Assembly (NCBI GenBank): GCA_902540995.1
Contig: CACBOY010000003.1
Location: forward strand, 6,703 to 70,702
Origin: an uncultured SAR86 cluster bacterium
GTDB lineage: Bacteria; Pseudomonadota; Gammaproteobacteria; Magnimaribacterales; AG-339-G14
DNA: 64,000 nucleotides
Direction of reading: 5' to 3'
Positions 1 to 64,000 of this stretch are shown here, piece after piece; the stretch's first letter is position 1; every line of letters begins with the position of its first letter. The notes below the pieces were generated by a model that had not been told where the DNA came from, ran no database searches, and worked only from the letters and a program-made list of their open reading frames with translations. The position numbers and the translations under genes are program-made.

Positions 1-1
1 T

Positions 2-151
2 CATGCTTACACTCTGATTGGAGGGGGAAATATAATTTTTAGACAGATGGGAATTTTATTTTCTTGGATAGTGATATTAATTCAGGCAGTCTGGGCAATG
101 ATTATTTCAGGCCCATGGCTGTTATCTAATTTCTACGGGTTAAATATTTAA
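2..151 (+). CDS. 3' end of a membrane protein gene cut by the window edge (function unknown)
   Basis: The frame is open from the window start to TAA at 149-151. It translates to the hydrophobic tail ...LIGGGNIIFRQMGILFSWIVILIQAVWAMIISGPWLLSNFYGLNI. It is absent from the ORF track because it has no start codon. Confidence 0.3.
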   Translation, partial: HAYTLIGGGNIIFRQMGILFSWIVILIQAVWAMIISGPWLLSNFYGLNI

Positions 152-159
152 CTCTAAAA

Positions 160-720
160 ATGAATGAAGCATTAAATAATATTCTCAATAGAAATTCTCC
201 TAGAGAATTGTCTGAACCCCATCCTTCTGAAAAAGAAATGGAACTAATTTATCAGGCAGCTCTCAGGGCGCCCGATCATGCTTGGCAAAGACCCTCAAGA
301 TTTATCCAAGTAACAGGCAAGGGTCTAGAAAAACTTTCATCCATTTTTGTAGATTTTGCTAAGGACAACATTGAGGATGTTACCGATGAGACATTGCAAA
401 AATATAGAGAGGCACCATTTCGCGCACCAATGATTGTCATTTTAATTTCTGAAATCAAGACGCATCCAAAAGTTCCTGAAATAGAGCAAATGCTCTCTAC
501 AGCGGCCGCTGCGGAAAATATATTACTTGCGTTAAATGCTCTAAATTATGCTGGTATGTGGAGAACCGGAGTTTTTGCACTTAATGAAAAAATTTCCAAG
601 TATCTCGAATTAGAAGAAAATCAAAAAGTAATCGGATATCTTTACGTAGGCACAGCTTCAGGAAAACAAAAAAAGATTCCTGAAATGGACACCTCTGAAT
701 TTGTTACTCAGTGGATCTAA
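160..720 (+). CDS. ydjA: NAD(P)H nitroreductase, YdjA-like
   Basis: 186 aa. It resembles E. coli YdjA-type nitroreductases end to end (RAPDH, RPSRF, APFRAP and IGYLYVG motifs). Confidence 0.75.
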   Translation: MNEALNNILNRNSPRELSEPHPSEKEMELIYQAALRAPDHAWQRPSRFIQVTGKGLEKLSSIFVDFAKDNIEDVTDETLQKYREAPFRAPMIVILISEIKTHPKVPEIEQMLSTAAAAENILLALNALNYAGMWRTGVFALNEKISKYLELEENQKVIGYLYVGTASGKQKKIPEMDTSEFVTQWI

Positions 721-727
721 CTCATAG

Positions 728-1564
728 ATGTTAAAAGTTTTCAAAAATTTTGAAGGTAATGATATTGCCGGCTCCATTTATGGAACAGAATCCGATCCTC
801 TAGTAATTTTCTTACATGGCGGTGGTCAGACTAGATTCGCTTGGGACAATGCAGCAGAAAATATCTCAAAAAAAGGCTTCCACGTTATTACTTATGATCT
901 TAGAGGCCATGGAGATAGTTTTTGGTCAGAAACAGGAGACTACAAGATTCATGATCATAAAAAAGATTTGATCTCGATTATTAAACATTATGATAAGTCT
1001 GCTAATTTAGTTGGTGCTTCCCTTGGAGGAATGACATCCTTATCTTTGGCTGGAGATCCGGATTATTCAAATTTATGTAAAACCCTTACGATGGTAGATA
1101 TAGGAATTTATCCCAATCAAGATGGCTCGGATAGAATTGTAGAATTTATGAGATCTGCCGAAAACGGATTTTCATCTTTAGAAGAGGCTGCTGATTATAT
1201 ATCTGACTTTTTACCTCACAGAGAAAAACCAAAAGACTTAAGCGGATTGCATAAAAACCTAAGAAAAAAGGATGATAGGTTTTACTGGCATTGGGATCCA
1301 AAATTCCTCCAAGGCAGACAAGGCCAAGATATAAAAGAATATTTTGGTCATTTGGAAAAAGCTGCTAATTTTTTAAATATTCCTACGTTGTTAATAAGAG
1401 GCGCACTTAGTGACGTTTTAACAGAGGAAGATAAAGATTATTTCTTAAAAGCAGTTTCTCATGCAGAATTTGAAGAAATAAGTAATGCAGCACACATGGT
1501 AGCGGGCGATAAAAACGATATTTTTTCAAGGGCAGTTGAAAAGTTTTTAGTTAAAAACAACTAA
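728..1564 (+). CDS. alpha/beta-fold hydrolase
   Basis: 278 aa. It has an HGGGQT oxyanion region, a GASLGG nucleophile elbow (GxSxG) and a C-terminal catalytic His region (NAAHMV). Confidence 0.8.
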   Translation: MLKVFKNFEGNDIAGSIYGTESDPLVIFLHGGGQTRFAWDNAAENISKKGFHVITYDLRGHGDSFWSETGDYKIHDHKKDLISIIKHYDKSANLVGASLGGMTSLSLAGDPDYSNLCKTLTMVDIGIYPNQDGSDRIVEFMRSAENGFSSLEEAADYISDFLPHREKPKDLSGLHKNLRKKDDRFYWHWDPKFLQGRQGQDIKEYFGHLEKAANFLNIPTLLIRGALSDVLTEEDKDYFLKAVSHAEFEEISNAAHMVAGDKNDIFSRAVEKFLVKNN

Positions 1565-1601
1565 CAAAAAATATTTGTTAACATGATTTAGGAGAATAAA
1601 T

Positions 1602-2285
1602 ATGCTGTGGGTAAAAACTTTCTTTGGGATACTTTTTCAAACCATATTGTTGGGTATTTTTTTATATTTACCTGCCTTAACTCTAAATTGGTCAGATGCA
1701 TTTTTGCTTCTAACTATTCACTTTTTAATGACTATTTTGGCTTCTGCATATTTGCTGATTGTAAAGCCAGAAAGTATAGAAGCTCGAATGAATTATGATT
1801 CAAAGACTCAGCCTAAAGAAGATAGACTGGCAACTGCCCTGATGTTTTCTGCAATTATTGTAGGACTTTCTTTGGCGCCGATAGATATTTTTCATTTAAA
1901 CCTTTCGTCTAGTTTTGAAGGCAGTATAAAAAATATTGGCTTGGCTATTTATATCATTGGAATGCTTTTATTTATGGCCTCAATCAATGCAAATGAGTTT
2001 GCAGAAACTACTGTCAACATTCAAGAAGAGAGGGGTCAGAAAGTTATAGATACAGGCATTTATTCCTTGGTAAGACATCCAATGTATACGGGTTTTATTT
2101 TTTTTATAACCGGAGTAAATGTTTGGTTAGGTACTTATCTATCACTTTTTCTTAGTCTGACTTTTTTAGCAATAGCTTTGAGATCGAGAATAAGCATTGA
2201 AGAAGAAACTCTTTTAAAGGATTTAGAAGGATATGAAGATTATTGTAAAAAAGTTAAAGCAAGACTCATCCCTTATTTATTTTAA
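1602..2285 (+). CDS. membrane methyltransferase of the isoprenylcysteine carboxyl / phospholipid methyltransferase family
   Basis: 227 aa and polytopic. The C-terminal RHPMYTG..F signature is typical of ICMT/PEMT-type enzymes. Confidence 0.7.
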   Translation: MLWVKTFFGILFQTILLGIFLYLPALTLNWSDAFLLLTIHFLMTILASAYLLIVKPESIEARMNYDSKTQPKEDRLATALMFSAIIVGLSLAPIDIFHLNLSSSFEGSIKNIGLAIYIIGMLLFMASINANEFAETTVNIQEERGQKVIDTGIYSLVRHPMYTGFIFFITGVNVWLGTYLSLFLSLTFLAIALRSRISIEEETLLKDLEGYEDYCKKVKARLIPYLF

Positions 2286-2348
2286 AAAATCGTTTAAATA
2301 AAAGAGCAAAACAATTAAGCTTATCATTCTCAATTTTTGGAATAAAAC

Positions 2349-2816
2349 ATGAATTTTTTTATTGAGTACTTTAATAGCATTGTTGGAGCACTGGCAGCAA
2401 TTGGAGCTGTAGCTTCAATTTACTATTTAATACAAGAAATGAGAGAGCAAAACAGAGTAGCACGAGCAAATGCTAGGCAGAATGTCGCTGATAGCCATCA
2501 AGAAATTGCTTTAGAAGGCATGAAAAAAAGCATGGTTAAGATTAAGTTAAAACTGCGAAATGATGAGGAACTTACTCCTGAAGAAGACGCCAAATACATG
2601 TCATATTTCAGCATAATGTTACGGTCTAGAGAAAACCAACATTATCAATACACAATTGGCATGATCGATAAAGGAGAATGGGACAATTACAAAAGATCCT
2701 TCAAAACGCTTTTTAAATCAAAATATCATTTGAAACTATGGTCTTTCATGAAAAATACATTTAACGATAGCTTCGTTGAAGTTGTTGAGGAACTTATAGA
2801 AGATGACAATAATTGA
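2349..2816 (+). CDS. hypothetical membrane-anchored protein, first gene of the EAL/GGDEF operon
   Basis: 155 aa. It has one N-terminal TM helix (IVGALAAIGAVASIYYLI) followed by a charged soluble domain in which I recognise no family. Its 3' end overlaps the EAL gene by 14 nt. Confidence 0.5.
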   Translation: MNFFIEYFNSIVGALAAIGAVASIYYLIQEMREQNRVARANARQNVADSHQEIALEGMKKSMVKIKLKLRNDEELTPEEDAKYMSYFSIMLRSRENQHYQYTIGMIDKGEWDNYKRSFKTLFKSKYHLKLWSFMKNTFNDSFVEVVEELIEDDNN

Positions 2817-3891
2817 AGATCAACAGGCTAAATACCTAATTAAATCCCTGCAACATCACCCGAGCCCCTATTTGATTTTTTGTAAAGATGATGGGGTGGA
2901 ATGGATGAATCAATCTGCTCAATATGTTTTTGATACAACTGAAATAAGTGACATTGGTATCGCTCCAATAATATCTCATGGTACGTCAAAGAAAATAGAA
3001 GCAATTGGGTCTTCATTTCAATCCGATCTTGAACTCTCACTGAGAAAAATAAAATTTTTATTGAGATCTCGAGTTCACGAAATTCCCTTAGACAAAGAAG
3101 AATCTTTCTTTTTGATAGAGGTTTTGGCTCAGTCAGAGGCAGCTTTGGATGCTTTGAAAAATACCATTTCTTGTTTAGAAAATGATCGTATAGACATGGC
3201 TTACCAAAAACAATATGACCTTGCCACAGGAGACTTGGTTAGTGTGGAAACACTGCTACGATTAAGAGACGAAAAAGGAGATATTATCCCAAATGATAAA
3301 TTAATACCTCTGGTTGAAGGAGAAAGTTTATTTTCTCTTGTTGTGCTGGCTTCCATGCAGAAGTTAAAGGAGGTATTTGAATTTAAGAAAAAGAAAAAAT
3401 TAGACTTCACTGTTTATCTTAATGTTTCAGCTTATACAGCTATGCAAGAAAACTTTTGTAATCTCATTTTAGATTTTGTAAAAGAAAATAATCTTAATCC
3501 GGGAGACTTGGGGCTTGAAATCACAGAAACTGCAGAACTTGAAGATAGATCCAGAGCTGCAGAGTATTTTGAAAAACTTAAAAAACATGGAATACCTCTC
3601 GCGCTCGATGATTTTGGAGCAGGTTACTCTTCATTAAGTTATTTAAGAGACTTGCCGATTACTTTAGTAAAGCTTGATAAGGATTTTGCTAGAACTGTGT
3701 CTGAACAAGATACGCAAGAGCTCGTCAGATTTGTGGTAACAATTTGCAATAACATGGAGTTAGGTATGCTAGCTGAAGGGATTGAAACTGAGGAACAACA
3801 GAAAACATTTTTAGAACTTGGTTGCCACAAAGGCCAAGGATATTTTCATCACAGACCACAGTTTTTAAAGGATTTCAAGGAGGAATTTTAA
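2803..3891 (+). CDS. EAL-domain cyclic-di-GMP phosphodiesterase with an uncharacterised N-terminal domain of about 110 aa
   Basis: 362 aa. The EAL-domain catalytic set appears intact: ETLLR (EAL variant), LNVS, EITE, DDFGAGYSS, KLDK, EGIET and GQGY. Confidence 0.85.
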   Translation: MTIIEDQQAKYLIKSLQHHPSPYLIFCKDDGVEWMNQSAQYVFDTTEISDIGIAPIISHGTSKKIEAIGSSFQSDLELSLRKIKFLLRSRVHEIPLDKEESFFLIEVLAQSEAALDALKNTISCLENDRIDMAYQKQYDLATGDLVSVETLLRLRDEKGDIIPNDKLIPLVEGESLFSLVVLASMQKLKEVFEFKKKKKLDFTVYLNVSAYTAMQENFCNLILDFVKENNLNPGDLGLEITETAELEDRSRAAEYFEKLKKHGIPLALDDFGAGYSSLSYLRDLPITLVKLDKDFARTVSEQDTQELVRFVVTICNNMELGMLAEGIETEEQQKTFLELGCHKGQGYFHHRPQFLKDFKEEF

Positions 3892-5345
3892 TGGCTGTTT
3901 CGGAAAAACCTTCTAAAGGCGCGGAAAAAATATTACTCGCGCAAATTAAACAAGAGTTTGCAGCTCCTGCTGAAGCTATCGAACAATATATTGATTTAGT
4001 AGAAGAGTTTGGTGTAAAGAACAACCTCAATATCAGTTCAGAAATAAACCAAATCAAAGAAGCTGAAGACAAGCTCTTGAGTCAGTATGAGGATGCCTTT
4101 AGAGAAAATACGGCTGCAGACAAAAAAGCCAAAACATCACAAGAATACTCAGAGCTTAGACATAATCTTCGTACTCCTTTGAATGCAATAATTGGATATA
4201 GCGAAATTTTAATGGAAGACTTTGAAGATGATTTATCTGAGGAGTGTCTTAAAGATTTAAATACGATTTTAACTTTATCGAGAGAAACAGAGACGGCCAT
4301 AGAAAGATTTGTAGATTTTATTAAAGGTGACTTAAACGAAAAAGCCGCTGAAGATTCTGAACAAGGCCAAATTCAGAATGCTGAATCTCTATTTAGATCT
4401 TTAGGAGACATAGATTACAGTTTAGATATTGATGATTATCTCAAGGGGTCCGATGTGCTAATTGTTGATGATAACAAGACTAACTGTGAAGTTTTGGAAA
4501 GAAGATTAACTCAAAATGGGCTTTCTTGCAGAGTTGCTCTGGATGGGACAACCGCAATCAAAGAAGTGGATGCTAAAACTCCCGATCTTATTTTGCTAGA
4601 TGTAATGTTGCCGGACATAAACGGATTAGAGCTCCTTAAAAGATTTAGGAAGAACCATGATAGAGACGAGTTGCCAATCATTATGGTATCTGCATTCAAT
4701 GATGTTGATAGCACTGCTAAATGTATAAAGTTAGGGGCCTCAGACTATCTTCCTAAACCATTGAATGGAACAATTTTAATGGCGAAATCAATTGCGAGTT
4801 TAGAAGCAAAATATTTCAGAGCAAGAGAGCAAGAGTTATTAAAAGAATTAAATCTCAAAGCAACTACTTGCCCACTAACCGGAATCTATAACAGACAGGT
4901 TGTTTTTGACAAAATCGAGGAATGTTTCGAGAAACTGTCGCAAGAAAAAGGTTATGAATTTTCTTTACTTTCTATGGATATAGATTTTTTTAAATCTATA
5001 AATGACACTTATGGACACCCTGGAGGTGATGAGGTTTTGAAAGCTGTTGCTAATGGCTTAAGAGATGCATGCGGTAAAAACATTATTGGCAGAGTAGGTG
5101 GAGAGGAATTTATTGCAGTTTTAGAGAATAAAGAAGGAATGAGTTTGAACGATTACTGTGAGAATATAAGAAAGGCTGTAGTTGACTTATCAATTCCCTT
5201 CCAAGATGTTGAAATAAATATTACTATAAGTGGAGGAGTTATTAATTCATCTGAGGTTAAGGATCAAGAAGAACTTGTTAACCTTGCAGACGAAAGACTC
5301 TACAAAGCAAAAGAGGGGGGCAGAAATCAGTTTATTTATAGCTGA
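3891..5345 (+). CDS. DHp(H-box only)-REC-GGDEF protein (response-regulator diguanylate cyclase)
   Basis: I place the start at ATG 3891 (TAATG overlap with the EAL stop, AAGGAGG 7 nt upstream) rather than the track start 3822. The product is 484 aa. The H-box ELRHNLRTPLNAIIGYSEIL has its His at nt 4161-4163, and no HATPase N/G1/G2 boxes follow. The REC domain (DD..D237 at 4599-4601..KP) and GGEEF (5097-5111) are present, with no RxxD I-site just upstream. Confidence 0.85.
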   Translation: MAVSEKPSKGAEKILLAQIKQEFAAPAEAIEQYIDLVEEFGVKNNLNISSEINQIKEAEDKLLSQYEDAFRENTAADKKAKTSQEYSELRHNLRTPLNAIIGYSEILMEDFEDDLSEECLKDLNTILTLSRETETAIERFVDFIKGDLNEKAAEDSEQGQIQNAESLFRSLGDIDYSLDIDDYLKGSDVLIVDDNKTNCEVLERRLTQNGLSCRVALDGTTAIKEVDAKTPDLILLDVMLPDINGLELLKRFRKNHDRDELPIIMVSAFNDVDSTAKCIKLGASDYLPKPLNGTILMAKSIASLEAKYFRAREQELLKELNLKATTCPLTGIYNRQVVFDKIEECFEKLSQEKGYEFSLLSMDIDFFKSINDTYGHPGGDEVLKAVANGLRDACGKNIIGRVGGEEFIAVLENKEGMSLNDYCENIRKAVVDLSIPFQDVEINITISGGVINSSEVKDQEELVNLADERLYKAKEGGRNQFIYS

Positions 5346-5355
5346 GGAGAGAGTT

Positions 5356-5721
5356 ATGAAAAAGATTCTTTACGTAGAAGACAATGAAATGAATCGTGAC
5401 ATGTTAGGCAGAAGACTGACAAGAAGAGAATATGATGTCATCTTTGCTTTCGATGGTCAGGAAGGGCTTGATAAAATGAAATCAGAAAACCCAGACTTAG
5501 TTTTAATGGATATGGGTCTGCCTGTTCTGGACGGTTGGGAAGCCACTACACAGGCAAAAGCTGATCCCGAGATATCAAATATTCCAATCATTGCTTTAAC
5601 CGCTCATGCAATGGAACATGATAGACAAAAGGCTTTGGAGTGTGGGGCAGACGACTTTGACACAAAGCCAGTTGATTTTAAAAGGCTTTTAGAAAAAATT
5701 GAGTCGAATTTAGGTGCTTAG
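5356..5721 (+). CDS. single-domain response regulator (CheY-like receiver)
   Basis: The start is ATG 5356 with GAGGAGAG upstream; the track start 5230 lies inside the previous gene. The product is 121 aa. REC motifs are ILYVEDNEMN, LVLMD (Asp52 at 5509-5511), ALTAH and TKP. Confidence 0.85.
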   Translation: MKKILYVEDNEMNRDMLGRRLTRREYDVIFAFDGQEGLDKMKSENPDLVLMDMGLPVLDGWEATTQAKADPEISNIPIIALTAHAMEHDRQKALECGADDFDTKPVDFKRLLEKIESNLGA

Positions 5722-8711
5722 CTCTTAGCTCCTAATAATTTAGTAACCATTCCTGGAAGCTGATTAATAGATACTTCATCCTTTTTAACCAGCCCAGCAA
5801 CGTTCTTTCTTAAAAGTTCTTCTTGTACCTCTGATAAATCTTTTCCTGAATATACAAGAATATTAGGTTTATCTTCAAAATCCATTTCAACAAAGTTTTC
5901 TAAAAATTCGAAACCATCCATACGCGGCATTTCTAGATCTAAGACAATTAGCGCTGGGTTTTTATCCAAATTTTCAAGTCCTTCTTTTCCATCTCTAGCT
6001 AAGAAAGCTTCGTAACCAGCATCATTTAAGGCTCTTCCTAGAATATCTCTTGTATTCGAATCATCATCAACAACTAAGATTCTTTTGTTTGTTGAGCTAC
6101 CAAGTAAGTTAGTTACCATCTTAAGGAATTTATCCCTGTCAATTGGCTTGGTGAGATAGTCATCTGCTCCTAACGAAAATGCCAATGTTTCCTGCGACAT
6201 TTGGGAAACCATTATTACTGGAATGTCTTTTATAGATTCATCAGATTTGCATTCTTTTAAGATAGACCAACCATCTCTTCCCGGCATCAAAACATCTAAT
6301 AGAATGAGCTTTGGTTGTGATTCCCTAATCATATTCAGGCCTTGTTCACCATTAGTTGCTCCAATTAAAGTCATTCCAGCTTTTTTTACTGTCCTTTTTA
6401 TTAAGTCATGCATTGCTATATCATCATCAATTAGCACACATAAGTTTTCACCCTCTAAGGAAGAAATTTCTTCATTTTCGAGTTCTCCAGATTCATCACA
6501 GATTCTTGGAATAAAAATTGAAAATACAGATCCAACTCCTTTTTCACTGGATACCGTTACACCACCACCCATTAATTCAGCAAATCTTTTACTAATAGGC
6601 AGGCCTAGGCCTGTTCCGCCATGAGTTGCCGAGGTAGATCTTTCGGCTTGCTCATATTCTTCGAAGACTTTTGCTACTCCTTCTTCGCTCATACCTTCCC
6701 CATCATCAGTTACCTTGAATTCAATCATCTCAACTTCATCCTTCATGAAAGAATTAACATCTAAGGTTACTAAGCCGTTATTTGTAAATTTGAAGGCATT
6801 ACTTAAGAAATTTGTAACACACTGTCTAAGCTTCGTTTCATCTTGGGACATTGATCCTATAGCTTCTTGAATATTTATCTTGAAGCCATTGTCGTTTTTC
6901 GCCGCCAAAGGTGCGTTAATATCTCTAAGAGTTTCAACCACTTTTTCAATTTCGAAGCTGGTGATGAAAAGCTCCATTTTTCCAGACTCTATTTTTGAAA
7001 GGTCCAAAATATTATTAATCAGAGACAATAGATGTGTTCCAGAAGTAGTTATCTTCTTAAGATCAGGCATTAAATCTTCATAACCTAAATCTTCGCACTC
7101 TTCATATAGCATTTCTCCGTATCCTAAAATTGCATTCAATGGCGTTCTGAGTTCGTGACTCATATTGGCAAAAAATTTACTTCTCTGTTCATTTGCCTCA
7201 AGCGCTTCATCTCGAGACTCCTCCATCTCTTTGGTCCTTGTGTCTATAAGAACTTGTACTTCATCTGCCATTCTTGTGAATGCAACTGTCATTAATTCAA
7301 CTGAAGCTTCTTCTCCTTTATCCTGGGAGCTTTCTTGAGCAAGATTTTGCATCTTATTAATATCATTAAGAATTAAGGTTCTTGAATCTCCTTCAAGCTC
7401 ATCGGCAAGAATACTCATTTTTTCTATGATCGCAGTATCCCTTTCTTTTCTTCTGCGTGCCTGTTCAGTTCTGATATTTTCCATCTCATTAAGATGGCCT
7501 CTATAAATTTCTAGAGCCTTTGCAAGCTCACCAACCTCATCATTTTCAGATCTCAAAAGACCTCTTCTCTGTGGCATGGTTTTAGATAAGTCCCCACTGG
7601 TGAGAGCCTGAAGAACTTCAATTGCTTTATTTACTGATCCAAAAACATTAGCAAGAATTCCTGAAGTTAAAGCAATCACCAGAAAAATTACAATTGTAAT
7701 TATTATGTAGATTGAATTTAGGATAGCATTTTCTTGAGCGATACTTTCGCTTTCATCTCTAAAAATAAATAATTGTGCTTTATCTGATGAAAGGTATGAA
7801 CTCAATGGAAGAAGTGTGATGAGGGATCCTAAATCTGAATCTCTTGTAGAAGTTCTATTGCCAAACTCTTCTAAGTTTGAATTTGCCTTATCAACATGAC
7901 CTTTAATGTTGGTAATTCCAAAATTAGAAGTTTCGTCTAACTCTAAGCCTGACTCATATCTCGCATAATCGTCGCCTAATGAAATGATTCCTTCTTCTGT
8001 TTGTACTGCAGTAACAAGTTCAAATTCATCACCAAAGGTCTCCATAGACTTTCTTACATCTATTCCCATGACAATAATTGCTTCAGCATTTCTACTAAAA
8101 GCCTTTATCGGGAAAGCCATCATTTGGTTTAAGGTAGAAATTTTTTCTCCAGATGAGTCTACGATCTTTTGTAAAAATCTTCTTGGCCTCTTGCCTGCAT
8201 CAATAAGAAATTCGTCAAGATTATTATCGTATTCATTTTTAGCTTGAGGACTACATGCATCGATTCCAGATAAGTCCAGTGCGCTAGAACAATAAAACCT
8301 CTGCCCATTTGGATAATAAGCTTTAATAAAACTTAAATTCCCTTCATCCAAATCAAATTCAAACATTAGATCCAAGAGATATCCTGCTTCCCCAATGTTT
8401 TTATCCGTGATGAATTGGATTAACGGATTGGCATAATCGTCATCAGGTGAGGAAAGTTCCTCTTCAGGATATATAGGATTTTCGGGGTCCCAAAAATTTC
8501 CTCTTTCTCCAGTTACTGGAAGCCAGGCAGAAATAGCATCAATTGAAGTTTCGAGGGTCTGAAACCATGCAGCCTCATACGTTGAAACTAGAGACTCATT
8601 GGCAAAACTTTTTTGCGTAGTATCCCTATAGTTGAACAAAAAAAATAAGGAAAGGGCTAGCAGTAAGTTTCCTGCTAGGCCAATCCCAATTAATACTGTT
8701 CTGATACGCAT
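5718..8711 (-). CDS. hybrid sensor histidine kinase (periplasmic sensor-HAMP-coiled coil-HisKA-HATPase-REC-REC)
   Basis: 997 aa. TM1 spans aa 5-27, the periplasmic region aa 28-332 (nt 7716-8630) and TM2 aa 333-356. The H-box MSHELRTPLNAILGY has His519 at 7155-7157. The N box is NAFKFT and the G boxes are DDGEGM and GGTGLGL. Two receivers carry Asp806 (6294-6296) and Asp925 (5937-5939). No Hpt domain is present. Confidence 0.9.
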   Translation of the reverse strand: MRIRTVLIGIGLAGNLLLALSLFFLFNYRDTTQKSFANESLVSTYEAAWFQTLETSIDAISAWLPVTGERGNFWDPENPIYPEEELSSPDDDYANPLIQFITDKNIGEAGYLLDLMFEFDLDEGNLSFIKAYYPNGQRFYCSSALDLSGIDACSPQAKNEYDNNLDEFLIDAGKRPRRFLQKIVDSSGEKISTLNQMMAFPIKAFSRNAEAIIVMGIDVRKSMETFGDEFELVTAVQTEEGIISLGDDYARYESGLELDETSNFGITNIKGHVDKANSNLEEFGNRTSTRDSDLGSLITLLPLSSYLSSDKAQLFIFRDESESIAQENAILNSIYIIITIVIFLVIALTSGILANVFGSVNKAIEVLQALTSGDLSKTMPQRRGLLRSENDEVGELAKALEIYRGHLNEMENIRTEQARRRKERDTAIIEKMSILADELEGDSRTLILNDINKMQNLAQESSQDKGEEASVELMTVAFTRMADEVQVLIDTRTKEMEESRDEALEANEQRSKFFANMSHELRTPLNAILGYGEMLYEECEDLGYEDLMPDLKKITTSGTHLLSLINNILDLSKIESGKMELFITSFEIEKVVETLRDINAPLAAKNDNGFKINIQEAIGSMSQDETKLRQCVTNFLSNAFKFTNNGLVTLDVNSFMKDEVEMIEFKVTDDGEGMSEEGVAKVFEEYEQAERSTSATHGGTGLGLPISKRFAELMGGGVTVSSEKGVGSVFSIFIPRICDESGELENEEISSLEGENLCVLIDDDIAMHDLIKRTVKKAGMTLIGATNGEQGLNMIRESQPKLILLDVLMPGRDGWSILKECKSDESIKDIPVIMVSQMSQETLAFSLGADDYLTKPIDRDKFLKMVTNLLGSSTNKRILVVDDDSNTRDILGRALNDAGYEAFLARDGKEGLENLDKNPALIVLDLEMPRMDGFEFLENFVEMDFEDKPNILVYSGKDLSEVQEELLRKNVAGLVKKDEVSINQLPGMVTKLLGAKS

Positions 8712-8733
8712 TTACGCGCAAAAATTTAAGATC

Positions 8734-9117
8734 TTATTGAACTCTGAAAGATAATTTAACTTGCACATCATTTACTTGGACAGGCACACCTTCATATATA
8801 GGCGGCTGATAAATCCACTTTCTGATAGATTTCATTGCTGCTCTATCGAAAAGTCCTGCAGGTTCTCCTTCTAAAACAAAAGGGTCTATGACATCACCGT
8901 CAGCGCTAACATCGAATTCAACGATTACGTAACCTTCTTTCGCAAGTCTCAAAGCTTTTCTTGGATAGCTTGCAGGTGCTTGATATTGTCTTTCAACATC
9001 CATTTCGATGTTTTTTCCGTCGACAGTAATAAAGCCCTTATCAGCATGTATTAAGGCACTAAGCCCTAAAAAAAGAATAGATAGAGACAATAATTTAATT
9101 CCTTTTTTAAATATCAT
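8734..9117 (-). CDS. secreted stand-alone TonB C-terminal-domain protein
   Basis: The preferred start is ATG 9117, with AGGAG 8 nt upstream. Translation from there gives the signal peptide MIFKKGIKLLSLSILFLGLSALIHA. The rest aligns with the C-terminal domain of the TonB encoded at 33526-34272 (YPRKALRLAKEGYV..DRAA..YQP). It has no proline-rich spacer and no N-terminal energy-coupling helix. Confidence 0.7.
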   Translation of the reverse strand: MIFKKGIKLLSLSILFLGLSALIHADKGFITVDGKNIEMDVERQYQAPASYPRKALRLAKEGYVIVEFDVSADGDVIDPFVLEGEPAGLFDRAAMKSIRKWIYQPPIYEGVPVQVNDVQVKLSFRVQ

Positions 9118-9178
9118 TTTTAAATCTCCTAAGATTTGAAGTATTATAAACAAAAAACTCCATAAATCATCTCACTTA

Positions 9179-9577
9179 ATGCCTGAAAACATAGAATCAT
9201 TGCTCTTAAACCAAAGATATTGGGACATATTTGCTGTTGCCAGAAACTCTTCAATTGATGAAGCATGCAGAATAATGGACAAAAATAGAATTGGAGCTCT
9301 ATTGGTTTATTGTTCTGACACAAATGACCCACAAGATCTTGAAGGTATCGTTACAGAAAGAGATGTAATCGAACTTATTTCCAGAAAAGGTAAAGAAGCT
9401 TTAAATAACGAGGTCAAGGAAATAATGTCTAAAAATATCATTAGTGTCACACCGCAATGTACAAAGCTAGAGGCTCTTGACCTAATGATGGAAAATCAGA
9501 TTCGCCACCTTGCGGTTATGGATGATGAAAAACTCGTTGGAGTTCTTTCCATGCGCGATCTAATCAAGCAACTTTAA
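9179..9577 (+). CDS. CBS-domain pair protein
   Basis: 132 aa with two CBS repeats (IGALLV...GIVTERDV and IRHLAVMDDEKLVGVLSMRDL). Confidence 0.8.
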   Translation: MPENIESLLLNQRYWDIFAVARNSSIDEACRIMDKNRIGALLVYCSDTNDPQDLEGIVTERDVIELISRKGKEALNNEVKEIMSKNIISVTPQCTKLEALDLMMENQIRHLAVMDDEKLVGVLSMRDLIKQL

Positions 9578-11132
9578 GTTCTTTTTTTGAAATTACTGAA
9601 GAAGCTCCGCTTCTGATTTTATCTGGGAAATCTATGTTGTAGTGAAGACCTCTGCTTTCTTTTCTCAAAATAGCACTTTCTATGATCAATCTCGCCACAA
9701 GAACCAAATTTCTCAACTCAATAAAATCTGAATTCAACTCAAAGTTTTTATAAAAACTTTCTACTTCATTTTGAATGATTTTTATTTTTTCTTTAGCTTT
9801 TAAGAGTCGATCATTTGATCTGACAACGCCAACATAGTCCCACATCAATCTTCTCGTTTCATCCCAATTATGAGAGATAAGAACATTCTCTCCCGATCTG
9901 ATAACTTTTGAGGAATCCCAGTCCTTAAGTTTTTTCTTATTTACATTGAAATTCTTTTCAATGTGCAAAGCTGCAGACTTTGCAAACACAACACATTCCA
10001 ATAGAGAGTTGCTTGCCATTCTGTTGGCACCATGTAGCCCAGTACATGCTGTTTCTCCAATAGCATAGAGATTCTTTATATTTGTCTCACCTGACAAGCC
10101 CGTCTTAACACCGCCACATGAGTAGTGCGCTGCGGGAACAATGGGTATTTTGTCCTTTGTGATATCAAATCCGTAACTCAAACATTTTTTATGAATTGCC
10201 GGAAAAGATTTTAAAATCATATTCTTTGGCTTGTGGCTAATATCAAGAAACATAAAGTCTTTGCCTGTTTTTTTCATTTCTTCGTCTATGGATCTAGCTA
10301 CCACATCTCGTGGAGCTAACTCATTTTTTTTGTGATACTTTTTCATGAATCTTTCGTTTTCATGATTAAGTAAATAAGCACCTTCGCCTCTCAGAGCTTC
10401 ACTAATTAAAAAAGATTTTGCTTCTGGATGATAAAGACAAGTTGGGTGAAACTGATTAAATTCCATATTAGACAATTCACACCCTGCTCGCCAAGCCAGT
10501 GCCATACCATCACCACTGGTTCCATCTGGATTGCTAGTATATAAATAAACCTTACTCGCTCCTCCAGATGCCAGAATTGTTGCACTTGATTTGAAAGTTA
10601 CTACTTCTTCTTTTTTCTTATCGAATACGTAAGCTCCCAGACAAGACCGATTGCCTGTTATCAAATCAACGGCAAGATGATTTTCATAAATTTTTATGTT
10701 TTTAATTTTCCTTGCTCTCGCTATTAAAGAATTTGATACTTCTTTCCCAGTGGTGTCTTTAGAGTGCGCAACACGCCTTTTTGAATGCCCGCCTTCTTGA
10801 GTGAGATGCAATTTTTCTCCATTTTGCGTCATTGTAAAGTTAACGCCCATCTCAATAAGCCAATCAATTGCTGACTTACTATTTTTTACGCAGTGGGCAA
10901 CAGCATCCTTATCACAAATTCCATCTCCAACCTCCAAAGTATCAGCAATATGCTCTTCGACTGTATCTTTTTCTCCCATGACTGCGGCTATCCCACCTTG
11001 GGCATACCAAGTAGAGCTATCAACAATGGTTTCTTTTGAAATAACAGATACCTTATGCTTCTGACTAAGCTCAATTGCTGCTGTTAACCCAGCAGCACCA
11101 CCACCAATTATTAAAACTTCGGTATCAATCAT
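9564..11132 (-). CDS. nadB: L-aspartate oxidase
   Basis: 522 aa. It has the FAD dinucleotide fold VLIIGGGAAGLTAA and the motifs AQGGIAA, HYSCGG and GLHGANRMASNSLLE. Length is typical of NadB. Confidence 0.9.
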   Translation of the reverse strand: MIDTEVLIIGGGAAGLTAAIELSQKHKVSVISKETIVDSSTWYAQGGIAAVMGEKDTVEEHIADTLEVGDGICDKDAVAHCVKNSKSAIDWLIEMGVNFTMTQNGEKLHLTQEGGHSKRRVAHSKDTTGKEVSNSLIARARKIKNIKIYENHLAVDLITGNRSCLGAYVFDKKKEEVVTFKSSATILASGGASKVYLYTSNPDGTSGDGMALAWRAGCELSNMEFNQFHPTCLYHPEAKSFLISEALRGEGAYLLNHENERFMKKYHKKNELAPRDVVARSIDEEMKKTGKDFMFLDISHKPKNMILKSFPAIHKKCLSYGFDITKDKIPIVPAAHYSCGGVKTGLSGETNIKNLYAIGETACTGLHGANRMASNSLLECVVFAKSAALHIEKNFNVNKKKLKDWDSSKVIRSGENVLISHNWDETRRLMWDYVGVVRSNDRLLKAKEKIKIIQNEVESFYKNFELNSDFIELRNLVLVARLIIESAILRKESRGLHYNIDFPDKIRSGASSVISKKELKVA

Positions 11133-11142
11133 TAAAATTATT

Positions 11143-11376
11143 CTAGGCGAAAGTTCTGATCAAAAACGCTATACCTAACGCCAAAAAAAGAATAAGCAGA
11201 AAGTATTTTAGAAAATCATATCTTCTGTTAGACCAATCGATCCGATTTTCTCTATTTAGTTGTTTTTCTGATGCTCTAAAGCGACCAAAAAAAAAGAATA
11301 CTGCAAGGGAGACAATCGTTAGGAGCAAAAAAAAGATATTTGTCAGTGACACGCTATCTGCTTCTGAGCTTTGCAA
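11143..11376 (-). CDS. hypothetical small two-TM membrane protein
   Basis: 77 aa with two hydrophobic helices. It overlaps the 3' end of the upstream gene by 23 nt. I recognise no family. Confidence 0.35.
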   Translation of the reverse strand: MQSSEADSVSLTNIFFLLLTIVSLAVFFFFGRFRASEKQLNRENRIDWSNRRYDFLKYFLLILFLALGIAFLIRTFA

Positions 11377-12112
11377 GCAGTCTAAGCATTTCCAAGTAAA
11401 GCCAAATCAGGGTAACCATTAAGGCAAAAGCACCAAACCATTCCATATATTTTGGAGCATTTTTTTCAGATCCTTCTTCAATGAAGTCAAAGTCTAGAAC
11501 CAAATTCAAAGCCGCAATACCCACAACAAAAAGGCTAAATCCAATACCAAAAATACCATTGTCATGAATAAAACCGATACCTGTTCCAAACATACTCATA
11601 ATGAAGCTAACCACATAGAGCAATGCGATCCCCATAGTGGCTGAAACTACCATCAGTCTGAAATTCTCTGTAGGCTTTATAACTCCTGTTTTATAAAGTA
11701 CCAATAAAGAAGCCAAAGTGCCAAAAGTTAGGCCAGTTGCTTGAATCACAATTCCTGGATACTGACTTTCAAAAATGGCGGAAATTCCACCTAAAAAGAG
11801 ACCTTCCAATATGGCATAAATGGGTGCGGTATACATCGCCCAGTTTTTTTTGAAAATGGTTACAAGAGCAAAAATCATACCCCCGAAAAGTCCAATTGGC
11901 ATCAATGCTCCGGGACTGCCAGTTACAAAATAAACATTCCAAGTATAGGCGGCACTTAAAACTACAAGAGCTAAAAGAATACCAACCTTGTTAACAGTAC
12001 CCTGTAAAGTCATGGTTTTTTGATCTACGTTTTCAAAATCAGCAAAAGTCGCATCACTCAATGTAGGATTCCCAGACCTGCCGAACATGTCCAAAGCTTT
12101 ATGTTTACTCAT
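11354..12112 (-). CDS. Bax inhibitor-1 / YccA family membrane protein
   Basis: 252 aa with about 7 TM helices. The charged C-terminal tail (LRLLAKLRSR) and overall layout match the BI-1/YccA family. Confidence 0.75.
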   Translation of the reverse strand: MSKHKALDMFGRSGNPTLSDATFADFENVDQKTMTLQGTVNKVGILLALVVLSAAYTWNVYFVTGSPGALMPIGLFGGMIFALVTIFKKNWAMYTAPIYAILEGLFLGGISAIFESQYPGIVIQATGLTFGTLASLLVLYKTGVIKPTENFRLMVVSATMGIALLYVVSFIMSMFGTGIGFIHDNGIFGIGFSLFVVGIAALNLVLDFDFIEEGSEKNAPKYMEWFGAFALMVTLIWLYLEMLRLLAKLRSR

Positions 12113-12203
12113 GGGTTAATTTTAACTTGAAATATAAAAAATTGAATAGCTTAACTTTCCGAGATAGTTTTTAATTTTTTGATTACAATCATACAAAAGA
12201 ATT

Positions 12204-12530
12204 ATGGTTTTGCCTTACGCCTTTCTCTTTTTAGCAATTATTTTAGAAGTTGTTGGCACTCTTTTTTTAAGAGATACAGAAGGCTTCACAAAAATGATTC
12301 CCAACCTTGTTGTTGTCTTTAGCTATGCTGCAAGTTTCTATTTTTTATCTTTAACTTTTCAACATATTTCGGTTTCAGTTGCTTATGCAATTTGGTCTGG
12401 AGTAGGAATTGTCTTAATAGCAATTTTGGGAGCAATCAAATATCAAGAGTTTCCGTCTTTGCTGGTTTCTTTTGGAATTCTTTTGATAGTAACTGGCGTT
12501 ATTTTAGTTTTAGCTAATACCGTAAATTAA
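12204..12530 (+). CDS. small multidrug resistance (SMR) family transporter
   Basis: 108 aa with 4 TM helices and a conserved membrane-embedded Glu in TM1 (AIILEVVGT). Confidence 0.8.
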   Translation: MVLPYAFLFLAIILEVVGTLFLRDTEGFTKMIPNLVVVFSYAASFYFLSLTFQHISVSVAYAIWSGVGIVLIAILGAIKYQEFPSLLVSFGILLIVTGVILVLANTVN

Positions 12531-13111
12531 GGTATCAACCAGTTCTTTTTTACATCATTATTAACCCATTCAAAGATTGCTCTTCTATGACCTGCTCTTT
12601 TTAAATATAGGATTTCTAGGCTTTGAAAGGTAAAAAGATTTACTGCAAAATTTTCATAACCCATTTCCCTATCAATTTGGTTTTTATCAATATCAAACTC
12701 AACAGGATTGTCTATCTTTTTGCTGGGAGAGTCTTTTACCGAGTAGCATTCTTTGGACATTTCTCTAGTATTTTCCCATGCCTTTTCAGTTACGGAATCT
12801 TGATGATGAACTTCAATACTTCCTTTTAATCTAATCTGAATTTTTTCCTCTTGATCATAAGCATGAACCGTAGCAGTTTTATTTTTTTTGATTTGAGAAA
12901 TTTTTGGCGACCTTTGATCGGTATGAAACCTTAAAACTCTTTCTTGTTCATTAAAATCCCTGAGTACAACAGTTCTTGCTGATATATCTTGACCTTCAAA
13001 AGTACAAACTGTTGGCGTATGAAAGTAACTTTTAGCATCATCAACTCCGTTAGATAAAGTCAAAAAAGCTTTTTCAAGCATTGTGTCTAAAGAATTTTCA
13101 AAATCTTTCAT
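12527..13111 (-). CDS. pyridoxamine 5'-phosphate oxidase-family FMN-binding protein
   Basis: 194 aa. The split-barrel pattern is (A)RTVVLRDF...LRFHTD.RS.K..QI and W....R, as in PNPOx-like proteins. Confidence 0.6.
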   Translation of the reverse strand: MKDFENSLDTMLEKAFLTLSNGVDDAKSYFHTPTVCTFEGQDISARTVVLRDFNEQERVLRFHTDQRSPKISQIKKNKTATVHAYDQEEKIQIRLKGSIEVHHQDSVTEKAWENTREMSKECYSVKDSPSKKIDNPVEFDIDKNQIDREMGYENFAVNLFTFQSLEILYLKRAGHRRAIFEWVNNDVKKNWLIP

Positions 13112-13158
13112 AAATGTTATTAATATAAAGAATCTACTTTAGCTTAAAATAAAAATAT

Positions 13159-15324
13159 ATGGATGTATCTTATATATTGGATGATCTAAATTCTCCTCAG
13201 AGAGAAGCTGTGTCAGACGAATCTCAGTTCTCTTTGATTCTAGCAGGAGCTGGTTCAGGAAAAACCCGAGTTATCACGCATAAGGTTGCTTGGTTGTGTA
13301 AGGTTCACAACGTAAATCCCATGTCTTTATTAACTGTTACCTTCACCAATAAAGCAGCAAAAGAAATGAGAGGCCGAATAGAAAACATTCTTGGCGAACA
13401 ACTTAATCAGATGTGGTGTGGCACTTTTCACTCTTTATTTCATAGGATGTTAAGAAGACATTGGGAAGAAGCTAGCTTGCCAAAAAGCTTTTCTATTTTA
13501 GATTCGGAAGATCAGAATAGAGTGATAAAGAGAGTCATAAAATCTCTAGAATTAGATGATGCAACCTGGCAGCCCTCACAGGCACAATGGTTTATTAACA
13601 ATCAAAAAGAAGAAGGCAGAAGAAAAGCAAAAATAAAGTCTAGTGCTTCTTTTGTTGAAGAAAAAATGGTCGACATCATGAATGAGTACCAAAAAGTTTG
13701 TGACCAAGAGGGATTGGTTGACTTTGCTGAAATCCTTTTAAGGTCTTTCGAACTGCTATCCAATAACAAAGCAATTTTAGAGCACTATCAGAATAGGTTT
13801 GAACATATTTTGGTTGATGAATTTCAAGATACCAATGAAATTCAATATCTTTTATTAAAAAAACTCTTAGGTAAAAAAAGTTTTATGACAGTTGTTGGAG
13901 ATGATGATCAATCAATTTACAGCTGGAGAGGGGCAAAAAGCGCAAACATCAAAAGGTTTCAAAAAGATTTTAAGAAAGTGAAAACTATTAAGCTCGAGCA
14001 AAACTATAGATCCACAAAAAATATTCTTTCCTCTGCTAATGCAGTTATTGCAAATAATCCCGAAAGATTAGGCAAAAAACTTTGGTCGGAGAACAAAGAA
14101 GGCGAGCCTTTAAAAATTTACCGCGCTTTCAACGAAAGAGACGAGGCAAGTTTTATTGTCGACATCATAAAAAACTGGATCGACGAGGGAAGGTCTCTTA
14201 ATGACGTAGCAATTTTGTACAGATCAAATGCCCAATCCCGTGTTTTGGAGGATAGTATTTTGCGGTCTGAGTTGCCCTATAGAATTTATGGCGGCGTAAG
14301 GTTCTATGAAAGAATGGAGATTAAAAACGCCCTGAGTTACTCAAAATTACTCGTAGATTTTGATAATGACGCAGCTTTTGAGCGAATAGTAAATGTACCT
14401 ACAAGAGGCATTGGTGCAAAAACCTTAGACAGCGTTCGAGAGCATGCCAGAGCTGAAAACATATCCTTATGGAAAGCAGCAGAATCTATTTCTAAAGACA
14501 ATTTAAAGAAATCTTCTAGAGCCTTATCTCATTTCATCGAAACAGTTTCTCAGCTAAAAACTAATACTGAAAACAAAGGTCTTGGAGAAATTTTTGATGA
14601 AATTATCAACATAACTGGTTTGAAAGATTTTCACGCAAAAGAACCTGGGGAAAAAGGCAGATCAAGAAAAGAGAATTTAGAGGAACTTGTTTCTGCAGCA
14701 TCTAGTTTCAATCCCATAGGTGAAGACGCTGATGACGATAGAAACGAATTGGAGATATTTCTTGACCAGGCTTCTTTAGATGCAGGCGAAAATCAAGCAG
14801 ATATTGACGAAGATGCAATACAAATGATGACTCTCCATTCAGCTAAGGGTTTAGAATTCCCACTGGTATTTATGACTGGATGCGAAGAAGGTTTATTCCC
14901 TCACAAAAGATCTTTGGAAGACCCAAGGCAATTGGCAGAAGAAAGAAGGCTCTGTTACGTTGGTATCACTAGAGCAATGGAAAGACTTTATTTAACCTAT
15001 GCAGAAGTAAGAAACATGTATGGGATGGAAAGTTTCAGTCCGATATCTAGATTCTTAAAAGAAATTCCTGATGAGTTGAAGTATGAGATAAGAATGTCAT
15101 CAGAAACACCAAGTTCAAAAGGCTTCGTCCCCAAAATTGTTGGTGGTACTCAGTTTAAAGGCGAAGAGTTTTCTTTGGGTGACTTGGTAACGCACGATGT
15201 ATTTGGCGAAGGAATCATTCTTAACTATGAAGGAGAGGGTGCCAATGCTAGAGTTGAAGTTAATTTCACCAAAGAAGGAATAAAATGGCTGGTTTTAAGT
15301 TTCGCAAATTTAAAAAAAGTTTAG
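13159..15324 (+). CDS. uvrD: DNA helicase II (UvrD)
   Basis: 721 aa. SF1 helicase motifs are AGAGSGKT, TFHS, DEFQDTN, VVGDDDQSIYSWRGA, QNYRS, TLHSAKGLEF and VGITRA. The UvrD-type C-terminal tail is also present. Confidence 0.9.
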   Translation: MDVSYILDDLNSPQREAVSDESQFSLILAGAGSGKTRVITHKVAWLCKVHNVNPMSLLTVTFTNKAAKEMRGRIENILGEQLNQMWCGTFHSLFHRMLRRHWEEASLPKSFSILDSEDQNRVIKRVIKSLELDDATWQPSQAQWFINNQKEEGRRKAKIKSSASFVEEKMVDIMNEYQKVCDQEGLVDFAEILLRSFELLSNNKAILEHYQNRFEHILVDEFQDTNEIQYLLLKKLLGKKSFMTVVGDDDQSIYSWRGAKSANIKRFQKDFKKVKTIKLEQNYRSTKNILSSANAVIANNPERLGKKLWSENKEGEPLKIYRAFNERDEASFIVDIIKNWIDEGRSLNDVAILYRSNAQSRVLEDSILRSELPYRIYGGVRFYERMEIKNALSYSKLLVDFDNDAAFERIVNVPTRGIGAKTLDSVREHARAENISLWKAAESISKDNLKKSSRALSHFIETVSQLKTNTENKGLGEIFDEIINITGLKDFHAKEPGEKGRSRKENLEELVSAASSFNPIGEDADDDRNELEIFLDQASLDAGENQADIDEDAIQMMTLHSAKGLEFPLVFMTGCEEGLFPHKRSLEDPRQLAEERRLCYVGITRAMERLYLTYAEVRNMYGMESFSPISRFLKEIPDELKYEIRMSSETPSSKGFVPKIVGGTQFKGEEFSLGDLVTHDVFGEGIILNYEGEGANARVEVNFTKEGIKWLVLSFANLKKV

Positions 15325-16394
15325 TTTTACTTTTTGTATTAACTTTCTTCATTGCATGTGAGCAAGAAGAAGCAAATACTGCATTTAAAGAATCCGAAAA
15401 GACATTTACTTGGCGAATGGTAACTACTTGGCCCAAAAATTACCCTGGGGTCGGCTTAGGAGCTGAGAATCTTTCCAAATTAGTAAACAAAATGTCAGCA
15501 GGCAGACTGAAAATAAAAGTTTATGGCAGTGGAGAGCTCGTTCCTGCTTTAGAGGTTTTTGATGCGGTTTCTAGAGGCACAGTTGAGATCGGTCATGGAG
15601 CATCTTATTACTGGATTGGCAAAGCTCCTTCGGCACAATTTTTTACTGCTTTGCCCTTTGGCTTAAACGCTCAAGAGATGAATGCTTGGCTCCATTATGG
15701 AGGTGGCTTAGAGCTTTGGGAGGAAGCTTATGATAAATTTAATTTGATTCCTCTGGCAGGCGGTAATACTGGTGTGCAAATGGCAGGCTGGTTTAATAAA
15801 GAAATAAATTCTCTAGAGGATATCAAAGGAACCAGAATGAGAATTCCTGGCTTGGCTGGAAAAGTTTGGACAGAGGCAGGTGGGGAAGCAGTCTTAATGC
15901 CAGGCAGCGAAATCTTTACGAATCTCCAAACAGGAGTTATAGATGCTGCAGAATGGATTGGGCCATATAATGACCAGACCTTTGGATTACACCAAGCAGC
16001 AAAATATTATTACTATCCAGGGTGGCATGAACCGGGTCCAACTTTAGAAGTAATTATCAATAAAGAAGCTTTCGCTTCTTTACCTTCTGATCTTCAAGAA
16101 ATAGTAAGAACTGCAAGCAGGGCAGTGAATCAGGATATGTTGGATGAATACACTGCTAGGAATAATCAAGCTTTGGAAACACTGGTAAATACTCACGGGG
16201 TGATACTAAAAAGACTTCCTGACGATGTTTTGAAAAAATTCAAAGAAATTACTTCTAAACTTTTGAAAGAGTTGATTGCTGAAGATTCTTTATCCAAAAG
16301 GATATTTGAGTCTCAAGAAAATTTCAAAAAGAATGTTTCCGAGTATCACAAAATTTCAGAAAAAGCAGTGTATGAAATGAGGGAGCTAAACTAA
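15285..16394 (+). CDS. TRAP transporter solute-binding protein (DctP family)
   Basis: 369 aa with a signal or lipoprotein-like N-terminus (LVLLFVLTFFIAC). The DctP-family pattern is TWRMVTTWPKN and GHGASYYW. The only start that precedes the signal peptide overlaps uvrD by 40 nt. Confidence 0.8.
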   Translation: MAGFKFRKFKKSLVLLFVLTFFIACEQEEANTAFKESEKTFTWRMVTTWPKNYPGVGLGAENLSKLVNKMSAGRLKIKVYGSGELVPALEVFDAVSRGTVEIGHGASYYWIGKAPSAQFFTALPFGLNAQEMNAWLHYGGGLELWEEAYDKFNLIPLAGGNTGVQMAGWFNKEINSLEDIKGTRMRIPGLAGKVWTEAGGEAVLMPGSEIFTNLQTGVIDAAEWIGPYNDQTFGLHQAAKYYYYPGWHEPGPTLEVIINKEAFASLPSDLQEIVRTASRAVNQDMLDEYTARNNQALETLVNTHGVILKRLPDDVLKKFKEITSKLLKELIAEDSLSKRIFESQENFKKNVSEYHKISEKAVYEMRELN

Positions 16395-16678
16395 CTGTAT
16401 TTTCTTACCAACCAAATACCTATCGAGGTTGAAACAAAATATCTGATAAAGAAAATAAGTGCTGCTGGCCAGGTATAAATAATTCCCACCCACCAATCAA
16501 AAAATTCGCTCCAAGTTTTAATCCAATTGAATAAATACAAGGCTATTTGCAGATATTCAGAAAAATACATCTCAACGGTAATTGGACTCACAAACAGAGA
16601 ATGAACAAAAAATATAACTAACAAAAAATCTCCCCATAAGAAGAAATATCCCAAGTTAACAAGATGTTTGTTATTCAT
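16391..16678 (-). CDS. hypothetical Trp-rich small membrane protein directly downstream of dctM
   Basis: 95 aa with about 3 TM helices. Its ATG directly abuts the dctM TAA stop, in the same frame. I recognise no family. Confidence 0.4.
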   Translation of the reverse strand: MNNKHLVNLGYFFLWGDFLLVIFFVHSLFVSPITVEMYFSEYLQIALYLFNWIKTWSEFFDWWVGIIYTWPAALIFFIRYFVSTSIGIWLVRKYS

Positions 16679-18037
16679 TTAATATAAATAACTTGGTAAA
16701 AAAGTTACGATTGTTGGAAAAATAGCTAATAAAATTAAAAGACCCAGTTGGATTATTATAAATGGTATCACTCCTTTATATAGAGAAATTGTTTTGATGT
16801 TTTCTGGTGCAACACCTCTCAGATAAAATAAAGCAAAACCAAATGGTGGAGTTAAGAAAGAAGTTTGTAAATTGATTGCAATCATAATACCAAGCCAAAT
16901 TGGATCTGCTCCCATTGCCATCAACACTGGCCCTACAATTGGCACTATGACAAAACTTATTTCGATGAAATCCAGGATAAAACCTAACAGAAAGATTAAA
17001 ACCATAACTAAAATCATGGAACCGAAAAGGCCTCCTGGAATAGAGTTAAATATTTGCTCAATGAGTTCTTCTCCTCCCAAACCTCTAAAAACCAAAGAAA
17101 AAACAGAAGCACCTATTAAAATGATGAAAACCATAGAAGTTATGGCGGCTGATTGTTTTACAGTTTCAGCTAAAGCTTGAAAATTTAATTTATTATTTAG
17201 CATTGCAATCAGAATTGCTCCCAAAGCGCCCAAACCGGATGCCTCTGTTGGCGAAGCAATTCCAAAAATAATGCTCCCCAAAACAGTTATGATCAAAATA
17301 AAAGGCGGGGCAATGACTTTTATTAAATCAATAGCTTTTATTGAGCTTTCTACATCATTTGAGATAAGTTCCAAGTTTCTTGATTTGAAAAGAAAATAAA
17401 TTGCATAAAAACACAGCAACATTAATCCTGGAACTATAGCTGCCAAGAATAGATCCCCCACCGAAATTGTTTTGGCTGTAAAAATTCCCTGACTAAGCTG
17501 TGATTGTTGATAGGCTGAAGACAACACATCTCCTAAAATAACCAAGGCAATAGAAGGAGGGATGATTTGTCCCAAAGTACCGGTAGCAGAAATTAAACCA
17601 GTAGAAAGATCGTGTGGATATCCTTGTTTTAAAAATGCGGGTAAAGAAATCAAACCCATCGCAATAACTGTAGCTCCAACAATGCCTGTACTGGCTGCAA
17701 GTAAAGCTCCAACAAAAATTACCGAAAGACCAAGACCACCTCTAAAACCAGAAAAAAAGTCGGACATTTTAAGCAGAAGTTCTTCTGCAACTTTCGATTT
17801 TTCCAGTAATACTCCCATAAAAATAAACAAAGGAACTGCTATCAAAGTAGAATTTGTCATCACGCCGAAAATCCTATTTGGTAGAGTTTCTAAAAGAAAC
17901 AAATCAAAAACACCAAAAAAACTTGTTATCAAAGCAAAAATTATTGAAACCCCAGCCAAAGTAAAAGCAACAGGGAAACCAAAAAGTAAAAAGATACAAA
18001 CCAAGGTAAAAAGGATTAGTGGCAAAAAATCAATCAT
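16679..18037 (-). CDS. dctM: TRAP transporter large permease (DctM)
   Basis: 452-aa polytopic membrane protein with DctM-like length and helix pattern. It overlaps the dctQ-like gene by 8 nt. Confidence 0.85.
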   Translation of the reverse strand: MIDFLPLILFTLVCIFLLFGFPVAFTLAGVSIIFALITSFFGVFDLFLLETLPNRIFGVMTNSTLIAVPLFIFMGVLLEKSKVAEELLLKMSDFFSGFRGGLGLSVIFVGALLAASTGIVGATVIAMGLISLPAFLKQGYPHDLSTGLISATGTLGQIIPPSIALVILGDVLSSAYQQSQLSQGIFTAKTISVGDLFLAAIVPGLMLLCFYAIYFLFKSRNLELISNDVESSIKAIDLIKVIAPPFILIITVLGSIIFGIASPTEASGLGALGAILIAMLNNKLNFQALAETVKQSAAITSMVFIILIGASVFSLVFRGLGGEELIEQIFNSIPGGLFGSMILVMVLIFLLGFILDFIEISFVIVPIVGPVLMAMGADPIWLGIMIAINLQTSFLTPPFGFALFYLRGVAPENIKTISLYKGVIPFIIIQLGLLILLAIFPTIVTFLPSYLY

Positions 18038-18536
18038 TTTTGAAAACCAATTTAATCAGCTCTGAAAAGCTCTGAAGAATCAAAAGAACAGGAAAAATAA
18101 TTAAGCTTGTTTTGAAAAGATACACAAAAGGAAGACCACCTGGTTCTGGAGAAATTTCATTGATAGACCAAGCGAAGTAAACGTATTCAAATGAAAATAT
18201 TAAAATTACCCAAGCAAAGGGTTGTAAAAAAAACAGATTTCCAAAAATATTTACCATTCTTTTTCTTTTATCCGACAATTCTCTGTAGAAAATGTCTACT
18301 CTGACATGCGCATCATCTTTAAGAGCTAATGCGGCATAAAATAGAAAAAGCATCCCATGTGAATAGACGAGCAGTTCTTGCATTGCAACGACTCCGATTT
18401 CAAAAACGTATCTTAAGATGACAATCATCGAGCTAAGAAAAATCATTAATAAAATGAGCCAAGAAGAAATATTTCCGAAAAAGAAAGGAAATAAATTAAG
18501 TATATTCTCAATGGTTTTGGTAATTTTTTTGAGCAT
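18030..18536 (-). CDS. dctQ: TRAP transporter small permease (DctQ)
   Basis: 168 aa with 4 TM helices, immediately upstream of and overlapping dctM. Confidence 0.75.
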   Translation of the reverse strand: MLKKITKTIENILNLFPFFFGNISSWLILLMIFLSSMIVILRYVFEIGVVAMQELLVYSHGMLFLFYAALALKDDAHVRVDIFYRELSDKRKRMVNIFGNLFFLQPFAWVILIFSFEYVYFAWSINEISPEPGGLPFVYLFKTSLIIFPVLLILQSFSELIKLVFKND

Positions 18537-18561
18537 TGAAATATGATTTAATAATACTGTA

Positions 18562-19326
18562 ATGATTATAGTTCTATCTCCAGCTAAGACGTTAGATTAT
18601 TCTTTTTCAGAAAAGGGACTGGATTTCTCAGTACCGCCTTTTTTGGCTAAATCTAAAAATTTAGTGTCTACTATGAAGAAATTCAATAAATCTGAGTTGT
18701 CTTCTTTAATGGGAGTCAGTGAAAAAATTTCTGTTTTAAACCATGATAGATTCCAGAATTGGTCTCAAGCAACCAAACCTTCAGCTCATGCGAAACAAGC
18801 TGGATTTGTTTTTAAAGGAGATGTCTATCAAGGACTGGAGTTTGAAAAACTTTCAAAACAAGACATAAATTTTGCACAAAAACACCTCAGGATCCTTTCC
18901 GGACTTTATGGAGTTTTAAAACCATTAGATATTATTTTGCCTTACCGTCTTGAGATGGGTACTAAAATTTCTGTTGCAAAAAACAAGGACTTGTATGAGT
19001 TTTGGAAAGAAGAAATTACCAATCATTTAAACAAAGATCTCAAAGCAACTTCTATTTTGGTGAATCTTGCTTCTATTGAATATTTTTCATCTATTAACAC
19101 TGAAAAGTTGAAAAGCCGAGTCATCAGTCCCGTCTTTAAAGATTTTAAAAACGGCCAATTCAAGATAATTAGCTTTTACGCGAAAAAGGCTAGAGGATTA
19201 ATGGCCAAATATTTGATTGAAAACCGAGCTAAAACTTCTGAAGATCTTCAAAAATTCAATCTAGACGGCTATAAATTTTCCAAAAAAGATTCGACTGAGG
19301 ATAGCCCAGTTTTTCTAAGAAAATAA
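18562..19326 (+). CDS. yaaA: peroxide stress protein YaaA (UPF0246)
   Basis: 254 aa, collinear with E. coli YaaA (SPAKTLDY, FKGDVY.GL, HLRILSGLYGVLKPLD, YRLEMG, KIISFYAKKARGLM). Confidence 0.85.
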   Translation: MIIVLSPAKTLDYSFSEKGLDFSVPPFLAKSKNLVSTMKKFNKSELSSLMGVSEKISVLNHDRFQNWSQATKPSAHAKQAGFVFKGDVYQGLEFEKLSKQDINFAQKHLRILSGLYGVLKPLDIILPYRLEMGTKISVAKNKDLYEFWKEEITNHLNKDLKATSILVNLASIEYFSSINTEKLKSRVISPVFKDFKNGQFKIISFYAKKARGLMAKYLIENRAKTSEDLQKFNLDGYKFSKKDSTEDSPVFLRK

Positions 19327-19327
19327 C

Positions 19328-20206
19328 CTACCCTTGATATCCACCATCAAGATATTTTTTTCCAGTTCTTGGAATTAAATCATCAAACTCTGGATCTTTA
19401 TTATTTGCTTTTGCTTCAAAGGCTACAGACATCTCATCACTAATTCCCATTGCAGCATTCCACAAAGCAACATGATTTAAAGACTCTTCAATTGTATGAT
19501 CTCGTCCATAATTAAGAATTTCTTTTGTTCCCGCAACTGCCAAAGGACCTTTGGAAGCAATTTCTTCTGCAATAATTTTCACCGCTGACATCATTTCTTC
19601 ATGGGAATCAAAAACTTTGTTTACCAAGCCATGAGCTTTTGCTTCATCAGCAAAAAACCTTCTGCCTGTGTAAGCTAATTCTCTTACTACTCCTTCTGGA
19701 ATCAATCTTGGAATTCTTTGCAAAGTTCCAACATCTGCTGCCATCCCAATATTAATTTCTTGGATACAAAAGAAAGCTTCTTTAGTACAGAATCTCATAT
19801 CTGTTGCTGTTGCCAGGTCTAAACCACCACCTATACAACCTCCTTGAATAGCTGAAATAACTGGAATTCTTGCTTTTTCAAGAGAAGTGATTGTATGTTG
19901 AAGGTCAAGAGTGATTCTAAAACCTGCTTCCTTTTTCATTCCATTATGGGTATTGGAAGATTTTGGCTCAGTGGGATTGTCGCTCAATGAAAAGTTAGCT
20001 AAATCCATTCCGGCACAAAAATGTTTTCCTGTAGAAGACAGGACTATTACCCTTGCACTGGCATCATCAGATATTTTTTCAACAAGATGAGGCAATTCTG
20101 ACCAAAATGCTTTATTCATAGTATTGTATTCATCTGGTCGACACATGGTTACATACGCCACTTTGTTTTTTATTTCTAAATCAAAACAAGTATATTTATT
20201 TGTCAT
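19328..20206 (-). CDS. crotonase-family enzyme, ECH1-like delta(3,5)-delta(2,4)-dienoyl-CoA isomerase / enoyl-CoA hydratase
   Basis: 292 aa. It carries FCAGMDL, GGCIGGGLDLATATDMRF and IGMAADVGTLQRIPR, which closely match the ECH1-type subfamily signature. Confidence 0.8.
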   Translation of the reverse strand: MTNKYTCFDLEIKNKVAYVTMCRPDEYNTMNKAFWSELPHLVEKISDDASARVIVLSSTGKHFCAGMDLANFSLSDNPTEPKSSNTHNGMKKEAGFRITLDLQHTITSLEKARIPVISAIQGGCIGGGLDLATATDMRFCTKEAFFCIQEINIGMAADVGTLQRIPRLIPEGVVRELAYTGRRFFADEAKAHGLVNKVFDSHEEMMSAVKIIAEEIASKGPLAVAGTKEILNYGRDHTIEESLNHVALWNAAMGISDEMSVAFEAKANNKDPEFDDLIPRTGKKYLDGGYQG

Positions 20207-20218
20207 TTCAACTCCTTT

Positions 20219-20386
20219 TTACTTTTTAAGTTTTTCAATCAAATCTATTGAAAGCTCTTCAAGTTCTTCAATTAACTCAAACTCTTTATGATGAGGCATT
20301 ACAACCTTTCTATTTTTCAGACTAAGTCTCTTTAGACCAGAATGAATGTCTTCAGCTTGTTTCAATAAATCTTCTTTATCAACCAT
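20219..20386 (-). CDS. possible 55-aa protein upstream of the crotonase gene (below the ORF-track size cutoff)
   Basis: I translated it by hand as MVDKEDLLKQAEDIHSGLKRLSLKNRKVVMPHHKEFELIEELEELSIDLIEKLKK. It ends 12 nt before the crotonase ATG and fills an otherwise empty 239-nt gap. The Shine-Dalgarno is weak. Confidence 0.3.
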   Translation of the reverse strand: MVDKEDLLKQAEDIHSGLKRLSLKNRKVVMPHHKEFELIEELEELSIDLIEKLKK

Positions 20387-20445
20387 AATATGTTCTCTAA
20401 TTAGAATGTTATTGTAATTTATAAATAGTATTTATAAAAATAATC

Positions 20446-21246
20446 ATGAATAAAGTGAATCAAACTCATATCTCAGAAAAGTTAATTAAAATATTCAAAA
20501 GCGCGAAAAAGTTTTTTGTTAATTTTGACTCAATAGATCTTAAGGTAAGTTATAAAAAAGATAACTCTCCTCTGACAATCTTAGATACCGAGGTAGACCA
20601 ATTCATAAGAAAAGAGCTAAAAAAAATTAATCAAGATTTTGCACTCATCTCCGAAGAGACTAGCCAAGAACAAGCAAATTCTGAATACGCTTGGATCATA
20701 GATCCTATAGATGGTACAAAAGAATTAATAAATGGCAGTGATGAATTTACTTTAAACATTGCCCTAATTAACAAACAAAAACCAATACTTGGCGCTATCT
20801 ATCAACCCATGAAAGATAGCATCTTTTTAGGCGGTACTGATTTACCAGCAAAAAAAATTATTGATGAAGAAATGGCGTTTCTTTCTAATAAGAACAATCA
20901 AATCTGCAATGTTTTAATTAGTAAATCTCACAGCAGTGAAGAAGAAATGGATTTTTGTGCAAAAGTAATGTCTAAATTTAAGGGATCAAAAGTTATTAGA
21001 ATGGGAAGTTCGATAAAGTTTTGTAGGATTTGTGAAGGAATAGCAGACCTTTATCCTAGATTTGGAAATATTTATTCCTGGGATATCGCAGCTGGACACG
21101 CTATTTTAAAAGCTTTTGGAGGAGACGTATTGGATACAGACCTTCAAGAGATTTCTTATGATATGAACGAAAAACAGTTAATTAAGGGATTTTTTGCTTT
21201 TTCTAATAAAAAAAGGTTGGATTTTCTGAGGCAAATAGATTCTTAA
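20446..21246 (+). CDS. cysQ: inositol monophosphatase-family phosphatase, CysQ-like 3'(2'),5'-bisphosphate nucleotidase
   Basis: 266 aa with the metal-binding motifs SEE, WIIDPIDGT and WDIAAG. Confidence 0.7.
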   Translation: MNKVNQTHISEKLIKIFKSAKKFFVNFDSIDLKVSYKKDNSPLTILDTEVDQFIRKELKKINQDFALISEETSQEQANSEYAWIIDPIDGTKELINGSDEFTLNIALINKQKPILGAIYQPMKDSIFLGGTDLPAKKIIDEEMAFLSNKNNQICNVLISKSHSSEEEMDFCAKVMSKFKGSKVIRMGSSIKFCRICEGIADLYPRFGNIYSWDIAAGHAILKAFGGDVLDTDLQEISYDMNEKQLIKGFFAFSNKKRLDFLRQIDS

Positions 21247-21314
21247 ACTATTTTTATAACTTTTTTAGTAAATTATTTCTAAAAAGATGAAAAAAAGGTA
21301 TAAAATTCGCAATT

Positions 21315-22166
21315 ATGGGTAAAGAACTACAACCTATGGATATTTCTTCTCCAGGACAAAACCTGGAGTCCTATCTTAATTCTATTCAAAATATCTCTAT
21401 TTTAACTCCCGAAGAGGAGAAAAAACTTGCCGAAGAGCTTTACTATAATAATGACTTAGAAGCGGCTAGAAAGCTTGTAATGGCACATTTGAGGTTTGTC
21501 GCTCATGTGGCCAGAGGCTATTCCGGATATGGCCTTCCTCAAGCAGATCTTATTCAAGAAGGAAACGTTGGCCTTATGAAAGCTGTAAGGAAATTCAATC
21601 CAGAAGTTGGCGTCAGGCTCATATCCTTTGCGATTCATTGGATAAAATCTGAAATTCATGAATACATTTTAAAAAATTGGAAAATCGTCAAAGTAGCAAC
21701 TACCAAAGCTCAAAGAAAGCTTTTCTTTAATCTTAGAAGTAAAAGAAAAGAGTTAAATTGGCTCTCTTCTGATGAAGTAAAAATGATTTCCTCCGAATTA
21801 GGTGTAGACGAAAAATCTGTAAAAGAAATGGAATCCAGAATGAATTCTTCAGATGTTTCTTTTGACCCACCTGCAGAAGCCAATGACGATCAGGCATCTT
21901 ACAGCCCCGCTAATTACATTTCTGATTCAAGCATGGATCCAGCAGAGCTCATTGAAAAAAATGATTTAGAAAAACACAACAATAGCGAACTTCTTTCTGC
22001 TATTTCTGAATTAGATCAAAGAAGCAAAGAAATTTTAATGGATCGTTGGCTTAGTGACATGAAACCCACTCTCCACGAACTATCTGATAAATATGGAGTT
22101 AGCGCAGAAAGAATAAGGCAAATTGAAAAATCTGCCATGGACGTGATAAAGGAAAAATTGAGCTAA
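21315..22166 (+). CDS. rpoH: RNA polymerase sigma-32 (heat-shock sigma factor RpoH)
   Basis: 283 aa, collinear with E. coli RpoH. It includes the RpoH box QRKLFFNLR, plus LRFV.H.AR.Y.GYGLPQADLIQEGN.GLMKAVR.F and GVSAERIRQIE. Confidence 0.9.
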   Translation: MGKELQPMDISSPGQNLESYLNSIQNISILTPEEEKKLAEELYYNNDLEAARKLVMAHLRFVAHVARGYSGYGLPQADLIQEGNVGLMKAVRKFNPEVGVRLISFAIHWIKSEIHEYILKNWKIVKVATTKAQRKLFFNLRSKRKELNWLSSDEVKMISSELGVDEKSVKEMESRMNSSDVSFDPPAEANDDQASYSPANYISDSSMDPAELIEKNDLEKHNNSELLSAISELDQRSKEILMDRWLSDMKPTLHELSDKYGVSAERIRQIEKSAMDVIKEKLS

Positions 22167-22169
22167 ATT

Positions 22170-22385
22170 TTGGTAAGCTCTCCAATAAAAATCTTCATAA
22201 ACGGCGATTTAAAAAAATTTCCTCAAGAAACAAATATCGTCTCTGTCTTAGAGTCTCTAAATATATCTTCCAAACACATTGCAATTGAAATAAATGAAAA
22301 TTTGGTTTTTAGATCAGATTGGCAGGAAACCAATCTTAAAAATGGAGATAAAGTAGAAATTGTAAAAGCGATAGGTGGTGGTTAA
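22170..22385 (+). CDS. thiS: sulfur carrier protein ThiS
   Basis: 71 aa ending in GG, with a ubiquitin-like ThiS pattern (I.ING...........L......AIE.N). It has a TTG start 3 nt after the rpoH stop and lies directly upstream of thiG. Confidence 0.75.
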   Translation: MVSSPIKIFINGDLKKFPQETNIVSVLESLNISSKHIAIEINENLVFRSDWQETNLKNGDKVEIVKAIGGG

Positions 22386-23165
22386 TTGACTCAGGACAGC
22401 TTAGTCGTTGCGGGAAAAAACTATTCATCAAGACTTCTAGTAGGTACAGGTAAATATAAAGATGAAGCTGAAGCAATTACCTCTATTGAAGCTTCGGGAG
22501 CAGAAATTGTTACCGTTGCTGTTAGAAGAATAGACCTTCAAAACGATAAAGATTCTTCAATTCTTGATTATATATCTCCGGATAAATACACAATTCTTCC
22601 TAATACTGCTGGTGCCTATTCAACAAAAGATGCAGTGCGGATGGCCAAATTAGGTAGAGAGATTTTGGGTGGTAAAAACTTACTAAAGTTAGAAGTACTT
22701 GATGATCCAAAAACGTTACTACCAAATATGGATTCGACCATAGAGGCAGCAGAAATTTTAGTAAGAGACGGTTTTGAGGTAATGGTTTATTGCACAGCTG
22801 ATTATGAAAGTTGCATGAAACTTGAAGATATTGGATGTGTTTCCATAATGCCATTAGCTGCACCCATTGGTTCTGGCCAGGGTATTGCAGAGCCTCAAAA
22901 AATTCAAAAAATTATTGATTCAGTTTCTGTGCCAGTCATTATTGATGCTGGTATTGGTACTGCTTCAGATGCTTCAATAGCAATGGAAATGGGGGCTGAT
23001 GCAGTTTTATTAAACACCGCCATTGCAAAATCTGAAAATCCTACTCAGATGGCCTTAGCAATGAAATTAGCAGTTGAATCAGGAAGGCTTGCCCACAAAT
23101 CAGGAAGAATTCCTAAATCCCAACCTAGTCCTAGCTCTCCAGAAAAAGGCATCATTGAGTCTTGA
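22386..23165 (+). CDS. thiG: thiazole synthase ThiG
   Basis: 259 aa with the motifs GTGKY, VTVA.RR, LPNTAG, MPL.APIGSG.G and IIDAGIG..SDA..AME.GADAVL.NTAIA. It has a TTG start abutting the thiS stop. Confidence 0.9.
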   Translation: MTQDSLVVAGKNYSSRLLVGTGKYKDEAEAITSIEASGAEIVTVAVRRIDLQNDKDSSILDYISPDKYTILPNTAGAYSTKDAVRMAKLGREILGGKNLLKLEVLDDPKTLLPNMDSTIEAAEILVRDGFEVMVYCTADYESCMKLEDIGCVSIMPLAAPIGSGQGIAEPQKIQKIIDSVSVPVIIDAGIGTASDASIAMEMGADAVLLNTAIAKSENPTQMALAMKLAVESGRLAHKSGRIPKSQPSPSSPEKGIIES

Positions 23166-23815
23166 AAAGAGAGGTTAAATCTTTTGTGCATGTTCGCAGC
23201 AGAACATCCAAAAAAGATCTAGAAATTTTCGAGAAATTTAAAAATAAGAATTTTTTTGACTCAAAAGAAGTTAGCCATATCTCAAAATTACTTCTGGAAA
23301 AAAAAATTAATATTCTTGAAATAGGCTTTGGAGATGGTAACAACTTAATTGAAAAGGCAATGGCCAACTCTAATATGAACTTTTATGGGATTGAAGTTTT
23401 TAAGTCTGGTATTGCCTCCGTTTTGAAACAGGTGCAAATTCATGATTTAAAAAACATATGTTTGTTTTATGGCGATGCAAAAGATTTTTTAGAAAAAATT
23501 GAAAAACCTTTTTTTGATTTTATTTTTATTTTATTTCCAGATCCTTGGCCGAAAAAAAAACATTGGAAAAGAAGGTTGATAGACCGAAATTTTCTAAATC
23601 TCATAAAACAAAATCTAAAAGAAAAGGGACGCTTGATCGTCAAGACAGACTGGCAAGATTATGCCGATGATATAAAAAAAGACTTTGCAGAATTCAAAGT
23701 ATTGCATGATTCAAATGTTTTGCAGTCACTCAAACCCATACAAACAAAATATGAGGGGAAAGCGATAGAAGAGGGTAGAGAAGTTTTTACTTATATAACT
23801 GATTTAAATGCTTAA
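23162..23815 (+). CDS. trmB: tRNA (guanine46-N7)-methyltransferase TrmB
   Basis: 217 aa with the motifs EIGFG.G, FYGIEV and FPDPWPKKKHWKRR. A TTG start overlaps the thiG stop. The N-terminal SFV..RSR matches the E. coli TrmB N-terminus. Confidence 0.85.
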   Translation: MKREVKSFVHVRSRTSKKDLEIFEKFKNKNFFDSKEVSHISKLLLEKKINILEIGFGDGNNLIEKAMANSNMNFYGIEVFKSGIASVLKQVQIHDLKNICLFYGDAKDFLEKIEKPFFDFIFILFPDPWPKKKHWKRRLIDRNFLNLIKQNLKEKGRLIVKTDWQDYADDIKKDFAEFKVLHDSNVLQSLKPIQTKYEGKAIEEGREVFTYITDLNA

Positions 23816-24374
23816 GTATTTCTTGAGTAGATTTTGCTCTGTGACTTATTTTCATTCTCTCTTCAAATGAGACCTCTGCCAAAGTTTGACAAGAATTTTT
23901 AATTTTAAAAATTGGGTCATAACCAAATCCTTTATCACCTTTTTTTTCTTTGATGATTTCTCCTTCTAATTCGCCAAAAGAAAAAAGCTCAAGATTCTTT
24001 TGTGGATCATAAAACGCTAATGTGGAAACAAATTTTGCTTTAGTATTTTCTAAATTTTTAACTGCTTTGAGCAATTTTTTTATATTTGTCTCATCAGTTG
24101 CATGTTTTCCTGAATATCTAGCAGAAAAAAGCCCGGGATCGTTATTTAGTAATTTTACTTCGAGGCCTGAGTCATCTCCAAGCGAGGGATGATTACTAAG
24201 CTCACTCGCTTTTTTAGCTTTTAACATCGCATTTTCTTCATAAGAGCTTCCTGTCTCATCAATGTCTTCAGTTGTGAAGTCTTTTAACGAAAGAATCTCA
24301 AAACAGGAGTTGCTAAATAAGTCTTTGAATTCTTTGAATTTACCTTTGTTAAAAGTTGCAATAACTATCTTCAA
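23787..24374 (-). CDS. rdgB: dITP/XTP pyrophosphatase (RdgB / Ham1 family)
   Basis: 195 aa with the motifs ATFNKGKFKEF, DDSGLEV, PG..SARY, GFGYDPIF and SHR. Confidence 0.85.
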   Translation of the reverse strand: MKIVIATFNKGKFKEFKDLFSNSCFEILSLKDFTTEDIDETGSSYEENAMLKAKKASELSNHPSLGDDSGLEVKLLNNDPGLFSARYSGKHATDETNIKKLLKAVKNLENTKAKFVSTLAFYDPQKNLELFSFGELEGEIIKEKKGDKGFGYDPIFKIKNSCQTLAEVSFEERMKISHRAKSTQEILKHLNQLYK

Positions 24375-24955
24375 TTTTCTTTGACAAGCTTATAGAGAGC
24401 CACTTCTGAAAATAGATTTGGTAAAAGTTTCATTAGAATGCTTTCTTCACCATTTATTTTTGAAAGTTTTCTCTCAACAATTTTGATCTTAGATTTCTTA
24501 CAAAGTTCCTCGAAATCCTCCAAAGAGCAAAGATGTAAATTTGGCGTTGAGTACCAATCGTAAGGCAAAGCACTCGAAACTGGCATTTGTCCCTTAAAAA
24601 AAAGTTGAAGCCTGCATTTGATATTTGCAAAATTTGGAATAGAAACAATACATTCTTTTCCAATTCGAACAATCTCTTCTAATGCTACTTCCGGTTTTTT
24701 AAGAGCCTGGATAGATTGACTCATCACAACATAATCAAAAGATTGGTTGCCAAAATTTTCCAAACCACTATCGATATCTTGCTCTATAACTGAGATTCCT
24801 TTTTTTAAACAGCTTTTTATTTTTTCTGCATCTATTTCAATACCTAAACCGGAAGCAGACTTTTCTTTCCTTAAATCGTTAAGAAGAGACCCATCTCCAC
24901 AACCAAGATCTAGAACTTTGGAGTCTCGAGAAATCCAATCATTTATCTTAAACAT
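24371..24955 (-). CDS. metW: methionine biosynthesis protein MetW
   Basis: 194 aa with the SAM-MTase-like VLDLGCGDG motif. Its position overlaps metX, as in Pseudomonas-type metXW pairs. Confidence 0.85.
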   Translation of the reverse strand: MFKINDWISRDSKVLDLGCGDGSLLNDLRKEKSASGLGIEIDAEKIKSCLKKGISVIEQDIDSGLENFGNQSFDYVVMSQSIQALKKPEVALEEIVRIGKECIVSIPNFANIKCRLQLFFKGQMPVSSALPYDWYSTPNLHLCSLEDFEELCKKSKIKIVERKLSKINGEESILMKLLPNLFSEVALYKLVKEN

Positions 24956-26054
24956 CTGCCTCTAAAAAACTATTAATAGCATTTTCATATCTATCGTTTT
25001 TCATTAAAAAACTATCATGGCCTTGAATGGAATCAATATCCAAGTAACTTACTTTTTTTTCTGCATGAATTAAGGCGTCTACGATTTCTTTGGATCTTTC
25101 TGAGGGAAATCTCCAATCAGATTTAAAAGATACAACTAAGAACTGACATGTTGCTTTTGAAAGGGTTTCAGATAGATTCCCGTCGTTCTTTTTTGCAGGA
25201 TCAAAATAATCTAAAGCTTTCGTCATCAGTAAGTACGTATGTGCATTAAAACTTTTTGAAAAATTTGCTCCTTGATATCTTAAATAACTTTCTATTTCAA
25301 ACTCAACATCATAGCCGTATGCAATTTTTTCCTTCTTCAACTCTCTGCCAAATTTATTTTTCATTGATTCTTCAGAAAGATACGTAATGTGTCCTAACAT
25401 TCTTGCAAGTCCTAATCCCTTTTCAGGGTGCGCATCTCCTTTTGTAAAATCAGGATCTGAAATAATTGATTGTCTTGCAACTTCATTGAAAGCGATATTT
25501 TGAGTACTTAGCTTTGGAGCAGCTGCAATGATGATAGCCTTTGATAATTTATTAGGAAATTCAATCGCCCATTGCAAGGCTTGCATCCCTCCAAGACTAC
25601 CTCCAGCAACACTAAGCCATTTTTCAATATTGAGCTCTTCTCTTAAAAGATTTTGGCTGTTAACCCAATCGGAAACTGTAACGATTGGAAAATTAGCACC
25701 AAATTCTTTACCGGTTTGATCGTCAATTGAACCTGGTCCGGTAGAGCCATGACATCCGCCAAGGTTATTCAAAGAAACAATATAGTATTTGTTAGTATCA
25801 AAGGCTTTTTCTGGTCCAATAAGTTCATCCCACCATCCAGGTTTCTTGTCTTCCTTTGAATAAACACCAGCGGCATGATGATTACCACTTAGAGCATGAC
25901 ATATCAAAATGGCATTAGATTTTTCTTTATTTAACTCTCCATAAGTTTCATAAATGAGTTCAAAACCATTCAAACTCTCACCAGATTCAAGGCGAAAACT
26001 TTGGCGGTGTTTAAACTTTCGTGGCTCAACAATGAGGTGATTATCTTCTGACAT
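24948..26054 (-). CDS. metX: homoserine O-acyltransferase MetX (acetyl or succinyl specificity not decidable here)
   Basis: 368 aa. It has NAILICHALSG.HH and the nucleophile elbow GGSLGGMQA, with length and order typical of MetX. Confidence 0.9.
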   Translation of the reverse strand: MSEDNHLIVEPRKFKHRQSFRLESGESLNGFELIYETYGELNKEKSNAILICHALSGNHHAAGVYSKEDKKPGWWDELIGPEKAFDTNKYYIVSLNNLGGCHGSTGPGSIDDQTGKEFGANFPIVTVSDWVNSQNLLREELNIEKWLSVAGGSLGGMQALQWAIEFPNKLSKAIIIAAAPKLSTQNIAFNEVARQSIISDPDFTKGDAHPEKGLGLARMLGHITYLSEESMKNKFGRELKKEKIAYGYDVEFEIESYLRYQGANFSKSFNAHTYLLMTKALDYFDPAKKNDGNLSETLSKATCQFLVVSFKSDWRFPSERSKEIVDALIHAEKKVSYLDIDSIQGHDSFLMKNDRYENAINSFLEADV

Positions 26055-26609
26055 TTATATTAGACTGGTTAAACCTAAAGAAAATTTTGCGTTATACAAA
26101 ATTCTATCAATTTGAATCAAAAGAAAAAAAACAATTATGGGCGAGAAGTCCATTCCGCCAAAAATAGTAAATTTTTGAAATGGCTTTAATAAGACATTGG
26201 TGATGGAGTTACAAAGCGATAAAAACTGATTAGTTGATGCAGGAAAAGCCCAGCTACCGATGATGGATATGAATAACCCATATCTTAAGATTTGACTAAA
26301 CATCAACAACACGCTGATTGCTGTCCAAGCCAAAGCCTCATTCAAGTTAAAATCTATTTCACTCCCTGAAAGAAAGATATAAAAACCTAAAGCTTTAAAG
26401 AAAAAGATTAGAGCCAAACAGGATAAATCGATTCGATATATCACTGGAAGAATCATGCGAAAGGGTCTTAAAAAAGGCTCTATAAAAGAGTAAGAACGAC
26501 TAACAATAATGTTGTTGAAATTTACTTCAAAGATCCTAAAAAAAAAGTAAATAGAAAGAACAATCGATATCAAATTAATGAATGTGAATATCACAAAGTT
26601 TGGATTCAT
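26055..26609 (-). CDS. yggT: YggT-family membrane protein
   Basis: 184-aa polytopic protein located between proC and metX, as in the yggS-proC-yggT clusters of gammaproteobacteria. Confidence 0.6.
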   Translation of the reverse strand: MNPNFVIFTFINLISIVLSIYFFFRIFEVNFNNIIVSRSYSFIEPFLRPFRMILPVIYRIDLSCLALIFFFKALGFYIFLSGSEIDFNLNEALAWTAISVLLMFSQILRYGLFISIIGSWAFPASTNQFLSLCNSITNVLLKPFQKFTIFGGMDFSPIIVFFLLIQIDRILYNAKFSLGLTSLI

Positions 26610-26611
26610 AT

Positions 26612-27367
26612 TTATTTACCTAAATCTTTTGATCTTTCTACTGCCTTTTTTATAGCATCAGAAACTATTGTCTTGAAGCCATTTTCTTTCATTGTTTCTA
26701 ATGCCTTTTCAGTAACTCCACCTTTTGAGGCCACCATGGACATGATGCTCTCAAAACCAATTTCTTTCTCTTCATCATATATTTTTGATGTTCCCAACAT
26801 GAGAGTATTTACCCAGGATTCAGGTTTTTCAAAACCTTCTTTCTGAGCAATCTCAACTAAAGTTTCTGCCAAAAGGGCAAAGTATGCAGGTCCGGCTCCA
26901 ACTATGGCAGTAAAAGCATCAAAATGTTCTTCTTTCATTTCAATTACTGAGCCAAGATTGGAAAGCATATTCTTAACCTCTTCAGATATGGAAAAGTTTG
27001 ACGTAATGGCAATGGTACTGTCTCCTGTTCCAATACCAACAGTTGGCATTCCTCTGATGAGGTTTGTTTTTTCCCCTATTAGCGCATGAATTTTATCAAG
27101 ACTTAATCCTGCCATAAATGAGATAAAGGTTTTATCTTGCAAGTTAAAGTCTTTTTTAGAAAATAACTCCCCAATCATATTAGGTTTAATAGTAAAAAAG
27201 ATTACATCAGAAGAATTTATTATCTCCTCTAAAGAAAAATAACCATTTGTAATTTTTTTGAGTTCGTCTTTTTCAATTGGATCAGACAAAAATAGATCAT
27301 AATCTTTAGAAAGCTTTGTAACTGCTTTTTCTCCAAGATTCCCGACACCGATAAAACCTATTTTCAT
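26612..27367 (-). CDS. proC: pyrroline-5-carboxylate reductase
   Basis: 251 aa with the NADP fold IGFIGVGNLG and the motifs RGMPT, GAGPAYFALLAE and SKGG.TE. Confidence 0.8.
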   Translation of the reverse strand: MKIGFIGVGNLGEKAVTKLSKDYDLFLSDPIEKDELKKITNGYFSLEEIINSSDVIFFTIKPNMIGELFSKKDFNLQDKTFISFMAGLSLDKIHALIGEKTNLIRGMPTVGIGTGDSTIAITSNFSISEEVKNMLSNLGSVIEMKEEHFDAFTAIVGAGPAYFALLAETLVEIAQKEGFEKPESWVNTLMLGTSKIYDEEKEIGFESIMSMVASKGGVTEKALETMKENGFKTIVSDAIKKAVERSKDLGK

Positions 27368-28033
27368 TTAATTTCTTGCCCCAAATATAGTCTCACCCAA
27401 TCTTACTATAGTAGAACCTTCTTTGATTGCTAATTCGAAATCTCTAGACATTCCCATAGAGATCTCAGTTAGATTCTCATAATTTTCAATTAGCCTATCT
27501 GCAAGCATCTTGATTTTCTTAAAGGTTTGTTGAAGATCTGACAATGCTACATTTGGATTGGGAATAATCATTAATCCACAAATTTTGATTTTTTTTAAGT
27601 CAGATAACTCATTTAAAAAATTTTCTACTTCTTCCACTCTTATGCCGGATTTTGATTCTTCATTATCTATATTTATTTGTATCAGGCACTTTATACACTT
27701 GTCATCTGGGCAATACTTATCAATTAACTTAGCAATTTTTAATCTATCAATCGTATGAACCCAGTCGAAATTTTTAGCTATTTCTTCACATTTATTTGAT
27801 TGAATATTCCCAATAAAATGCCAATTAATTTTTAAATCTTTCAGTTTAGAAATCTTTTCCAAAGACTCTTGCAAATAATTTTCTCCAAAATCAGAAATTC
27901 CATTTTCATAAGCCTCAGAAATTTCTTGCCATGACTTTTTTTTACTAACTGCAACAAGTTTTACATTTTTATCTGTTTTCGACGCATCTATCTTGGATTG
28001 GACTATTTTTATTTTTTCTTTGATGCTTTCCAT
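27368..28033 (-). CDS. yggS: PLP homeostasis protein YggS (alanine-racemase-fold PLP-binding protein)
   Basis: 221 aa with LVAVSKKK (PLP lysine), FGENY.QE, WHFIG.IQSNK and SMGMS.D. Confidence 0.85.
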   Translation of the reverse strand: MESIKEKIKIVQSKIDASKTDKNVKLVAVSKKKSWQEISEAYENGISDFGENYLQESLEKISKLKDLKINWHFIGNIQSNKCEEIAKNFDWVHTIDRLKIAKLIDKYCPDDKCIKCLIQINIDNEESKSGIRVEEVENFLNELSDLKKIKICGLMIIPNPNVALSDLQQTFKKIKMLADRLIENYENLTEISMGMSRDFELAIKEGSTIVRLGETIFGARN

Positions 28034-29724
28034 TACATTTTTTCCGGACAGCCAATTCCCAAAATATTAAGCCCATTATTTATTATTTCTTTTATTGCAA
28101 TAGAAAGCGCAATCTTGGCATCTGAATAATCTTTATCATCAGAAATAATCTTTTCAGCATTGTAAAAGCTATGAAATTTAGAACTTAAATCCCTTAGGTA
28201 AAAACATAACGGGTGAAGCTCATTATTTTTATAGCATTGCTCAAGTATTTCAGGATAGCCATTAACCAACGATATGATTTCTTTTTCAGTCTCTTTTAAT
28301 AAACTTAACTTTTCTAATGATTCTTTAAGGTTGAAATCTATTTTTCTTTTTTTAAGCTCTTTTTTTATACTGCAAATCCTCGCATGAGCATACTGGATAT
28401 AGTAAACGTGATTATCCTTGTTTGTTTTTTTAGCTAAATCGATATCAAATTCTAGGGCTTGCTCAGGCTTTCTCGCCAAGAAATAATATCTAGCCGAATC
28501 AATACCAACTTCATCTACCAGATCAGACAACTCAACAAATTCTCCAGATCTTGTGGACATTTGGACCTTTTGCCCTTTCTCTTTGAGAGAAACAAACTGT
28601 ATGAGCAGAGTTTTAAGCTTTTTAGCGTCTAAACCTAAGGATTCAATGGATGCCTTTACTCTGGGAATATAACCATGATGGTCTGCTCCCCAAATATTTA
28701 TGATTTCATCAAAATCCCTATCATACTTATCCTTGTGATAAGCAATATCCGATGCAAAATATGTGGGCTCTTCATTGTCTCTTATTAGAACTCTGTCCTT
28801 TTCATCACCATAATTAGTAGATTTGAACCATAAAGCGCCATCTTTTTTTTCTACTTCATTATGTTTTAAATTTTTTATACTTTTTTGAATCAAATCTTTT
28901 TCATACAAGCTTGATTCATTGAACCAGTTATCATATTTGACTTGAAAAACCTCCAAATCCTTTTTTATTTCTTCTTTCTGAAGCTCAATGACGTAGTTTG
29001 CTAATTCTAAAAAATTTTCATACGTTGCATCTACATACTCAAACCATTCGTTGAGCGTTTCAAAGAAAAGATTGTTATCCTTTTTGACAAGATATTTTCC
29101 TTTAAAATGTTTTTTTGCTTTCTTAGCAAGATCTTTTATGTATTCTCCTGCATAACAACCTTCAGGTAATACAATCTTTTTATTATCCAATTCTTGCATT
29201 CTAATAAAGACACTCAAACCCAAAGTTTTGGCCTGAAGACCTCTATCGTTTACATAATATTCTTGGGTTACTTTATTTCCCGCTACTTTTAATAAATTTG
29301 CTAAAGCTGAACCAAAGGCCGCAGATCTTCCATGTCCGACATGGATGGGACCAGTTGGATTGCTGGAAACATATTCCAGAAGAATTTTTTTTGGTTCTTT
29401 TTCTTGTAATAGATCTTTGAAATCTCCTAAGGCATAGTTTTTTATCTGACTAAAAAATAAATCCTCCTTTAGATAAATATTTATGAATCCAGCCCCGGCA
29501 ACTTCTATCTTTTCTGAATAATCTAATCCCTCAAGAGCACTTATAATTTCAACCGCAAGTTCACGCGGATTTTTTTTCATTTCTTTAGCCATAATCAAGG
29601 CTATATTTGAAGACCAATCCCCATGTTGTGAATCTTGAGGTTTGGTAACTTGAAAGTTACCAGCGAACTCTGGAGAAATTTTTAAAGAGGCTTTCTGTAA
29701 AGAATTAAAAATTTCATCCTTCAT
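28033..29724 (-). CDS. argS: arginine--tRNA ligase
   Basis: 563 aa with the class I HIGH region SSNPTGPIHVGHGR, an MSTRSG (KMSK-like) motif and the C-terminal anticodon-binding domain. Confidence 0.9.
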   Translation of the reverse strand: MKDEIFNSLQKASLKISPEFAGNFQVTKPQDSQHGDWSSNIALIMAKEMKKNPRELAVEIISALEGLDYSEKIEVAGAGFINIYLKEDLFFSQIKNYALGDFKDLLQEKEPKKILLEYVSSNPTGPIHVGHGRSAAFGSALANLLKVAGNKVTQEYYVNDRGLQAKTLGLSVFIRMQELDNKKIVLPEGCYAGEYIKDLAKKAKKHFKGKYLVKKDNNLFFETLNEWFEYVDATYENFLELANYVIELQKEEIKKDLEVFQVKYDNWFNESSLYEKDLIQKSIKNLKHNEVEKKDGALWFKSTNYGDEKDRVLIRDNEEPTYFASDIAYHKDKYDRDFDEIINIWGADHHGYIPRVKASIESLGLDAKKLKTLLIQFVSLKEKGQKVQMSTRSGEFVELSDLVDEVGIDSARYYFLARKPEQALEFDIDLAKKTNKDNHVYYIQYAHARICSIKKELKKRKIDFNLKESLEKLSLLKETEKEIISLVNGYPEILEQCYKNNELHPLCFYLRDLSSKFHSFYNAEKIISDDKDYSDAKIALSIAIKEIINNGLNILGIGCPEKM

Positions 29725-30290
29725 TTATTAACTCTTCCTTGGTATTCCATACTTCTTGTATCGACTGAAATGAAATCTCCTGGAGAAATAAATAGAGGAA
29801 CTTTTATTTCAATTCCATTTTCTAAAATAGCTGGTTTAAAAGTATTTGTTGCTGTATCTCCTTTTAATCCGGGGTCTGTATCTTTTACAGAAATATCGAC
29901 AAAATTATCAATTTCAACAGTAATTAAAGTATCTTCCCAGAAAATGATTTCGTAGCTAGCACCTTCTTTCATCCAAACTACCTGTTTTTCAATTTTTGAT
30001 TGATCGCATTCGAATTGTTCGTAATTCGTTGTGTCCATAAGAATAACTTTATTATCTTGTTGATATAAAAATTGCATTTCCTTACTAGAAATTTCAGCTT
30101 TTTCAACAGATTCTCCTGTCTTAAAAGTTTTTTCTAGAACTCTATTGGACAAGAGATCTCTGTATTTAATTCTCATTACAGCCTGTCCCTTTCCTGGCTT
30201 ATGAAATTCATGTTCAATGATTTCACATGGCGATTTATCCAGAACTATTTTTAATCCTTGTTTAAATTCATTCGTGCTAATTTGACTCAT
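29721..30290 (-). CDS. efp: elongation factor P
   Basis: 189 aa. It carries the KPGKGQA loop with the modifiable Lys and has three-domain EF-P length. Confidence 0.9.
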   Translation of the reverse strand: MSQISTNEFKQGLKIVLDKSPCEIIEHEFHKPGKGQAVMRIKYRDLLSNRVLEKTFKTGESVEKAEISSKEMQFLYQQDNKVILMDTTNYEQFECDQSKIEKQVVWMKEGASYEIIFWEDTLITVEIDNFVDISVKDTDPGLKGDTATNTFKPAILENGIEIKVPLFISPGDFISVDTRSMEYQGRVNK

Positions 30291-30352
30291 TTCGTTGCTT
30301 CTAACCCATACCTTTTTAAAAAGAATAATACAAGTTGCAAATATCTTGTTTT

Positions 30353-30410
30353 AACCATAAAGTTTCTTTCTTATGGTCAAAACAGTGCTAGTTTTAGACC
30401 ATTTTTTTTG
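30353..30410 (+). promoter_or_regulatory. leader element of the TonB2-type operon: terminator-like hairpin plus T8, overlapped by an alternative upstream hairpin
   Basis: Hairpin B pairs 30373-30383 (ATGGTCAAAAC) with 30391-30402 (GTTTTAGACCAT), giving 11 bp with one bulge, and is followed by T8 at 30402-30409. Hairpin A pairs 30354-30360 (ACCATAA) with 30371-30377 (TTATGGT). The two share nt 30373-30377, so they are mutually exclusive. Confidence 0.4.
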
Positions 30411-30441
30411 CTTTAATCTTAAAATAATCAGGGGATTAATA

Positions 30442-31209
30442 ATGTTTATAACTAAGTTAAATAGGGCAATTTTAACGCTTTTTTTATTAACTGCATCATT
30501 ATATTTAAGCGCTCAACTTGAGCCAGTACTGGAAGTTAACAAAGAAAGAGCTCTTCTTGCCCAAGCTTCACAACAAAAAATAGATTCTTTTCAAGATAAA
30601 ACCGATAAAGACTCTGCTGAATACAAAAGTGTTAGCAAGCAAATCGAAGGTTTGAAAGTCTACAACGCTCAGAAAAGAAAACAGATAAAACGTCAAGTTG
30701 AAAGAATGAAAGAGATTGAAAAAACTATGAAAGACTCAACTGTTCTACAACGTCAAATTCCCCCGTTAGCAAGAAGAATGTTTGAAGGTTTAAAGCAATT
30801 CATAGCTCTTGATATCCCCTTCAGAGCTGGAGAAAGAACGGAAAGATTATCTTTTATTCAAGCAGCTTTAGATAACCCAGTTGTATCTCCTGCTGAAAAA
30901 CTCAGACAGGTTTTGGATGGTTATTCTGTGGAGTCTGAATATGGACGAAAAATAGACACTTATAAAGATACAATTTTGATTGACGACCAAGAAAGAGATG
31001 TAAATATCCTTAGGATTGGTAGATTGGTTCTTGCTTATCAAACCTCTGATCTTTCTGAGACTGGTATCTACAACAAAGAAACTCAGTCTTGGGAATCTTT
31101 ACCTGGCAGATACAGAAACTCAATCAGAGACGGTATAGCAATGGCTAAAAAAGTAAAAACCGTTGATATTCTGGAGTTACCTATTCCAGCTGCGGAGGTG
31201 GCCCAATGA
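30442..31209 (+). CDS. DUF3450-like periplasmic coiled-coil protein, first gene of the TonB2-type cluster (TtpB-like)
   Basis: I place the start at ATG 30442 (AGGGGA upstream). This gives the signal peptide MFITKLNRAILTLFLLTASLYLSAQ, whereas the track start 30373 would bury it. The gene overlaps the next one by 4 nt. Confidence 0.6.
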   Translation: MFITKLNRAILTLFLLTASLYLSAQLEPVLEVNKERALLAQASQQKIDSFQDKTDKDSAEYKSVSKQIEGLKVYNAQKRKQIKRQVERMKEIEKTMKDSTVLQRQIPPLARRMFEGLKQFIALDIPFRAGERTERLSFIQAALDNPVVSPAEKLRQVLDGYSVESEYGRKIDTYKDTILIDDQERDVNILRIGRLVLAYQTSDLSETGIYNKETQSWESLPGRYRNSIRDGIAMAKKVKTVDILELPIPAAEVAQ

Positions 31210-32579
31210 AATCAAAGTTACTAATAATTATTTTTGCCTTATTTCTTCCCTTTTCATATGCACAGGAAGAGAAGCCTGATACTGCACTGTCTTTGGAACA
31301 GCTTTTAGAACTTGTTCAACAGGGTAAATTTGCAGAATCTGAAGAAGCAACTGAAAGAGAGCAGAAATTTGCTAGGGAAAGAAGTCGCCAAGCAACATTA
31401 TTGGCAAATGCAAAAGCAGAAAGGTCAAGGCTTGAAGCAATTGCTACAGAACTAGAATCAAGATTTGAAGCTAATGATGCAAAACTTGTTGTTTTAGAGG
31501 AACAGTTAAAAACTAGACTGGGATCTTTGTATGAAACTTTTGGTCATCTGCAAGGAGTAGCTTCAGATACACAACAACAATTTGAGTCAGCAGTAACTTC
31601 TGGACAATTTGGCCAGGATAGGGAAATTTTCCTGAAGGACCTAGCAAAAAGAATGGGCGAAGGTATTAGTTTGGCTTCGATAGAAGAACTAGAAAGACTT
31701 TGGTATGAATTATCAAGAGAGTTAGTTGCTTCAGGAAATGTTCAAAAATTCCAAGCTACGGTAGTAGATAACGAAGGTCAAACATCTCAACAAAACGTAG
31801 TGAGAGTTGGAAATTTCAATGCTGTAACTGAAGGGCAATATTTAACTTACCTTCCTGCCAGAGGAGCTTATGAAACTCTGCCAAGACAACCTGGTAGATA
31901 TCTTGGAGGAACCTATGACGTACATGATACTTCAACAGGATTTGTTGAGTTTGCAGTCGATCCTACAGGACCTCAGGGAGGAGCTTTACTTACAAACCTA
32001 ATATCTCTTCCAAGTTTTTTTGAGCAGATTCAGTATGGAAGAATCACAGGTTATACCATCATCCTTCTCTTTTTATTAGCTACAGGAATTTTTGGTTGGA
32101 GAACTTATATCTTGTTTAATCTTGACAAAAATGTGAAGAAAGAAGCTTCAGGCTCCAGACAAGGGAATAATCCTCTATCTAGAATTTTCGATGTTGCTGA
32201 ACAAAATAAAGGATCAGATGTTGAAACATTAGAATTAAAATTAGCGGAACAAATATTAGTGGAGAGAGCATCTATAGATACTGGTATTTGGTTAGTTAGA
32301 TTAATTTCAGTCGTAGCCCCTTTGTTAGGATTGTTTGGAACAATAACTGGGATGATAAATACTTTCCAAGCTATCACCTTATTTGGTACTGGAGATCCAA
32401 AAACAATGGCAAATGGTATTTCAGAAGCTCTTGTAACAACCATGCTCGGCTTGATGACTGCTATTCCAGCAACTTTTATGGCTGCTATCATGGCAAATTA
32501 TGCTAAGAACATTCTTACTGTTCTTGAAGAACAAAGCACAGGAATGGTGGCTGCAGCATCTGAAGAAAACAAAGCTTAA
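31206..32579 (+). CDS. large MotA/TolQ/ExbB-family proton channel protein (TtpC-like)
   Basis: 457 aa. It has a signal peptide, a long periplasmic coiled-coil region and a C-terminal 3-TM MotA/ExbB module (APLLGLFGTITGMI..F, ISEALVTTMLGL). Confidence 0.8.
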   Translation: MKSKLLIIIFALFLPFSYAQEEKPDTALSLEQLLELVQQGKFAESEEATEREQKFARERSRQATLLANAKAERSRLEAIATELESRFEANDAKLVVLEEQLKTRLGSLYETFGHLQGVASDTQQQFESAVTSGQFGQDREIFLKDLAKRMGEGISLASIEELERLWYELSRELVASGNVQKFQATVVDNEGQTSQQNVVRVGNFNAVTEGQYLTYLPARGAYETLPRQPGRYLGGTYDVHDTSTGFVEFAVDPTGPQGGALLTNLISLPSFFEQIQYGRITGYTIILLFLLATGIFGWRTYILFNLDKNVKKEASGSRQGNNPLSRIFDVAEQNKGSDVETLELKLAEQILVERASIDTGIWLVRLISVVAPLLGLFGTITGMINTFQAITLFGTGDPKTMANGISEALVTTMLGLMTAIPATFMAAIMANYAKNILTVLEEQSTGMVAAASEENKA

Positions 32580-32584
32580 TAATC

Positions 32585-33109
32585 ATGGCTTTCCTATTTG
32601 GATTACAAGATACTCTCCTGGATTTTTTTGAAAAGGGAGGTGGAGTTGTTGTCTTCATAGGATTTTTAATTATCTTGATGTGGAGCTTTATTTTGGAGCG
32701 TTTTTGGTATTTCAAATACATACATGGAGATGTAGAAAAAGATATACAGAACGCTTGGAAGGAAACTCCAGATCGCAAATCTTGGTCAGGTCATCAGATA
32801 AGGTCCATGTTGATTTCAAAAGCAAATGTAAAAATACAAAGTAACTTAGAGTATATTAGAGTGGCCATAGTATTAGCTCCATTACTGGGTTTGTTAGGAA
32901 CTATTTTGGGCATGATAGAAGTTTTTCACATCTTGGCTGTAACGGGTGGAGGAGACGCAAAGGCAATGGCTGGTGGTGTGGCTAAATCTACAATCCCAGC
33001 AATGGCTGGTTTGATGGCTGCAATACCTGCAACTTTTGCTTCAAGAATATTGGAACAAAAAGCAAAAAAACAATCGGATTTATTACAAGAACATTTAACT
33101 TTTGAGTAA
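32585..33109 (+). CDS. exbB: ExbB/TolQ-family proton channel protein
   Basis: 174 aa with 3 TM helices and the motifs APLLGLLGTILGMIEVF and KST.PAMAGL. Confidence 0.8.
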   Translation: MAFLFGLQDTLLDFFEKGGGVVVFIGFLIILMWSFILERFWYFKYIHGDVEKDIQNAWKETPDRKSWSGHQIRSMLISKANVKIQSNLEYIRVAIVLAPLLGLLGTILGMIEVFHILAVTGGGDAKAMAGGVAKSTIPAMAGLMAAIPATFASRILEQKAKKQSDLLQEHLTFE

Positions 33110-33115
33110 AAAAAA

Positions 33116-33526
33116 ATGAGAAGATCACTAATTAGTCAAGCAGTAGAAGAAAAGGACGAACCTAATATTACTCCCATGTTGGATGTTGTGTTTATTCTTT
33201 TGATTTTCTTTATTGTTACTGCAAACTTTATCAAAGAACCTGGTTTAGAAATCAACAGGCCTGACTCAGAAACAGCTGAAGTAACTGAAAATGCAGCGAT
33301 CCTCATCGCAATTGGTTCTGCGGGTGAAATTTATATGGATGGCAGAAGAATTGATGTAAGGCAGGTAAAAGCAAATGTCATTAGAATGATTGCAGAAAAT
33401 CCTCAGGGGACGGTTGTCATTCAGGCTGACGAAAAATCGACGGCTGATACAATTATTGACGTTATGGATGAAGTAAGAGAAGCCGGAGTGATAGACATAT
33501 CTATTGCCTCTGAACCTAATTTTTAA
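33116..33526 (+). CDS. exbD: ExbD/TolR-family biopolymer transport protein
   Basis: 136 aa. The N-terminal NITPMLDVVFILLIFF helix carries the conserved Asp, followed by a periplasmic domain. Confidence 0.85.
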   Translation: MRRSLISQAVEEKDEPNITPMLDVVFILLIFFIVTANFIKEPGLEINRPDSETAEVTENAAILIAIGSAGEIYMDGRRIDVRQVKANVIRMIAENPQGTVVIQADEKSTADTIIDVMDEVREAGVIDISIASEPNF

Positions 33527-34272
33527 TGAAAAGTTATTTTAGACAACTATTTTCAAACCTTTTAAACAAAGCTTTCACATTGCAGTTAAAGGATGAAAAT
33601 TCCTTTTCTTTAAAAAAAATTATGGTTGACGACAGTCCTTATCAAAAATATGGATTAGCTGCTGCGGGCGGGACTGTAGTTTCTTTTGCTTCAATTTTAC
33701 TGATGGCCTTGTTAATTGCCACTGGAGAAGTTTCTTTAGACGATTCAAATCTTAGAAAAATTGTAGACGTTGTAATGCCAGTGAGAGACCCCGAATTAAT
33801 TGATTCTGTTGAAAGACCAGAAGAAGCTGAGCCTGAACCAGACCAATTACCTCCGGAAGTCGATATTGAAAACATTGAAGAACTTCTTGATCAGTCAGTT
33901 AATCCCAATTTGAATTTCAAAAGGAGAAGATCTGGAGTTTTTATGGATGGTTCATATGTTCCAATCTTTCAAGTGCCACCACAATATCCAAGAAGAGCTG
34001 CTGAAAGGGGTATCGAAGGTTGTGTTGTACTCAAATATGTTGTCACTGAAGTGGGGTCTGTAAGAGATCCAGAAGTTATCCAGTCTATTCCCCAAGGAAT
34101 TTTTGATAGAGCAGCAGTAAGAGCTGCGTTAAGATATAAATATAAACCTCTCATAAGAGATGGAAATGCTGTAGAAGTTGAAGGCGTAACTCAAAGGATA
34201 ACTTTTGTTCTTGAGGGAGAAGGTAAGGGTCCTGGTTATGTTCCTGAAAACTGTAGAGGCATACAAGGTTAA
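33526..34272 (+). CDS. tonB: TonB energy transducer
   Basis: 248 aa. It has a TM anchor, a short acidic/proline spacer (EEAEPEPDQLPPE) and a TonB C-terminal domain (YPRRAAERGIEGCVV...YKP). The TAATG junction with exbD suggests translational coupling. Confidence 0.8.
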   Translation: MKSYFRQLFSNLLNKAFTLQLKDENSFSLKKIMVDDSPYQKYGLAAAGGTVVSFASILLMALLIATGEVSLDDSNLRKIVDVVMPVRDPELIDSVERPEEAEPEPDQLPPEVDIENIEELLDQSVNPNLNFKRRRSGVFMDGSYVPIFQVPPQYPRRAAERGIEGCVVLKYVVTEVGSVRDPEVIQSIPQGIFDRAAVRAALRYKYKPLIRDGNAVEVEGVTQRITFVLEGEGKGPGYVPENCRGIQG

Positions 34273-34275
34273 AAT

Positions 34276-35664
34276 ATGATTAGGTTAATTTTTTTACTTT
34301 TTTTATTTTCAAATTTTTCTTTTTTGCAAAATAAAGATAATCCAGAACAAACAAAATTTGACTTTCCAGGTTACACCTTAAAAGGTTGTTTGGGCTCTGA
34401 TTTGTCGAAACCAAAAAGACAAGTAGCTAAATTGCCTAGTAAACAGGCTCAAAGATACTTGAAAGAACTTTTTCCTTTTTTACAAGGAGAGGATGAAGAC
34501 TTAGTAAAGGCTAAAAATGTGTTAACCAAAATGCAAGCTGATTCCAGTTTGACAGATCCTGATAAGGCTCAAATGTACTATTATTTTGCATACATAGATT
34601 CGATAAATGATGACATTAAATCTGCCAAAAAGAATTATAAGAAATTTCTTTCTATAGATGATGCTGATCCAAGATTAAAATCCAACGTTATATCTATGTT
34701 AGGGCAGCTTTCTTACGCAGAAGGAAGCTATAAAACTGCTATAGATTACATGGAACAATGGATTGCAATGGAAACCAATCCTAGCTCTTTAGGGTTTGAC
34801 ATTATCGCTGCGTCTTATTGGCAACTAAAAGATAAAAAAAAGGCTCTTAAGTTTTCCGAACGTGCATTATGTGTTGCAAAAGCAAACAAATCTAAACCAA
34901 AAGAATCAACTTACAATTTATTAATTGCTCTCTATAACGAAAATCAAAGAATAAAAGATATGCTTCCTTTGTTCGAAGAGTTAGTCAGGTTTTATCCAAA
35001 GAAAAGGTATTGGACTCAGCTTTCTGGAGTTTATGGAGAACTTAAACAAGAAAAGAAACAACTTTCATCTTTGGAAGCAGCTCATGATCAGAGGCTTCTT
35101 GATAAAGAAACTGAGTACGTTTCTCTCTATCAATTATTGATGAGAGCTGAAGCACCATTGAAAGCTGCAAGGGTGATTCAATACGGGATCGAAAAAGAAT
35201 TTGTAAAAGAAAATGAAAAACATCTTAAATATCTTGCTCAAGGATGGCATATGGCTCAAGAGCTCGATAAAGCAGAACCTGTTTACGAAAAAGCAGCTAT
35301 TAAATCTGAAGAAGGTGAGTTGTATGTTTTTCTTGGCCAAATCTACTTAGCTACCGATAGATATAAAAAAGCCAAACAAGCTCTTCAACTAGGTCTTAAA
35401 AAAGGAAAACTAAAAGATCCTGTTACAGTAAACATTCTTTTAGGCCAAGTTGCCTATGAGCTCCAAGATTTTGAAGATGCTACTAAATTCTTTAGAACTG
35501 CTATTGATAGGCTATCTGATATCAAAATAAAAGATAAAGAAGCTCGAGAGAAAAAACAAGATAAGTTAAGAACCCAAGCTTTAAATTGGCTTACCTATAC
35601 TGAAAAAGAAAAGAAAAGAGTTGAGATGCTTCAACTTAGAATCAAAGACCTAGAAGAAAGTTAA
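34276..35664 (+). CDS. TPR-repeat protein closing the TonB2-type cluster (TtpD-like)
   Basis: 462 aa with a signal peptide and multiple TPR-like helical repeats. Its position immediately after tonB matches Vibrio-type TonB2 clusters. Confidence 0.6.
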   Translation: MIRLIFLLFLFSNFSFLQNKDNPEQTKFDFPGYTLKGCLGSDLSKPKRQVAKLPSKQAQRYLKELFPFLQGEDEDLVKAKNVLTKMQADSSLTDPDKAQMYYYFAYIDSINDDIKSAKKNYKKFLSIDDADPRLKSNVISMLGQLSYAEGSYKTAIDYMEQWIAMETNPSSLGFDIIAASYWQLKDKKKALKFSERALCVAKANKSKPKESTYNLLIALYNENQRIKDMLPLFEELVRFYPKKRYWTQLSGVYGELKQEKKQLSSLEAAHDQRLLDKETEYVSLYQLLMRAEAPLKAARVIQYGIEKEFVKENEKHLKYLAQGWHMAQELDKAEPVYEKAAIKSEEGELYVFLGQIYLATDRYKKAKQALQLGLKKGKLKDPVTVNILLGQVAYELQDFEDATKFFRTAIDRLSDIKIKDKEAREKKQDKLRTQALNWLTYTEKEKKRVEMLQLRIKDLEES

Positions 35665-36152
35665 ATTCTTTCGTAGTTTCTAAAATAAAACTTAACTTCT
35701 TCTTTTTCGTCATATCCACTTTCTTCGCCAATTAACTTCCATTTGTTCCAATCCACTTTTGGGAAGAAAGCATCTCCTAAATATTCTTTGTCTACATAGG
35801 TAATGTATAAATATTCACAGTGTTCAAAAAATAGTTTGTAAATATATGTTCCTCCTATGATGTAGAGATCTTTTTGGTCGGAATTTTTTTTATAGGAATC
35901 AATTACATCTTTAGGAGAATTAAATACTTCTACAGAATCAATTTTGAGATTTTTATTTTTGCTCAAAACAATATTTTTTCTATTGGGAAGGGGCCTTCCA
36001 ATAGAGTCAAATGTTTTTCTGCCCATCAAAATCCAATTATTTGAAGTAAGCTCTTTAAATCTTTTTAAATCTTCAGAAATATTCCAAGGTAGCTTGTTTT
36101 CATTGCCAATGACATTATTTTTAGAAATAGCACAAATTAGCTTGATGGACAT
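35661..36152 (-). CDS. folA: dihydrofolate reductase
   Basis: 163 aa with the motifs IGN.NKLPW, MGRKTF.SIGRPLP.R.N.VLS and IIGG..IY. Confidence 0.85.
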   Translation of the reverse strand: MSIKLICAISKNNVIGNENKLPWNISEDLKRFKELTSNNWILMGRKTFDSIGRPLPNRKNIVLSKNKNLKIDSVEVFNSPKDVIDSYKKNSDQKDLYIIGGTYIYKLFFEHCEYLYITYVDKEYLGDAFFPKVDWNKWKLIGEESGYDEKEEVKFYFRNYERI

Positions 36153-36946
36153 TAAACTGAAATTGGCGCGGAAATACCTGGATGGCTTTCGTAGTTTAAA
36201 ATTTCGAAATCTTCATAGGTAAAATCTTCTAATTTACTTATCTCAGAATTAATTTTGATGGTGGGTAAATTAAAAGGTTTTCTAGATATTTGAAGCTTTG
36301 CCTGATCCAAATGATTTAAATACAAATGCGCATCTCCTAAAGTATGAACAAATTTACCAGGTTTCAAGTTACAAACTTGAGCAATCATCATCGTCAAGAG
36401 GGCATAGGAAGCAATATTAAAAGGCACCCCAAGGAAGACATCTGCACTTCTCTGATAGAGCTGACATGAGATTTTTGAATCCGCCACGAAAAATTGGAAT
36501 AAAGCATGACAAGGCGGGAGAGCCATTTCATCAACCAGCGCAGGATTCCAAGCACTAACAATGTGTCTTGTTGAATTTGGATTATTTTTTATGCTTTCAA
36601 CAAGGTTTTTAATCTGATCAACCTTTCCGCCATTGGGATTTGGCCAAGATCGCCATTGTGCCCCATAAACCGGACCTAAATCTCCATTTTCATCTGCCCA
36701 CTCATCCCAAATTGAAACCCCGTTATCTTTGAGATATTTAATATTTGTCGAACCAGCTAAGAACCATATTAGTTCGTGGATGATTGATTTCAAATGAACT
36801 TTCTTAGTAGTCACTAAAGGGAATCCTTTTTCTAGATCAAAATGCATTTGGTATCCAAAGATGCTTTTCCTTCCCGTTCCGGTTCTGTCGGATCTCTCTA
36901 CACCTTCTTCAAGTATTTTTTCTACTAATTCAAGATACTGTTTCAT
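36152..36946 (-). CDS. thyA: thymidylate synthase
   Basis: 264 aa with the motifs RTGTG, WDEWAD..G.LGPVYG.QWR, LPPCH (catalytic Cys), YQRS.D and GDAH.Y.NH. Confidence 0.95.
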
Positions 36947-37733
36947 TATTTTTTTTTAAACTTAAATATATTAAAACTATACCAAAAATTATCATTGGTA
37001 ATGATAAGAGCTGTCCTCTTGTAAAAGTATCAAACAAATCAAATCCTATGTGAGAATCGGGGGTTCTAAAATTTTCTGTAATCGATCTAAAAGTGCCATA
37101 CAAAAGCAAGAACATTCCCGATAAAAGCATTTTTGGCGGATTTTTCTTTGCGACTAAAAATAAAATAACAAACATCACAAGACCTTCAAAAAATGCTTGA
37201 TAAAGTTGTGAGGGATGTCTTACTAGGCTCAAGGTATCATTTGAATAAATAATTCCCCAAGGCATTTCAGTTGGTCTTCCAAGAAGTTCTCCTCCTAAAA
37301 AATTTCCAATTCTTACAGAACCCAAACCTAATGGCAGATAAATTGCCATATGATCCGCTAAATCAAAAAAAGAAATTTTTCTGCTTTCTGAAAAAATTAA
37401 AAAGCTTGTTAGTACGCCAAGCAGCCCTCCGTGAAATGACAAACCTCCTTCCCAAATTCTAAAGAGGGCCATTGGATCCCTAATTAGATTTTCAAATCCA
37501 TAAAAGAACATATAGCCAATTCTTCCTCCAATTATTGCTCCCAAAACACCATAGAAAATAAAGTCGTCAATAAGCTTCTTATTAATAGTTCCACTAGTGG
37601 GTGCATTGAGTCTAGCAACGTAATTAATTGACAAAATTGCAACTAACCAAGAAATTCCATACCAATAGATTGGCCACGACCCAAAAAATGGAAGAGGTAT
37701 ATAAAATGCTATGGGATCTATTTCTACAGTCAT
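36930..37733 (-). CDS. lgt: phosphatidylglycerol--prolipoprotein diacylglyceryl transferase
   Basis: 267 aa with the motifs [24 protein letters not shown] and HPSQLY. It lies upstream of thyA, as in E. coli. Confidence 0.9.
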
Positions 37734-38530
37734 ACGAAAGTAATGTAAAAGACTCTTAAAGCAGCAATTATGATGAGAACAGAAAATGCTTGCTTGAGAT
37801 ATCTACTATCAGTTTTTGCAGAAAGATTGGCTCCAAGTCTAGCAAAGTAAATGCTTGATAATCCTGTAATTATTACTGCAGGCACGAATGCTGAACCTAC
37901 AAAAAACTCAATATCTTTTGATGCTATGGGGGCAAACAGCAATGCTCCCAAGGCTCCGGATACTGCTAAGGCAAAGCCCATCAAAGAAGAAGTGCCAATT
38001 GCCTTATGAGGATCCAATCCTTTATACAAAAAATAAGGAACCATAAGAATTCCTCCACCTATCCCAACGAAAGAAGTGACTAATCCCAATAATCCTGCAA
38101 CAAAAATTAATTCAAAAGAACTTTTGTGTAGGTTTTTTGTTTTTGGTGAAAAGTCAAAAGCTATTTGAAGAGCTGCCAAAATTAAGGAAATAGCAATAAT
38201 AATCTGTAGAGTTGAGCTTTCAATAAACAAAGCTACATATCTACCTAATAAAGTCATCGCAAAGGCCATCCAAAACATTTTTTTTACAATTTCAAGCTCG
38301 ACATTGTTATTTTTAAAATGAATAAATGCAGCCATTGGAATGGTTATAGCCATGGTCGTCATAGATGTACCAGTAGCTAATATGGGAATTATTTCAGGAG
38401 GTAGATCTAATAAATTGAATAAAAAAACATAAGCAGGAACTAAAATCACTCCACTGCCAATTCCAAAGAATCCAGACAAAAGACCAGCTAAGATGCCTAA
38501 TAAAACTAGGCCAAGAAAAAATTCAAACAT
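37730..38530 (-). CDS. TauE/SafE-family anion exporter-like membrane protein
   Basis: 266 aa with about 8 TM helices. An internal duplication carries GIGGG-type motifs (GFFGIGSGVILVP and FVGIGGGILMVP). Confidence 0.75.
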   Translation of the reverse strand: MFEFFLGLVLLGILAGLLSGFFGIGSGVILVPAYVFLFNLLDLPPEIIPILATGTSMTTMAITIPMAAFIHFKNNNVELEIVKKMFWMAFAMTLLGRYVALFIESSTLQIIIAISLILAALQIAFDFSPKTKNLHKSSFELIFVAGLLGLVTSFVGIGGGILMVPYFLYKGLDPHKAIGTSSLMGFALAVSGALGALLFAPIASKDIEFFVGSAFVPAVIITGLSSIYFARLGANLSAKTDSRYLKQAFSVLIIIAALRVFYITFV

Positions 38531-38585
38531 GTAGAAGTATGATTATCCCTTATTAAAACAGTCTGATAAACTTTTTCCTTTTTTT

Positions 38586-39356
38586 ATGTGCCTAATTGTT
38601 TTATCCCTCAATCCAAAAAGTGACTACAAATTAGTTCTTACTTCAAATCGAGATGAATTTTATGAAAGACCAACAGAGAATATGCATTGGTGGAATTCAA
38701 GTCCAAGAGTTTTAGCTGGAAAAGATAAAAACTTTGATGGAACATGGATGGCTTTAAGTGAAAAAGGGAAGTTCGCAGCTGTCACAAATGTAAGAGAATT
38801 TACTTCGTTGAGTACTCAAAAAAAATCTCTAGAAAATTTAGCAAGCAGAGGAGACTTGGTAAAAGATTTTGTCTTATCAAACTATTCCGCATCAGAATAT
38901 TTAAACGAAATTGATTGTTTAAATTATCAAGGCTTTAATTTGATTTTATTTGATGGAACTGATGGATTGATTTGCTCAAATAGAGGCTTTGAGAAAAAAC
39001 TCAACGAAGGAGAAATCTACGCAATAGGGAATAAACCTATAGAAAATAAATCAGAAAAAATACTTAGCGCAGAAGAAGATTTTGTAAAAATCTTATCTTC
39101 TGAAGTTTCTGGAAAAAGTCTTTTTGAAATGATGCAAGCACCGGTCAACAAACCATTGGAATTCTCCGAAGCCTTCACTAAAGAAAATCATGGCAGGGAG
39201 TTCCCTTACAGATTTATAGCTACAGATATTTATGGAACTAGATCTACAACATCCATAATAATTGATAAAAATAATGAAGCCGAAATAGAGGAAACTTCTT
39301 TCAACGAAGCCAGAGAAATAGTTAAATCGAAAAAATTTAAACTTGAGATTAAATGA
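38586..39356 (+). CDS. NRDE / TANGO2 (DUF833) family protein
   Basis: 256 aa. The N-terminal MC, the following NRDE motif (TSNRDEFYERP) and later AVTN are characteristic of this family. Confidence 0.65.
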   Translation: MCLIVLSLNPKSDYKLVLTSNRDEFYERPTENMHWWNSSPRVLAGKDKNFDGTWMALSEKGKFAAVTNVREFTSLSTQKKSLENLASRGDLVKDFVLSNYSASEYLNEIDCLNYQGFNLILFDGTDGLICSNRGFEKKLNEGEIYAIGNKPIENKSEKILSAEEDFVKILSSEVSGKSLFEMMQAPVNKPLEFSEAFTKENHGREFPYRFIATDIYGTRSTTSIIIDKNNEAEIEETSFNEAREIVKSKKFKLEIK

Positions 39357-39826
39357 CTTTAAAAATTAAGACTGGTTATCGATTGAATGTCGCAATGATT
39401 GTTCTTAATAAAGATAAAAAGGTTTTATTCTGCAAAAGAAGAAATACAGAAAATTGGCAATTTCCTCAAGGAGGTGTAGATGAAAACGAAAATATCGAGA
39501 GTGCAATGTTCAGAGAATTAAATGAAGAAGTAGGTCTAGAACAGGATAATGTTGAAATAAAGGCCGTAAGTCAAAATTTAATTTACTATGATATTCCAAA
39601 AAATATTCGAACTAGAGTTCTTGGCGGAAAATTTAGAGGTCAGGCTCAAAAATATTTCTTACTCAAACTTATTTCTGGAGATGTAGATTTAAATATAGAA
39701 AATACTCCTGAATTTGATAAGTATAGTTGGGTGCCTTTTTGGTACCCATTAAGTCAAGTTGTAGATTTTAAAAAAGAAGCATACAGAAGTGCTTTAATAG
39801 AGCTTAAGAATCAAATAAAAATATGA
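39353..39826 (+). CDS. rppH: RNA pyrophosphohydrolase (Nudix)
   Basis: 157 aa with WQFPQGG and the Nudix box GGVDENENIESAMFRELNEEVGL. The YF tail has RppH-like length. Confidence 0.85.
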   Translation: MTLKIKTGYRLNVAMIVLNKDKKVLFCKRRNTENWQFPQGGVDENENIESAMFRELNEEVGLEQDNVEIKAVSQNLIYYDIPKNIRTRVLGGKFRGQAQKYFLLKLISGDVDLNIENTPEFDKYSWVPFWYPLSQVVDFKKEAYRSALIELKNQIKI

Positions 39827-40470
39827 GTAAGTTAGTAATTTTTGACTTAGACGATACGCTTTTATGTGCTGATAGTGAATTTCATTTCACTAAATATATC
39901 GTTAAACAAGGGATGTTAGATAAAGATTTTTACCTTGAGAAAATTAAAGCATTTGACAAAGACTATCGATCTGGAAATTTAAATTTTAATGATTACATGA
40001 GATTTCTTTTGTATCCATTGATAGGAAAAACCAAAAAAGAAGTAGACTTATTGGTTGCAAGTTTTATAAATTCTTCGAAGGATATTTTGATTGATGATTT
40101 AACTTTCGAGCTTTTAGAAAAACATAAAAAAGATGATTTGCTAATTGCTTCAGGAGCTTTAGATTTTATAGTTCAGGGGTTTGCTAATTATTTCGGAGTA
40201 GTTGAGTTCATAGGAACAAAAACAGAGTTCGTGGAAGGTAAAGTGACAGGGGAAACTACAGGAGAGCCAAATTTTGATAAGGGCAAATTAGTGCATGTTT
40301 CAGAATGGTGTAGAAATAAAAAATTAAACTTAGAAATGGCTACTTTCTACACAGACTCAATACATGATTTGCCTTTAGTAGAAAAATGTAAAAATTCTAT
40401 AGTAGTATCACCTGATGAAAGGCTTAAAAAGCACGCAGAAAATAATAATTTACAAATAATTAACAGATAG
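39823..40470 (+). CDS. HAD-IB superfamily hydrolase (SerB-like family)
   Basis: 215 aa with HAD motif I VIFDLDDTL, motif II IASGA and a C-terminal YTDSIHDLP. Confidence 0.7.
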   Translation: MSKLVIFDLDDTLLCADSEFHFTKYIVKQGMLDKDFYLEKIKAFDKDYRSGNLNFNDYMRFLLYPLIGKTKKEVDLLVASFINSSKDILIDDLTFELLEKHKKDDLLIASGALDFIVQGFANYFGVVEFIGTKTEFVEGKVTGETTGEPNFDKGKLVHVSEWCRNKKLNLEMATFYTDSIHDLPLVEKCKNSIVVSPDERLKKHAENNNLQIINR

Positions 40471-40479
40471 CCAAATCTT

Positions 40480-41691
40480 ATGAATCTAAGTGACGATATA
40501 TCTAAGATAAAAGAAGAATATCAAAAATTCAAAAATTCAAAAAAAATTCTAGACTTAACTCGGGGCAGACCTTCCTCTGAACAACTAGATTTGTCTGATA
40601 ATTTGGAAACTGTAATGAAAGGAAACTTTATTCTAGATAAGGTGGATACAAGAAATTATGGTCTTCTTGAAGGACTTCCTTCTGCTAGAAAATTAGCTGG
40701 CTGGGTTCTTAACGCTGATCCAAAAAATATTCTTGTAAACGGTACTAGTAGTTTGACTTTGCTAGGACATTATTTGCACAGCATGATTTTTCATGGCGAT
40801 GGGCAAGTAGCCTGGAAAGACCTAGATAAAGTAACTTTTTTGTGTCCGGTTCCCGGATATGATCGTCACTTTGCAATGTTGGAAAAATTAGGAATAAAAA
40901 TGATTCCTGTTCCTTTAGAAGGAGATGGTCCTGATTTAGATTCAATAGAAAATTTATTAGAAACTGATGAATCTATAAAAGGGATGATTTGCGTACCCAA
41001 ACATTCAAATCCCACTGGAGAGATTTTTTCTAGAGAAAAAATAGAAGCTTTGGCAAGCATAAACAAGGATGGTTTCAAAATTATTCTTGATAACGCTTAT
41101 GCCGTTCATGATTTTGGTGATTCAAAAAAACTTCCTGATATAGAAAAAATTTTCATTGATAAAAATTCACATGATTCTCTCGTTATGCTTGGAAGTACCA
41201 GTAAGATCTCATTAGCTGGATCGGGTTTGGCATTTATTTCTTTGTCGCCAAAAAATATGGAAAATTTTGTTAACTATTTTTCTAAGTTCTCTTTGGGCTC
41301 CGACAAAGTAAATCAAGCAAGGCACACTAGGATTTTTAATTCAAAGAAAGCACTTACAGAGCACATGCAAAAATTAGCAAAAATAATCAAACCTAAGTTT
41401 GATCTTGTTCAAGAAAAGTTGCATGAATTGCCTGATGGTTTAGCAAAGTGGACCAAACCAACTGGTGGTTATTTTGTTTCCTTTGATTCTTTAAATGGTA
41501 ATGCTTCAAAAATTCATAAGCTTTGTGAGGAAGCAGGTTTAAAACTGACTCCCTTGGGAGCAACCTTTCCTTATGGCAAAGACTTGGAAAATAAAAATAT
41601 TCGTATAGCTCCCACTCAGGTGGAACTTAAAGAACTATCAGACGCTATGGATTTATTTTGTATTTGCGTATTACTAGCTGAAGAAAGCTAG
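40480..41691 (+). CDS. PLP-dependent aminotransferase (fold type I)
   Basis: 403 aa with LDLTRGRPS..QLDL, a PKHSNPTG region, NAY and the GSTSKISLAG PLP-lysine motif. Substrate is not assignable from sequence. Confidence 0.7.
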   Translation: MNLSDDISKIKEEYQKFKNSKKILDLTRGRPSSEQLDLSDNLETVMKGNFILDKVDTRNYGLLEGLPSARKLAGWVLNADPKNILVNGTSSLTLLGHYLHSMIFHGDGQVAWKDLDKVTFLCPVPGYDRHFAMLEKLGIKMIPVPLEGDGPDLDSIENLLETDESIKGMICVPKHSNPTGEIFSREKIEALASINKDGFKIILDNAYAVHDFGDSKKLPDIEKIFIDKNSHDSLVMLGSTSKISLAGSGLAFISLSPKNMENFVNYFSKFSLGSDKVNQARHTRIFNSKKALTEHMQKLAKIIKPKFDLVQEKLHELPDGLAKWTKPTGGYFVSFDSLNGNASKIHKLCEEAGLKLTPLGATFPYGKDLENKNIRIAPTQVELKELSDAMDLFCICVLLAEES

Positions 41692-42020
41692 TTCCTAGTA
41701 ACTTCTAAAATTTCGTATTTTTTTCCATCAAATGGACCGAAGTTTTCATGGACATCCGGATGAGCTACGGGCTCTAAAGAGTTATCAGCAAGTAAATTCT
41801 GTTGAGAAACATACGCAGTGTAAAAGACTTCCTCGTTCTCAGCATAGACATGATAGAAAGGTTGGTCTTTTTTTGGCCTTATTTGGGCAGGTATGCTTTG
41901 ATACCATTCTTCAGTATTGTTGAATTCAGGATCTACATCAAAAATTACACCTCTAAAGTCTAAATGTTTATGTCTGACAACCTGTCCAATTGCAAAATTA
42001 GTTTCAACTACATCTTTCAT
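41688..42020 (-). CDS. hspQ: heat shock protein HspQ (YccV / hemimethylated-DNA-binding domain)
   Basis: 110 aa, collinear with E. coli HspQ (F.IGQVVRH....RGVI.DVDP.....PFYHV..E). Confidence 0.8.
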   Translation of the reverse strand: MKDVVETNFAIGQVVRHKHLDFRGVIFDVDPEFNNTEEWYQSIPAQIRPKKDQPFYHVYAENEEVFYTAYVSQQNLLADNSLEPVAHPDVHENFGPFDGKKYEILEVTRN

Positions 42021-42070
42021 ATTTTTATATTAGCACTAATACTTTATATATGGAGTCTATCCTTATATTT

Positions 42071-43123
42071 TCAAGCCAAATGAGCCTGAGAAAGGTAATC
42101 TTTAGACTGCATCTCAGTTAATCTGCTTATAGTCCTTTTAAACTTTTCTTCAAGCCTAGATTTGACATAAATTTTTTCAGGTAGTTCAGCTGCTGAAATT
42201 ATTAATTTTACTCTTCTGTCATAGCATTCATCTATAAAAGAAATGAAACGTCTTGCCTCGTCATCAGAATTGATGATGGGTACGTCTGACAGAACAACGG
42301 TATGAAACTCTCTTGATATTTCTATGTAATCTGCAGCACTTCTAGGAGAAGAACAGATTTGTAAAAAATTAACCCACAAGACTCCTTTGGAAAAAGCCAA
42401 GATATCTATTTTTCTGTTGTTTATAGTTATAAAACTTTCTTTATTTTTTTTGTTCTGGGTAATTTCGTTGAAAATCTTTTCAATGATTTCTCTATTTTTA
42501 TCAGATGGATAAAAGTAACTTCCACTTTTTTCTAAAGCTCTTAATCTAAAATCAATATTAGAATTTAGATGATAGATTTCGCAAGCAGTTTCAATAGCTT
42601 TTATAGCAGGCATGAACAGCTTTCTCTGTAACCCTCCCTCATAAAGATTTGTTGGCGCTATATTTGAAGTTGCAAAAAAGGATAAATCAGATTCAAAAAG
42701 TTCAGTCATAAATTTGCCAAGCAACATGGCATCTGCAATATCTTCAACATAGAACTCATCAAAGCAAAGACATTCATATTTTTTTGATAAATCTTTAACA
42801 ATTTTTTTTAAAGGATCTGTTCCTTCATATTGCCTTAGGCTTTCATGAAGATTTTGCATGAAACGGTGAAAGTGAAGTCTAATTTTTTTTTCATTATTGA
42901 TTTCCTCAAATAACATATCCATGAGAAACGTCTTTCCACGTCCGACATCTCCATGAATATAAATTCTTTGAGGATCTGGCTTAGAAAAAAACTGCAGAAT
43001 ACTTTTTTTCTTATTAATTTCTTGAAGAGAAATATCCAGACGCTCAGCTAATTTGAGCTGAGCATCGTCTAAAGAAATTTCTTGGTTTGAGACCGCTTTT
43101 AAATAGTTATCTTTAAGAGCTAT
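42071..43123 (-). CDS. zapE: cell division protein ZapE (AFG1-like ATPase); start codon uncertain
   Basis: The track ORF starts at ATG 42922, but the Walker A motif GDVGRGKTFLMD is encoded just upstream of it. The frame stays open up to TGA at 43133-43135 and contains no ATG, GTG or TTG. The 5' limit given here is the in-frame ATA at 43123-43121 and is provisional. Confidence 0.75.
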   Translation of the reverse strand: MALKDNYLKAVSNQEISLDDAQLKLAERLDISLQEINKKKSILQFFSKPDPQRIYIHGDVGRGKTFLMDMLFEEINNEKKIRLHFHRFMQNLHESLRQYEGTDPLKKIVKDLSKKYECLCFDEFYVEDIADAMLLGKFMTELFESDLSFFATSNIAPTNLYEGGLQRKLFMPAIKAIETACEIYHLNSNIDFRLRALEKSGSYFYPSDKNREIIEKIFNEITQNKKNKESFITINNRKIDILAFSKGVLWVNFLQICSSPRSAADYIEISREFHTVVLSDVPIINSDDEARRFISFIDECYDRRVKLIISAAELPEKIYVKSRLEEKFKRTISRLTEMQSKDYLSQAHLA

Positions 43124-43407
43124 TTTATTTCCTCATGAACAGTTATCTCTGGAGCGCCAGCAAGAAATGGCGCAAGTGCTCCACCCAGTGTTTTAAAGTG
43201 TTCAGTTTGAGAATGATGCGCATGACTTTCAGCATCTTTGTAGATCTCTATCATTTGATAGGTTTGAGGATCATCTGTTTTCAATAAACCATAGTAAAAG
43301 ACTCCAGGTTCATTTACATTTGTCGCCTCAACAAGCTTGAGCATATTTTCTTCGAAGTCTTTTTCACTCCCTTCTTTAATGTTTAATTTAACAAGTACTC
43401 CAATCAT
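43120..43407 (-). CDS. antibiotic-biosynthesis-monooxygenase (ABM) domain protein
   Basis: 95 aa with a ferredoxin-like ABM pattern (V.L..K.G....F.......V........EPG...Y......D...Y...E.Y.D..S...H..T.HF). Confidence 0.65.
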   Translation of the reverse strand: MIGVLVKLNIKEGSEKDFEENMLKLVEATNVNEPGVFYYGLLKTDDPQTYQMIEIYKDAESHAHHSQTEHFKTLGGALAPFLAGAPEITVHEEIK

Positions 43408-43477
43408 GATTTCTCCTATAATAAATAATATTTAAAAGTTTAATATATAAGGCTAAATCATATTGGGAGAAAAGAAA

Positions 43478-44095
43478 ATGATTAAGATTTGGGGAACCGA
43501 AGCTTCAAGAGCAATGAGACCAATTTGGACCGCAGAGGAAATGGGCATAGATTACGAGCTCGAAATGATGCCTTTTCCGCCGAGAATGTTCATGAAAGAG
43601 TATTTGGATATCAACATGTTAGGAACAATTCCGTATTTAATAGACGGTGATGTGAAAATGACCGAATCTGTTGCAATGTCCCAATATTTAGTTGAGAAAT
43701 ATGGACCGACCGATTTGAGAGTTATGCCTGATGAGCCTGACTATCCAGCTTATTTAAATTGGCTGTTCCACTCTGATGCAACTTTAACCTTCCCTCAGAC
43801 GGTTGTTCTTAGATACAAACTTCAAGAGCCGGGTGTTGCAGATGCTGCTGTAGAAGGTTATAGCAGATGGTTTGTTTCAAGATGTAAATTATTAGAGACA
43901 ACTTTAAATGACAGAGAATACTTATGCTCAAATCGTTTTACGATTGCAGATATCTGTGTGAGCTATGCTTTTGTTGTTGCAGAATCACTTGGAATAGATC
44001 AAGCATTCAAACCTAATATTAAAAGATACACGGATATGCTTTTTGAAAGAGAGGCCTTTAAAAGGTCTAAGTCTTATAAGTTTGAAGAGAAATAA
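43478..44095 (+). CDS. glutathione S-transferase family protein
   Basis: I place the start at ATG 43478 (GGGAGA upstream) rather than TTG 43463. The GST N-terminal thioredoxin-like region includes LGTIPYL.DGD.KMTESVAMSQYL, and a helical C-terminal domain follows. Confidence 0.75.
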   Translation: MIKIWGTEASRAMRPIWTAEEMGIDYELEMMPFPPRMFMKEYLDINMLGTIPYLIDGDVKMTESVAMSQYLVEKYGPTDLRVMPDEPDYPAYLNWLFHSDATLTFPQTVVLRYKLQEPGVADAAVEGYSRWFVSRCKLLETTLNDREYLCSNRFTIADICVSYAFVVAESLGIDQAFKPNIKRYTDMLFEREAFKRSKSYKFEEK

Positions 44096-44120
44096 CATAA
44101 TTTTAATCTAGGAGATAAAT

Positions 44121-44549
44121 ATGATTACCCTTAAAGATGCTCAAAAAATTGTTGAAGGTTGTTTAAAAAAAGCCAGAGAAGAGAATATGAATCCTATAAC
44201 GATTGCAGTTCTTGATACTCGAGGAGTATTAGTAAGTTCAGCAATGGAAGATAAATCAGCTCTCATTAGACCCGATATAGCATTTGCTAAAGCCTGGGGC
44301 TGTGTTGGAATAGGTTTTTCTAGCAGAGCGATAAGAGATCTCTACGGAGCTCAACCTGAACAAACTCATTTTTTTAATGCGGCCAGAGCTATATCTGGAA
44401 ATAAAATAGCGCCTTCTCCTGGAGGAATAATGATTAAGAAAGGTGAAGATGTAATCGGTTCGGTTGGCGTTTCAGGAGATTTACCCGATCGTGATGAGAT
44501 TTGTGCAATAGCAGGAGTAGAAGCTGCAGGATTGACGTATCAAATTTAA
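44121..44549 (+). CDS. GlcG/HbpS-like haem-binding (DUF336) protein
   Basis: 142 aa with PGG..I......IGSVGVSG...D.DE.CA, as in the GlcG family. Confidence 0.7.
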   Translation: MITLKDAQKIVEGCLKKAREENMNPITIAVLDTRGVLVSSAMEDKSALIRPDIAFAKAWGCVGIGFSSRAIRDLYGAQPEQTHFFNAARAISGNKIAPSPGGIMIKKGEDVIGSVGVSGDLPDRDEICAIAGVEAAGLTYQI

Positions 44550-44563
44550 TGAAGTCCTAATTC

Positions 44564-45433
44564 TTAATTTTTAGGCGGTAAGGGAATTAAAACTGAAGTA
44601 TTTTTTATATAGCTTTTATATTCTTCATCGTCTCCCCATTTTTTTCTACCTCTTGATTCAAGTAACCTCACTCCGCTTATTTGAGTCAAAAGGATTATTA
44701 TAAAGATAGGAGAGATGAGCGTTATAAATTGCCAGCCCTGAAGAACTGGTAAAGCGATTACTGTAATCCCGATCCATAAAAGAATTTCGCCAAAATAATT
44801 TGGATGCCTAGACCAGGACCAAATTCCAGTTGTAATAAATTTGTCTTTGTTTTCTGGATTTGATCTAAATTTAGATTTTTGATTATCTGCGATTACTTCT
44901 ATAGAGAAACCCAAAATCCAAATCAAAGCACCCAAGACTAAAAAGATATCTGCCTCAATCTTATTTTGCGAAGTCATCGCAGCAAGTCCTGCTGCTAAAG
45001 ACAAAAATACCCACATGCCCTGAATATTCCAAGTCATTAAAAACCACCAAAATTTAGTTTTCATGATGTCAAATCTTCCATCGCCTCCATCTTTTCTTAC
45101 TCGAAAAAATAAAAAAGAACCAAGTCTGGTGGCCCATACAACGACTAACAACGTGATTACGATGTCCCTTAAATAAATTTCCGGGATTGCCATAAGGGTA
45201 AAAAGAGCAGCCGACATAAAAGTAAGCGATCCTGTTAAGTCAAAAAAATGTTCTGTTCTATTAATAAAAGACGGAACAAAAACAAGCCATTGAATTACAA
45301 AAATCAGAAACACTACAAAACCAAAGAGCGGGATGTTTGATATAGAAACACTCCCTTGGTTAGCAGCAAAAGCTATTAGAGTAGATAGCAAAATGACAAT
45401 GAAAGATGCTGGGATGGTAGTCTTATTTGGCAT
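44564..45433 (-). CDS. DUF1295 / steroid 5-alpha-reductase-like membrane protein
   Basis: 289 aa and polytopic. The C-terminal GIWSWSRHPNYFGE..W.G signature is present. Confidence 0.7.
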   Translation of the reverse strand: MPNKTTIPASFIVILLSTLIAFAANQGSVSISNIPLFGFVVFLIFVIQWLVFVPSFINRTEHFFDLTGSLTFMSAALFTLMAIPEIYLRDIVITLLVVVWATRLGSFLFFRVRKDGGDGRFDIMKTKFWWFLMTWNIQGMWVFLSLAAGLAAMTSQNKIEADIFLVLGALIWILGFSIEVIADNQKSKFRSNPENKDKFITTGIWSWSRHPNYFGEILLWIGITVIALPVLQGWQFITLISPIFIIILLTQISGVRLLESRGRKKWGDDEEYKSYIKNTSVLIPLPPKN

Positions 45434-45512
45434 TAATAAATTTTAATACAAAAATCTTGATTTGAATTGAAATTTAGAAGATATTAATCATTAGAAATTA
45501 AGAGGTATAGAA

Positions 45513-46652
45513 ATGATGAATTCAAGAATTTGTGAAATGTTAGACATAGAGTTTCCACTTGTAGCATTTACTCACTGTAGAGACGTTGTTGTAGCAGTTT
45601 CCAAAGCAGGAGGCTGTGGAGTTTTAGGTGCAGTCGGTATGTCTCCAGAACAATTGGAAAAAGAGCTGAAATGGATCGATGAACACATTGATGGAAAACC
45701 ATATGGCGTAGACGTATTAATTCCAAACAAAATGGTTGGAAAAGATGAAAAATTTGATGCTGATAAATTAGTAAAAATGATTCCCCAAGAATATGCAGAT
45801 TTTAGAACTGATGTCTTAGAAAATCATGGTATTGAAGCTCCAGAATTGAGGGAAATAGACACCGGCGGTTCGAGTTTTGCTCAAAACACACAATCCGATG
45901 GAGCAAAGGCTCTTCTGGATGTTGCTTTTAAACACCCCATTAAAATCATTGCCAATGCACTTGGCGTTCCTCCAGACTGGATGATTCAAATGGGTAAAGA
46001 TAACGATTGTAAAGTTGCTGCATTATTAGGAACCGCAGAACATGCAATCAATCAAGTTAAAGCCGGGGTTGATATTTTAGTTGTATCAGGAACAGAAGCA
46101 GGAGGACATTGTGGAAGCGTCTCTACTATGGTTTTAATTCCAGAGGTTCACCAGGCTATTCAGCCATATGGCGATGTTCCTATCTTGGCTGCGGGTGGAA
46201 TTGTAACTGGTAAGCAAATGGCGGCAGCCATGGCTATGGGTGCCTCAGGGGCTTGGTGTGGCTCAGTTTGGTTAACTACAATTGAGTCAGAAGTAGAGCC
46301 AGTGATAAAAGAAAAAATGGTTGCTGCTAATTCTAGTCAAACTGTTAGGTCAAGAAGTAGAACTGGAAAACATTCTAGACAGTTAGTCACTCCATGGACC
46401 CAGGCATGGGAAGCAGAAAGTGCTCCAGAACCTTTGCCAATGCCATTGCAACCCATGGTCGCTGAGCCAGCTTTACAAAAGGTTAATAAACTAGCTGCTG
46501 GAGGTCATGAGGGAGCTAAAGATCTTGCAACTTATTGGGTAGGACAGGGCGTTGGTTTGATGAACCAAAGCATCTCTGCAAGTGATGTTGTGCAAGAGTT
46601 TAAAGAGGATTTTATTAACGCTTTTGAGCGACTTAATAACTTTGTGAGTTAG
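45513..46652 (+). CDS. nitronate monooxygenase-family FMN oxidoreductase
   Basis: 379 aa with a TIM-barrel NMO pattern (GGCGVLGA, VSGTEAGGH, AAGGI..G.QMAAA.AMGA.G...GS.). Confidence 0.75.
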   Translation: MMNSRICEMLDIEFPLVAFTHCRDVVVAVSKAGGCGVLGAVGMSPEQLEKELKWIDEHIDGKPYGVDVLIPNKMVGKDEKFDADKLVKMIPQEYADFRTDVLENHGIEAPELREIDTGGSSFAQNTQSDGAKALLDVAFKHPIKIIANALGVPPDWMIQMGKDNDCKVAALLGTAEHAINQVKAGVDILVVSGTEAGGHCGSVSTMVLIPEVHQAIQPYGDVPILAAGGIVTGKQMAAAMAMGASGAWCGSVWLTTIESEVEPVIKEKMVAANSSQTVRSRSRTGKHSRQLVTPWTQAWEAESAPEPLPMPLQPMVAEPALQKVNKLAAGGHEGAKDLATYWVGQGVGLMNQSISASDVVQEFKEDFINAFERLNNFVS

Positions 46653-46657
46653 AAAAA

Positions 46658-47122
46658 TTATTTTATCTTAGAAATTTCTTCACCAAGTTGAGCTGCAACT
46701 CTATCAAAACCAATTAGGTTACTTCGGAAATCTTTAGTGAATGGCTCTAAAGATTTCTTAAGTTTGGAATTCGCATTTCCAAGCACTTGGAAATTACTAA
46801 TCGAAAAGTTTTTAACAAACTCTGCTTCCCATTTGCTTCCTAAAAAGTTATTCATATGAATAATGGCAGCTTCGTTATTTGGATAAATTTCTAAAAGAAA
46901 GACTTTATTTTCTTCTTTTGAAAAATGGTATTGATAAACTAGAGTTTGAGGCTCTTTATTTTTTACGTTTTTAGTGATTCTTGAAACAAAGTTGCTAGCA
47001 CTATTTTTTTGCGCGTTAATAATTTCCAAATCAATTGCAAAAACAATGACATCGAGTTTTTCATGATGCATGCCAAAAATAGATGTGAAACTAATAAGTA
47101 AAAGTAAAGAAAGATATCTCAT
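46658..47122 (-). CDS. hypothetical secreted protein (possible ABM-like fold)
   Basis: I place the start at ATG 47122 (GGAG 6 nt upstream), which gives the signal peptide MRYLSLLLLISFTSIFG. It is the last gene of the ADH-SDR operon. The family assignment is tentative. Confidence 0.45.
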   Translation of the reverse strand: MRYLSLLLLISFTSIFGMHHEKLDVIVFAIDLEIINAQKNSASNFVSRITKNVKNKEPQTLVYQYHFSKEENKVFLLEIYPNNEAAIIHMNNFLGSKWEAEFVKNFSISNFQVLGNANSKLKKSLEPFTKDFRSNLIGFDRVAAQLGEEISKIK

Positions 47123-47140
47123 GAAATTCTCCAATAAAAA

Positions 47141-47905
47141 TTAATGATTCCACCAAGCTTGGTCTGAAAAAGCCCTTATGTCTATTTCATGTGTCCAGGT
47201 GGATTTAGTTTGTTTTGCCAGAAAGAGGTAGGTATCAGCGACATTCTCAGGCAAGATCATGCCGTCATCACCTTTTTGTTCTTTAAATTTTTCAAACAAA
47301 TCAGGACCTAACATTTTTCCTAGAGTATCTGGTGCATCTACTGCTCCATCAATAATTACATGAGCAACATGAATTCCATCTTTCGCAAACTCGGCATTTA
47401 AAGACTGACATAACATTCTTCTTCCCCCCATTGCAGCTGCATGAGAGTGTTGGCCTTTATTACCCCTAACTGCAGAAGTAGCAGAAGTCACAATGATATT
47501 ACCTGTCTGCCTTTCTTTCATTTTCGGAGTCAAAACCTGAGCAAGTCTAAACAAGCCAAACGTAGCCATACGCCAACCCATCTCAAATGCTTTATAACTC
47601 GTTTCGGCTAAAGTACGATCTCCTATTTGAGCGCCTATGTTATAAATTACTGTATCAATTGGACCGATTTCAGATTCGATCTTATTTACTAAATCCTCAA
47701 TAGAATTTTCCTCAATCACATTGAGCAAAGAACCCGATGCTTGCCCACCAGAATCAGTAATATCTTTGATTAGTTTATTAAGACCATCTTCATCGGTTCT
47801 TCTAGCTAAATATGCATGGTATCCTTCCTTAGCAAATCTTTTAGCTACCGTTCCGCCGATACCAGCTCCTGCTCCAATTACTAAACAAACTTTTTCCATA
47901 TACAA
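47141..47905 (-). CDS. short-chain dehydrogenase/reductase family protein (atypical active-site region)
   Basis: 254 aa with the Rossmann motif GAGAGIGG and the NIG and IHVAHVIIDG motifs. Where YxxxK is expected, the sequence reads SHAAAMGGRR. Confidence 0.8.
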   Translation of the reverse strand: MYMEKVCLVIGAGAGIGGTVAKRFAKEGYHAYLARRTDEDGLNKLIKDITDSGGQASGSLLNVIEENSIEDLVNKIESEIGPIDTVIYNIGAQIGDRTLAETSYKAFEMGWRMATFGLFRLAQVLTPKMKERQTGNIIVTSATSAVRGNKGQHSHAAAMGGRRMLCQSLNAEFAKDGIHVAHVIIDGAVDAPDTLGKMLGPDLFEKFKEQKGDDGMILPENVADTYLFLAKQTKSTWTHEIDIRAFSDQAWWNH

Positions 47906-47915
47906 ATTCCTTAAA

Positions 47916-49046
47916 CTACATTGCCTCTAAAAATAGTTTTTCCCATTCTTCTTGAGAAGGCAATCTCGGTGTCGTCATATTACTAGGATCAGTCATTGAG
48001 TGTGCTACTAAAGCAGGAATCATATCTTCTGTGACTCCCATTGCAGCTAATCCATTTGGAAGACCAATTTTTTCGTTTAATTTTTCAATTTCATCTGCTA
48101 AATCGGTTGATTCATCTTTACCCATTGCTCTAGAAATTCTTGCATATTTATCTCCAACATGATCTTTATTAAATCTCAAGATCGTTGGCAAAATCACACC
48201 ATTCAATGTGCCATGATGCAATCTAAGTTCTTGATCAGCTCCAACTGCATGACTCATTGAATGCACTGCGCCTAAGCCTTTTGAAAAAGCCATTGCTCCT
48301 TCGGTAGATGCCATCATCATATTCCATCTAGCATCTTTGTCTTTGCCATCTTCGCAAGCCCTGACAAGACTTTCCTTTCTTATAATCCTTTCTACACCAT
48401 CTAAGCCAATTGCCTCAGCTGGCGGGTCATCCAAAGGAGATAAAACAGCTTCGATACAATGCGTTAAAGCATCCATTCCTGCGCCAGCTGTAAGGACTGG
48501 AGGAAGACCCAAAGTTAATTCGGGGTCACAAATGGCTGCATTTGGCACTAAATGATCACTTGCTAAAATTAACTTTCTCCCGTCATTCATAATTATGACC
48601 GCTCCAAGAGAGACCTCGCTTCCTGTTCCTGAAGTGGTAGGAATTGCAATCGTCGGAACTGTTTCTGTAATTTTTCCAGTACCACCTTCATTGACTGAAT
48701 AATCTACGACATTACCTTCATGATTTGCCATTAATGCAACTGTCTTGGCAAGATCCATACTCGATCCACCGCCAAAACCAACTACTCCGTCACAGTCATT
48801 TTGTTTATACATTTCTAAAGCATCATTTACAGCTTGTTCAGTTGGATTTGCTGGAGTTTCTGTATAGAAAGTAGGGGATAATTCGTTTGAAATAAGATTT
48901 CTAATTTTATCTGTCATTCCAATCTTGACTAATCCTGGATCGGTACAAATTAAAGGCTTGTTGATTCCATGTTCTTTTAAGACTTGGGATATGAGCTTCA
49001 AAGATCCATTTTCAAAATGGGGCTGATTAAAGTACCTTAGTTGCAT
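47916..49046 (-). CDS. iron-containing (group III) alcohol dehydrogenase
   Basis: 376 aa with GFGGGSSMDLAK, a PTTSGTGSE region and the metal-binding His cluster (HC.E, HSMSH, HG). Confidence 0.85.
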   Translation of the reverse strand: MQLRYFNQPHFENGSLKLISQVLKEHGINKPLICTDPGLVKIGMTDKIRNLISNELSPTFYTETPANPTEQAVNDALEMYKQNDCDGVVGFGGGSSMDLAKTVALMANHEGNVVDYSVNEGGTGKITETVPTIAIPTTSGTGSEVSLGAVIIMNDGRKLILASDHLVPNAAICDPELTLGLPPVLTAGAGMDALTHCIEAVLSPLDDPPAEAIGLDGVERIIRKESLVRACEDGKDKDARWNMMMASTEGAMAFSKGLGAVHSMSHAVGADQELRLHHGTLNGVILPTILRFNKDHVGDKYARISRAMGKDESTDLADEIEKLNEKIGLPNGLAAMGVTEDMIPALVAHSMTDPSNMTTPRLPSQEEWEKLFLEAM

Positions 49047-49163
49047 AATGATTTCTCCAAATTGGGAATTAATATAATCATATTTAGTTTCTTGGGGGAA
49101 GTCCTCTTAAAATATTGGTCTTTTGACAGTCAATTTTTCCTATGCTATTTGGCACAATTTTAG

Positions 49164-49193
49164 TGCACAAATAATTTCTTTTTTTGATAGAAT
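49164..49193 (+). promoter_or_regulatory. candidate sigma-70 promoter for the TonB-dependent receptor gene
   Basis: TGCACA at 49164-49169 is followed by an 18-nt spacer and an extended -10 TGaTAGAAT at 49185-49193, about 45 nt upstream of ATG 49238. This is pattern match only. Confidence 0.25.
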
Positions 49194-49237
49194 CCAAACT
49201 TAAAATTCTTGTCACTATTATTAATTTCGGGGGAAAG

Positions 49238-52114
49238 ATGATTAGATCCTTTTTAAAATTTACTACGATTCTATCGTTACTAATTACATCTTCTATTTCT
49301 GTTGCTCAAGTTGCGCTTGAAGAAATGGTAGTAACTTCTCAAAAAAGAGAACAAAATTTATTAGATGTTCCATCTGCATTGCAAGCATTTTCAGGAGATA
49401 TGCTTGAAGATGCTGGTCTGCGAGATACTGATGATTTGATTAATATGGTTCCTGACATGCTGATGTCTGGAGAAGACGCTGGAAGAGCCAACATCTGGCT
49501 AAGGGGAATTGGTTCAACAAAGTTTGACATTGGTTCCGAGGGCTCAAATGCTTTTTTTGTAGATGAAGTCTATATGTCAAGAAATCAGTCCATTCTTTCT
49601 GGATTAGTAGATCTTGATAGGATTGAAGTTTTGAAAGGTCCGCAAGGAACTTTATATGGAAGAAATGCTCTTGGTGGAGCCATAAGTGTTTTCTATAAAA
49701 AACCCACCAGTGAGTTTGAACAAAAAATTAAAGTATCTGCCGGGGATAAAGGACAAGAACAGTTCAGTTACATGCTTTCTGGAGAATTAGGTCAAGACCT
49801 TTATGGAAGACTTATTCTTGGATATCAGGATCAAGAAGGTATGCACATTGACAATACTTTTGGCGGCGATACTGGAACTAGAAACCAGAATATAAGAGCT
49901 TCTTTGTTTGGAGAAGGAAATAATTATGAATGGTCTCTCACTGTGGATAATGCTAAATCCAAAGATCATGCTGCAGTATCTGAAGCCATAATATGTAAAA
50001 GAGACTCAACTACTTGTACTGCTGCACAAAAAAATCTTATTCAACCTGATTTAAAAGCTACAGCTTCTGGGTTAGATCTCTTTGTTACCGATTTTTCTAA
50101 AACAACAGCTTATGTTACTGGCTTTCTAAAAACCGGAGGCTTGGCAACAGATGCAGCTGGAATTGACGCTTTTGCAATTAACCAAATTGGCGCCGATAGA
50201 TATTCTTCAAATTTAAGTGAAGATACTTTCATTGAACGAGAAGATACTCTTATTTCTGCTAAATATAAGTCGTTTCGTGACGATTATGATTTGACTGTCT
50301 TGGTTTCCACAAACCAAAACTCTGGAGATGAATTGAAAGATTTTGATTCCACAGCTGCTAAATCTTTCGTTCAAGGAAGTGCTCAAAAAACAAACCAGTC
50401 GAGTTTGGAAATCAGATGGAATTCCAAACCTGAAGATGAAATTCAATGGGTTGCAGGCATCTATTCTTTCTTAGACTACGGAGATCGTAGTGATATTTTT
50501 AGAACTGGCCCTGATAGCGTCTTTAACCAAGCTGCAGTAGCTGCTACTGCTTTAATAGATGAAGGCCTCTTTAGTGTTGCTAACTTAAGTGCAATTTCAC
50601 CAACAAGTTTAGCAACTTATACCCCAACTGCTTCAAAAACTGCTTTGGTCGCTAATTATAACGTTGCGAAGGGATCTACTTTAGATACTTATGGTACTGC
50701 GCAACTAGATTTAAGCATTAATAACAAATCTTCAGCTGCTTTTGGACAAGTTACCATTCCCATGGCAGAGAGATGGAATATTACTTTAGGGGCACGATAT
50801 ACCTATGACCTGAAAGGTATGACCTATATTACCAAATCAAATTCTGTTGGAATTCCGCATGCTTTGATTCTTCCAGACTGTACACCAAATACAATCAATA
50901 TAGATGGTTCACAAGGTTGTGATGGTACTTTCAATAAAGACGCTCAGGGAAATGCTGTTGCATTTAATCCTGCTGACGCATCAACTCTTTACTCATATAC
51001 GCAAAAAGCAGGACAAGCAGCCGTCATTGCTGCAGCATTCAAAGAGAACGCACTTTTAGCACAGGCTCCTGGCTGGCAGGTAGCTTGTACTTTTAACAAT
51101 ACAAACGAAATTGGATCTAATGCTTGGGCCGCTGCTAATGCCGCATTAATCGGCAGTGCAGGCTGTAATGTAAACTTTGAAATTATTGCTAACGCTCAGG
51201 GTGTTGGTATAGCTCCAATTGCTGACGCATCTCAATTATTTGTAATTGATCAAGAAAAAGCTTGGACATCTACCGATCCAAAAATGACGATTGATTTCAA
51301 ACCCAATGATTCAAGTTTGCTTTGGTATACCTATGCAACTGGTTTCAAAGCAGGTGGCTGGCAGTTTGCAAATTACTTTGAACAAACCGCAAGACAAGGA
51401 TTTGACCCTGAAGAACTTATTATGAATGAGATTGGTTATAAAGGTTCTTTCTTGAACAATTCTTTAAGCTTAAGCGCAGTTGCTTATACTTATGAATGGT
51501 CAGATAAGCAAGTCATTAAAGTATCTGTAATTAACGGATTGCCTGTAGGGCTTACTAGAAATGCTGCAGAATCGAGTATCAATGGTTTGGATTTGAATTT
51601 AAGAGCAAGGGTTGCTGATCAAACTATAATTAACTTTAATTATTCTTACATCGATGCTTCTTATGATAACTATTGTGACGATTCCAGAAATTGGACAGAA
51701 GTTCACGGCAGCTTCACTGCATGTGACTCATCAGCTCCAGGTTCCTATAGCAGAGCAGGAGGAAAAATGCCTTGGACTCCAGATAATGCAGTGGTTTTCT
51801 CTGTTGAACATGTAGAGCCTACTAGAATTGGAGACGTGATTATAAGCACAAGCTATTCACATAAAACAAATGTCGGAAATGCTGATGAACGTGTTGCCGG
51901 ATTGACTTTGTTGGACGAAATAGCTCGTTTGAACTTTTCGACCGCTATAGAGTTTAACAATGGCACCACTCTTAGGGGTTATTGCACAAATTGTTTAGAT
52001 GTAGATGATGATATTGGATTTACACTTATCTATCCTGGAGATCAGGGTGGTGGAGCTAGAATCAAGTACTATGATGGTTTAAGGGCTGGATTAGAAGTCA
52101 TTCACAGATTCTAA
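49238..52114 (+). CDS. TonB-dependent outer-membrane receptor (large, 959 aa)
   Basis: I place the start at ATG 49238 (GGGGGAAAG upstream), which gives the signal peptide MIRSFLKFTTILSLLITSSISVAQ. It has the TonB-box-like EEMVVTSQKR, plug motifs (IEVLKGPQGTLYGRNALGGAI) and a beta-barrel ending in the terminal aromatic RF. Confidence 0.85.
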   Translation: MIRSFLKFTTILSLLITSSISVAQVALEEMVVTSQKREQNLLDVPSALQAFSGDMLEDAGLRDTDDLINMVPDMLMSGEDAGRANIWLRGIGSTKFDIGSEGSNAFFVDEVYMSRNQSILSGLVDLDRIEVLKGPQGTLYGRNALGGAISVFYKKPTSEFEQKIKVSAGDKGQEQFSYMLSGELGQDLYGRLILGYQDQEGMHIDNTFGGDTGTRNQNIRASLFGEGNNYEWSLTVDNAKSKDHAAVSEAIICKRDSTTCTAAQKNLIQPDLKATASGLDLFVTDFSKTTAYVTGFLKTGGLATDAAGIDAFAINQIGADRYSSNLSEDTFIEREDTLISAKYKSFRDDYDLTVLVSTNQNSGDELKDFDSTAAKSFVQGSAQKTNQSSLEIRWNSKPEDEIQWVAGIYSFLDYGDRSDIFRTGPDSVFNQAAVAATALIDEGLFSVANLSAISPTSLATYTPTASKTALVANYNVAKGSTLDTYGTAQLDLSINNKSSAAFGQVTIPMAERWNITLGARYTYDLKGMTYITKSNSVGIPHALILPDCTPNTINIDGSQGCDGTFNKDAQGNAVAFNPADASTLYSYTQKAGQAAVIAAAFKENALLAQAPGWQVACTFNNTNEIGSNAWAAANAALIGSAGCNVNFEIIANAQGVGIAPIADASQLFVIDQEKAWTSTDPKMTIDFKPNDSSLLWYTYATGFKAGGWQFANYFEQTARQGFDPEELIMNEIGYKGSFLNNSLSLSAVAYTYEWSDKQVIKVSVINGLPVGLTRNAAESSINGLDLNLRARVADQTIINFNYSYIDASYDNYCDDSRNWTEVHGSFTACDSSAPGSYSRAGGKMPWTPDNAVVFSVEHVEPTRIGDVIISTSYSHKTNVGNADERVAGLTLLDEIARLNFSTAIEFNNGTTLRGYCTNCLDVDDDIGFTLIYPGDQGGGARIKYYDGLRAGLEVIHRF

Positions 52115-52127
52115 ATCTTAATTTAAT

Positions 52128-52159
52128 AAAAAAGAGGCGCCGAAATGGCGCCTTTTTTT
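52128..52159. terminator. bidirectional rho-independent terminator between the TBDR and P450 genes
   Basis: The GC-rich stem pairs AGGCGCC (52135-52141) with GGCGCCT (52147-52153) around the loop GAAAT. It is flanked by an A-tract upstream and a T-tract downstream, so it reads as hairpin plus U-run on both strands. Confidence 0.75.
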
Positions 52160-53459
52160 AACTCGGTTTAAGTTTTAGATGATCAAAGCCTCTGAAAATT
52201 AGGTTTTTCCCCCAAACCGGATTTTTGTCTACAAGCTCTAAGTTTTCAAATCTTTCAAAAAGACATTCAAAGGCAATTCTTGATTCTATCCTTGCAAGAC
52301 TTGCACCAATACACATATGAGGTCCATAACCAAAAGAAATGTGTTTAATATCTTCTCTTGCAATATCGAATTCATTGGGGTTTTTATTAGCTTCAGGATC
52401 TCTATTTGCACCAGCTATACTCACTGCAAAAGCGGTGCCTCTTTTATAATTTTTTTCATCATAAGTCATATCATTTTCGGAAAATCTTACGGTTGCATGA
52501 ACCGGTGGTTCAAATCTGAGCATTTCTTCAATTGCGTTCGGAATTAAATCAAAATTATTTTTTAAGTAATTCATTTGATCTAAATGATTTAAAAGAGTGA
52601 ACATACCATTTCCAATTAACCTTGTTGTTGTTTCGTGACCTGCAATCAATAGAAGCAAACAAGTTCCATACATCTCTTTAATGTTTAACTTGTCTCCTTC
52701 TTCTTCTGCCTGGATTAGTTTGCCAATAAAGTCATCTCCTGGAGAATTTTTTCTACTTAGAATAATTTCTTCAAAATAATTTATTAATGCCTCATAAGCA
52801 TCACCAGACCTCTTGATATCTTCTTTTGAAGTACCTATTCCTCCAACACCAATCAATAAATCCTCAGACCAAGCTTGAAATTGGTCCAAATCCTCATTTG
52901 GTAACCCCATCATTTTCGCTATCACAATCGCTGGAAGCGGTTTAGCTAAGTCTTCGATTAAGTCAAATGAATCCTGGTTATGTACTTTATCAAGACAATC
53001 TTCAACTATTTTTTTTATTTGTGGTTCGAGGGATGTTATGTATCTATTGGTAAAACCATATTGCACCAATTTTCTAATTCTAGAATGGTCAGGAGGATCA
53101 AGCTTTAACATACTAGGATTCTCGAACTGTTCTAACATGATTTCCCTACCAGCTTTCTTAAATTCTTTTCTGCGTTTTTCTGCAATTGGGTATTTCCGAT
53201 CATCCACACTAAATCTTTTATCTCTTAACATTTCTTGCGCAAACTCCATTTTTGTAACCCAATGCAATCTTGTTGTCTGAGAAAACAAGATAGGTTTGTG
53301 AGATCTCATCATGTTGTAAGTCTTGTAAGGATTGTCTATGTAATCTTTCGAAATAAAGTCTAAGGCTATTCCCTTATTAGTGAGTTTTTCAAAAATCACT
53401 AAGGTTTTGTAAGCCCCTATTAGTAAAAGATTTTTAAATTTTGAAAAAAAAGATTTCAT
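52158..53459 (-). CDS. cytochrome P450
   Basis: 433 aa with the I-helix AGHETT, the ExxR motif (EEMLRFEPP) and the haem-thiolate loop FGYGPHMCIGASLAR. Confidence 0.9.
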   Translation of the reverse strand: MKSFFSKFKNLLLIGAYKTLVIFEKLTNKGIALDFISKDYIDNPYKTYNMMRSHKPILFSQTTRLHWVTKMEFAQEMLRDKRFSVDDRKYPIAEKRRKEFKKAGREIMLEQFENPSMLKLDPPDHSRIRKLVQYGFTNRYITSLEPQIKKIVEDCLDKVHNQDSFDLIEDLAKPLPAIVIAKMMGLPNEDLDQFQAWSEDLLIGVGGIGTSKEDIKRSGDAYEALINYFEEIILSRKNSPGDDFIGKLIQAEEEGDKLNIKEMYGTCLLLLIAGHETTTRLIGNGMFTLLNHLDQMNYLKNNFDLIPNAIEEMLRFEPPVHATVRFSENDMTYDEKNYKRGTAFAVSIAGANRDPEANKNPNEFDIAREDIKHISFGYGPHMCIGASLARIESRIAFECLFERFENLELVDKNPVWGKNLIFRGFDHLKLKPS

Positions 53460-53497
53460 AACTTGTGAAAGAATTTTCTAACAGAGAAATAAATATA

Positions 53498-55498
53498 TCA
53501 AGATTTGGATGGTTCAAACCAAATTGGTGAAGTCCAGGCTCTTTCTTGAATGGTTGCTGGAATATCAGACCTTGGTTCGACGCCTTCTCTGATTGAGTCC
53601 CAAGTTGACCATCGACAAACTGGATTCTCTAAAACCCTTACGTAATAAAAAGCTCTTTGATCCATCAAGAAATCAGGATCTAACCAAAAAGTCTTTAACT
53701 CTGAGGCTCCAGAATTTTCACTTACAGAACAGTTTTCAATATCAACTTTAGCGCCATTGTCAGGACAACGATTCGTTATTGAATTTACAATCAATCCGTC
53801 TGAACATGCAACGTCATATACTCTTTCTTGGTGTTCTCCATTTTCTAACCAACCTTTGATAATTTGAATTCTTTGAAGCGGCGCACCCAATGGGTCTGCA
53901 GAAGCCCATACCAAAAACTTCGGTTCCCTCTCTTTTTCTATATTTATGGTCGAACCCATAGATAAATTATCTTCATAGGCTTTTTTAACAAGATCTAAGT
54001 CATTAATTTTGGCATCTTCAAAATCATATCCTGAAAAAAAGCGCACTTTAATTCTTGGACCACTGGTAGCAAAGGTTTCTTTTCTTCTAAAGGCATCGTA
54101 AATATCCTCGCGAGTATTTTCTTTCGCCCAAACTCCAGTAAGGCCTGAAGCTGAGAAGCCTATCAGCCTGTCTGTTACTGCCATATAGTCTTTACCATTA
54201 ATTTCAGCAAAAGATTCTGGTCGAAAGATTTTTGCAGCTTTAGCTAAAGCCCAATTGAAAGGAACTGAACCTCTAAGCTCTGGAGTTCCATCCAATAGAC
54301 CAATTTTTGAAAAGAAAGTTTCTTCACTGTAAGAACCTCCAGCAACATGAGTGTCACTTGCTCCTATGAGGCCAAATTTGTAGGGATTTGTTATGCCTTG
54401 TTCAGCTAAAGTCAGACCTCTTAAGTAAGCGTTCCGGACATAACTTCCTTTCGCATTTTCTAAAACTTTAGCTTGCTTTTCTACCGGTATTTCAAATGAT
54501 GCCCATTCATCATTTTTTGATAGTAAAGGATGCGTTTCGGAGGAGCCCTTTGCTTGAGTTACTTCAACTAAAGGCTCATTTCTTGTTCTTTGCAAAGCAT
54601 ATGCTTCATCTATGGGTTTGCCGTCATAGTAAGTCATCCTAAATGCAGCACCTCCTGAAATATTCGAATTGTGAGGAATTGCCAAGCTTTCTATACCTTT
54701 TTGTCTAAGTCCATCCATCCATTTCCAAAGGTCTTCCGGATTTAAACTGTCGGCGCGTGTAAAAATTCTTTTGGGTAATTTTTTTGTGTCTCTAAAAATT
54801 ACATTTCTGTGCAAATAAGTATCATAAATCTCAACCGATGAAGAATATTCATAGGCAGCAAAGGTTGTAAATGAACCTGGAACGTAAGCTTGATCTGCAG
54901 CTTCAATCGTTTTGAGCCAAGTATCATTCATAACTTTCTGTAAAATCTTCATATCTACAGTTCCGTCTTGGATGCTATTTGCCAATTCTTGGGCGAATGG
55001 TCTAAACATTCCTCCTCTTCTAATAATGGAGAAAAAACTATTACTTACATTTTCATTCAAATTATGTAGAGGCTTAGTAATTTCATATTGTCCAATTTCA
55101 CTATCTGGATCAGCAGCTTCTTTAACCACACCTAGAAATACCCCATGATCCGTGACCGCATAAAAATCCAAAGGCCTTGATAACTGAATGTGATAACCAG
55201 TAGGGTGCTTTATTGCTTCTCCCTTAGCATATTTATAGGCATCAGCGGGAGAAGCGGTAGTTCCAAAGGAATAGGCATCAAAAGAATTTTCCGTATGAAC
55301 ATGCAAGTCGCCAAAATAGGCATTTTTATCTGGATTAGGACTAGGTTTGTAATCGACTAAAGGGATATCTCCAAATTTTTCTTGAGCTAATTCTTTTTCT
55401 GTTTTTCTTTCAAATTCAGAACAAGAGAAAAAAAAAGTAATTACAAATAAGAAAAAAAATATATTTTTAAACATCGGAAATGACAGTATAACTGTCAT
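53498..55498 (-). CDS. DUF3604-like secreted or lipoprotein metal-dependent hydrolase candidate
   Basis: 666 aa. The hydrophobic N-terminus ends in FFFSC (lipobox-like). GDLHVHTENSFDAY is a PHP-type HxH metal motif, and overall length and pattern fit DUF3604. The true start could be the internal Met at 55474. Confidence 0.55.
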   Translation of the reverse strand: MTVILSFPMFKNIFFFLFVITFFFSCSEFERKTEKELAQEKFGDIPLVDYKPSPNPDKNAYFGDLHVHTENSFDAYSFGTTASPADAYKYAKGEAIKHPTGYHIQLSRPLDFYAVTDHGVFLGVVKEAADPDSEIGQYEITKPLHNLNENVSNSFFSIIRRGGMFRPFAQELANSIQDGTVDMKILQKVMNDTWLKTIEAADQAYVPGSFTTFAAYEYSSSVEIYDTYLHRNVIFRDTKKLPKRIFTRADSLNPEDLWKWMDGLRQKGIESLAIPHNSNISGGAAFRMTYYDGKPIDEAYALQRTRNEPLVEVTQAKGSSETHPLLSKNDEWASFEIPVEKQAKVLENAKGSYVRNAYLRGLTLAEQGITNPYKFGLIGASDTHVAGGSYSEETFFSKIGLLDGTPELRGSVPFNWALAKAAKIFRPESFAEINGKDYMAVTDRLIGFSASGLTGVWAKENTREDIYDAFRRKETFATSGPRIKVRFFSGYDFEDAKINDLDLVKKAYEDNLSMGSTINIEKEREPKFLVWASADPLGAPLQRIQIIKGWLENGEHQERVYDVACSDGLIVNSITNRCPDNGAKVDIENCSVSENSGASELKTFWLDPDFLMDQRAFYYVRVLENPVCRWSTWDSIREGVEPRSDIPATIQERAWTSPIWFEPSKS

Positions 55499-55568
55499 AT
55501 TCTAACATTCGCAAAAATCTTGAATTAAATTCTTTCCTATTGGACAAACATATAAAATGTAAAAAGCA

Positions 55569-56204
55569 ATGAATATCTATACTCTCTTAAAGATTCTGGG
55601 TTTTATCATAATTGTTTTGACTTCAATAATATTACCTTTGTCATTACTTGAGTCATCGATAGCTGACTTAACAGATCAATTTATTGAATGGAGTGGAAAC
55701 AACCAATTTTTAAACTCCATTTTGGTTATCTTCGCATTAGCAGCAGATGTTTTTTTACCAATTCCAAATGGTGTTACCAATACTTTTGCTGGAGCCATTC
55801 TAGGATTTTATTTATCCATACCTGTCATATGGATAGGACTTACTCTGGGTTCGATAATCGGCTTTGCAATCGGAAAGTATGCTGCCAAACCCTTAGCGAA
55901 AAAAATACTCAGTCAAGGAGATTTAGCAAGATCAGAAGAGGCGGCAAAAAAATTTGGTGTCAGTATTTTATTGATCGCGAGGCCTGCTCCAGCTTTGGCA
56001 GAAATTTCAACTGTGGCTGCTGGTCTAGCTGGCATGAAATGGAGTACTTTTCTGACCGTAATGATTATTAGTAATTTATTGATTTCAGTAGTTTATGCCT
56101 TCATCGGAACGGCAGCTCTTAATAGTCAATCAGCCTCAATAGCATTCATAGGTATTGCGGTAATACCTTTCTTTTTTTGGCTTTTAGCAAAAAGATATTT
56201 TTAA
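55569..56204 (+). CDS. DedA / TVP38-TMEM64 (VTT domain) family membrane protein
   Basis: 211 aa and polytopic, with a VTT-like core (FLPIPNGVTNTFAGAILGF...GS.IGF.IGKY). Confidence 0.65.
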   Translation: MNIYTLLKILGFIIIVLTSIILPLSLLESSIADLTDQFIEWSGNNQFLNSILVIFALAADVFLPIPNGVTNTFAGAILGFYLSIPVIWIGLTLGSIIGFAIGKYAAKPLAKKILSQGDLARSEEAAKKFGVSILLIARPAPALAEISTVAAGLAGMKWSTFLTVMIISNLLISVVYAFIGTAALNSQSASIAFIGIAVIPFFFWLLAKRYF

Positions 56205-56207
56205 AAT

Positions 56208-56735
56208 CTAATGTTTACTGCTTCGATGGGCTACATAATCCATCATCGCTAAAAGCAATCCAGAGATTATAAAAATGATGTGAATGATAACCATCCATTT
56301 AATCTCTACTTCGCTAACCGCAACGTCACCGGAGCCTGCAATTTTTAGGAACGTTTCAAGTAGTCCAATACCAGATATTGCCAAAATTGAGGCAACTAGT
56401 TTTATTTTTAAATCACTAAAATCTACCGAGCCCATCCAATCCGGTCTATCACGATCATCTTTTGCTACATCAATTTTAGAAATAAAGTTCTCATAACCGG
56501 AAAAAATAATCATCACGACAAGGTTAGCGATTAGAGCAAGGTCTACCACTTGCAAAACAAACAAAAGTACTTCTTTTAATTTCATGCTCATTAAACCTGG
56601 AGCATATTGAATGAAGTGTTGAATTGTAGTTATGGCGATTAGTGCTAAGCAAAGACACAAAATCATATAAATCGGCGCTAAAAGCCATCTGCTGGCGTAG
56701 ATTAAGCCCTCTAATAGATTTTCTATAGTTCTCAT
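56208..56735 (-). CDS. yqhA: UPF0114 membrane protein YqhA
   Basis: 175 aa, collinear with E. coli YqhA (ASRWLLAP.Y, MI.FSGYENF.S..D, W....IH..F). Confidence 0.75.
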   Translation of the reverse strand: MRTIENLLEGLIYASRWLLAPIYMILCLCLALIAITTIQHFIQYAPGLMSMKLKEVLLFVLQVVDLALIANLVVMIIFSGYENFISKIDVAKDDRDRPDWMGSVDFSDLKIKLVASILAISGIGLLETFLKIAGSGDVAVSEVEIKWMVIIHIIFIISGLLLAMMDYVAHRSSKH

Positions 56736-56794
56736 TATTTCCCCTGTTTTGAATATTATATTCTAGTTTTTTTTGTGTATTCTTTCTCTAGTTT

Positions 56795-58027
56795 CTAAAA
56801 ATCTATAATCCCATCTTCTTTAAGCTTGTCCAGTTCATTTGAATCTATGCCAATGCCAGACAGAATCTCTTTGGAATGTTCTCCTAAGTCAGGACCTCTG
56901 GACGGAGTTTTTTTGGGTTCGTCTTTAAGAAATACTGGACTATTAACGGTTAAATTTTCTGTTTCAAAACTATTCTTCGAAAAGTTAACTAAAACCTCAC
57001 TTTTTAGAAATTGTTCATCTTTTTTGTGATCCGTAGATTTACTCAGAATACCAAAGGTAACTTCAGAGAATCTTAATTTATCAACTATTCCATTCAAATC
57101 ATATTGCTTAAAGATTTTTTCAAGTTCCTTATAAAGCTCTTGGTGATTTTCGTTCATTTTTTGAAAGGATGAAAACCTTTCATCAGAATTTAAATATTCT
57201 ATATTGAGAGCTTTCAATAATTTTGGCCATTCTTTAGCCGCATCAATGATTGCCAACAATAGAAATCTTCCGTCTTTAGTTTCATATCTTCCACCAAAAG
57301 GGTGAGGAGTAACTTCAGTCTTCCTTTCAGGAAAATCAGCGTCAAAAAGCGCTGCCTGAATGAAAGATCCGTTTGACCAAGCACCATTGGCCATCAAAGA
57401 AGTATTTACTTCTCCACCTTTGCCCGTTTTTTCTCTTCTATAAAGAGCCGTCATGATGCTTGCAAATAAAGATACTCCAGTAGGCTGATCTCCCATACCT
57501 ATAGGTGGCATCCCTGGAGTAGAATTATCCGACGGTCTTACAATATCCATCAAACCACTTCTTGCCCACCAAGCCATCGTATCAAAGGCAGTTCTGTGCG
57601 AGTCTGGACCTTCTTCACCGTAGCCTGTCAAAGACCCATAGATAAGTCTCTCGTTTAAAGGGAGTAAGTCAGAGGCATTAATTTTTAATTTATCTCTTAT
57701 TCTTTGCGGCATATTTGTTACAAATACATCCGAAACCTTTACCAATTCTTGCAAAATTTTTTGTCCTTTTGGGTCGCCAAGATTTAAGGCTAAACTTTTT
57801 TTATTTCTTGAGGTTAAATGCCAACAATAGTCTTTATCGGAAACTGGATTTACTCTTTTTGTTCGAGTAATTAAATGTCTTAAGCTATCACCGATTTTCG
57901 GCGGTTCAATCTTGATGACTTCTGCACCAAAATCAGAAAGGATTGTGGTTGACACCGGCCCTGCGATAAAACTTCCCGCATCAATAACCTTTAAACCTTC
58001 TAATAGTAATTTTTCAGACATAGACAA
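56795..58027 (-). CDS. family III CoA-transferase (CaiB/BaiF type)
   Basis: 410 aa. The N-terminal L.G.KV.D......GP......DFGAEVIKIEPP..GD..R is present, along with the family's interlocked-dimer layout. Confidence 0.85.
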   Translation of the reverse strand: MSMSEKLLLEGLKVIDAGSFIAGPVSTTILSDFGAEVIKIEPPKIGDSLRHLITRTKRVNPVSDKDYCWHLTSRNKKSLALNLGDPKGQKILQELVKVSDVFVTNMPQRIRDKLKINASDLLPLNERLIYGSLTGYGEEGPDSHRTAFDTMAWWARSGLMDIVRPSDNSTPGMPPIGMGDQPTGVSLFASIMTALYRREKTGKGGEVNTSLMANGAWSNGSFIQAALFDADFPERKTEVTPHPFGGRYETKDGRFLLLAIIDAAKEWPKLLKALNIEYLNSDERFSSFQKMNENHQELYKELEKIFKQYDLNGIVDKLRFSEVTFGILSKSTDHKKDEQFLKSEVLVNFSKNSFETENLTVNSPVFLKDEPKKTPSRGPDLGEHSKEILSGIGIDSNELDKLKEDGIIDF

Positions 58028-58121
58028 ATATTACACAAGGACGCGCACACATTGCAGAAAAGTTTTATCATTAATTTGAAAATTATAGTAATTTTTAAGA
58101 ATCAAATATAAGAAGGTAATT

Positions 58122-58499
58122 ATGACCAAAGAATCCTATTTTTTATTATTTATTTCTATCGGAGTATTTCCCGCTGCGCTGGGATACGGATTAAATCCAA
58201 AAGAGTTTCTACCAATTCTTTATGGAATTGAAGTTGCAGATAATAATTTGTCCAATATCTTCAGAGCCATAATGGGCCTTTATATTGGTTGTGTGATGTT
58301 GTGGGTTTTTGGAGCTTTTAACAAAAGTCTTACGGTTCCCGCTTTATGGTGCATGTTTGTCTTTATGCTTGGGATTGGCCTTGGAAGAGCACTCAGTTTA
58401 ATTCTAGATGGAATGCCAGATATGATCTTTGTATTCTTTATGATTTTTGAATTTATTGCTGCAGGAATTACTTTTTATTTACTAAAGGCAAAAGCTTAA
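58122..58499 (+). CDS. DUF4345-like small membrane protein
   Basis: 125 aa with 4 TM helices and a GRALSLILDG motif. Confidence 0.5.
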   Translation: MTKESYFLLFISIGVFPAALGYGLNPKEFLPILYGIEVADNNLSNIFRAIMGLYIGCVMLWVFGAFNKSLTVPALWCMFVFMLGIGLGRALSLILDGMPDMIFVFFMIFEFIAAGITFYLLKAKA

Positions 58500-58513
58500 A
58501 GTACTTATTTTGA

Positions 58514-58589
58514 TGGTGCCCAGAGGTGGAATCGAACCACCGACACAAGGATTTTCAGTCCTTTGCTCTACCGACTGAGCTATCTGGGC
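58514..58589 (-). tRNA. tRNA-Phe (anticodon GAA)
   Basis: The reverse complement reads GCCCAGATAGCTCAGTCGGTAGAGCAAAGGACTGAAAATCCTTGTGTCGGTGGTTCGATTCCACCTCTGGGCACCA. It folds by hand into a cloverleaf with a 7-bp acceptor stem, anticodon loop CTGAAAA, a TTCGATT T-loop and an encoded CCA. It is near-identical in layout to E. coli tRNA-Phe. Confidence 0.92.
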
Positions 58590-58633
58590 AAAAAGAAAAT
58601 CAAATTCTATAGATATTTAGCAAGCTAATAAAG

Positions 58634-58903
58634 TTATTTATCTAAAGGGACAAATCCCTCAGCTTTATCAAAAGATTCATTATTCAAAAAGTTTTCGAGT
58701 TGTTGACTGAGATAATCTCTGGACTCCTTTTTTGATAAATCTAATTGTTTTTCGTTCACAAGCATTGTTTGTTGTTGAAGCCATTCCATCCAAGCTTGTT
58801 TGGAAACGCTTGAAAAAATTTCTTCTCCTTTTTCTCCGGGAAAAGGAGGTCTATCCATCTTAGGCAAATCCTTTTGATATTTTCTACAAAAAACAGTTTT
58901 CAT
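58634..58903 (-). CDS. yggX: Fe(2+)-trafficking protein YggX
   Basis: 89 aa, collinear with E. coli YggX (FC......L......P.PGE.G..I...VSK.AW..W...QTML.NE..L). It lies downstream of mutY, as in enterics. Confidence 0.85.
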   Translation of the reverse strand: MKTVFCRKYQKDLPKMDRPPFPGEKGEEIFSSVSKQAWMEWLQQQTMLVNEKQLDLSKKESRDYLSQQLENFLNNESFDKAEGFVPLDK

Positions 58904-59913
58904 AAATAATTTTTTATTATCTCTTTAATGGGTTTTGGCATTCCCATTTTAACTGAATCTTCTTTGCTTACCCAAACTGAGCTGGATCTGTCTATCTTTA
59001 ATCTATCTTTGTTTTTTATTTGGTATTTGACCGTTGAGATATTTAGTTTTCGATGAGATAAATTATGAATAATTTCAGGGAGAGGTTCTTTTTTCTCAAG
59101 AAAAGAGATATTGTCTTTATTCAAAATATCCTTGTCAGGAAATAGCCATAAATTTTTCCAGATGCCCTTACTATCATTTCGCTTTAGCAAAATTTTGTTT
59201 TTCGAAGATATCAATAACCAATCAATCTTTTTTTCTTTTTTAGGTTTGTAAGTTTTTTTTAATGGAATTTTTTCTTGAATGCCTAACCTTAAAGCCTGAC
59301 AATTTTTATTTACGGGACAACTACTACACATAGGATTTTTTGGCTTACATAACAAGGAACCCAAATCCATTATCCCTTGAGAATATTCTCTAAATGAGTC
59401 TTTTGGTAAAAATCCTTTAGCAAAACTTTTTACTTCTTTTTGAGTCTCATTATTATCTATTGGATTAGTAATGCCTTTAAACCTAGCAATAACTCTTTTT
59501 ACGTTCCCATCTAAAATTACTCCAGGTAACTCAAATGCAAGGGAAAGTATTGCTCCTGCCGTAGAAGGTCCGATACCCGGTAGCTCAACTAAATTTTTAA
59601 AATCTTGAGGGAATTTTCCTTTGTATTCATTCAAGATTATTTTTGCAGTTTTATGAATATTTCTTGCTCTAGAGTAATAGCCCAAGCCACTCCACAAACT
59701 CATAACCTGTTCTTCAGAGCTTTCAGCCAAAGTTTTTATTTCTGGAAAAGTTTTTATGAATGCCTTGTAGTATGGGATTACAGTTTCAACTTGAGTCTGT
59801 TGAAGCATAATTTCAGAAATCCAAACCTCATACGCACTTTTTTTCTGCCAGGGAAGATTATGTCTTCCTTGGTTCTTTTGCCAATCAATAATTTTTTTTG
59901 AAAATTGATTCAT
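58900..59913 (-). CDS. mutY: A/G-specific adenine DNA glycosylase
   Basis: 337 aa with LPWQ, SEIMLQQTQV and the HhH-GPD motif (LPGIGPSTAGAI). The 4Fe-4S cluster loop is C.P..P.CSSCP....C, and a C-terminal NUDIX-like domain follows. Confidence 0.9.
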   Translation of the reverse strand: MNQFSKKIIDWQKNQGRHNLPWQKKSAYEVWISEIMLQQTQVETVIPYYKAFIKTFPEIKTLAESSEEQVMSLWSGLGYYSRARNIHKTAKIILNEYKGKFPQDFKNLVELPGIGPSTAGAILSLAFELPGVILDGNVKRVIARFKGITNPIDNNETQKEVKSFAKGFLPKDSFREYSQGIMDLGSLLCKPKNPMCSSCPVNKNCQALRLGIQEKIPLKKTYKPKKEKKIDWLLISSKNKILLKRNDSKGIWKNLWLFPDKDILNKDNISFLEKKEPLPEIIHNLSHRKLNISTVKYQIKNKDRLKIDRSSSVWVSKEDSVKMGMPKPIKEIIKNYL

Positions 59914-59969
59914 GTTTATTATTTTACTGATTTCTGTCCGCTATAATGTCTTTTTGAAAGAGGATTAAG

Positions 59970-60557
59970 ATGCGAAAAGCTGAATTAGAAAGAAACACCA
60001 AAGAGACCCAAATCAAACTTTCTCTAGCTTTAGATGGTAAAGGAGAAAGCAATCTAAAAGCAGATCTACCTTTTTTTGTTCACATGATTGATCAGCTATC
60101 CAAACATGGCGGATTTGATATCGACTTAGATGCAAAAGGGGACTTAGAGGTGGATGCTCACCATACTGTAGAAGATGTAGGCATTAGTCTTGGAGAAGCA
60201 TTCAATAATGCTCTAGGCGATAAAAAAGGTATTTTCAGATTTGGCTCTGCATATGCTCCTTTGGATGAGGCTTTATCAAGGGTTGTTGTAGATTTCTCAG
60301 GAAGACCAGGGTTAAGTTGGAATGTTAATTTCACAAAAGAATCGATTAATGATTTTGATTTGAGCTTGTTAAAAGAATTTTTCCATGGTTTTGTCAACAA
60401 AGCTCTTGCAACTGTTCACATTGATAATCTCAAAGGCGAAAATGCTCATCATCAAGCTGAAACTATATTCAAAGCATTTGCTTTAGCTCTCAAAACCGCA
60501 TGTATGGTAGATCCTTCTAAAGGAGATGTTCTTCCTTCCACTAAAGGGTTGCTATAA
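59970..60557 (+). CDS. hisB: imidazoleglycerol-phosphate dehydratase
   Basis: 195 aa with R.T.ET.I, HM.DQL..HG, D.HHT.ED.GI..G and HH..E..FKA. Confidence 0.9.
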
Positions 60558-60561
60558 ATTA

Positions 60562-61170
60562 ATGCACCTTGGAGTAGTTGATTACGGAGCCAGCAACATA
60601 CATTCAGTAGCTAGAGCTCTTCAATCACTTGGTTCAAAAGTTTCAATTGTTGATACTCCTGATAAATTTAAAAGTATTGATAAACTCGTCTTTCCTGGGC
60701 AAGGTTCAATGGGTTCTTGCATAAAAAAATTAAATGAAAAGGAAATGATTAATTCCTTGATGGATGCAATCAAATCGAAACCTTTTCTTGGAATTTGTTT
60801 AGGTCTTCAAATTCTCTTTAATTCAAGCGAAGAAAGCAAAGAGAAGGGCTTAGGTGTTATCAATGAAAGCATAACCAAAATAAAAGACGTAAATAATGAA
60901 AATATAAAAATCCCTCACATGGGTTGGAATAACGTAAAGATTGAAAAAAAACATGAACTATTTTCAGGAATAGAAGATAAACAGTTTTTTTATTTTGTGC
61001 ATTCTTTTGTAGCTTCGAGCACTGAAACCAGTATCACCACTACATATTATGGAGAAGAGTTTGTTTCATCATTGGCAACTGAAAACATTTTTGCTACTCA
61101 GTTTCACCCAGAAAAAAGTGGAAAAATAGGTCTCAAATTTTTAGAAAATTTTATCAATTGGAAAATTTAA
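60562..61170 (+). CDS. hisH: imidazole glycerol phosphate synthase, glutaminase subunit
   Basis: I place the start at ATG 60562 (MHLGVVDYGASN); the track start 60526 lies inside hisB. It has GICLGLQ (catalytic Cys), PHMGWN and the FHPEKS triad. Confidence 0.9.
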   Translation: MHLGVVDYGASNIHSVARALQSLGSKVSIVDTPDKFKSIDKLVFPGQGSMGSCIKKLNEKEMINSLMDAIKSKPFLGICLGLQILFNSSEESKEKGLGVINESITKIKDVNNENIKIPHMGWNNVKIEKKHELFSGIEDKQFFYFVHSFVASSTETSITTTYYGEEFVSSLATENIFATQFHPEKSGKIGLKFLENFINWKI

Positions 61171-61887
61171 ATGTTGCCAATTCCTGCAATTGATATCCAA
61201 AACGGAAAATGTGTTCGTTTGCAAAAAGGAGACTTATCCTCAACTAAAATTTATTTTGAAAAGCCCATCGATGCAGCGGCTCACTGGATAAAAGAAGGAA
61301 CAAAAAGACTGCATTTAGTTGATTTAGATGGCGCCAAGTCAGGCAAACCTGAAAACTTAAAATATGTTTTAGAGATTAAAGAAAAATTCCCAGACATAAA
61401 TCTTCAGCTGGGAGGAGGAGTAAGAGATCTGGAAACTCTTGATTTAATTTTTTCATCTGGTGTTGATCATGTAATTCTAGGAAGCATTGCTATAAAGGAT
61501 AAAGAACTATTCAGGAAAGCCTGTACAACCTTTCCAGACAAAATTATTTTAGGTATCGATGCAATTAACGGTTTTCTAGCTGCAGAAGCATGGACAGAAG
61601 CTTCAAAATTATCAGCCTCAGACTTAATCAATTCTTATAAAGAGCTGCCTATCAAATCAATTATTTATACAGACATTAATAAAGACGGTATGCTCTCTGG
61701 GCCAAATTTAGAAGAAACATCTGAAGTTGCAAAATTATCTCCTTTTCCTGTAATAGCTTCGGGCGGAGTAAAAAATATCAACGATTTAACAAATCTTTCA
61801 AAAATTCCCAATGTTATCGGGGCTATCTGTGGTGTTTCGCTTTATGAAAATAAAATAAACTTCAAAGAAGCCCTAGAGATGTTTTAA
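61171..61887 (+). CDS. hisA: ProFAR isomerase HisA
   Basis: 238 aa with PAIDI..GKCVRL.KGD, LH.VDLDGA, GGG.R and YTDI..DGML.G.N. Confidence 0.9.
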
Positions 61888-61891
61888 AAAA

Positions 61892-62650
61892 ATGAGTTTA
61901 GCAGTTCGAATTATCCCTTGTTTAGATGTTAGAGGGGGAAGAGTAGTTAAAGGTATTAATTTCAAGGATATTGTTGACGCTGGAGATCCAGCAGAAGCTG
62001 CTAAAAGATACGATGCTGAAGGTGCTGATGAGATATGCATGTTGGATATTGATGCGTCTTTTGAAGAACGTTCCACAACAATTGAGACTGTTAAATCAAT
62101 AGCCTCACAAGTCTTCATACCATTTACTGTTGGAGGGGGAATCAAATCTCTTAAAGATATTGATATGCTTCTAAAATCAGGGGCTGATAAAGTTTCTATT
62201 AATACAAGTGCTATTTTAAACCCTGATATTATAGAGGAGGCTTCTAAAGAGTATGGAGCTCAATGTATTGTTTTAGCAATAGATGCTAAAAAGGATGGGG
62301 AAATCTGGAACGTCTATACTCACGGCGGAAAAAACAAAACCGAATTAGATGCTATTGAGTGGGCAAAAAAAGGGCAGGATTTAGGTGCAGGGGAAATTCT
62401 CATGACCTCCATGGACAAAGATGGAACTAAAAGCGGATTTGATAACAACTTGTATTTGGAGCTTTCAAACAATTTATCGATTCCTGTTATCGCATCTGGT
62501 GGAGCTGGGGAACTTTCGCATTTAGTTGATGCTGTAAAGATTGGAAAAGCTGACGCTTTACTTGCAGCTAGTATTTTTCATTACGAGGAAATTTCGATAA
62601 AAAAAGTTAAACAGGCTCTTCAAACCGAAGGTTTTGAAGTGAGACTCTAA
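61892..62650 (+). CDS. hisF: imidazole glycerol phosphate synthase, cyclase subunit
   Basis: 252 aa with [46 protein letters not shown] and IASGGAG. Confidence 0.95.
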
Positions 62651-63264
62651 GTTCTGAAAAATTCTTTATTCTGGAATCTATAAAAAATTGGCTCACCCGT
62701 AGCTATTTCTATTTTAACTATTTCTTCAGGTGATATTTTTTCTATATGCATTACAAGCGCTCTCAGAGAATTTCCATGAGCACATATCAATACATTTTTC
62801 TTTTCATTAAGAAAGGGCTCTATAACTTTCTCAAAATACGGAATAACTCTATCGGCAGTATCTTTTAAACTTTCTCCACCTGGTGGAGGCTGATCAAAAG
62901 ATCTTCTCCAAATGTGAATCTGTTCCTCTCCCCATTTTTCTCTGGATTCGTCTTTATTAAGCCCAGACAATTCGCCGTAGTCTCTTTCATTTAAAGCGAT
63001 ATTTTTTACTGTCTCTAAAGATTCTTGTTCTATTTCAGAAAGAATTATTTCTCCTGTTAACTGAGCCCTTTTTAGTTCCGAGGTAAAGTGGATATCAAAA
63101 ACAATGTTTTGTTCTTTTATTTTTTCTCCTGTGATTTTTGCCTCTTCCAAACCTTTTTCTGTGAGGCCAGGATTTTTCCAACCCGTAAAGAGATTCTTTG
63201 CATTCCACTCACTTTGTCCATGCCTTACAAGAACTAAGTGAGAAAAATTTTCTTCCGAATTCAT
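62647..63264 (-). CDS. gpmA: 2,3-bisphosphoglycerate-dependent phosphoglycerate mutase (short form) / histidine phosphatase family
   Basis: 205 aa with [17 protein letters not shown], a catalytic His plus RAQ.T and a second His in AHGNSLRAL. Confidence 0.8.
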
Positions 63265-63301
63265 AGTGTCAAATCAGTTTTACGTTTATCATATCGCGCT
63301 T

Positions 63302-63709
63302 ATGCCATATTTTATTGAATTTTTAATCGACAATTGGTTTATCGTTATTCCTTTGATCTTTTCATTATTTGCTCTTTACTTGTTGGATAGGATTTCAAAA
63401 GCAATAAATTTAGAACCTCATAAGGGAGTTGTCTTGATCAATAAAAAAAATGCTCTCGTTATTGATATTAGATCTCAAAAAGAATTCGATGAAGGAAAAA
63501 TTAGTCAAGCAAGACATGTCGGTCCTGATTTAGAAGTTTGTAAGAAGGAAATAGCGAGAGCTGATGGCAAACCAGTAATATTGGTTTGTCAGAATGGGAC
63601 AAATTCATCTCGCATGGCTTCAGATCTAAAAAAAGAAGAAATAAGTGTTTTCGTTTTAAAGGGCGGAATAAATAATTGGGTTTCGGAAAAATTACCTTTA
63701 GTAAATTAA
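63302..63709 (+). CDS. yibN: membrane-anchored rhodanese-domain protein, YibN-like
   Basis: The likely start is ATG 63302 (MPYFIEFL...) rather than GTG 63266. It has an N-terminal TM helix and a rhodanese domain with the active-site loop VCQNGTNSS. The layout matches E. coli YibN. Confidence 0.65.
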   Translation: MPYFIEFLIDNWFIVIPLIFSLFALYLLDRISKAINLEPHKGVVLINKKNALVIDIRSQKEFDEGKISQARHVGPDLEVCKKEIARADGKPVILVCQNGTNSSRMASDLKKEEISVFVLKGGINNWVSEKLPLVN

Positions 63710-64000
63710 AGATCTAGTTCAGTAATCTTTCGAGCTAAAGTATTTCTTCCCCAGCCCAATAACTTAGCTGCTTCACTTTTTTTACCTTTTGTTACTTTCA
63801 GTGCCGCTTTAATCATGGTTCCTTCAAATATCGGGGTAGCGCTATTGAGAATATGATCATCACCTTTAAGAAGTTTTTTTGATGCCCATGACTCAAGCAT
63901 ATCGCTCCAACTCATTTCAGGGCCTTTACGCTGTAAAGAAAGGTCTTTGGGAATATCACTTATCGAAATCTCTTGACCAGAGGATAATAAGGTTAGTGAC
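63706..64000 (-). CDS. ntrC: 3' part of an NtrC-type sigma-54-dependent response regulator gene (runs off the window)
   Basis: The frame is open from the window edge down to the stop at 63706. The C-terminal Fis-type HTH KSEAAKLLGWGRNTLARKITELDL closely matches the NtrC C-terminus. The track shows only the part downstream of an internal Met. Confidence 0.65.
   Translation of the reverse strand, partial: SLTLLSSGQEISISDIPKDLSLQRKGPEMSWSDMLESWASKKLLKGDDHILNSATPIFEGTMIKAALKVTKGKKSEAAKLLGWGRNTLARKITELDL

Follow-up and report, generated by a model that had tools for sequence, protein, structure and literature searches.

Precedents for phosphotransfer by DHp-type proteins are provided by Spo0F/Spo0B and ChpT. 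In the KinA-Spo0F-Spo0B-Spo0A, CckA-ChpT-CtrA/CpdR and Pak-SdrG-PhyT-PhyR relays, the second His is borne by a DHp-type four-helix-bundle protein devoid of kinase activity and not by an Hpt domain. In the Spo0 and Pak relays the phosphate is shuttled by a single-domain receiver; CckA instead uses its own receiver for this step, and CpdR, a single-domain receiver, serves as an end point. A HisKA domain directly upstream of a cyclase-activating receiver in one polypeptide occurs in cyanobacterial adenylate cyclases of the CyaC type (REC-GAF-HisKA-HATPase-REC-cyclase), which have their own ATPase domain and autophosphorylate. In Caulobacter crescentus, the DivJ/PleC-DivK-PleD system places a single receiver and a receiver-GGDEF cyclase, encoded side by side, under kinase control. 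In the Pak pathway, the final regulator obtains its phosphate from the single receiver by way of a kinase-like DHp protein (PMC5898713), and for the proteins with HisKA and no HATPase, which have isolated architectures and are mainly archaeal, Galperin et al. left both phosphotransfer and phosphatase functions open (PMC5847659).

The locus described here lies in a 64-kb window (the whole stretch of DNA analysed) of a SAR86 gammaproteobacterium and comprises six genes, p1 to p6. By analogy with the Spo0, CckA and Pak systems (PMC5898713 for the latter), it may house a His-Asp-His-Asp relay; unlike in these systems, the DHp domain is fused to the final regulator (p3) instead of being free-standing, has no ATPase-domain remnant and follows a degenerate Q-box hairpin, and the output would be c-di-GMP, not transcription. 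The gene content recalls the Caulobacter system, but p3 is arranged as Q-box, DHp, REC and GGDEF without a canonical I-site, unlike PleD (REC-REC-GGDEF with an RxxD I-site); in contrast to the non-hybrid Caulobacter kinases, the kinase p5 combines a periplasmic sensor with two receivers and has a putative TonB_C partner; and the block includes an EAL enzyme and p1. While p3 shares with CyaC the HisKA placed before the receiver, its family has no ATPase domain and has to obtain the phosphoryl group from a separate kinase. Like the census proteins (PMC5847659), p3 has a HisKA with a conserved His and no ATPase domain; unlike them, it forms a defined, fused cassette whose partners are fixed and whose neighbourhood is conserved. 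The main new result is a three-protein core that is not specific to SAR86; its wide distribution and the p3 DHp domain as a putative substitute for Hpt both go beyond the original prediction.

The six-gene block in SAR86

Operon A (+ strand) comprises p1 (2349-2816, 155 aa), p2 (2803-3891, 362 aa), p3 (3891-5345, 484 aa counted from the ATG within TAATG) and p4 (5356-5721, 121 aa); operon B (- strand) comprises p6 (9117-8734, 127 aa) and p5 (8711-5718, 997 aa). Direct reading of the junctions gives a 14-nt overlap between p1 and p2, a TAATG overlap between p2 and p3, a 10-nt gap containing GGAGAG between p3 and p4, and a 22-nt gap between p6 and p5. The operons converge on a TTAG that contains both the stop of p4 (TAG, 5719-5721) and that of p5 (TAA, complement of 5718-5720). 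ORF calling, junction reading and Pfam searches thus confirmed all details of the ORFs, coordinates, junctions and domains previously described. The AT-rich intergenic region upstream of p1 (2286-2348) and the 61-nt divergent one between p6 and a CBS gene (9118-9178) are the presumed promoter regions of operons A and B; a consensus promoter scan gave no match above background in the former and, in the latter, a single weak promoter-like match (9119-9147, +, towards the CBS gene), not above background.

Among 56 SAR86 species representatives, every locus with enough flank to be informative keeps the six genes collinear, and this persists down to 46-60% identity. Gene spacing is kept, the stops of the convergent operons overlapping by 4 nt in 32 of 53 loci, and the flanks on both sides vary repeatedly around the intact block, at least 15 different immediate neighbours occurring on the p1 side. 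Such recurrence of order and orientation is far beyond chance, and conservation against changing flanks makes the six genes a real functional unit. SAR86 orthologues show no variation in the EAL set, the GGEEF, the two phospho-His or any of the four receiver Asp. The original prediction of one functional unit converting an envelope or periplasmic signal into a c-di-GMP level is supported: the six genes co-occur in related genomes, the catalytic sets of the GGDEF and EAL domains appear intact (invariant over 53-55 orthologues), and the kinase type adjoins the same partners in unrelated bacteria, so that none of the findings named as counting against it was observed. Most probably, the block converts a signal from the envelope into c-di-GMP.

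A phmmer search with the module's own domains retrieved no further REC, HisKA, HATPase, GGDEF or EAL domain in the 64 kb, in agreement with the scarcity of signalling genes noted before; "self-contained" and "regulator-poor" were assessed within this window, where other kinds of regulators were screened in part. A sigma-70-family gene is located at 21315-22166, and 63712-63999 (-) looks like a Fis-type HTH tail left where the window edge truncates an NtrC-like regulator, a sign that this genome has further two-component genes. Divergent from p6, a stand-alone CBS-pair protein of 132 aa (9179-9577, +; Pfam CBS 4.9e-27, two stretches) is encoded. Its gene directly adjoins p6 in 43 of 51 SAR86 loci, with a gap of 57-83 nt in every measured locus except one, and is missing from SAR86A-type loci and from the marine lineage L150 described below; it is a frequent, not obligatory, neighbour.

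Proteins of the block

The sensor kinase p5 matches HisKA, HATPase_c and two Response_reg domains in Pfam, and the same search found no Hpt. Sequence inspection places two hydrophobic segments, TM1 (8631-8699) and TM2 (7641-7715), on either side of about 305 residues forming the periplasmic domain (7716-8630); a HAMP-like region (7476-7640), the DHp (6981-7187, His519 at 7155-7157), the ATPase domain (6507-6842), REC1 (6108-6443, Asp806) and REC2 (5757-6074, Asp925) follow, all on the - strand. His519 and the Asp, Ser/Thr and Lys of both receivers are invariant in 51 orthologues, and REC2 has no aromatic switch residue and carries K-D instead of K-P. Homologue searches found the sensor domain in SAR86 only. 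Its AF2 model is of low confidence (pLDDT 54 overall, 70-86 for residues 95-225), and the best fold matches are the periplasmic PDC/PAS-like domains of CitA, KinD and LuxQ (E 5e-4 to 3e-3), so that a PDC/PAS-like fold is probable. Residues 490-997 align end to end with same-type kinases elsewhere (38-44%). Like p5, all 37 related kinases stop 0-32 aa past REC2, with a C-terminal Hpt in none of the 37.

p6 (Pfam TonB_C, E 5.2e-18) bears a hydrophobic segment at its N-terminus, a signal or an anchor, with neither a lipobox Cys nor a Pro-rich spacer, and shares 38% identity with the C-terminal domain of the full-length TonB encoded at 33526-34272; it is predicted to be a TonB C-terminal domain protein that is either exported or tethered to the membrane. 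Its gene sits 9-53 nt upstream of the kinase gene in SAR86 loci and, judging from this position only, p6 is probably a periplasmic co-sensor of p5. This resembles LuxP/LuxQ and TorT/TorS, where a small exported protein is encoded directly upstream of a hybrid kinase with a PAS/PDC-like periplasmic domain, that of LuxQ being one of the fold matches cited above. The partner there is a substrate-binding protein, unlike TonB_C; furthermore, the phosphate of LuxQ goes to LuxU, an Hpt protein distinct from the kinase, whereas TorS carries an Hpt domain itself.

p1 gave no Pfam or NCBIfam match, no match in a profile search against PDB and no fold match to its AF2 model (best E 0.5). Its homologues are confined to SAR86-like sequences (279 matches), and it is present in 52 SAR86 loci. 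The model (pLDDT 75) shows helices 2-70, 77-102, 108-121, 125-137 and 140-154, and the positive-inside rule suggests one N-terminal TM helix, N-out/C-in, followed by a cytoplasmic four-helix domain; p1 may thus be a membrane-anchored helical accessory.

p2 carries an EAL domain (3175-3858, +; Pfam E 1.4e-51) in which E149-x-L-x-R153, N207, E239/E242, D269-D270, K290, E324/E327 and Q344 are invariant in 53 orthologues, and it is a predicted c-di-GMP phosphodiesterase. Its N-terminal region (about 2824-3162, +) is called PAS-like from the motif HHPSPYxI...W.N.AA.YIF...LRxIxFFxRTRVHxIP only, without HMM or PDB profile support. Because neither the EAL nor the GGEEF set varies, p2 and p3 are both predicted to be active enzymes.

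p3 matches HisKA (3.6e-08), Response_reg (1.7e-28) and GGDEF (6.2e-35) in Pfam, with HATPase_c absent from the same search. On the + strand, a Q-box pseudo-DHp hairpin (3924-4130, Gln21 at 3951-3953) precedes the ATPase-less DHp (4140-4340, His91 at 4161-4163), the REC (4455-4781, Asp237 at 4599-4601) and the GGDEF (4872-5330, GGEEF at 5097-5111). Across 55 orthologues, no change occurs in the box LRHNLRTPLNAIIGY, in DD192-193, in D237 and the Lys, or in GGEEF, N371 and D380. Inspection found no RxxD at the canonical I-site position. A Hypr-type variant was discarded, the guanine-binding N371 and D380 being kept in our reading. The Q-box is in register with the H-box (hhalign E 0.0013), and its column holds a Gln in 14 of 23 cases among relatives. 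In helix 1, alignment and inspection reveal near-identical H-boxes in p3 and p5, so that both can plausibly dock the same receivers. HisKA kinases need Asp or Glu at H+1 for autophosphorylation; p3 has Asn at this position, which fits a His phosphorylated by transfer and not from ATP. HisKA domains also act as receiver phosphatases, an activity for which Thr at H+4 is needed, and p3 has Thr at H+4. p3 would be a phosphorelay-terminal diguanylate cyclase, and by analogy with Spo0B, ChpT and PhyT we infer that its DHp supplies the missing His-phosphotransfer step.

The single receiver p4 (Pfam Response_reg, E 4.1e-26; acceptor Asp52 at 5509-5511, +) is the most conserved component of the block, being 74-93% identical across SAR86 against 37-61% for the other five proteins. 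It is 62-64% identical to single receivers adjoining distant DHp-REC proteins, and its nearest solved structures are PleD REC1 and DivK. It retains the Thr/aromatic (Phe) switch residues typical of output-type receivers and could thus be an end point with its own target rather than a shuttle; given these residues, c-di-GMP need not be the sole output.

A three-protein core beyond SAR86

A trio made of a kinase-REC-REC, a single receiver and a DHp-REC-output protein recurs in metagenomes of 34-73% GC. The kinase is always sensor-HisKA-HATPase-REC-REC, never with Hpt; the single receiver retains 62-90% identity across lineages; and the third part joins an ATPase-less DHp and a REC to an output domain, which may be a nucleotide cyclase (class III in many p3 relatives), GGDEF, PP2C, a Ser/Thr kinase or a kinase core. 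Sensors vary too. All four distant relatives with readable flanks have the single receiver encoded immediately upstream of the DHp-REC-output protein. According to counts obtained with locally built HMMs and simple ORF calling, the DHp-REC-output gene is downstream of the single receiver in 30-33 of 50 metagenomic loci, the kinase gene upstream of it in 21 of 33, and the trio complete in 21 of the 32 loci of at least 8 kb. The trio is thus a gene neighbourhood of wide occurrence in which sensors and outputs can be exchanged; in unrelated high-GC bacteria its genes lie side by side, most often within a single operon. The core is apparently a phosphorelay design not previously described. In L069, the upstream kinase ends, by our reading, in a receiver-like tail without acceptor Asp, which leaves the single REC as the sole intact free-standing receiver there.

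L150, a second marine lineage, holds five of the six genes (all but TonB_C) at 27-73% identity, namely the DGC (39%), REC (73%), kinase (46%), EAL and, in the kinase operon, a p1 homologue (34%, E 5e-32). The same convergent pair occurs with an identical 4-nt stop overlap, and a beta-lactamase-family protein with a signal peptide occupies the slot of p6.

Proposed relay and alternatives

We lean slightly towards a reading in which an envelope or periplasmic cue sets c-di-GMP via a relay through His91 of p3. p5 would sense through its SAR86-specific periplasmic domain, probably together with exported p6, and, as its intact motifs suggest, autophosphorylate at His519. Because p5 has no Hpt domain, the phosphoryl group would pass via a receiver Asp, either Asp52 of p4, which would then act like Spo0F or SdrG, or Asp806 or Asp925 of p5 itself, to His91 in the N-terminal ATPase-less DHp of p3 and on to Asp237, switching the GGEEF diguanylate cyclase on. 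The EAL phosphodiesterase p2 would remove c-di-GMP so that its level follows the relay, with p1 as a membrane-anchored accessory. The path is ambiguous, with two predicted phospho-His and four apparently intact Asp.

A branched two-component system is possible, though we give it clearly less credence. In it, His519 of p5 phosphorylates Asp237 of p3 and Asp52 of p4 directly, as DivJ/PleC do with PleD/DivK, the p3 DHp is a dimerisation stalk and/or a phosphatase resetting p3 or p4, and p5's own receivers are sinks or autoinhibitors. Consistent with this, p4 resembles DivK and PleD REC1, and IMG names members of its type "DivK" or "CheY-like"; in Caulobacter, divK and pleD share one operon and answer to the same kinases. 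p3 holds the phosphatase Thr and has lost the acidic H+1, and GGDEF enzymes require dimers, which a DHp could simply supply. The phosphatase idea was also raised for ATPase-less HisKA proteins by Galperin et al. (PMC5847659). However, plain dimerisation does not explain the invariant His and H-box of p3, nor why 41 of 44 REC-proximal DHp units in distant relatives retain the His while the adjacent Q-box unit lost it. Two intact kinase receivers, the consistent lack of Hpt in the related kinases and the constant pairing of single REC and DHp-REC genes, whatever the output, are likewise left unexplained.

It is unlikely that p4 is the main output, p4~P binding a cellular target like CheY, DivK or CpdR with the DGC and PDE as a side branch or feedback loop. 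The exceptional conservation of p4, its switch residues and its constancy in a trio whose outputs differ would suit such a role, but a shuttle docking two DHp domains is equally expected to be conserved, as is Spo0F; moreover, gene neighbourhoods revealed no conserved candidate target gene alongside p4, and strict purifying selection acts on the enzymatic outputs.

That the operons are mere neighbours held together by slow rearrangement in SAR86, with the kinase and the DGC/EAL serving different partners, is highly improbable: being convergent they are separately transcribed, and the NtrC-like regulator attests to further two-component genes, but the block stays intact between changing flanks, the core genes adjoin in unrelated high-GC bacteria, and L150 has the same convergent pair.

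A six-gene block conserved across SAR86

Operon A, on the forward strand, opens with an ORF read in the window for a 155-aa membrane-anchored helical protein (p1, 2349-2816), which overlaps by 14 nt the gene of a 362-aa EAL phosphodiesterase (p2, 2803-3891). The gene of a 484-aa DHp-REC-GGDEF protein follows (p3, 3891-5345), its start lying inside a TAATG, and then, after a 10-nt gap that holds GGAGAG, that of a 121-aa single receiver (p4, 5356-5721). Operon B, on the reverse strand, consists of the gene of a 127-aa TonB_C protein (p6, 9117-8734) and, 22 nt downstream, that of a 997-aa hybrid kinase (p5, 8711-5718). The operons converge on a TTAG in which both stops are read, the TAG of p4 at 5719-5721 and the TAA of p5 as the complement of 5718-5720. 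ORF calls and direct reading of the sequence reproduced the six ORFs, coordinates and junctions of the original prediction, and a Pfam search of the six proteins bore out the domain make-up that it had proposed: EAL in p2 (1.4e-51), HisKA, Response_reg and GGDEF with no HATPase_c in p3, Response_reg alone in p4, HisKA, HATPase_c and two Response_reg in p5, TonB_C in p6 and no Pfam domain in p1. No Hpt domain was found by Pfam in any of the six, in line with the claim that kinase p5 lacks one, and none of them reached an NCBIfam equivalog cut-off.

All relatives of the periplasmic part of p5 come from marine metagenomes or SAR86 bins, and an alignment of these relatives retrieved 56 species-representative genomes (46-100% identity), all of them SAR86 or obviously mis-binned contigs. 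When these genomes were searched by tblastn with the six proteins and their neighbours, the co-occurrence expected of a single module was recovered, the six genes being collinear, with order and orientation unchanged, at each SAR86 locus that has enough flank, including SAR86A and SAR86B. Over about 53 species, the spacing ranges from -26 to +16 nt between p1 and p2, from -23 to +13 nt between p2 and p3, and from -4 to +23 nt between p3 and p4; p6 and p5 are 9-53 nt apart except for one outlier, and in 32 of 53 cases the stops of the convergent p4 and p5 overlap by 4 nt, the rest showing 0-9 nt except for two outliers. Outside the block the context is variable, with at least 15 different genes adjoining the p1 side and a changing context past a CBS-pair gene on the p6 side. 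That the six genes form one functional unit is close to certain.

Protein entries of 354 aa ("sensor only") and of about 650 aa ("kinase only") in databases are frameshift artefacts. A natural split of the kinase into 354-aa and 650-aa halves was discarded because the contigs are long-read or of low quality and neighbouring genes are broken too; in loci L001 and L028, pilon-polished and apparently long-read, frameshifts break the kinase, p3, p2 and NadB. The module was also met at SAR86-like identity in contigs labelled Dehalococcoidia (L046) and Rhodobiaceae (L047), which are probably mis-binned.

A second marine lineage, represented by three contigs of 36% GC (L150-L152), carries a c-di-GMP version of the module. 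Its DHp-REC-GGDEF protein is 39% identical to p3 and its single receiver 73% identical to p4, while a 245-aa EAL protein with the active-site residues present is transcribed divergently. The convergent hybrid kinase (46% identity to p5) has a recognisably related sensor and the same 4-nt overlap. Upstream of the L150 kinase, the slot of the TonB_C protein is occupied by a beta-lactamase-family protein with a signal peptide (445 aa), and a p1 homologue (34%, E 5e-32) lies upstream of that gene and has been relocated to the kinase operon (both within L150 6699-8497, reverse strand). Since cyclase, phosphodiesterase, receiver, kinase and p1 are found together in this different layout, these five keep company in two lineages. 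Their periplasmic partner, by contrast, is exchangeable, which fits a co-sensor role for p6.

Residues of the proposed phosphorelay and the ATPase-less DHp of p3

Alignments of 51-55 orthologues were used to assess the invariance of residues. In p2, the EAL set (E149-x-L-x-R153, N207, E239/E242, D269-D270, K290, E324/E327, Q344) is invariant in 53 orthologues. In p3, over 55 orthologues, the box LRH91NLRTPLNAIIGY is invariant, as are DD192-193, D237, Ser and Lys of the receiver, the metal- and guanine-binding residues D363, D365, N371 and D380, and the four catalytic residues of GGEEF 403-407, F407 being kept in at least 90%. The RxxD I-site of the PleD/WspR type, five residues before GG(D/E)EF, is absent from p3 (CGKN-IIGRV-GGEEF). 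By their residues, p3 is thus predicted to be a GG(D/E)EF diguanylate cyclase and p2 an EAL phosphodiesterase; the catalytic sets, announced as intact for the EAL enzyme, are kept throughout the orthologues, which argues against catalytically dead domains. In p4 the complete receiver set is invariant, and in p5 the same is true of H519 (HELRT), while the receivers of D806 and D925 keep Asp, Ser/Thr and Lys throughout, the second receiver having no aromatic switch residue and K-D in place of K-P.

These proteins contain several of the parts that define a multi-step phosphorelay, namely a phospho-His and an attached receiver Asp in p5 and a terminal REC (D237) with a GGDEF output in p3, and the HisKA of p3, with its invariant His91 and no HATPase_c, is a candidate for a second His of the DHp type. 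In the proposed scheme, p5, with p6, would sense an envelope cue and autophosphorylate H519; the phosphate would pass to a receiver Asp, either that of p4, which would then act like Spo0F or SdrG, or those of p5's own receivers, and from there to His91 and D237 of p3, switching the cyclase on, and p2 would degrade its product, c-di-GMP. Spo0B and ChpT are precedents for a DHp-type second His. They are, however, free-standing DHp proteins with a degenerate ATPase-like domain, whereas the DHp of p3 is fused to REC-GGDEF, from which it is separated by about 35 residues with no ATPase remnant. SAR86 p3 has an Asn at H+1, which, from what is known of the HisKA motif, counts against an ATP-driven phosphorylation of His91. 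A further precedent for a second His of this type is PhyT (PMC5898713).

On these grounds we lean, with some reserve, towards a His-Asp-His-Asp relay through His91 of p3. The main alternative, that p5 directly phosphorylates p3 and p4 and that the DHp of p3 is a dimerisation or phosphatase element, seems to us rather doubtful; Galperin et al. left the function of such ATPase-less HisKA proteins open between phosphotransfer and phosphatase activity (PMC5847659).

At the N-terminus of p3, the true H-box comes after a degenerate copy in which Gln replaces the His (QIKQ21EFAAPAEAIEQY), and the two boxes align in register (hhalign E 0.0013). An exhaustive search with residues 1-185 of p3, followed by Pfam and local classification, revealed a large family of proteins, hereafter cassettes, in which H-box DHp units without an ATPase domain, one to three per protein, lead to a REC and then to an output. 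The output is most often a class III nucleotide cyclase, otherwise GGDEF or a complete kinase core, and PP2C/SpoIIE, Ser/Thr protein kinase or HAMP domains occur in additional members. The REC-proximal DHp of the cassettes has His in 41 of 44 cases, and in 14 of 23 Gln occupies the corresponding column of the unit before it.

A three-protein arrangement in other bacteria

Among five distant members of this family, four have readable flanks (the fifth contig is too short), and all four have a single receiver of 121-125 aa directly upstream of the cassette. Identity to SAR86 p4 is 62-64% for these receivers, whereas the adjacent cassettes share only about 31-33% with p3. A metagenome scan seeded with the distant single receivers gave at least 600 matches, from which 80 loci of 34-73% GC were kept. 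The next gene on the same strand encodes an ATPase-less DHp(n)-REC-output protein in 30-33 of the 50 loci with at least 1.5 kb downstream, and a sensor-DHp-ATPase-REC-REC kinase lies upstream in 21 of the 33 with at least 2.5 kb on that side; the full trio of kinase, single receiver and cassette is present in 21 of 32 loci of at least 8 kb. By source name, members belong to Beggiatoa, Thiotrichaceae and Solirubrobacterales. The sensors of the trio kinases are of the GAF, PAS, dCache+HAMP or TorS type, and p5 aligns with these kinases end to end over residues 490-997 (38-44% identity). In 37 of 37 related kinases, nine of which were also checked directly in Pfam, the C-terminus lies 0-32 residues past the second receiver, so that none has a C-terminal Hpt.

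We propose that the SAR86 module works as a multi-step phosphorelay whose output is c-di-GMP and which rests on a widely distributed, apparently undescribed three-protein design. In this design the place of the Hpt is probably taken by a DHp that lacks an ATPase domain and is fused to the final regulator. The literature searched, of incomplete coverage so that an earlier description is possible, gave no account of the HisKA-REC cassette, the module or the trio. The design bears on the census question of what "HisKA without HATPase" proteins do, in a form testable with few soluble proteins, and would set right a routine annotation in which cassettes are mistaken for histidine kinases and the single receiver for DivK or CheY. 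IMG names this receiver "DivK" or "CheY-like", and neither p4-type receivers nor the cassette reach the cut-off of any NCBIfam model.

More speculatively, the trio could be an unrecognised, phylum-spanning "plug-and-play" chassis, its tandem DHp hairpins, one degenerate and one intact, forming a single-chain, one-His four-helix bundle that places the Hpt function inside the final regulator, with TonB_C in SAR86 acting as a periplasmic reader that converts envelope or TonB-dependent uptake state into c-di-GMP. We hold this extended picture only tentatively and think it, as a whole, unlikely. If true, any sensor could be wired to any output (cAMP/cGMP, c-di-GMP, PP2C, Ser/Thr kinase or a second kinase), and the bundle would carry out the Hpt function through a structure of a new kind.

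SAR86 bacteria are among the most abundant surface-ocean heterotrophs and have small, streamlined genomes. A strictly conserved, enzymatically intact c-di-GMP module implies a regulated choice of lifestyle in their planktonic cells, one so far not looked for, and it offers a defined starting point in a search for both signal and targets. Within the literature searched, again incomplete in coverage, no link of SAR86 to c-di-GMP, to a diguanylate cyclase or to a p5-type kinase was found.

Some trio loci show features of their own. The L069 kinase (3065-5533) has a periplasmic domain of the phosphonate-binding type and, in our own reading, Asn instead of Asp at the acceptor position of its receiver-like tail, which leaves the single receiver as the only free-standing intact receiver there. 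In the high-GC metagenomic loci L062 (1048-8440) and L063, genes for both NiFe-hydrogenase subunits (small and large), HycI and a PAS hybrid kinase come after those of the single receiver and a DHp-REC-cyclase protein, which suggests a form of the trio that senses hydrogen and acts on a nucleotide cyclase.

Sensor, partner proteins and genomic surroundings

No Pfam match was obtained for the periplasmic domain of p5. An AF2 model of residues 1-440, built from 10 homologues, has a pLDDT of 54 overall and a better alpha/beta core at 95-225, and the best Foldseek matches of the sensor are the periplasmic PDC/PAS-like domains of CitA, KinD, LuxQ and a Vibrio kinase (E 5e-4 to 3e-3), which does no more than suggest a PDC/PAS-like fold. 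Two nearly invariant periplasmic cysteines 12 residues apart, C141 and C153 (window 8253-8291, reverse strand), with a similarly placed pair in the L150 kinase, may form a structural or redox-sensitive disulfide.

The p4 receiver is by far the most conserved protein of the SAR86 module (74-93% identity vs 37-61% for the others). Its identification as DivK was rejected: the similarity is generic (E 4.6e-20 to 1m5t, below PleD REC1), the host is a gammaproteobacterium and no NCBIfam cut-off is reached. p4 lacks the FATGUY motif described for shuttle receivers (PMC9981736), and the second receiver of p5 shows a partial S-G only, so that the motif does not discriminate. The N-terminus of p2 shows a PAS-like motif pattern, a call that stays at motif level as neither HMM nor PDB profiles supported it. 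Within SAR86-like sequences, the only ones in which our search found it, p1 is modelled as a transmembrane helix running into a long helix and then a four-helix domain (AF2, shallow alignment, pLDDT 75), with no Pfam, NCBIfam, PDB profile or fold match.

A signal or anchor segment and a TonB C-terminal domain make up p6, the domain being 38% identical to that of a full TonB (33526-34272). As its 127 residues comprise TonB_C only, with no Pro-rich spacer and an N-terminal segment that is not conserved, p6 was rejected as a TonB energy transducer; a mini-TonB role through the SxxxH-like SALIH in its hydrophobic segment was likewise dismissed, since the motif, including its His, is not conserved among orthologues.

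The original prediction was that, apart from rpoH and a truncated ntrC, these are the only signalling genes in the 64 kb. This stood for REC, HisKA, HATPase, GGDEF and EAL, of which phmmer with the module's own domains detected no further copy; other regulator types were screened in part. A sigma-70-family gene lies at 21315-22166, and the Fis-type HTH tail of an apparent NtrC-like regulator, read by eye only, is truncated at the window end (63712-63999, reverse strand). The best 25 of the 94 Pfam families in a census of the window are all housekeeping. A promoter scan gave fewer promoter-like sites than shuffled sequences and terminator-like sites at background, and was uninformative. On the forward strand, a cluster of DUF3450, ExbB (457 aa), ExbB, ExbD, TonB and TPR genes occupies 30373-35664, with the full TonB and its ExbB/ExbD at 31206-34272, and a 976-aa TonB-dependent receptor is encoded at 49184-52114.

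The CBS-pair gene (9179-9577, forward strand) encodes a stand-alone protein and is divergent from p6, which it directly adjoins in 43 of 51 SAR86 loci; it is absent from SAR86A-type loci and from the L150 lineage. In Firmicutes, c-di-AMP is a ligand of CBS proteins of the stand-alone type, so that a role as nucleotide receiver is conceivable here.

Follow-up and report, generated by a model that had tools for sequence, protein, structure and literature searches.

To signal to its response regulator, a hybrid histidine kinase depends on a histidine relay, and many such kinases have no identifiable Hpt partner; these missing partners are a long-standing gap in the wiring of two-component networks from genomes. 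The 64,000-nucleotide stretch of SAR86 DNA analysed here (the window) poses this problem directly, for it encodes a hybrid sensor kinase that ends after its second receiver, without an Hpt. Which protein would then provide the histidine between the receivers? The original prediction was that the product of the neighbouring gene 3891–5345 could do so, as an ATPase-less DHp domain fused to REC-GGDEF that might stand in for the Hpt.

Four signalling genes in the window

The sole signalling genes of the 64-kb window lie side by side:

2803–3891, + strand: EAL phosphodiesterase gene, 362 aa (Pfam EAL at 125–352, E 1.4e-51)
3891–5345, + strand: target gene, tandem-DHp–REC–GGDEF protein, 484 aa (ORF translation, Pfam)
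5356–5721, + strand: single-domain receiver, DivK-like, 121 aa (Pfam Response_reg at 4–116, E 4.1e-26)
5718–8711, − strand: hybrid sensor kinase, 997 aa (Pfam, residue check)

The EAL gene opens the plus-strand operon and occupies the same position in SAR86 orthologous loci. Its product consists of an N-terminal region of ∼120 aa without assigned function, followed by the EAL domain. The target gene starts at the ATG at 3891, which overlaps the stop codon of the EAL gene (TAATG) and is preceded by the Shine-Dalgarno sequence AAGGAGG. Most orthologues are 483–492 aa long and start at the equivalent of 3891; a minority of 507 aa use an upstream start.

The single-domain receiver has the residues E8-D9, Asp52 (nt 5509–5511), Thr82 and Lys104, with the signature ALTAHAM...DTKP. 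Its gene is convergent with that of the kinase, and the two overlap by 4 nt. The kinase is composed of a transmembrane segment, a periplasmic region of ∼300 aa, a second transmembrane segment (336–354), HAMP, HisKA, HATPase_c, REC1 and REC2, confirming the two terminal receivers and the lack of an Hpt on which the original prediction was built. Its phospho-acceptor residues are His519 (nt 7155–7157), Asp806 of REC1 (nt 6294–6296) and Asp925 of REC2 (nt 5937–5939). A residue check agrees with the positions first proposed for both aspartates, for Asp52 and for His91 and Asp237 of the target protein.

Domain layout of the target protein

The target protein can be divided into five parts:

3915–4112, + strand: DHp-like hairpin 1, aa 9–74, degenerate (AlphaFold2, hhalign)
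4137–4325, + strand: DHp hairpin 2, aa 83–145 (Pfam HisKA, AlphaFold2)
4326–4445, + strand: linker, aa 146–185 (pLDDT <50 save for one short helix)
4446–4790, + strand: receiver domain, aa 186–300 (Pfam Response_reg, residue check)
4872–5330, + strand: GGDEF diguanylate cyclase domain, aa 328–480 (Pfam, E 6.2e-35)

Pfam assigns HisKA to residues 87–145 (33.8 bits, above the PF00512 gathering cut-off of 26.9), Response_reg to 189–297 (99.5 bits, E 1.7e-28) and GGDEF to 328–480 (120.8 bits), and the same three domains are found in more than 120 orthologue clusters of 60–95% identity. At E≤1, the protein has no Pfam match to HATPase_c, Hpt (PF01627), Spo0B or ChpT (PF10090). The proposed HisKA-REC-GGDEF architecture without an ATPase domain is thus borne out. 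A cryptic ATPase domain, for which residues 110–185 were the place to look, is ruled out by Pfam and NCBIfam searches at permissive E-values and by two AlphaFold2 models, in which this segment contains helices and disorder only and nothing resembling the alpha/beta fold of an ATPase. The protein therefore has no sensor-kinase CA domain, residues 146–185 being disordered or a short helix. This helix (164–176) is amphipathic and conserved, with the pattern AExLFxSLGxxDY, and orthologues show no variation at A164, E165, L167, F168, L171, G172 and Y176.

The receiver pocket is formed by D193/D194, the phospho-acceptor Asp237 (nt 4599–4601), Ser267 and Lys289, all invariant in orthologues. The domain belongs to a conserved 'output' class of receivers with an alpha1 of the form NxxVLERRL, and in the AlphaFold2 model its alpha5 runs into a long helix (293–325) that leads to the GGDEF domain. 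The active-site GGEEF (aa 403–407, nt 5097–5111) is invariant in orthologues as well. An RxxD I-site five residues upstream of GG(D/E)EF is common in Rec-GGDEF cyclases and not obligatory. As had been noticed at the outset, the target has none: the sequence reads CGKN-IIGRV-GGEEF, and orthologues have CGGN, SEPN or CKPN at this position. The nearest solved structure to the GGDEF part is DgcR 6zxb (Foldseek E 1.2e-22, 32% identity; phmmer E 2.5e-42), and the NCBIfam DgcR model aligns across residues 188–482.

The N-terminal region is a duplicated DHp

The phospho-acceptor His91 (nt 4161–4163) lies within LRHNLRTPLNAIIGY on the first helix of a helix-loop-helix hairpin (helices 83–110 and 117–145, pLDDT 89–98). 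The H-box of this hairpin reads LRHNLRTPLNAIIGYSEIL, with Asn92 at H+1 and Thr95 at H+4. The original prediction described a single DHp, and this has to be revised: residues 9–74 form a second, degenerate hairpin, so that the domain is a tandem repeat. The helices of hairpin 1 (9–43 and 49–74) are predicted with pLDDT 85–98, and its box, IKQEFAAPAEAIEQY, has Gln21 (nt 3951–3953) in place of the phospho-acceptor histidine; hairpin 1 of relatives carries the canonical box LRHELRTPLNAIIGY. Family profiles of the two hairpins align with an hhalign probability of 99.3% (E 8.4e-21), placing Q21 opposite H91, a homology seen with family profiles only, since a BLASTP comparison of the two hairpins inside the target protein gives no in-register match. 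The N-terminal 145 residues are therefore an internally duplicated, ATPase-less DHp with an 8-residue linker between its hairpins.

AlphaFold2 predicts four long helices for the 185-aa N-terminal fragment (pLDDT 95–98, pTM 0.71), again without a CA domain. Since each chain has two homologous hairpins and the model shows a compact four-helix unit, this suggests that the hairpins pack as a pseudo-dimeric four-helix bundle within one chain, in which His91 is the one live site. For the packing we rely on the pTM and on Foldseek matches that are weak (best E 0.04) and consist of up-down four-helix bundles of ∼140 aa; neither an Hpt nor a DHp chain is among the top matches. Instead of this intramolecular bundle, a domain-swapped dimer may form. 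The full-length model has a pTM of 0.47 and lends no support to docking of His91 onto Asp237.

By sequence, the top PDB matches of the N-terminus are HK853, DivL (4q20, E 0.0096) and the EnvZ DHp, and the RetS DHp is among the weak ones. The DHp of the neighbouring kinase shares 37% identity over 71 aa with hairpin 2 and has a near-identical H-box. The likeness reported originally is thus real, whereas the local paralogy read from it does not hold, as the likeness is family-wide.

At least one histidine per module

His91 is invariant in 160 of 160 orthologues, down to ∼55% identity, and so are Asn92 and the H-box as a whole; the loss of His91 that would have spoken against a functional site was not seen. 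More distant modules are more variable. The H+1 residue is Asn in all 160 SAR86 orthologues and acidic in 187 of 236 distant modules, and Thr at H+4, invariant in SAR86, is found in 195 of these 236. The residues at the two histidine positions (hairpin 1, hairpin 2) are (Q,H) in 118 distant modules, (H,H) in 51 and (H,Y) in 21, the rest being other one-His combinations.

Altogether, 395 of 396 modules keep a histidine in at least one hairpin, a count influenced by shared ancestry and by the His-bearing starting queries. The exception is a 169-aa fragment; among the 236 distant modules, 5.5–34 without any histidine would be expected under independence. Fisher tests give this covariation a p between 9e-5 and 6e-30 according to the redundancy filter used, and it also holds in a set that was not retrieved with a His-containing pattern. 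Judged from these sequences, either hairpin can carry the live histidine.

The module is widespread. It runs into a receiver in every entry with further sequence, and the outputs beyond it are an adenylate cyclase (Guanylate_cyc), GGDEF, PP2C (SpoIIE) or a full kinase core. Because the receiver is constant and the outputs vary, we regard the tandem DHp as an input module. The many HisKA-only entries of 150–260 aa might be taken for stand-alone tandem-DHp relays; they proved to be mostly contig-end fragments or frameshifted genes, and the tails of such entries (e.g., P0277, P0287 and P0290) are out-of-frame receiver sequence. Full-text searches of literature outside subscription journals found no description of the module or of its gene cluster, and what comes nearest is a comment, in general terms, about 'HisKA, no HATPase' proteins (PMC5847659).

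A conserved cassette without Hpt

The three genes 3891–5345, 5356–5721 and 5718–8711, adjacent in the window, represent a conserved cassette of a hybrid kinase (HATPase-REC-REC), a DivK-like single receiver and a tandemDHp-REC-effector protein. It is found in SAR86, Rhizobiales, Rhodospirillales, Beggiatoa-like bacteria, Acidobacteria, Opitutaceae (Verrucomicrobia), Myxococcota and Gemmatimonadota; all three genes occur together in the SAR86 loci as well as in most of ∼50 distant ones. Cultured carriers include Bradyrhizobium sp. AS23.2, Sinorhizobium terangae, Phyllobacterium endophyticum and Bauldia litoralis. Across phyla, nearly every cassette has the single-receiver gene next to the module gene, and synteny extends to the kinase in all SAR86 loci and most distant cassettes.

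All 47 cassette kinases examined lack an Hpt match. A crude HxxKG-type regular expression of low sensitivity gave only spurious antisense matches in the 64-kb window and the cassette flanks. These two regions define the scope of our search; beyond them, the SAR86 genome could contain a gene for an Hpt.

The alpha1 helix of the single receiver (NRDMLxRRL) resembles that of the output receiver, both following a common DHp-docking helix, NRD(L/M)LxRRL. Since alpha1 is common to both and hairpin 2 resembles the kinase DHp, one surface of the histidine domain could serve both receivers.

A proposed relay and its alternatives

In the proposed relay, the kinase would autophosphorylate at His519 and pass the phosphoryl group to an intermediate receiver, which could be the single receiver (Asp52) or REC1/REC2 of the kinase. 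His91 of the tandem DHp would take the group from this receiver and transfer it in cis to Asp237. The phosphorylated receiver would in turn activate the DgcR-like, coiled-coil-linked GGDEF cyclase to produce c-di-GMP, and the co-translated EAL enzyme would counteract it. The tandem DHp would thus be a histidine phosphotransfer domain, fused in cis, by which a His-Asp-His-Asp relay is completed in place of an Hpt, a reading to which we assign an even chance. It gains support from the retention of at least one histidine throughout the family and from the linkage, across phyla, to an Hpt-free kinase and a single receiver. The original idea of a DHp acting as phosphotransferase is to this extent supported, while the phosphotransfer itself, each of its steps and the choice of intermediate receiver are what we infer from sequence.

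The H-box offers a further argument. HisKA mutagenesis by Willett and Kirby in 2012 reportedly found the acidic H+1 residue to be needed for ATP-dependent autophosphorylation and dispensable for transfer. By this account, Asn92 would suit a histidine that never receives its phosphoryl group from ATP. Other observations count against the relay: with three receivers that could serve as intermediate, the cassette has more of them than a simple relay would require, and Thr at H+4, a residue tied to phosphatase activity in HisKA kinases, is conserved.

The latter leads to the best of the alternatives, in which the kinase DHp phosphorylates the output receiver and the single receiver directly, and the tandem DHp is a cis phosphatase, a CA-less DHp in the phosphatase state that docks onto its own receiver, speeds dephosphorylation of Asp237 and so sets the lifetime of the signal. 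In the HisKA E/DxxT/N motif, H+4 is the position specific to phosphatase activity, and the Thr found there is the invariant residue of SAR86 and the prevalent one of distant modules. In addition, loss of the acidic H+1 in SAR86 is a change of the kinase-off, phosphatase-on type, and the similar alpha1 helices mean that the kinase DHp could phosphorylate the single receiver directly too. In several HisKA kinases, the histidine is dispensable for phosphatase activity. Here, however, at least one histidine per module is kept almost without exception while being movable between hairpins, and a phosphatase leaves the two-receiver, Hpt-free hybrid kinase of every cassette unexplained. We therefore consider this alternative unlikely, although a phosphatase role was raised as a possibility for HisKA-without-HATPase proteins by Galperin et al. 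(PMC5847659).

A purely structural role appears less probable still. The tandem DHp would act as a non-catalytic scaffold that docks a receiver, such as the phosphorylated single receiver, or heteromerises with the kinase DHp and gates REC-GGDEF allosterically, with no chemistry at His91. There are precedents in DivL, which binds DivK∼P, and RetS, which heteromerises with GacS; DivL is among the top solved-structure sequence matches of the N-terminus and the RetS DHp among the weak ones, the single receiver is DivK-like, and the Tyr at the hairpin-2 histidine position of 21 modules is the substitution known from DivL. Nevertheless, a scaffold predicts neither the near-absolute retention of a histidine in each module nor the invariance of the whole H-box in SAR86, and the predicted intramolecular pairing of the hairpins would occupy the surface needed for RetS-like heteromerisation.

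Least probable, by a small margin, is direct trans-phosphorylation of His91 from ATP by the kinase CA domain, owing to mimicry of the kinase's H-box by the tandem DHp, and onward transfer to Asp237, with the kinase receivers and the single receiver as sinks or regulators: phosphorylation of CheA P1 by P4 is a parallel, and the near-identical H-boxes and the acidic H+1 of most distant members would suit it, but Asn at H+1, present in every SAR86 orthologue, is expected to abolish ATP-dependent histidine phosphorylation, and three receivers with conserved aspartates would be left without a role in the forward path.

If the relay reading is correct, 'orphan' hybrid kinases of Rhizobiales, Beggiatoa-like bacteria, Acidobacteria, Verrucomicrobia, Myxococcota and SAR86 would gain a predicted partner that can be recognised by sequence, and annotations as 'histidine kinase' or as plain 'diguanylate/adenylate cyclase' could be corrected. 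One live histidine in either hairpin would be a testable design rule, and the module would show how a phosphorelay originates through duplication of the kinase's own DHp. For SAR86, which is streamlined, uncultured and very abundant in the ocean, the cluster points to regulated c-di-GMP turnover in a planktonic bacterium.

Comparison with known systems

Tentatively, and with more doubt than conviction, we propose to add the tandem DHp repeat without CA to Hpt and Spo0B/ChpT as a third structural type of domain for histidine phosphotransfer: a single-chain pseudo-dimer that needs one live histidine and is built into the terminal regulator. Together with the two-receiver hybrid kinase and the DivK-like receiver, it would form a widespread, uncharacterised phosphorelay cassette that acts on cAMP/cGMP, c-di-GMP, PP2C or secondary-kinase outputs across many phyla and also in the SAR86 clade.

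The analogy to Spo0B and ChpT drawn originally stands for function and fails for architecture; it is limited to function because the internally duplicated DHp is predicted to form a single-chain four-helix bundle. As in the Spo0F-Spo0B-Spo0A relay of Bacillus subtilis, a DHp-type four-helix bundle and not an Hpt would serve the histidine-transfer step, a single-domain receiver (Spo0F; here the 121-aa receiver) would feed it, and a REC-effector protein would be the end acceptor. Spo0B, however, is a separate homodimer with a C-terminal degenerate CA-like domain, whereas the SAR86 domain has no CA-like domain and places two hairpins, one of them degenerate, in one chain fused to the terminal regulator. 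The SAR86 kinase also differs in being a hybrid with two receivers, and a Pfam match to Spo0B is absent.

In Caulobacter's CckA-ChpT-CtrA/CpdR pathway, an Hpt-less hybrid kinase likewise relies on a DHp-derived histidine phosphotransferase. ChpT is a stand-alone homodimer of a DHp and a degenerate CA; the SAR86 module is a tandem repeat, fused in cis, with neither a CA remnant nor a PF10090 match. An 'HPt protein or pseudo-HK' are the two recognised options for the histidine-transfer step (PMC9981736).

Hpt domains (the C-termini of ArcB, BarA and TorS; Ypd1 and HptB) share with the SAR86 module the proposed histidine relay between two receivers and may share its predicted gross shape, that of a monomeric four-helix bundle with one active histidine. 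They are nevertheless unrelated in sequence (no PF01627 match) and missing from the Foldseek matches, and the SAR86 module has helices of ∼30 residues, a DHp origin and a HisKA-type H-box. The C-terminal 300 aa resemble DgcR of Leptospira, PleD and WspR in being a receiver, a long helical linker and a GGDEF domain; these three proteins have no N-terminal DHp module, and their wild types have the RxxD I-site that SAR86 lacks.

The DivL-DivK pair of Caulobacter offers a parallel for the degenerate hairpin, as DivL is a HisKA-type DHp in which the histidine is replaced (Tyr in DivL; Gln, Tyr and others in one hairpin here). DivL binds DivK, and by analogy the tandem module may bind the DivK-like single receiver encoded in the SAR86 cassette. 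DivL differs in being a homodimer that has kept its CA domain and has no live histidine, whereas the tandem module retains a histidine in one hairpin.

Domain organization of the cyclase

The 3891-5345 (+) ORF encodes a protein of 484 aa and begins at an ATG (3891) that is common to most orthologues. This start codon overlaps the stop codon of the preceding EAL gene (TAATG), a strong AAGGAGG ribosome-binding site lies inside the end of the EAL coding sequence (window 3878-3893), and the c-di-GMP phosphodiesterase (EAL) and the cyclase are probably translationally coupled. Pfam assigns three domains to the protein:

aa 87-145, HisKA (33.8 bits against a gathering cut-off of 26.9)
aa 189-297, Response_reg
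aa 328-480, GGDEF

HATPase_c, Hpt, Spo0B and ChpT families gave no Pfam match in the protein even at E<=1, and NCBIfam agrees; the original prediction of a HisKA domain without an ATPase domain, joined to REC-GGDEF, is thus borne out. Its positions for the phosphoacceptor residues were exact (His91 at nt 4161-4163, Asp237, Asp52 of the downstream receiver, and Asp806 and Asp925 of the kinase). The N-terminus is a true HisKA-family domain, not a kinase.

A tandem repeat of the DHp hairpin

The predicted HisKA hairpin with His91 is present, but it is not single: a second, degenerate hairpin upstream had been overlooked. In orthologues, conservation of the block SKGAExILLxQIKQEFxxPAxAIxxY (aa 8-33) matches that of the H-box, which follows 70 residues further on. 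With aa 1-185 as the query, an exhaustive HMMER search retrieved 3,206 relatives (E<=0.001), of which many match it in 2-4 stretches. Both boxes are canonical in several of them (in P0146 and P0143, LRHELRTPLNAIIGYSEMLLEDAED occurs twice, 73 residues apart); others have RQE.., GQDL.. or RDxL.. as their first box. The repeat went undetected by direct BLASTP of hairpin 1 against hairpin 2 inside the window protein. Profiles of the two hairpins, built solely from members with Gln in the first box, match with 99.3% probability (E 8.4e-21), in register, with Gln21 on His91.

For aa 1-185, AlphaFold2 (98-sequence alignment) predicts helices 9-43, 49-74, 83-110 and 117-145 with pLDDT 95-98, and a pTM of 0.71 despite ~45 disordered residues. 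The linker between the hairpins is ~8 residues long and poorly conserved. In DHp domains, helix 2 terminates at the end of the bundle from which the partner's helix 1 starts, so a linker this short would suit an intramolecular pseudo-dimer. The anticipated likeness to the H-box of the neighbouring kinase is present (hairpin 2 and the kinase's own DHp share 37% identity over 71 aa), although this resemblance holds family-wide. The simplest origin of the tandem DHp would be duplication of the kinase's DHp without its CA domain, and the resulting His domain would fit the same receivers from the outset.

The module in other proteins

Pfam scans of distant matches and a census of 80 genome loci indicate that the tandem-DHp unit occurs once, twice or three times per protein, and that a receiver is next wherever the sequence continues. 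The commonest output in the census is Guanylate_cyc (38 of the 80 loci with one unit and 4 more with two or three); GGDEF (SAR86 and relatives) and SpoIIE/PP2C also occur, and other distant matches in the Pfam scans continue with PAS or GAF and then a full HisKA-HATPase kinase core. A constant receiver combined with varied outputs is the behaviour of an input module. Database entries call these proteins 'diguanylate cyclase', 'adenylate cyclase' or 'histidine kinase', and the architecture is visible in domain databases.

Adenylate cyclases of the Beggiatoa, Thiomargarita and Thiotrichaceae type have two or three complete units, with as many as six hairpins, ahead of a single receiver, and a live His of its own in hairpin 2 of every unit (proteins P0127, P0133 and P0134; gene loci L075 6963-9551, L083 7386-9995, L069 2566-4776 and L040 7200-9371). 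The databases also contain many short 'HisKA-only' proteins, encoded on long contigs of high GC content, whose C-terminal tails are rich in Arg and Pro (P0277, P0281, P0287, P0290, P0334). The tails resemble out-of-frame translation of the following receiver, which suggests assembly frameshifts or miscalled genes and not true stand-alone forms.

The signalling cassette

The cyclase gene is accompanied by the following neighbours:

2349-2816, +, 155-aa ORF with an N-terminal hydrophobic segment, overlapping the EAL gene start by 14 nt
5718-8711, -, convergent hybrid kinase (TM-HAMP-HisKA-HATPase_c-REC-REC)
8734-9153, -, TonB_C-domain protein directly downstream of the kinase, in the same position in three metagenome loci (L001-L003)

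The window belongs to the SAR86 cluster, with 98% identity to SAR86 single-cell genomes. The SAR86 gene order is EAL, tandemDHp-REC-GGDEF, single REC and then the convergent hybrid kinase; SAR86 genome loci share it, and so do three orthologous loci from metagenomes (protein identities of 68% and 61%). No signalling genes other than these four occur in the 64-kb window. The single-REC (+) and kinase (-) genes overlap by 4 nt at their stops (window 5718-5721), too close for an intervening terminator. Two orthologue loci (L001/L002, 6446-6910) have a 154-aa ORF without a Pfam family at the place of the 155-aa ORF, which may be a fifth, membrane-anchored operon member.

Outside SAR86, the core trio of hybrid kinase (DHp-HATPase-REC-REC), single REC (~120-130 aa) and tandemDHp-REC-effector is usually co-directional and tightly packed, with the kinase upstream in most cassettes. 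It is found in Rhizobiales and Rhodospirillales (Bradyrhizobium, Sinorhizobium terangae, Phyllobacterium, Bauldia, Inquilinus); SAR116 and Arenicella; Beggiatoa- and Thiomargarita-like bacteria; Pyrinomonadales; Opitutaceae; and Myxococcota and Gemmatimonadota. A Chloroflexota locus (L047, 7026-15597) encodes a hybrid kinase, a single REC, tandemDHp-REC-HATPase, a second hybrid kinase and tandemDHp-REC, and resembles a chain of cassettes whose module feeds into another kinase.

The window kinase has a periplasmic sensor region of ~300 aa and, as predicted, ends after its second receiver without an Hpt domain (Pfam). Within the C-terminal 430 aa, Pfam finds HATPase_c and Response_reg in all 47 cassette kinases and Hpt in none (0/47); a crude motif scan of the window and the cassette flanks gave no credible Hpt motif.

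The receivers fall into four classes, each conserved family-wide. The single REC is DivK-like (VEDNEMNRDML.RRL ... ALTAHAM ... DTKP) and shares with the output REC the alpha1 helix NRD(L/M)LxRRL; alpha1 is the receiver element that docks on DHp or Hpt in published complexes (PMC9981736). Kinase REC2 (aa 875-990) is the least conserved class. It keeps Asp925 (nt 5937-5939), has Ser in place of Thr and a beta5 Lys without the following Pro (GLVKKDE), and may be a regulatory rather than a relay site.

Covariation of the phosphoacceptor histidine

We aligned 396 modules (160 orthologue-level and 236 distant) to a profile of the N-terminal unit. Gln21, His91 and Asn92 are present in 160/160 orthologue-level sequences. 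Among the distant modules, the His positions of hairpins 1 and 2 are (Q,H) in 118, (H,H) in 51 and (H,Y) in 21; about 20 pair D, E, R or another residue with His, and about 22 pair His with R, V, F, L, A, I or N. A single module, a 169-aa fragment, lacks His in both hairpins; independent positions would give 5.5-34 double losses (Fisher one-sided p 9e-5 to 6e-30), both ranges depending on the redundancy filter and the His counts and p values being inflated by shared ancestry and by ascertainment from His-bearing queries. The value of 9e-5 refers to 56 clusters at 50% identity, restricted to sequences not fished with a His-containing pattern.

This alignment clearly points to a requirement for one live His per unit, which either hairpin can host. 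This is precisely the pattern expected of a single-chain pseudo-dimer with one active site; a role confined to structure or dimerisation does not predict it. The 21 modules with Tyr in hairpin 2 and His in hairpin 1 include P0136, P0198, P0158, P0207, L053, L055 and L058. The DivL pseudokinase, which binds DivK~P, is defined by the same His-to-Tyr change.

Proposed mechanism

The domain anatomy, the covariation and the synteny are firmly established and yield a directly testable hypothesis. The best-supported model, to which we give about even chances, is a phosphorelay, its chemistry inferred throughout, in which phosphate from kinase His519 would pass to an intermediate receiver (Asp52 of the single REC, or kinase REC1 or REC2), then to His91 of the tandem DHp and, in cis, to Asp237; the phosphorylated REC would activate the GGDEF domain. 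The closest similarity of the C-terminal 300 aa is to DgcR (6zxb; Foldseek E 1.2e-22, phmmer E 2.5e-42), and a long helix (293-325) links REC and GGDEF. By analogy with the DgcR literature, these features make activation through a REC dimer and a shift in coiled-coil register likely. The GGEEF motif is invariant, as are the residues that bind metal and substrate. CGKN occupies the I-site position, confirming the predicted lack of RxxD, which implies that classical product inhibition is absent; the opposing activity would then come from the EAL enzyme, probably coupled to the cyclase in translation.

The residue following the phosphoacceptor (H+1) is Asn in 160/160 SAR86 sequences and mostly Asp or Glu in distant members. 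In HisKA kinases, an acidic H+1 residue is reportedly needed for ATP-dependent autophosphorylation, and Thr or Asn at H+4 for phosphatase activity. The tandem DHp has a conserved H+4 Thr and might act as a phosphatase in cis, a role raised in general terms for HisKA-without-HATPase proteins by Galperin et al. (PMC5847659), but the strict one-His rule and a kinase that is always hybrid, never with Hpt, make this unlikely. Non-catalytic docking or heteromerisation, as in DivL-DivK or RetS-GacS, would fit the (H,Y) variants and the presence of DivL among the top PDB sequence matches; it leaves the retention of His unexplained, and we consider it less probable still. Least probable is direct phosphorylation of His91 in trans by the kinase CA domain, which the H-box mimicry would suit, since Asn92 argues against it in SAR86; this Asn is compatible with both a transfer and a phosphatase role. 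The rival roles are not mutually exclusive, and relay and phosphatase activities could coexist.

Comparison with known phosphotransferases

Full-text searches, mainly of papers outside subscription journals, found no description of the module or the cassette. The proposed relay would resemble Spo0F-Spo0B-Spo0A and CckA-ChpT-CtrA in function, with a DHp-derived protein in place of Hpt. To this extent the predicted analogy with Spo0B and ChpT holds, but it does not extend to membership, as their defining second domain is a degenerate CA that the SAR86 tandem DHp lacks. Nor is the tandem DHp related in sequence to Hpt. Two kinds of His-phosphotransferase are recognised, 'HPt protein or pseudo-HK' (PMC9981736); a DHp that lacks a CA, is duplicated internally and is fused to the terminal regulator would add a third.
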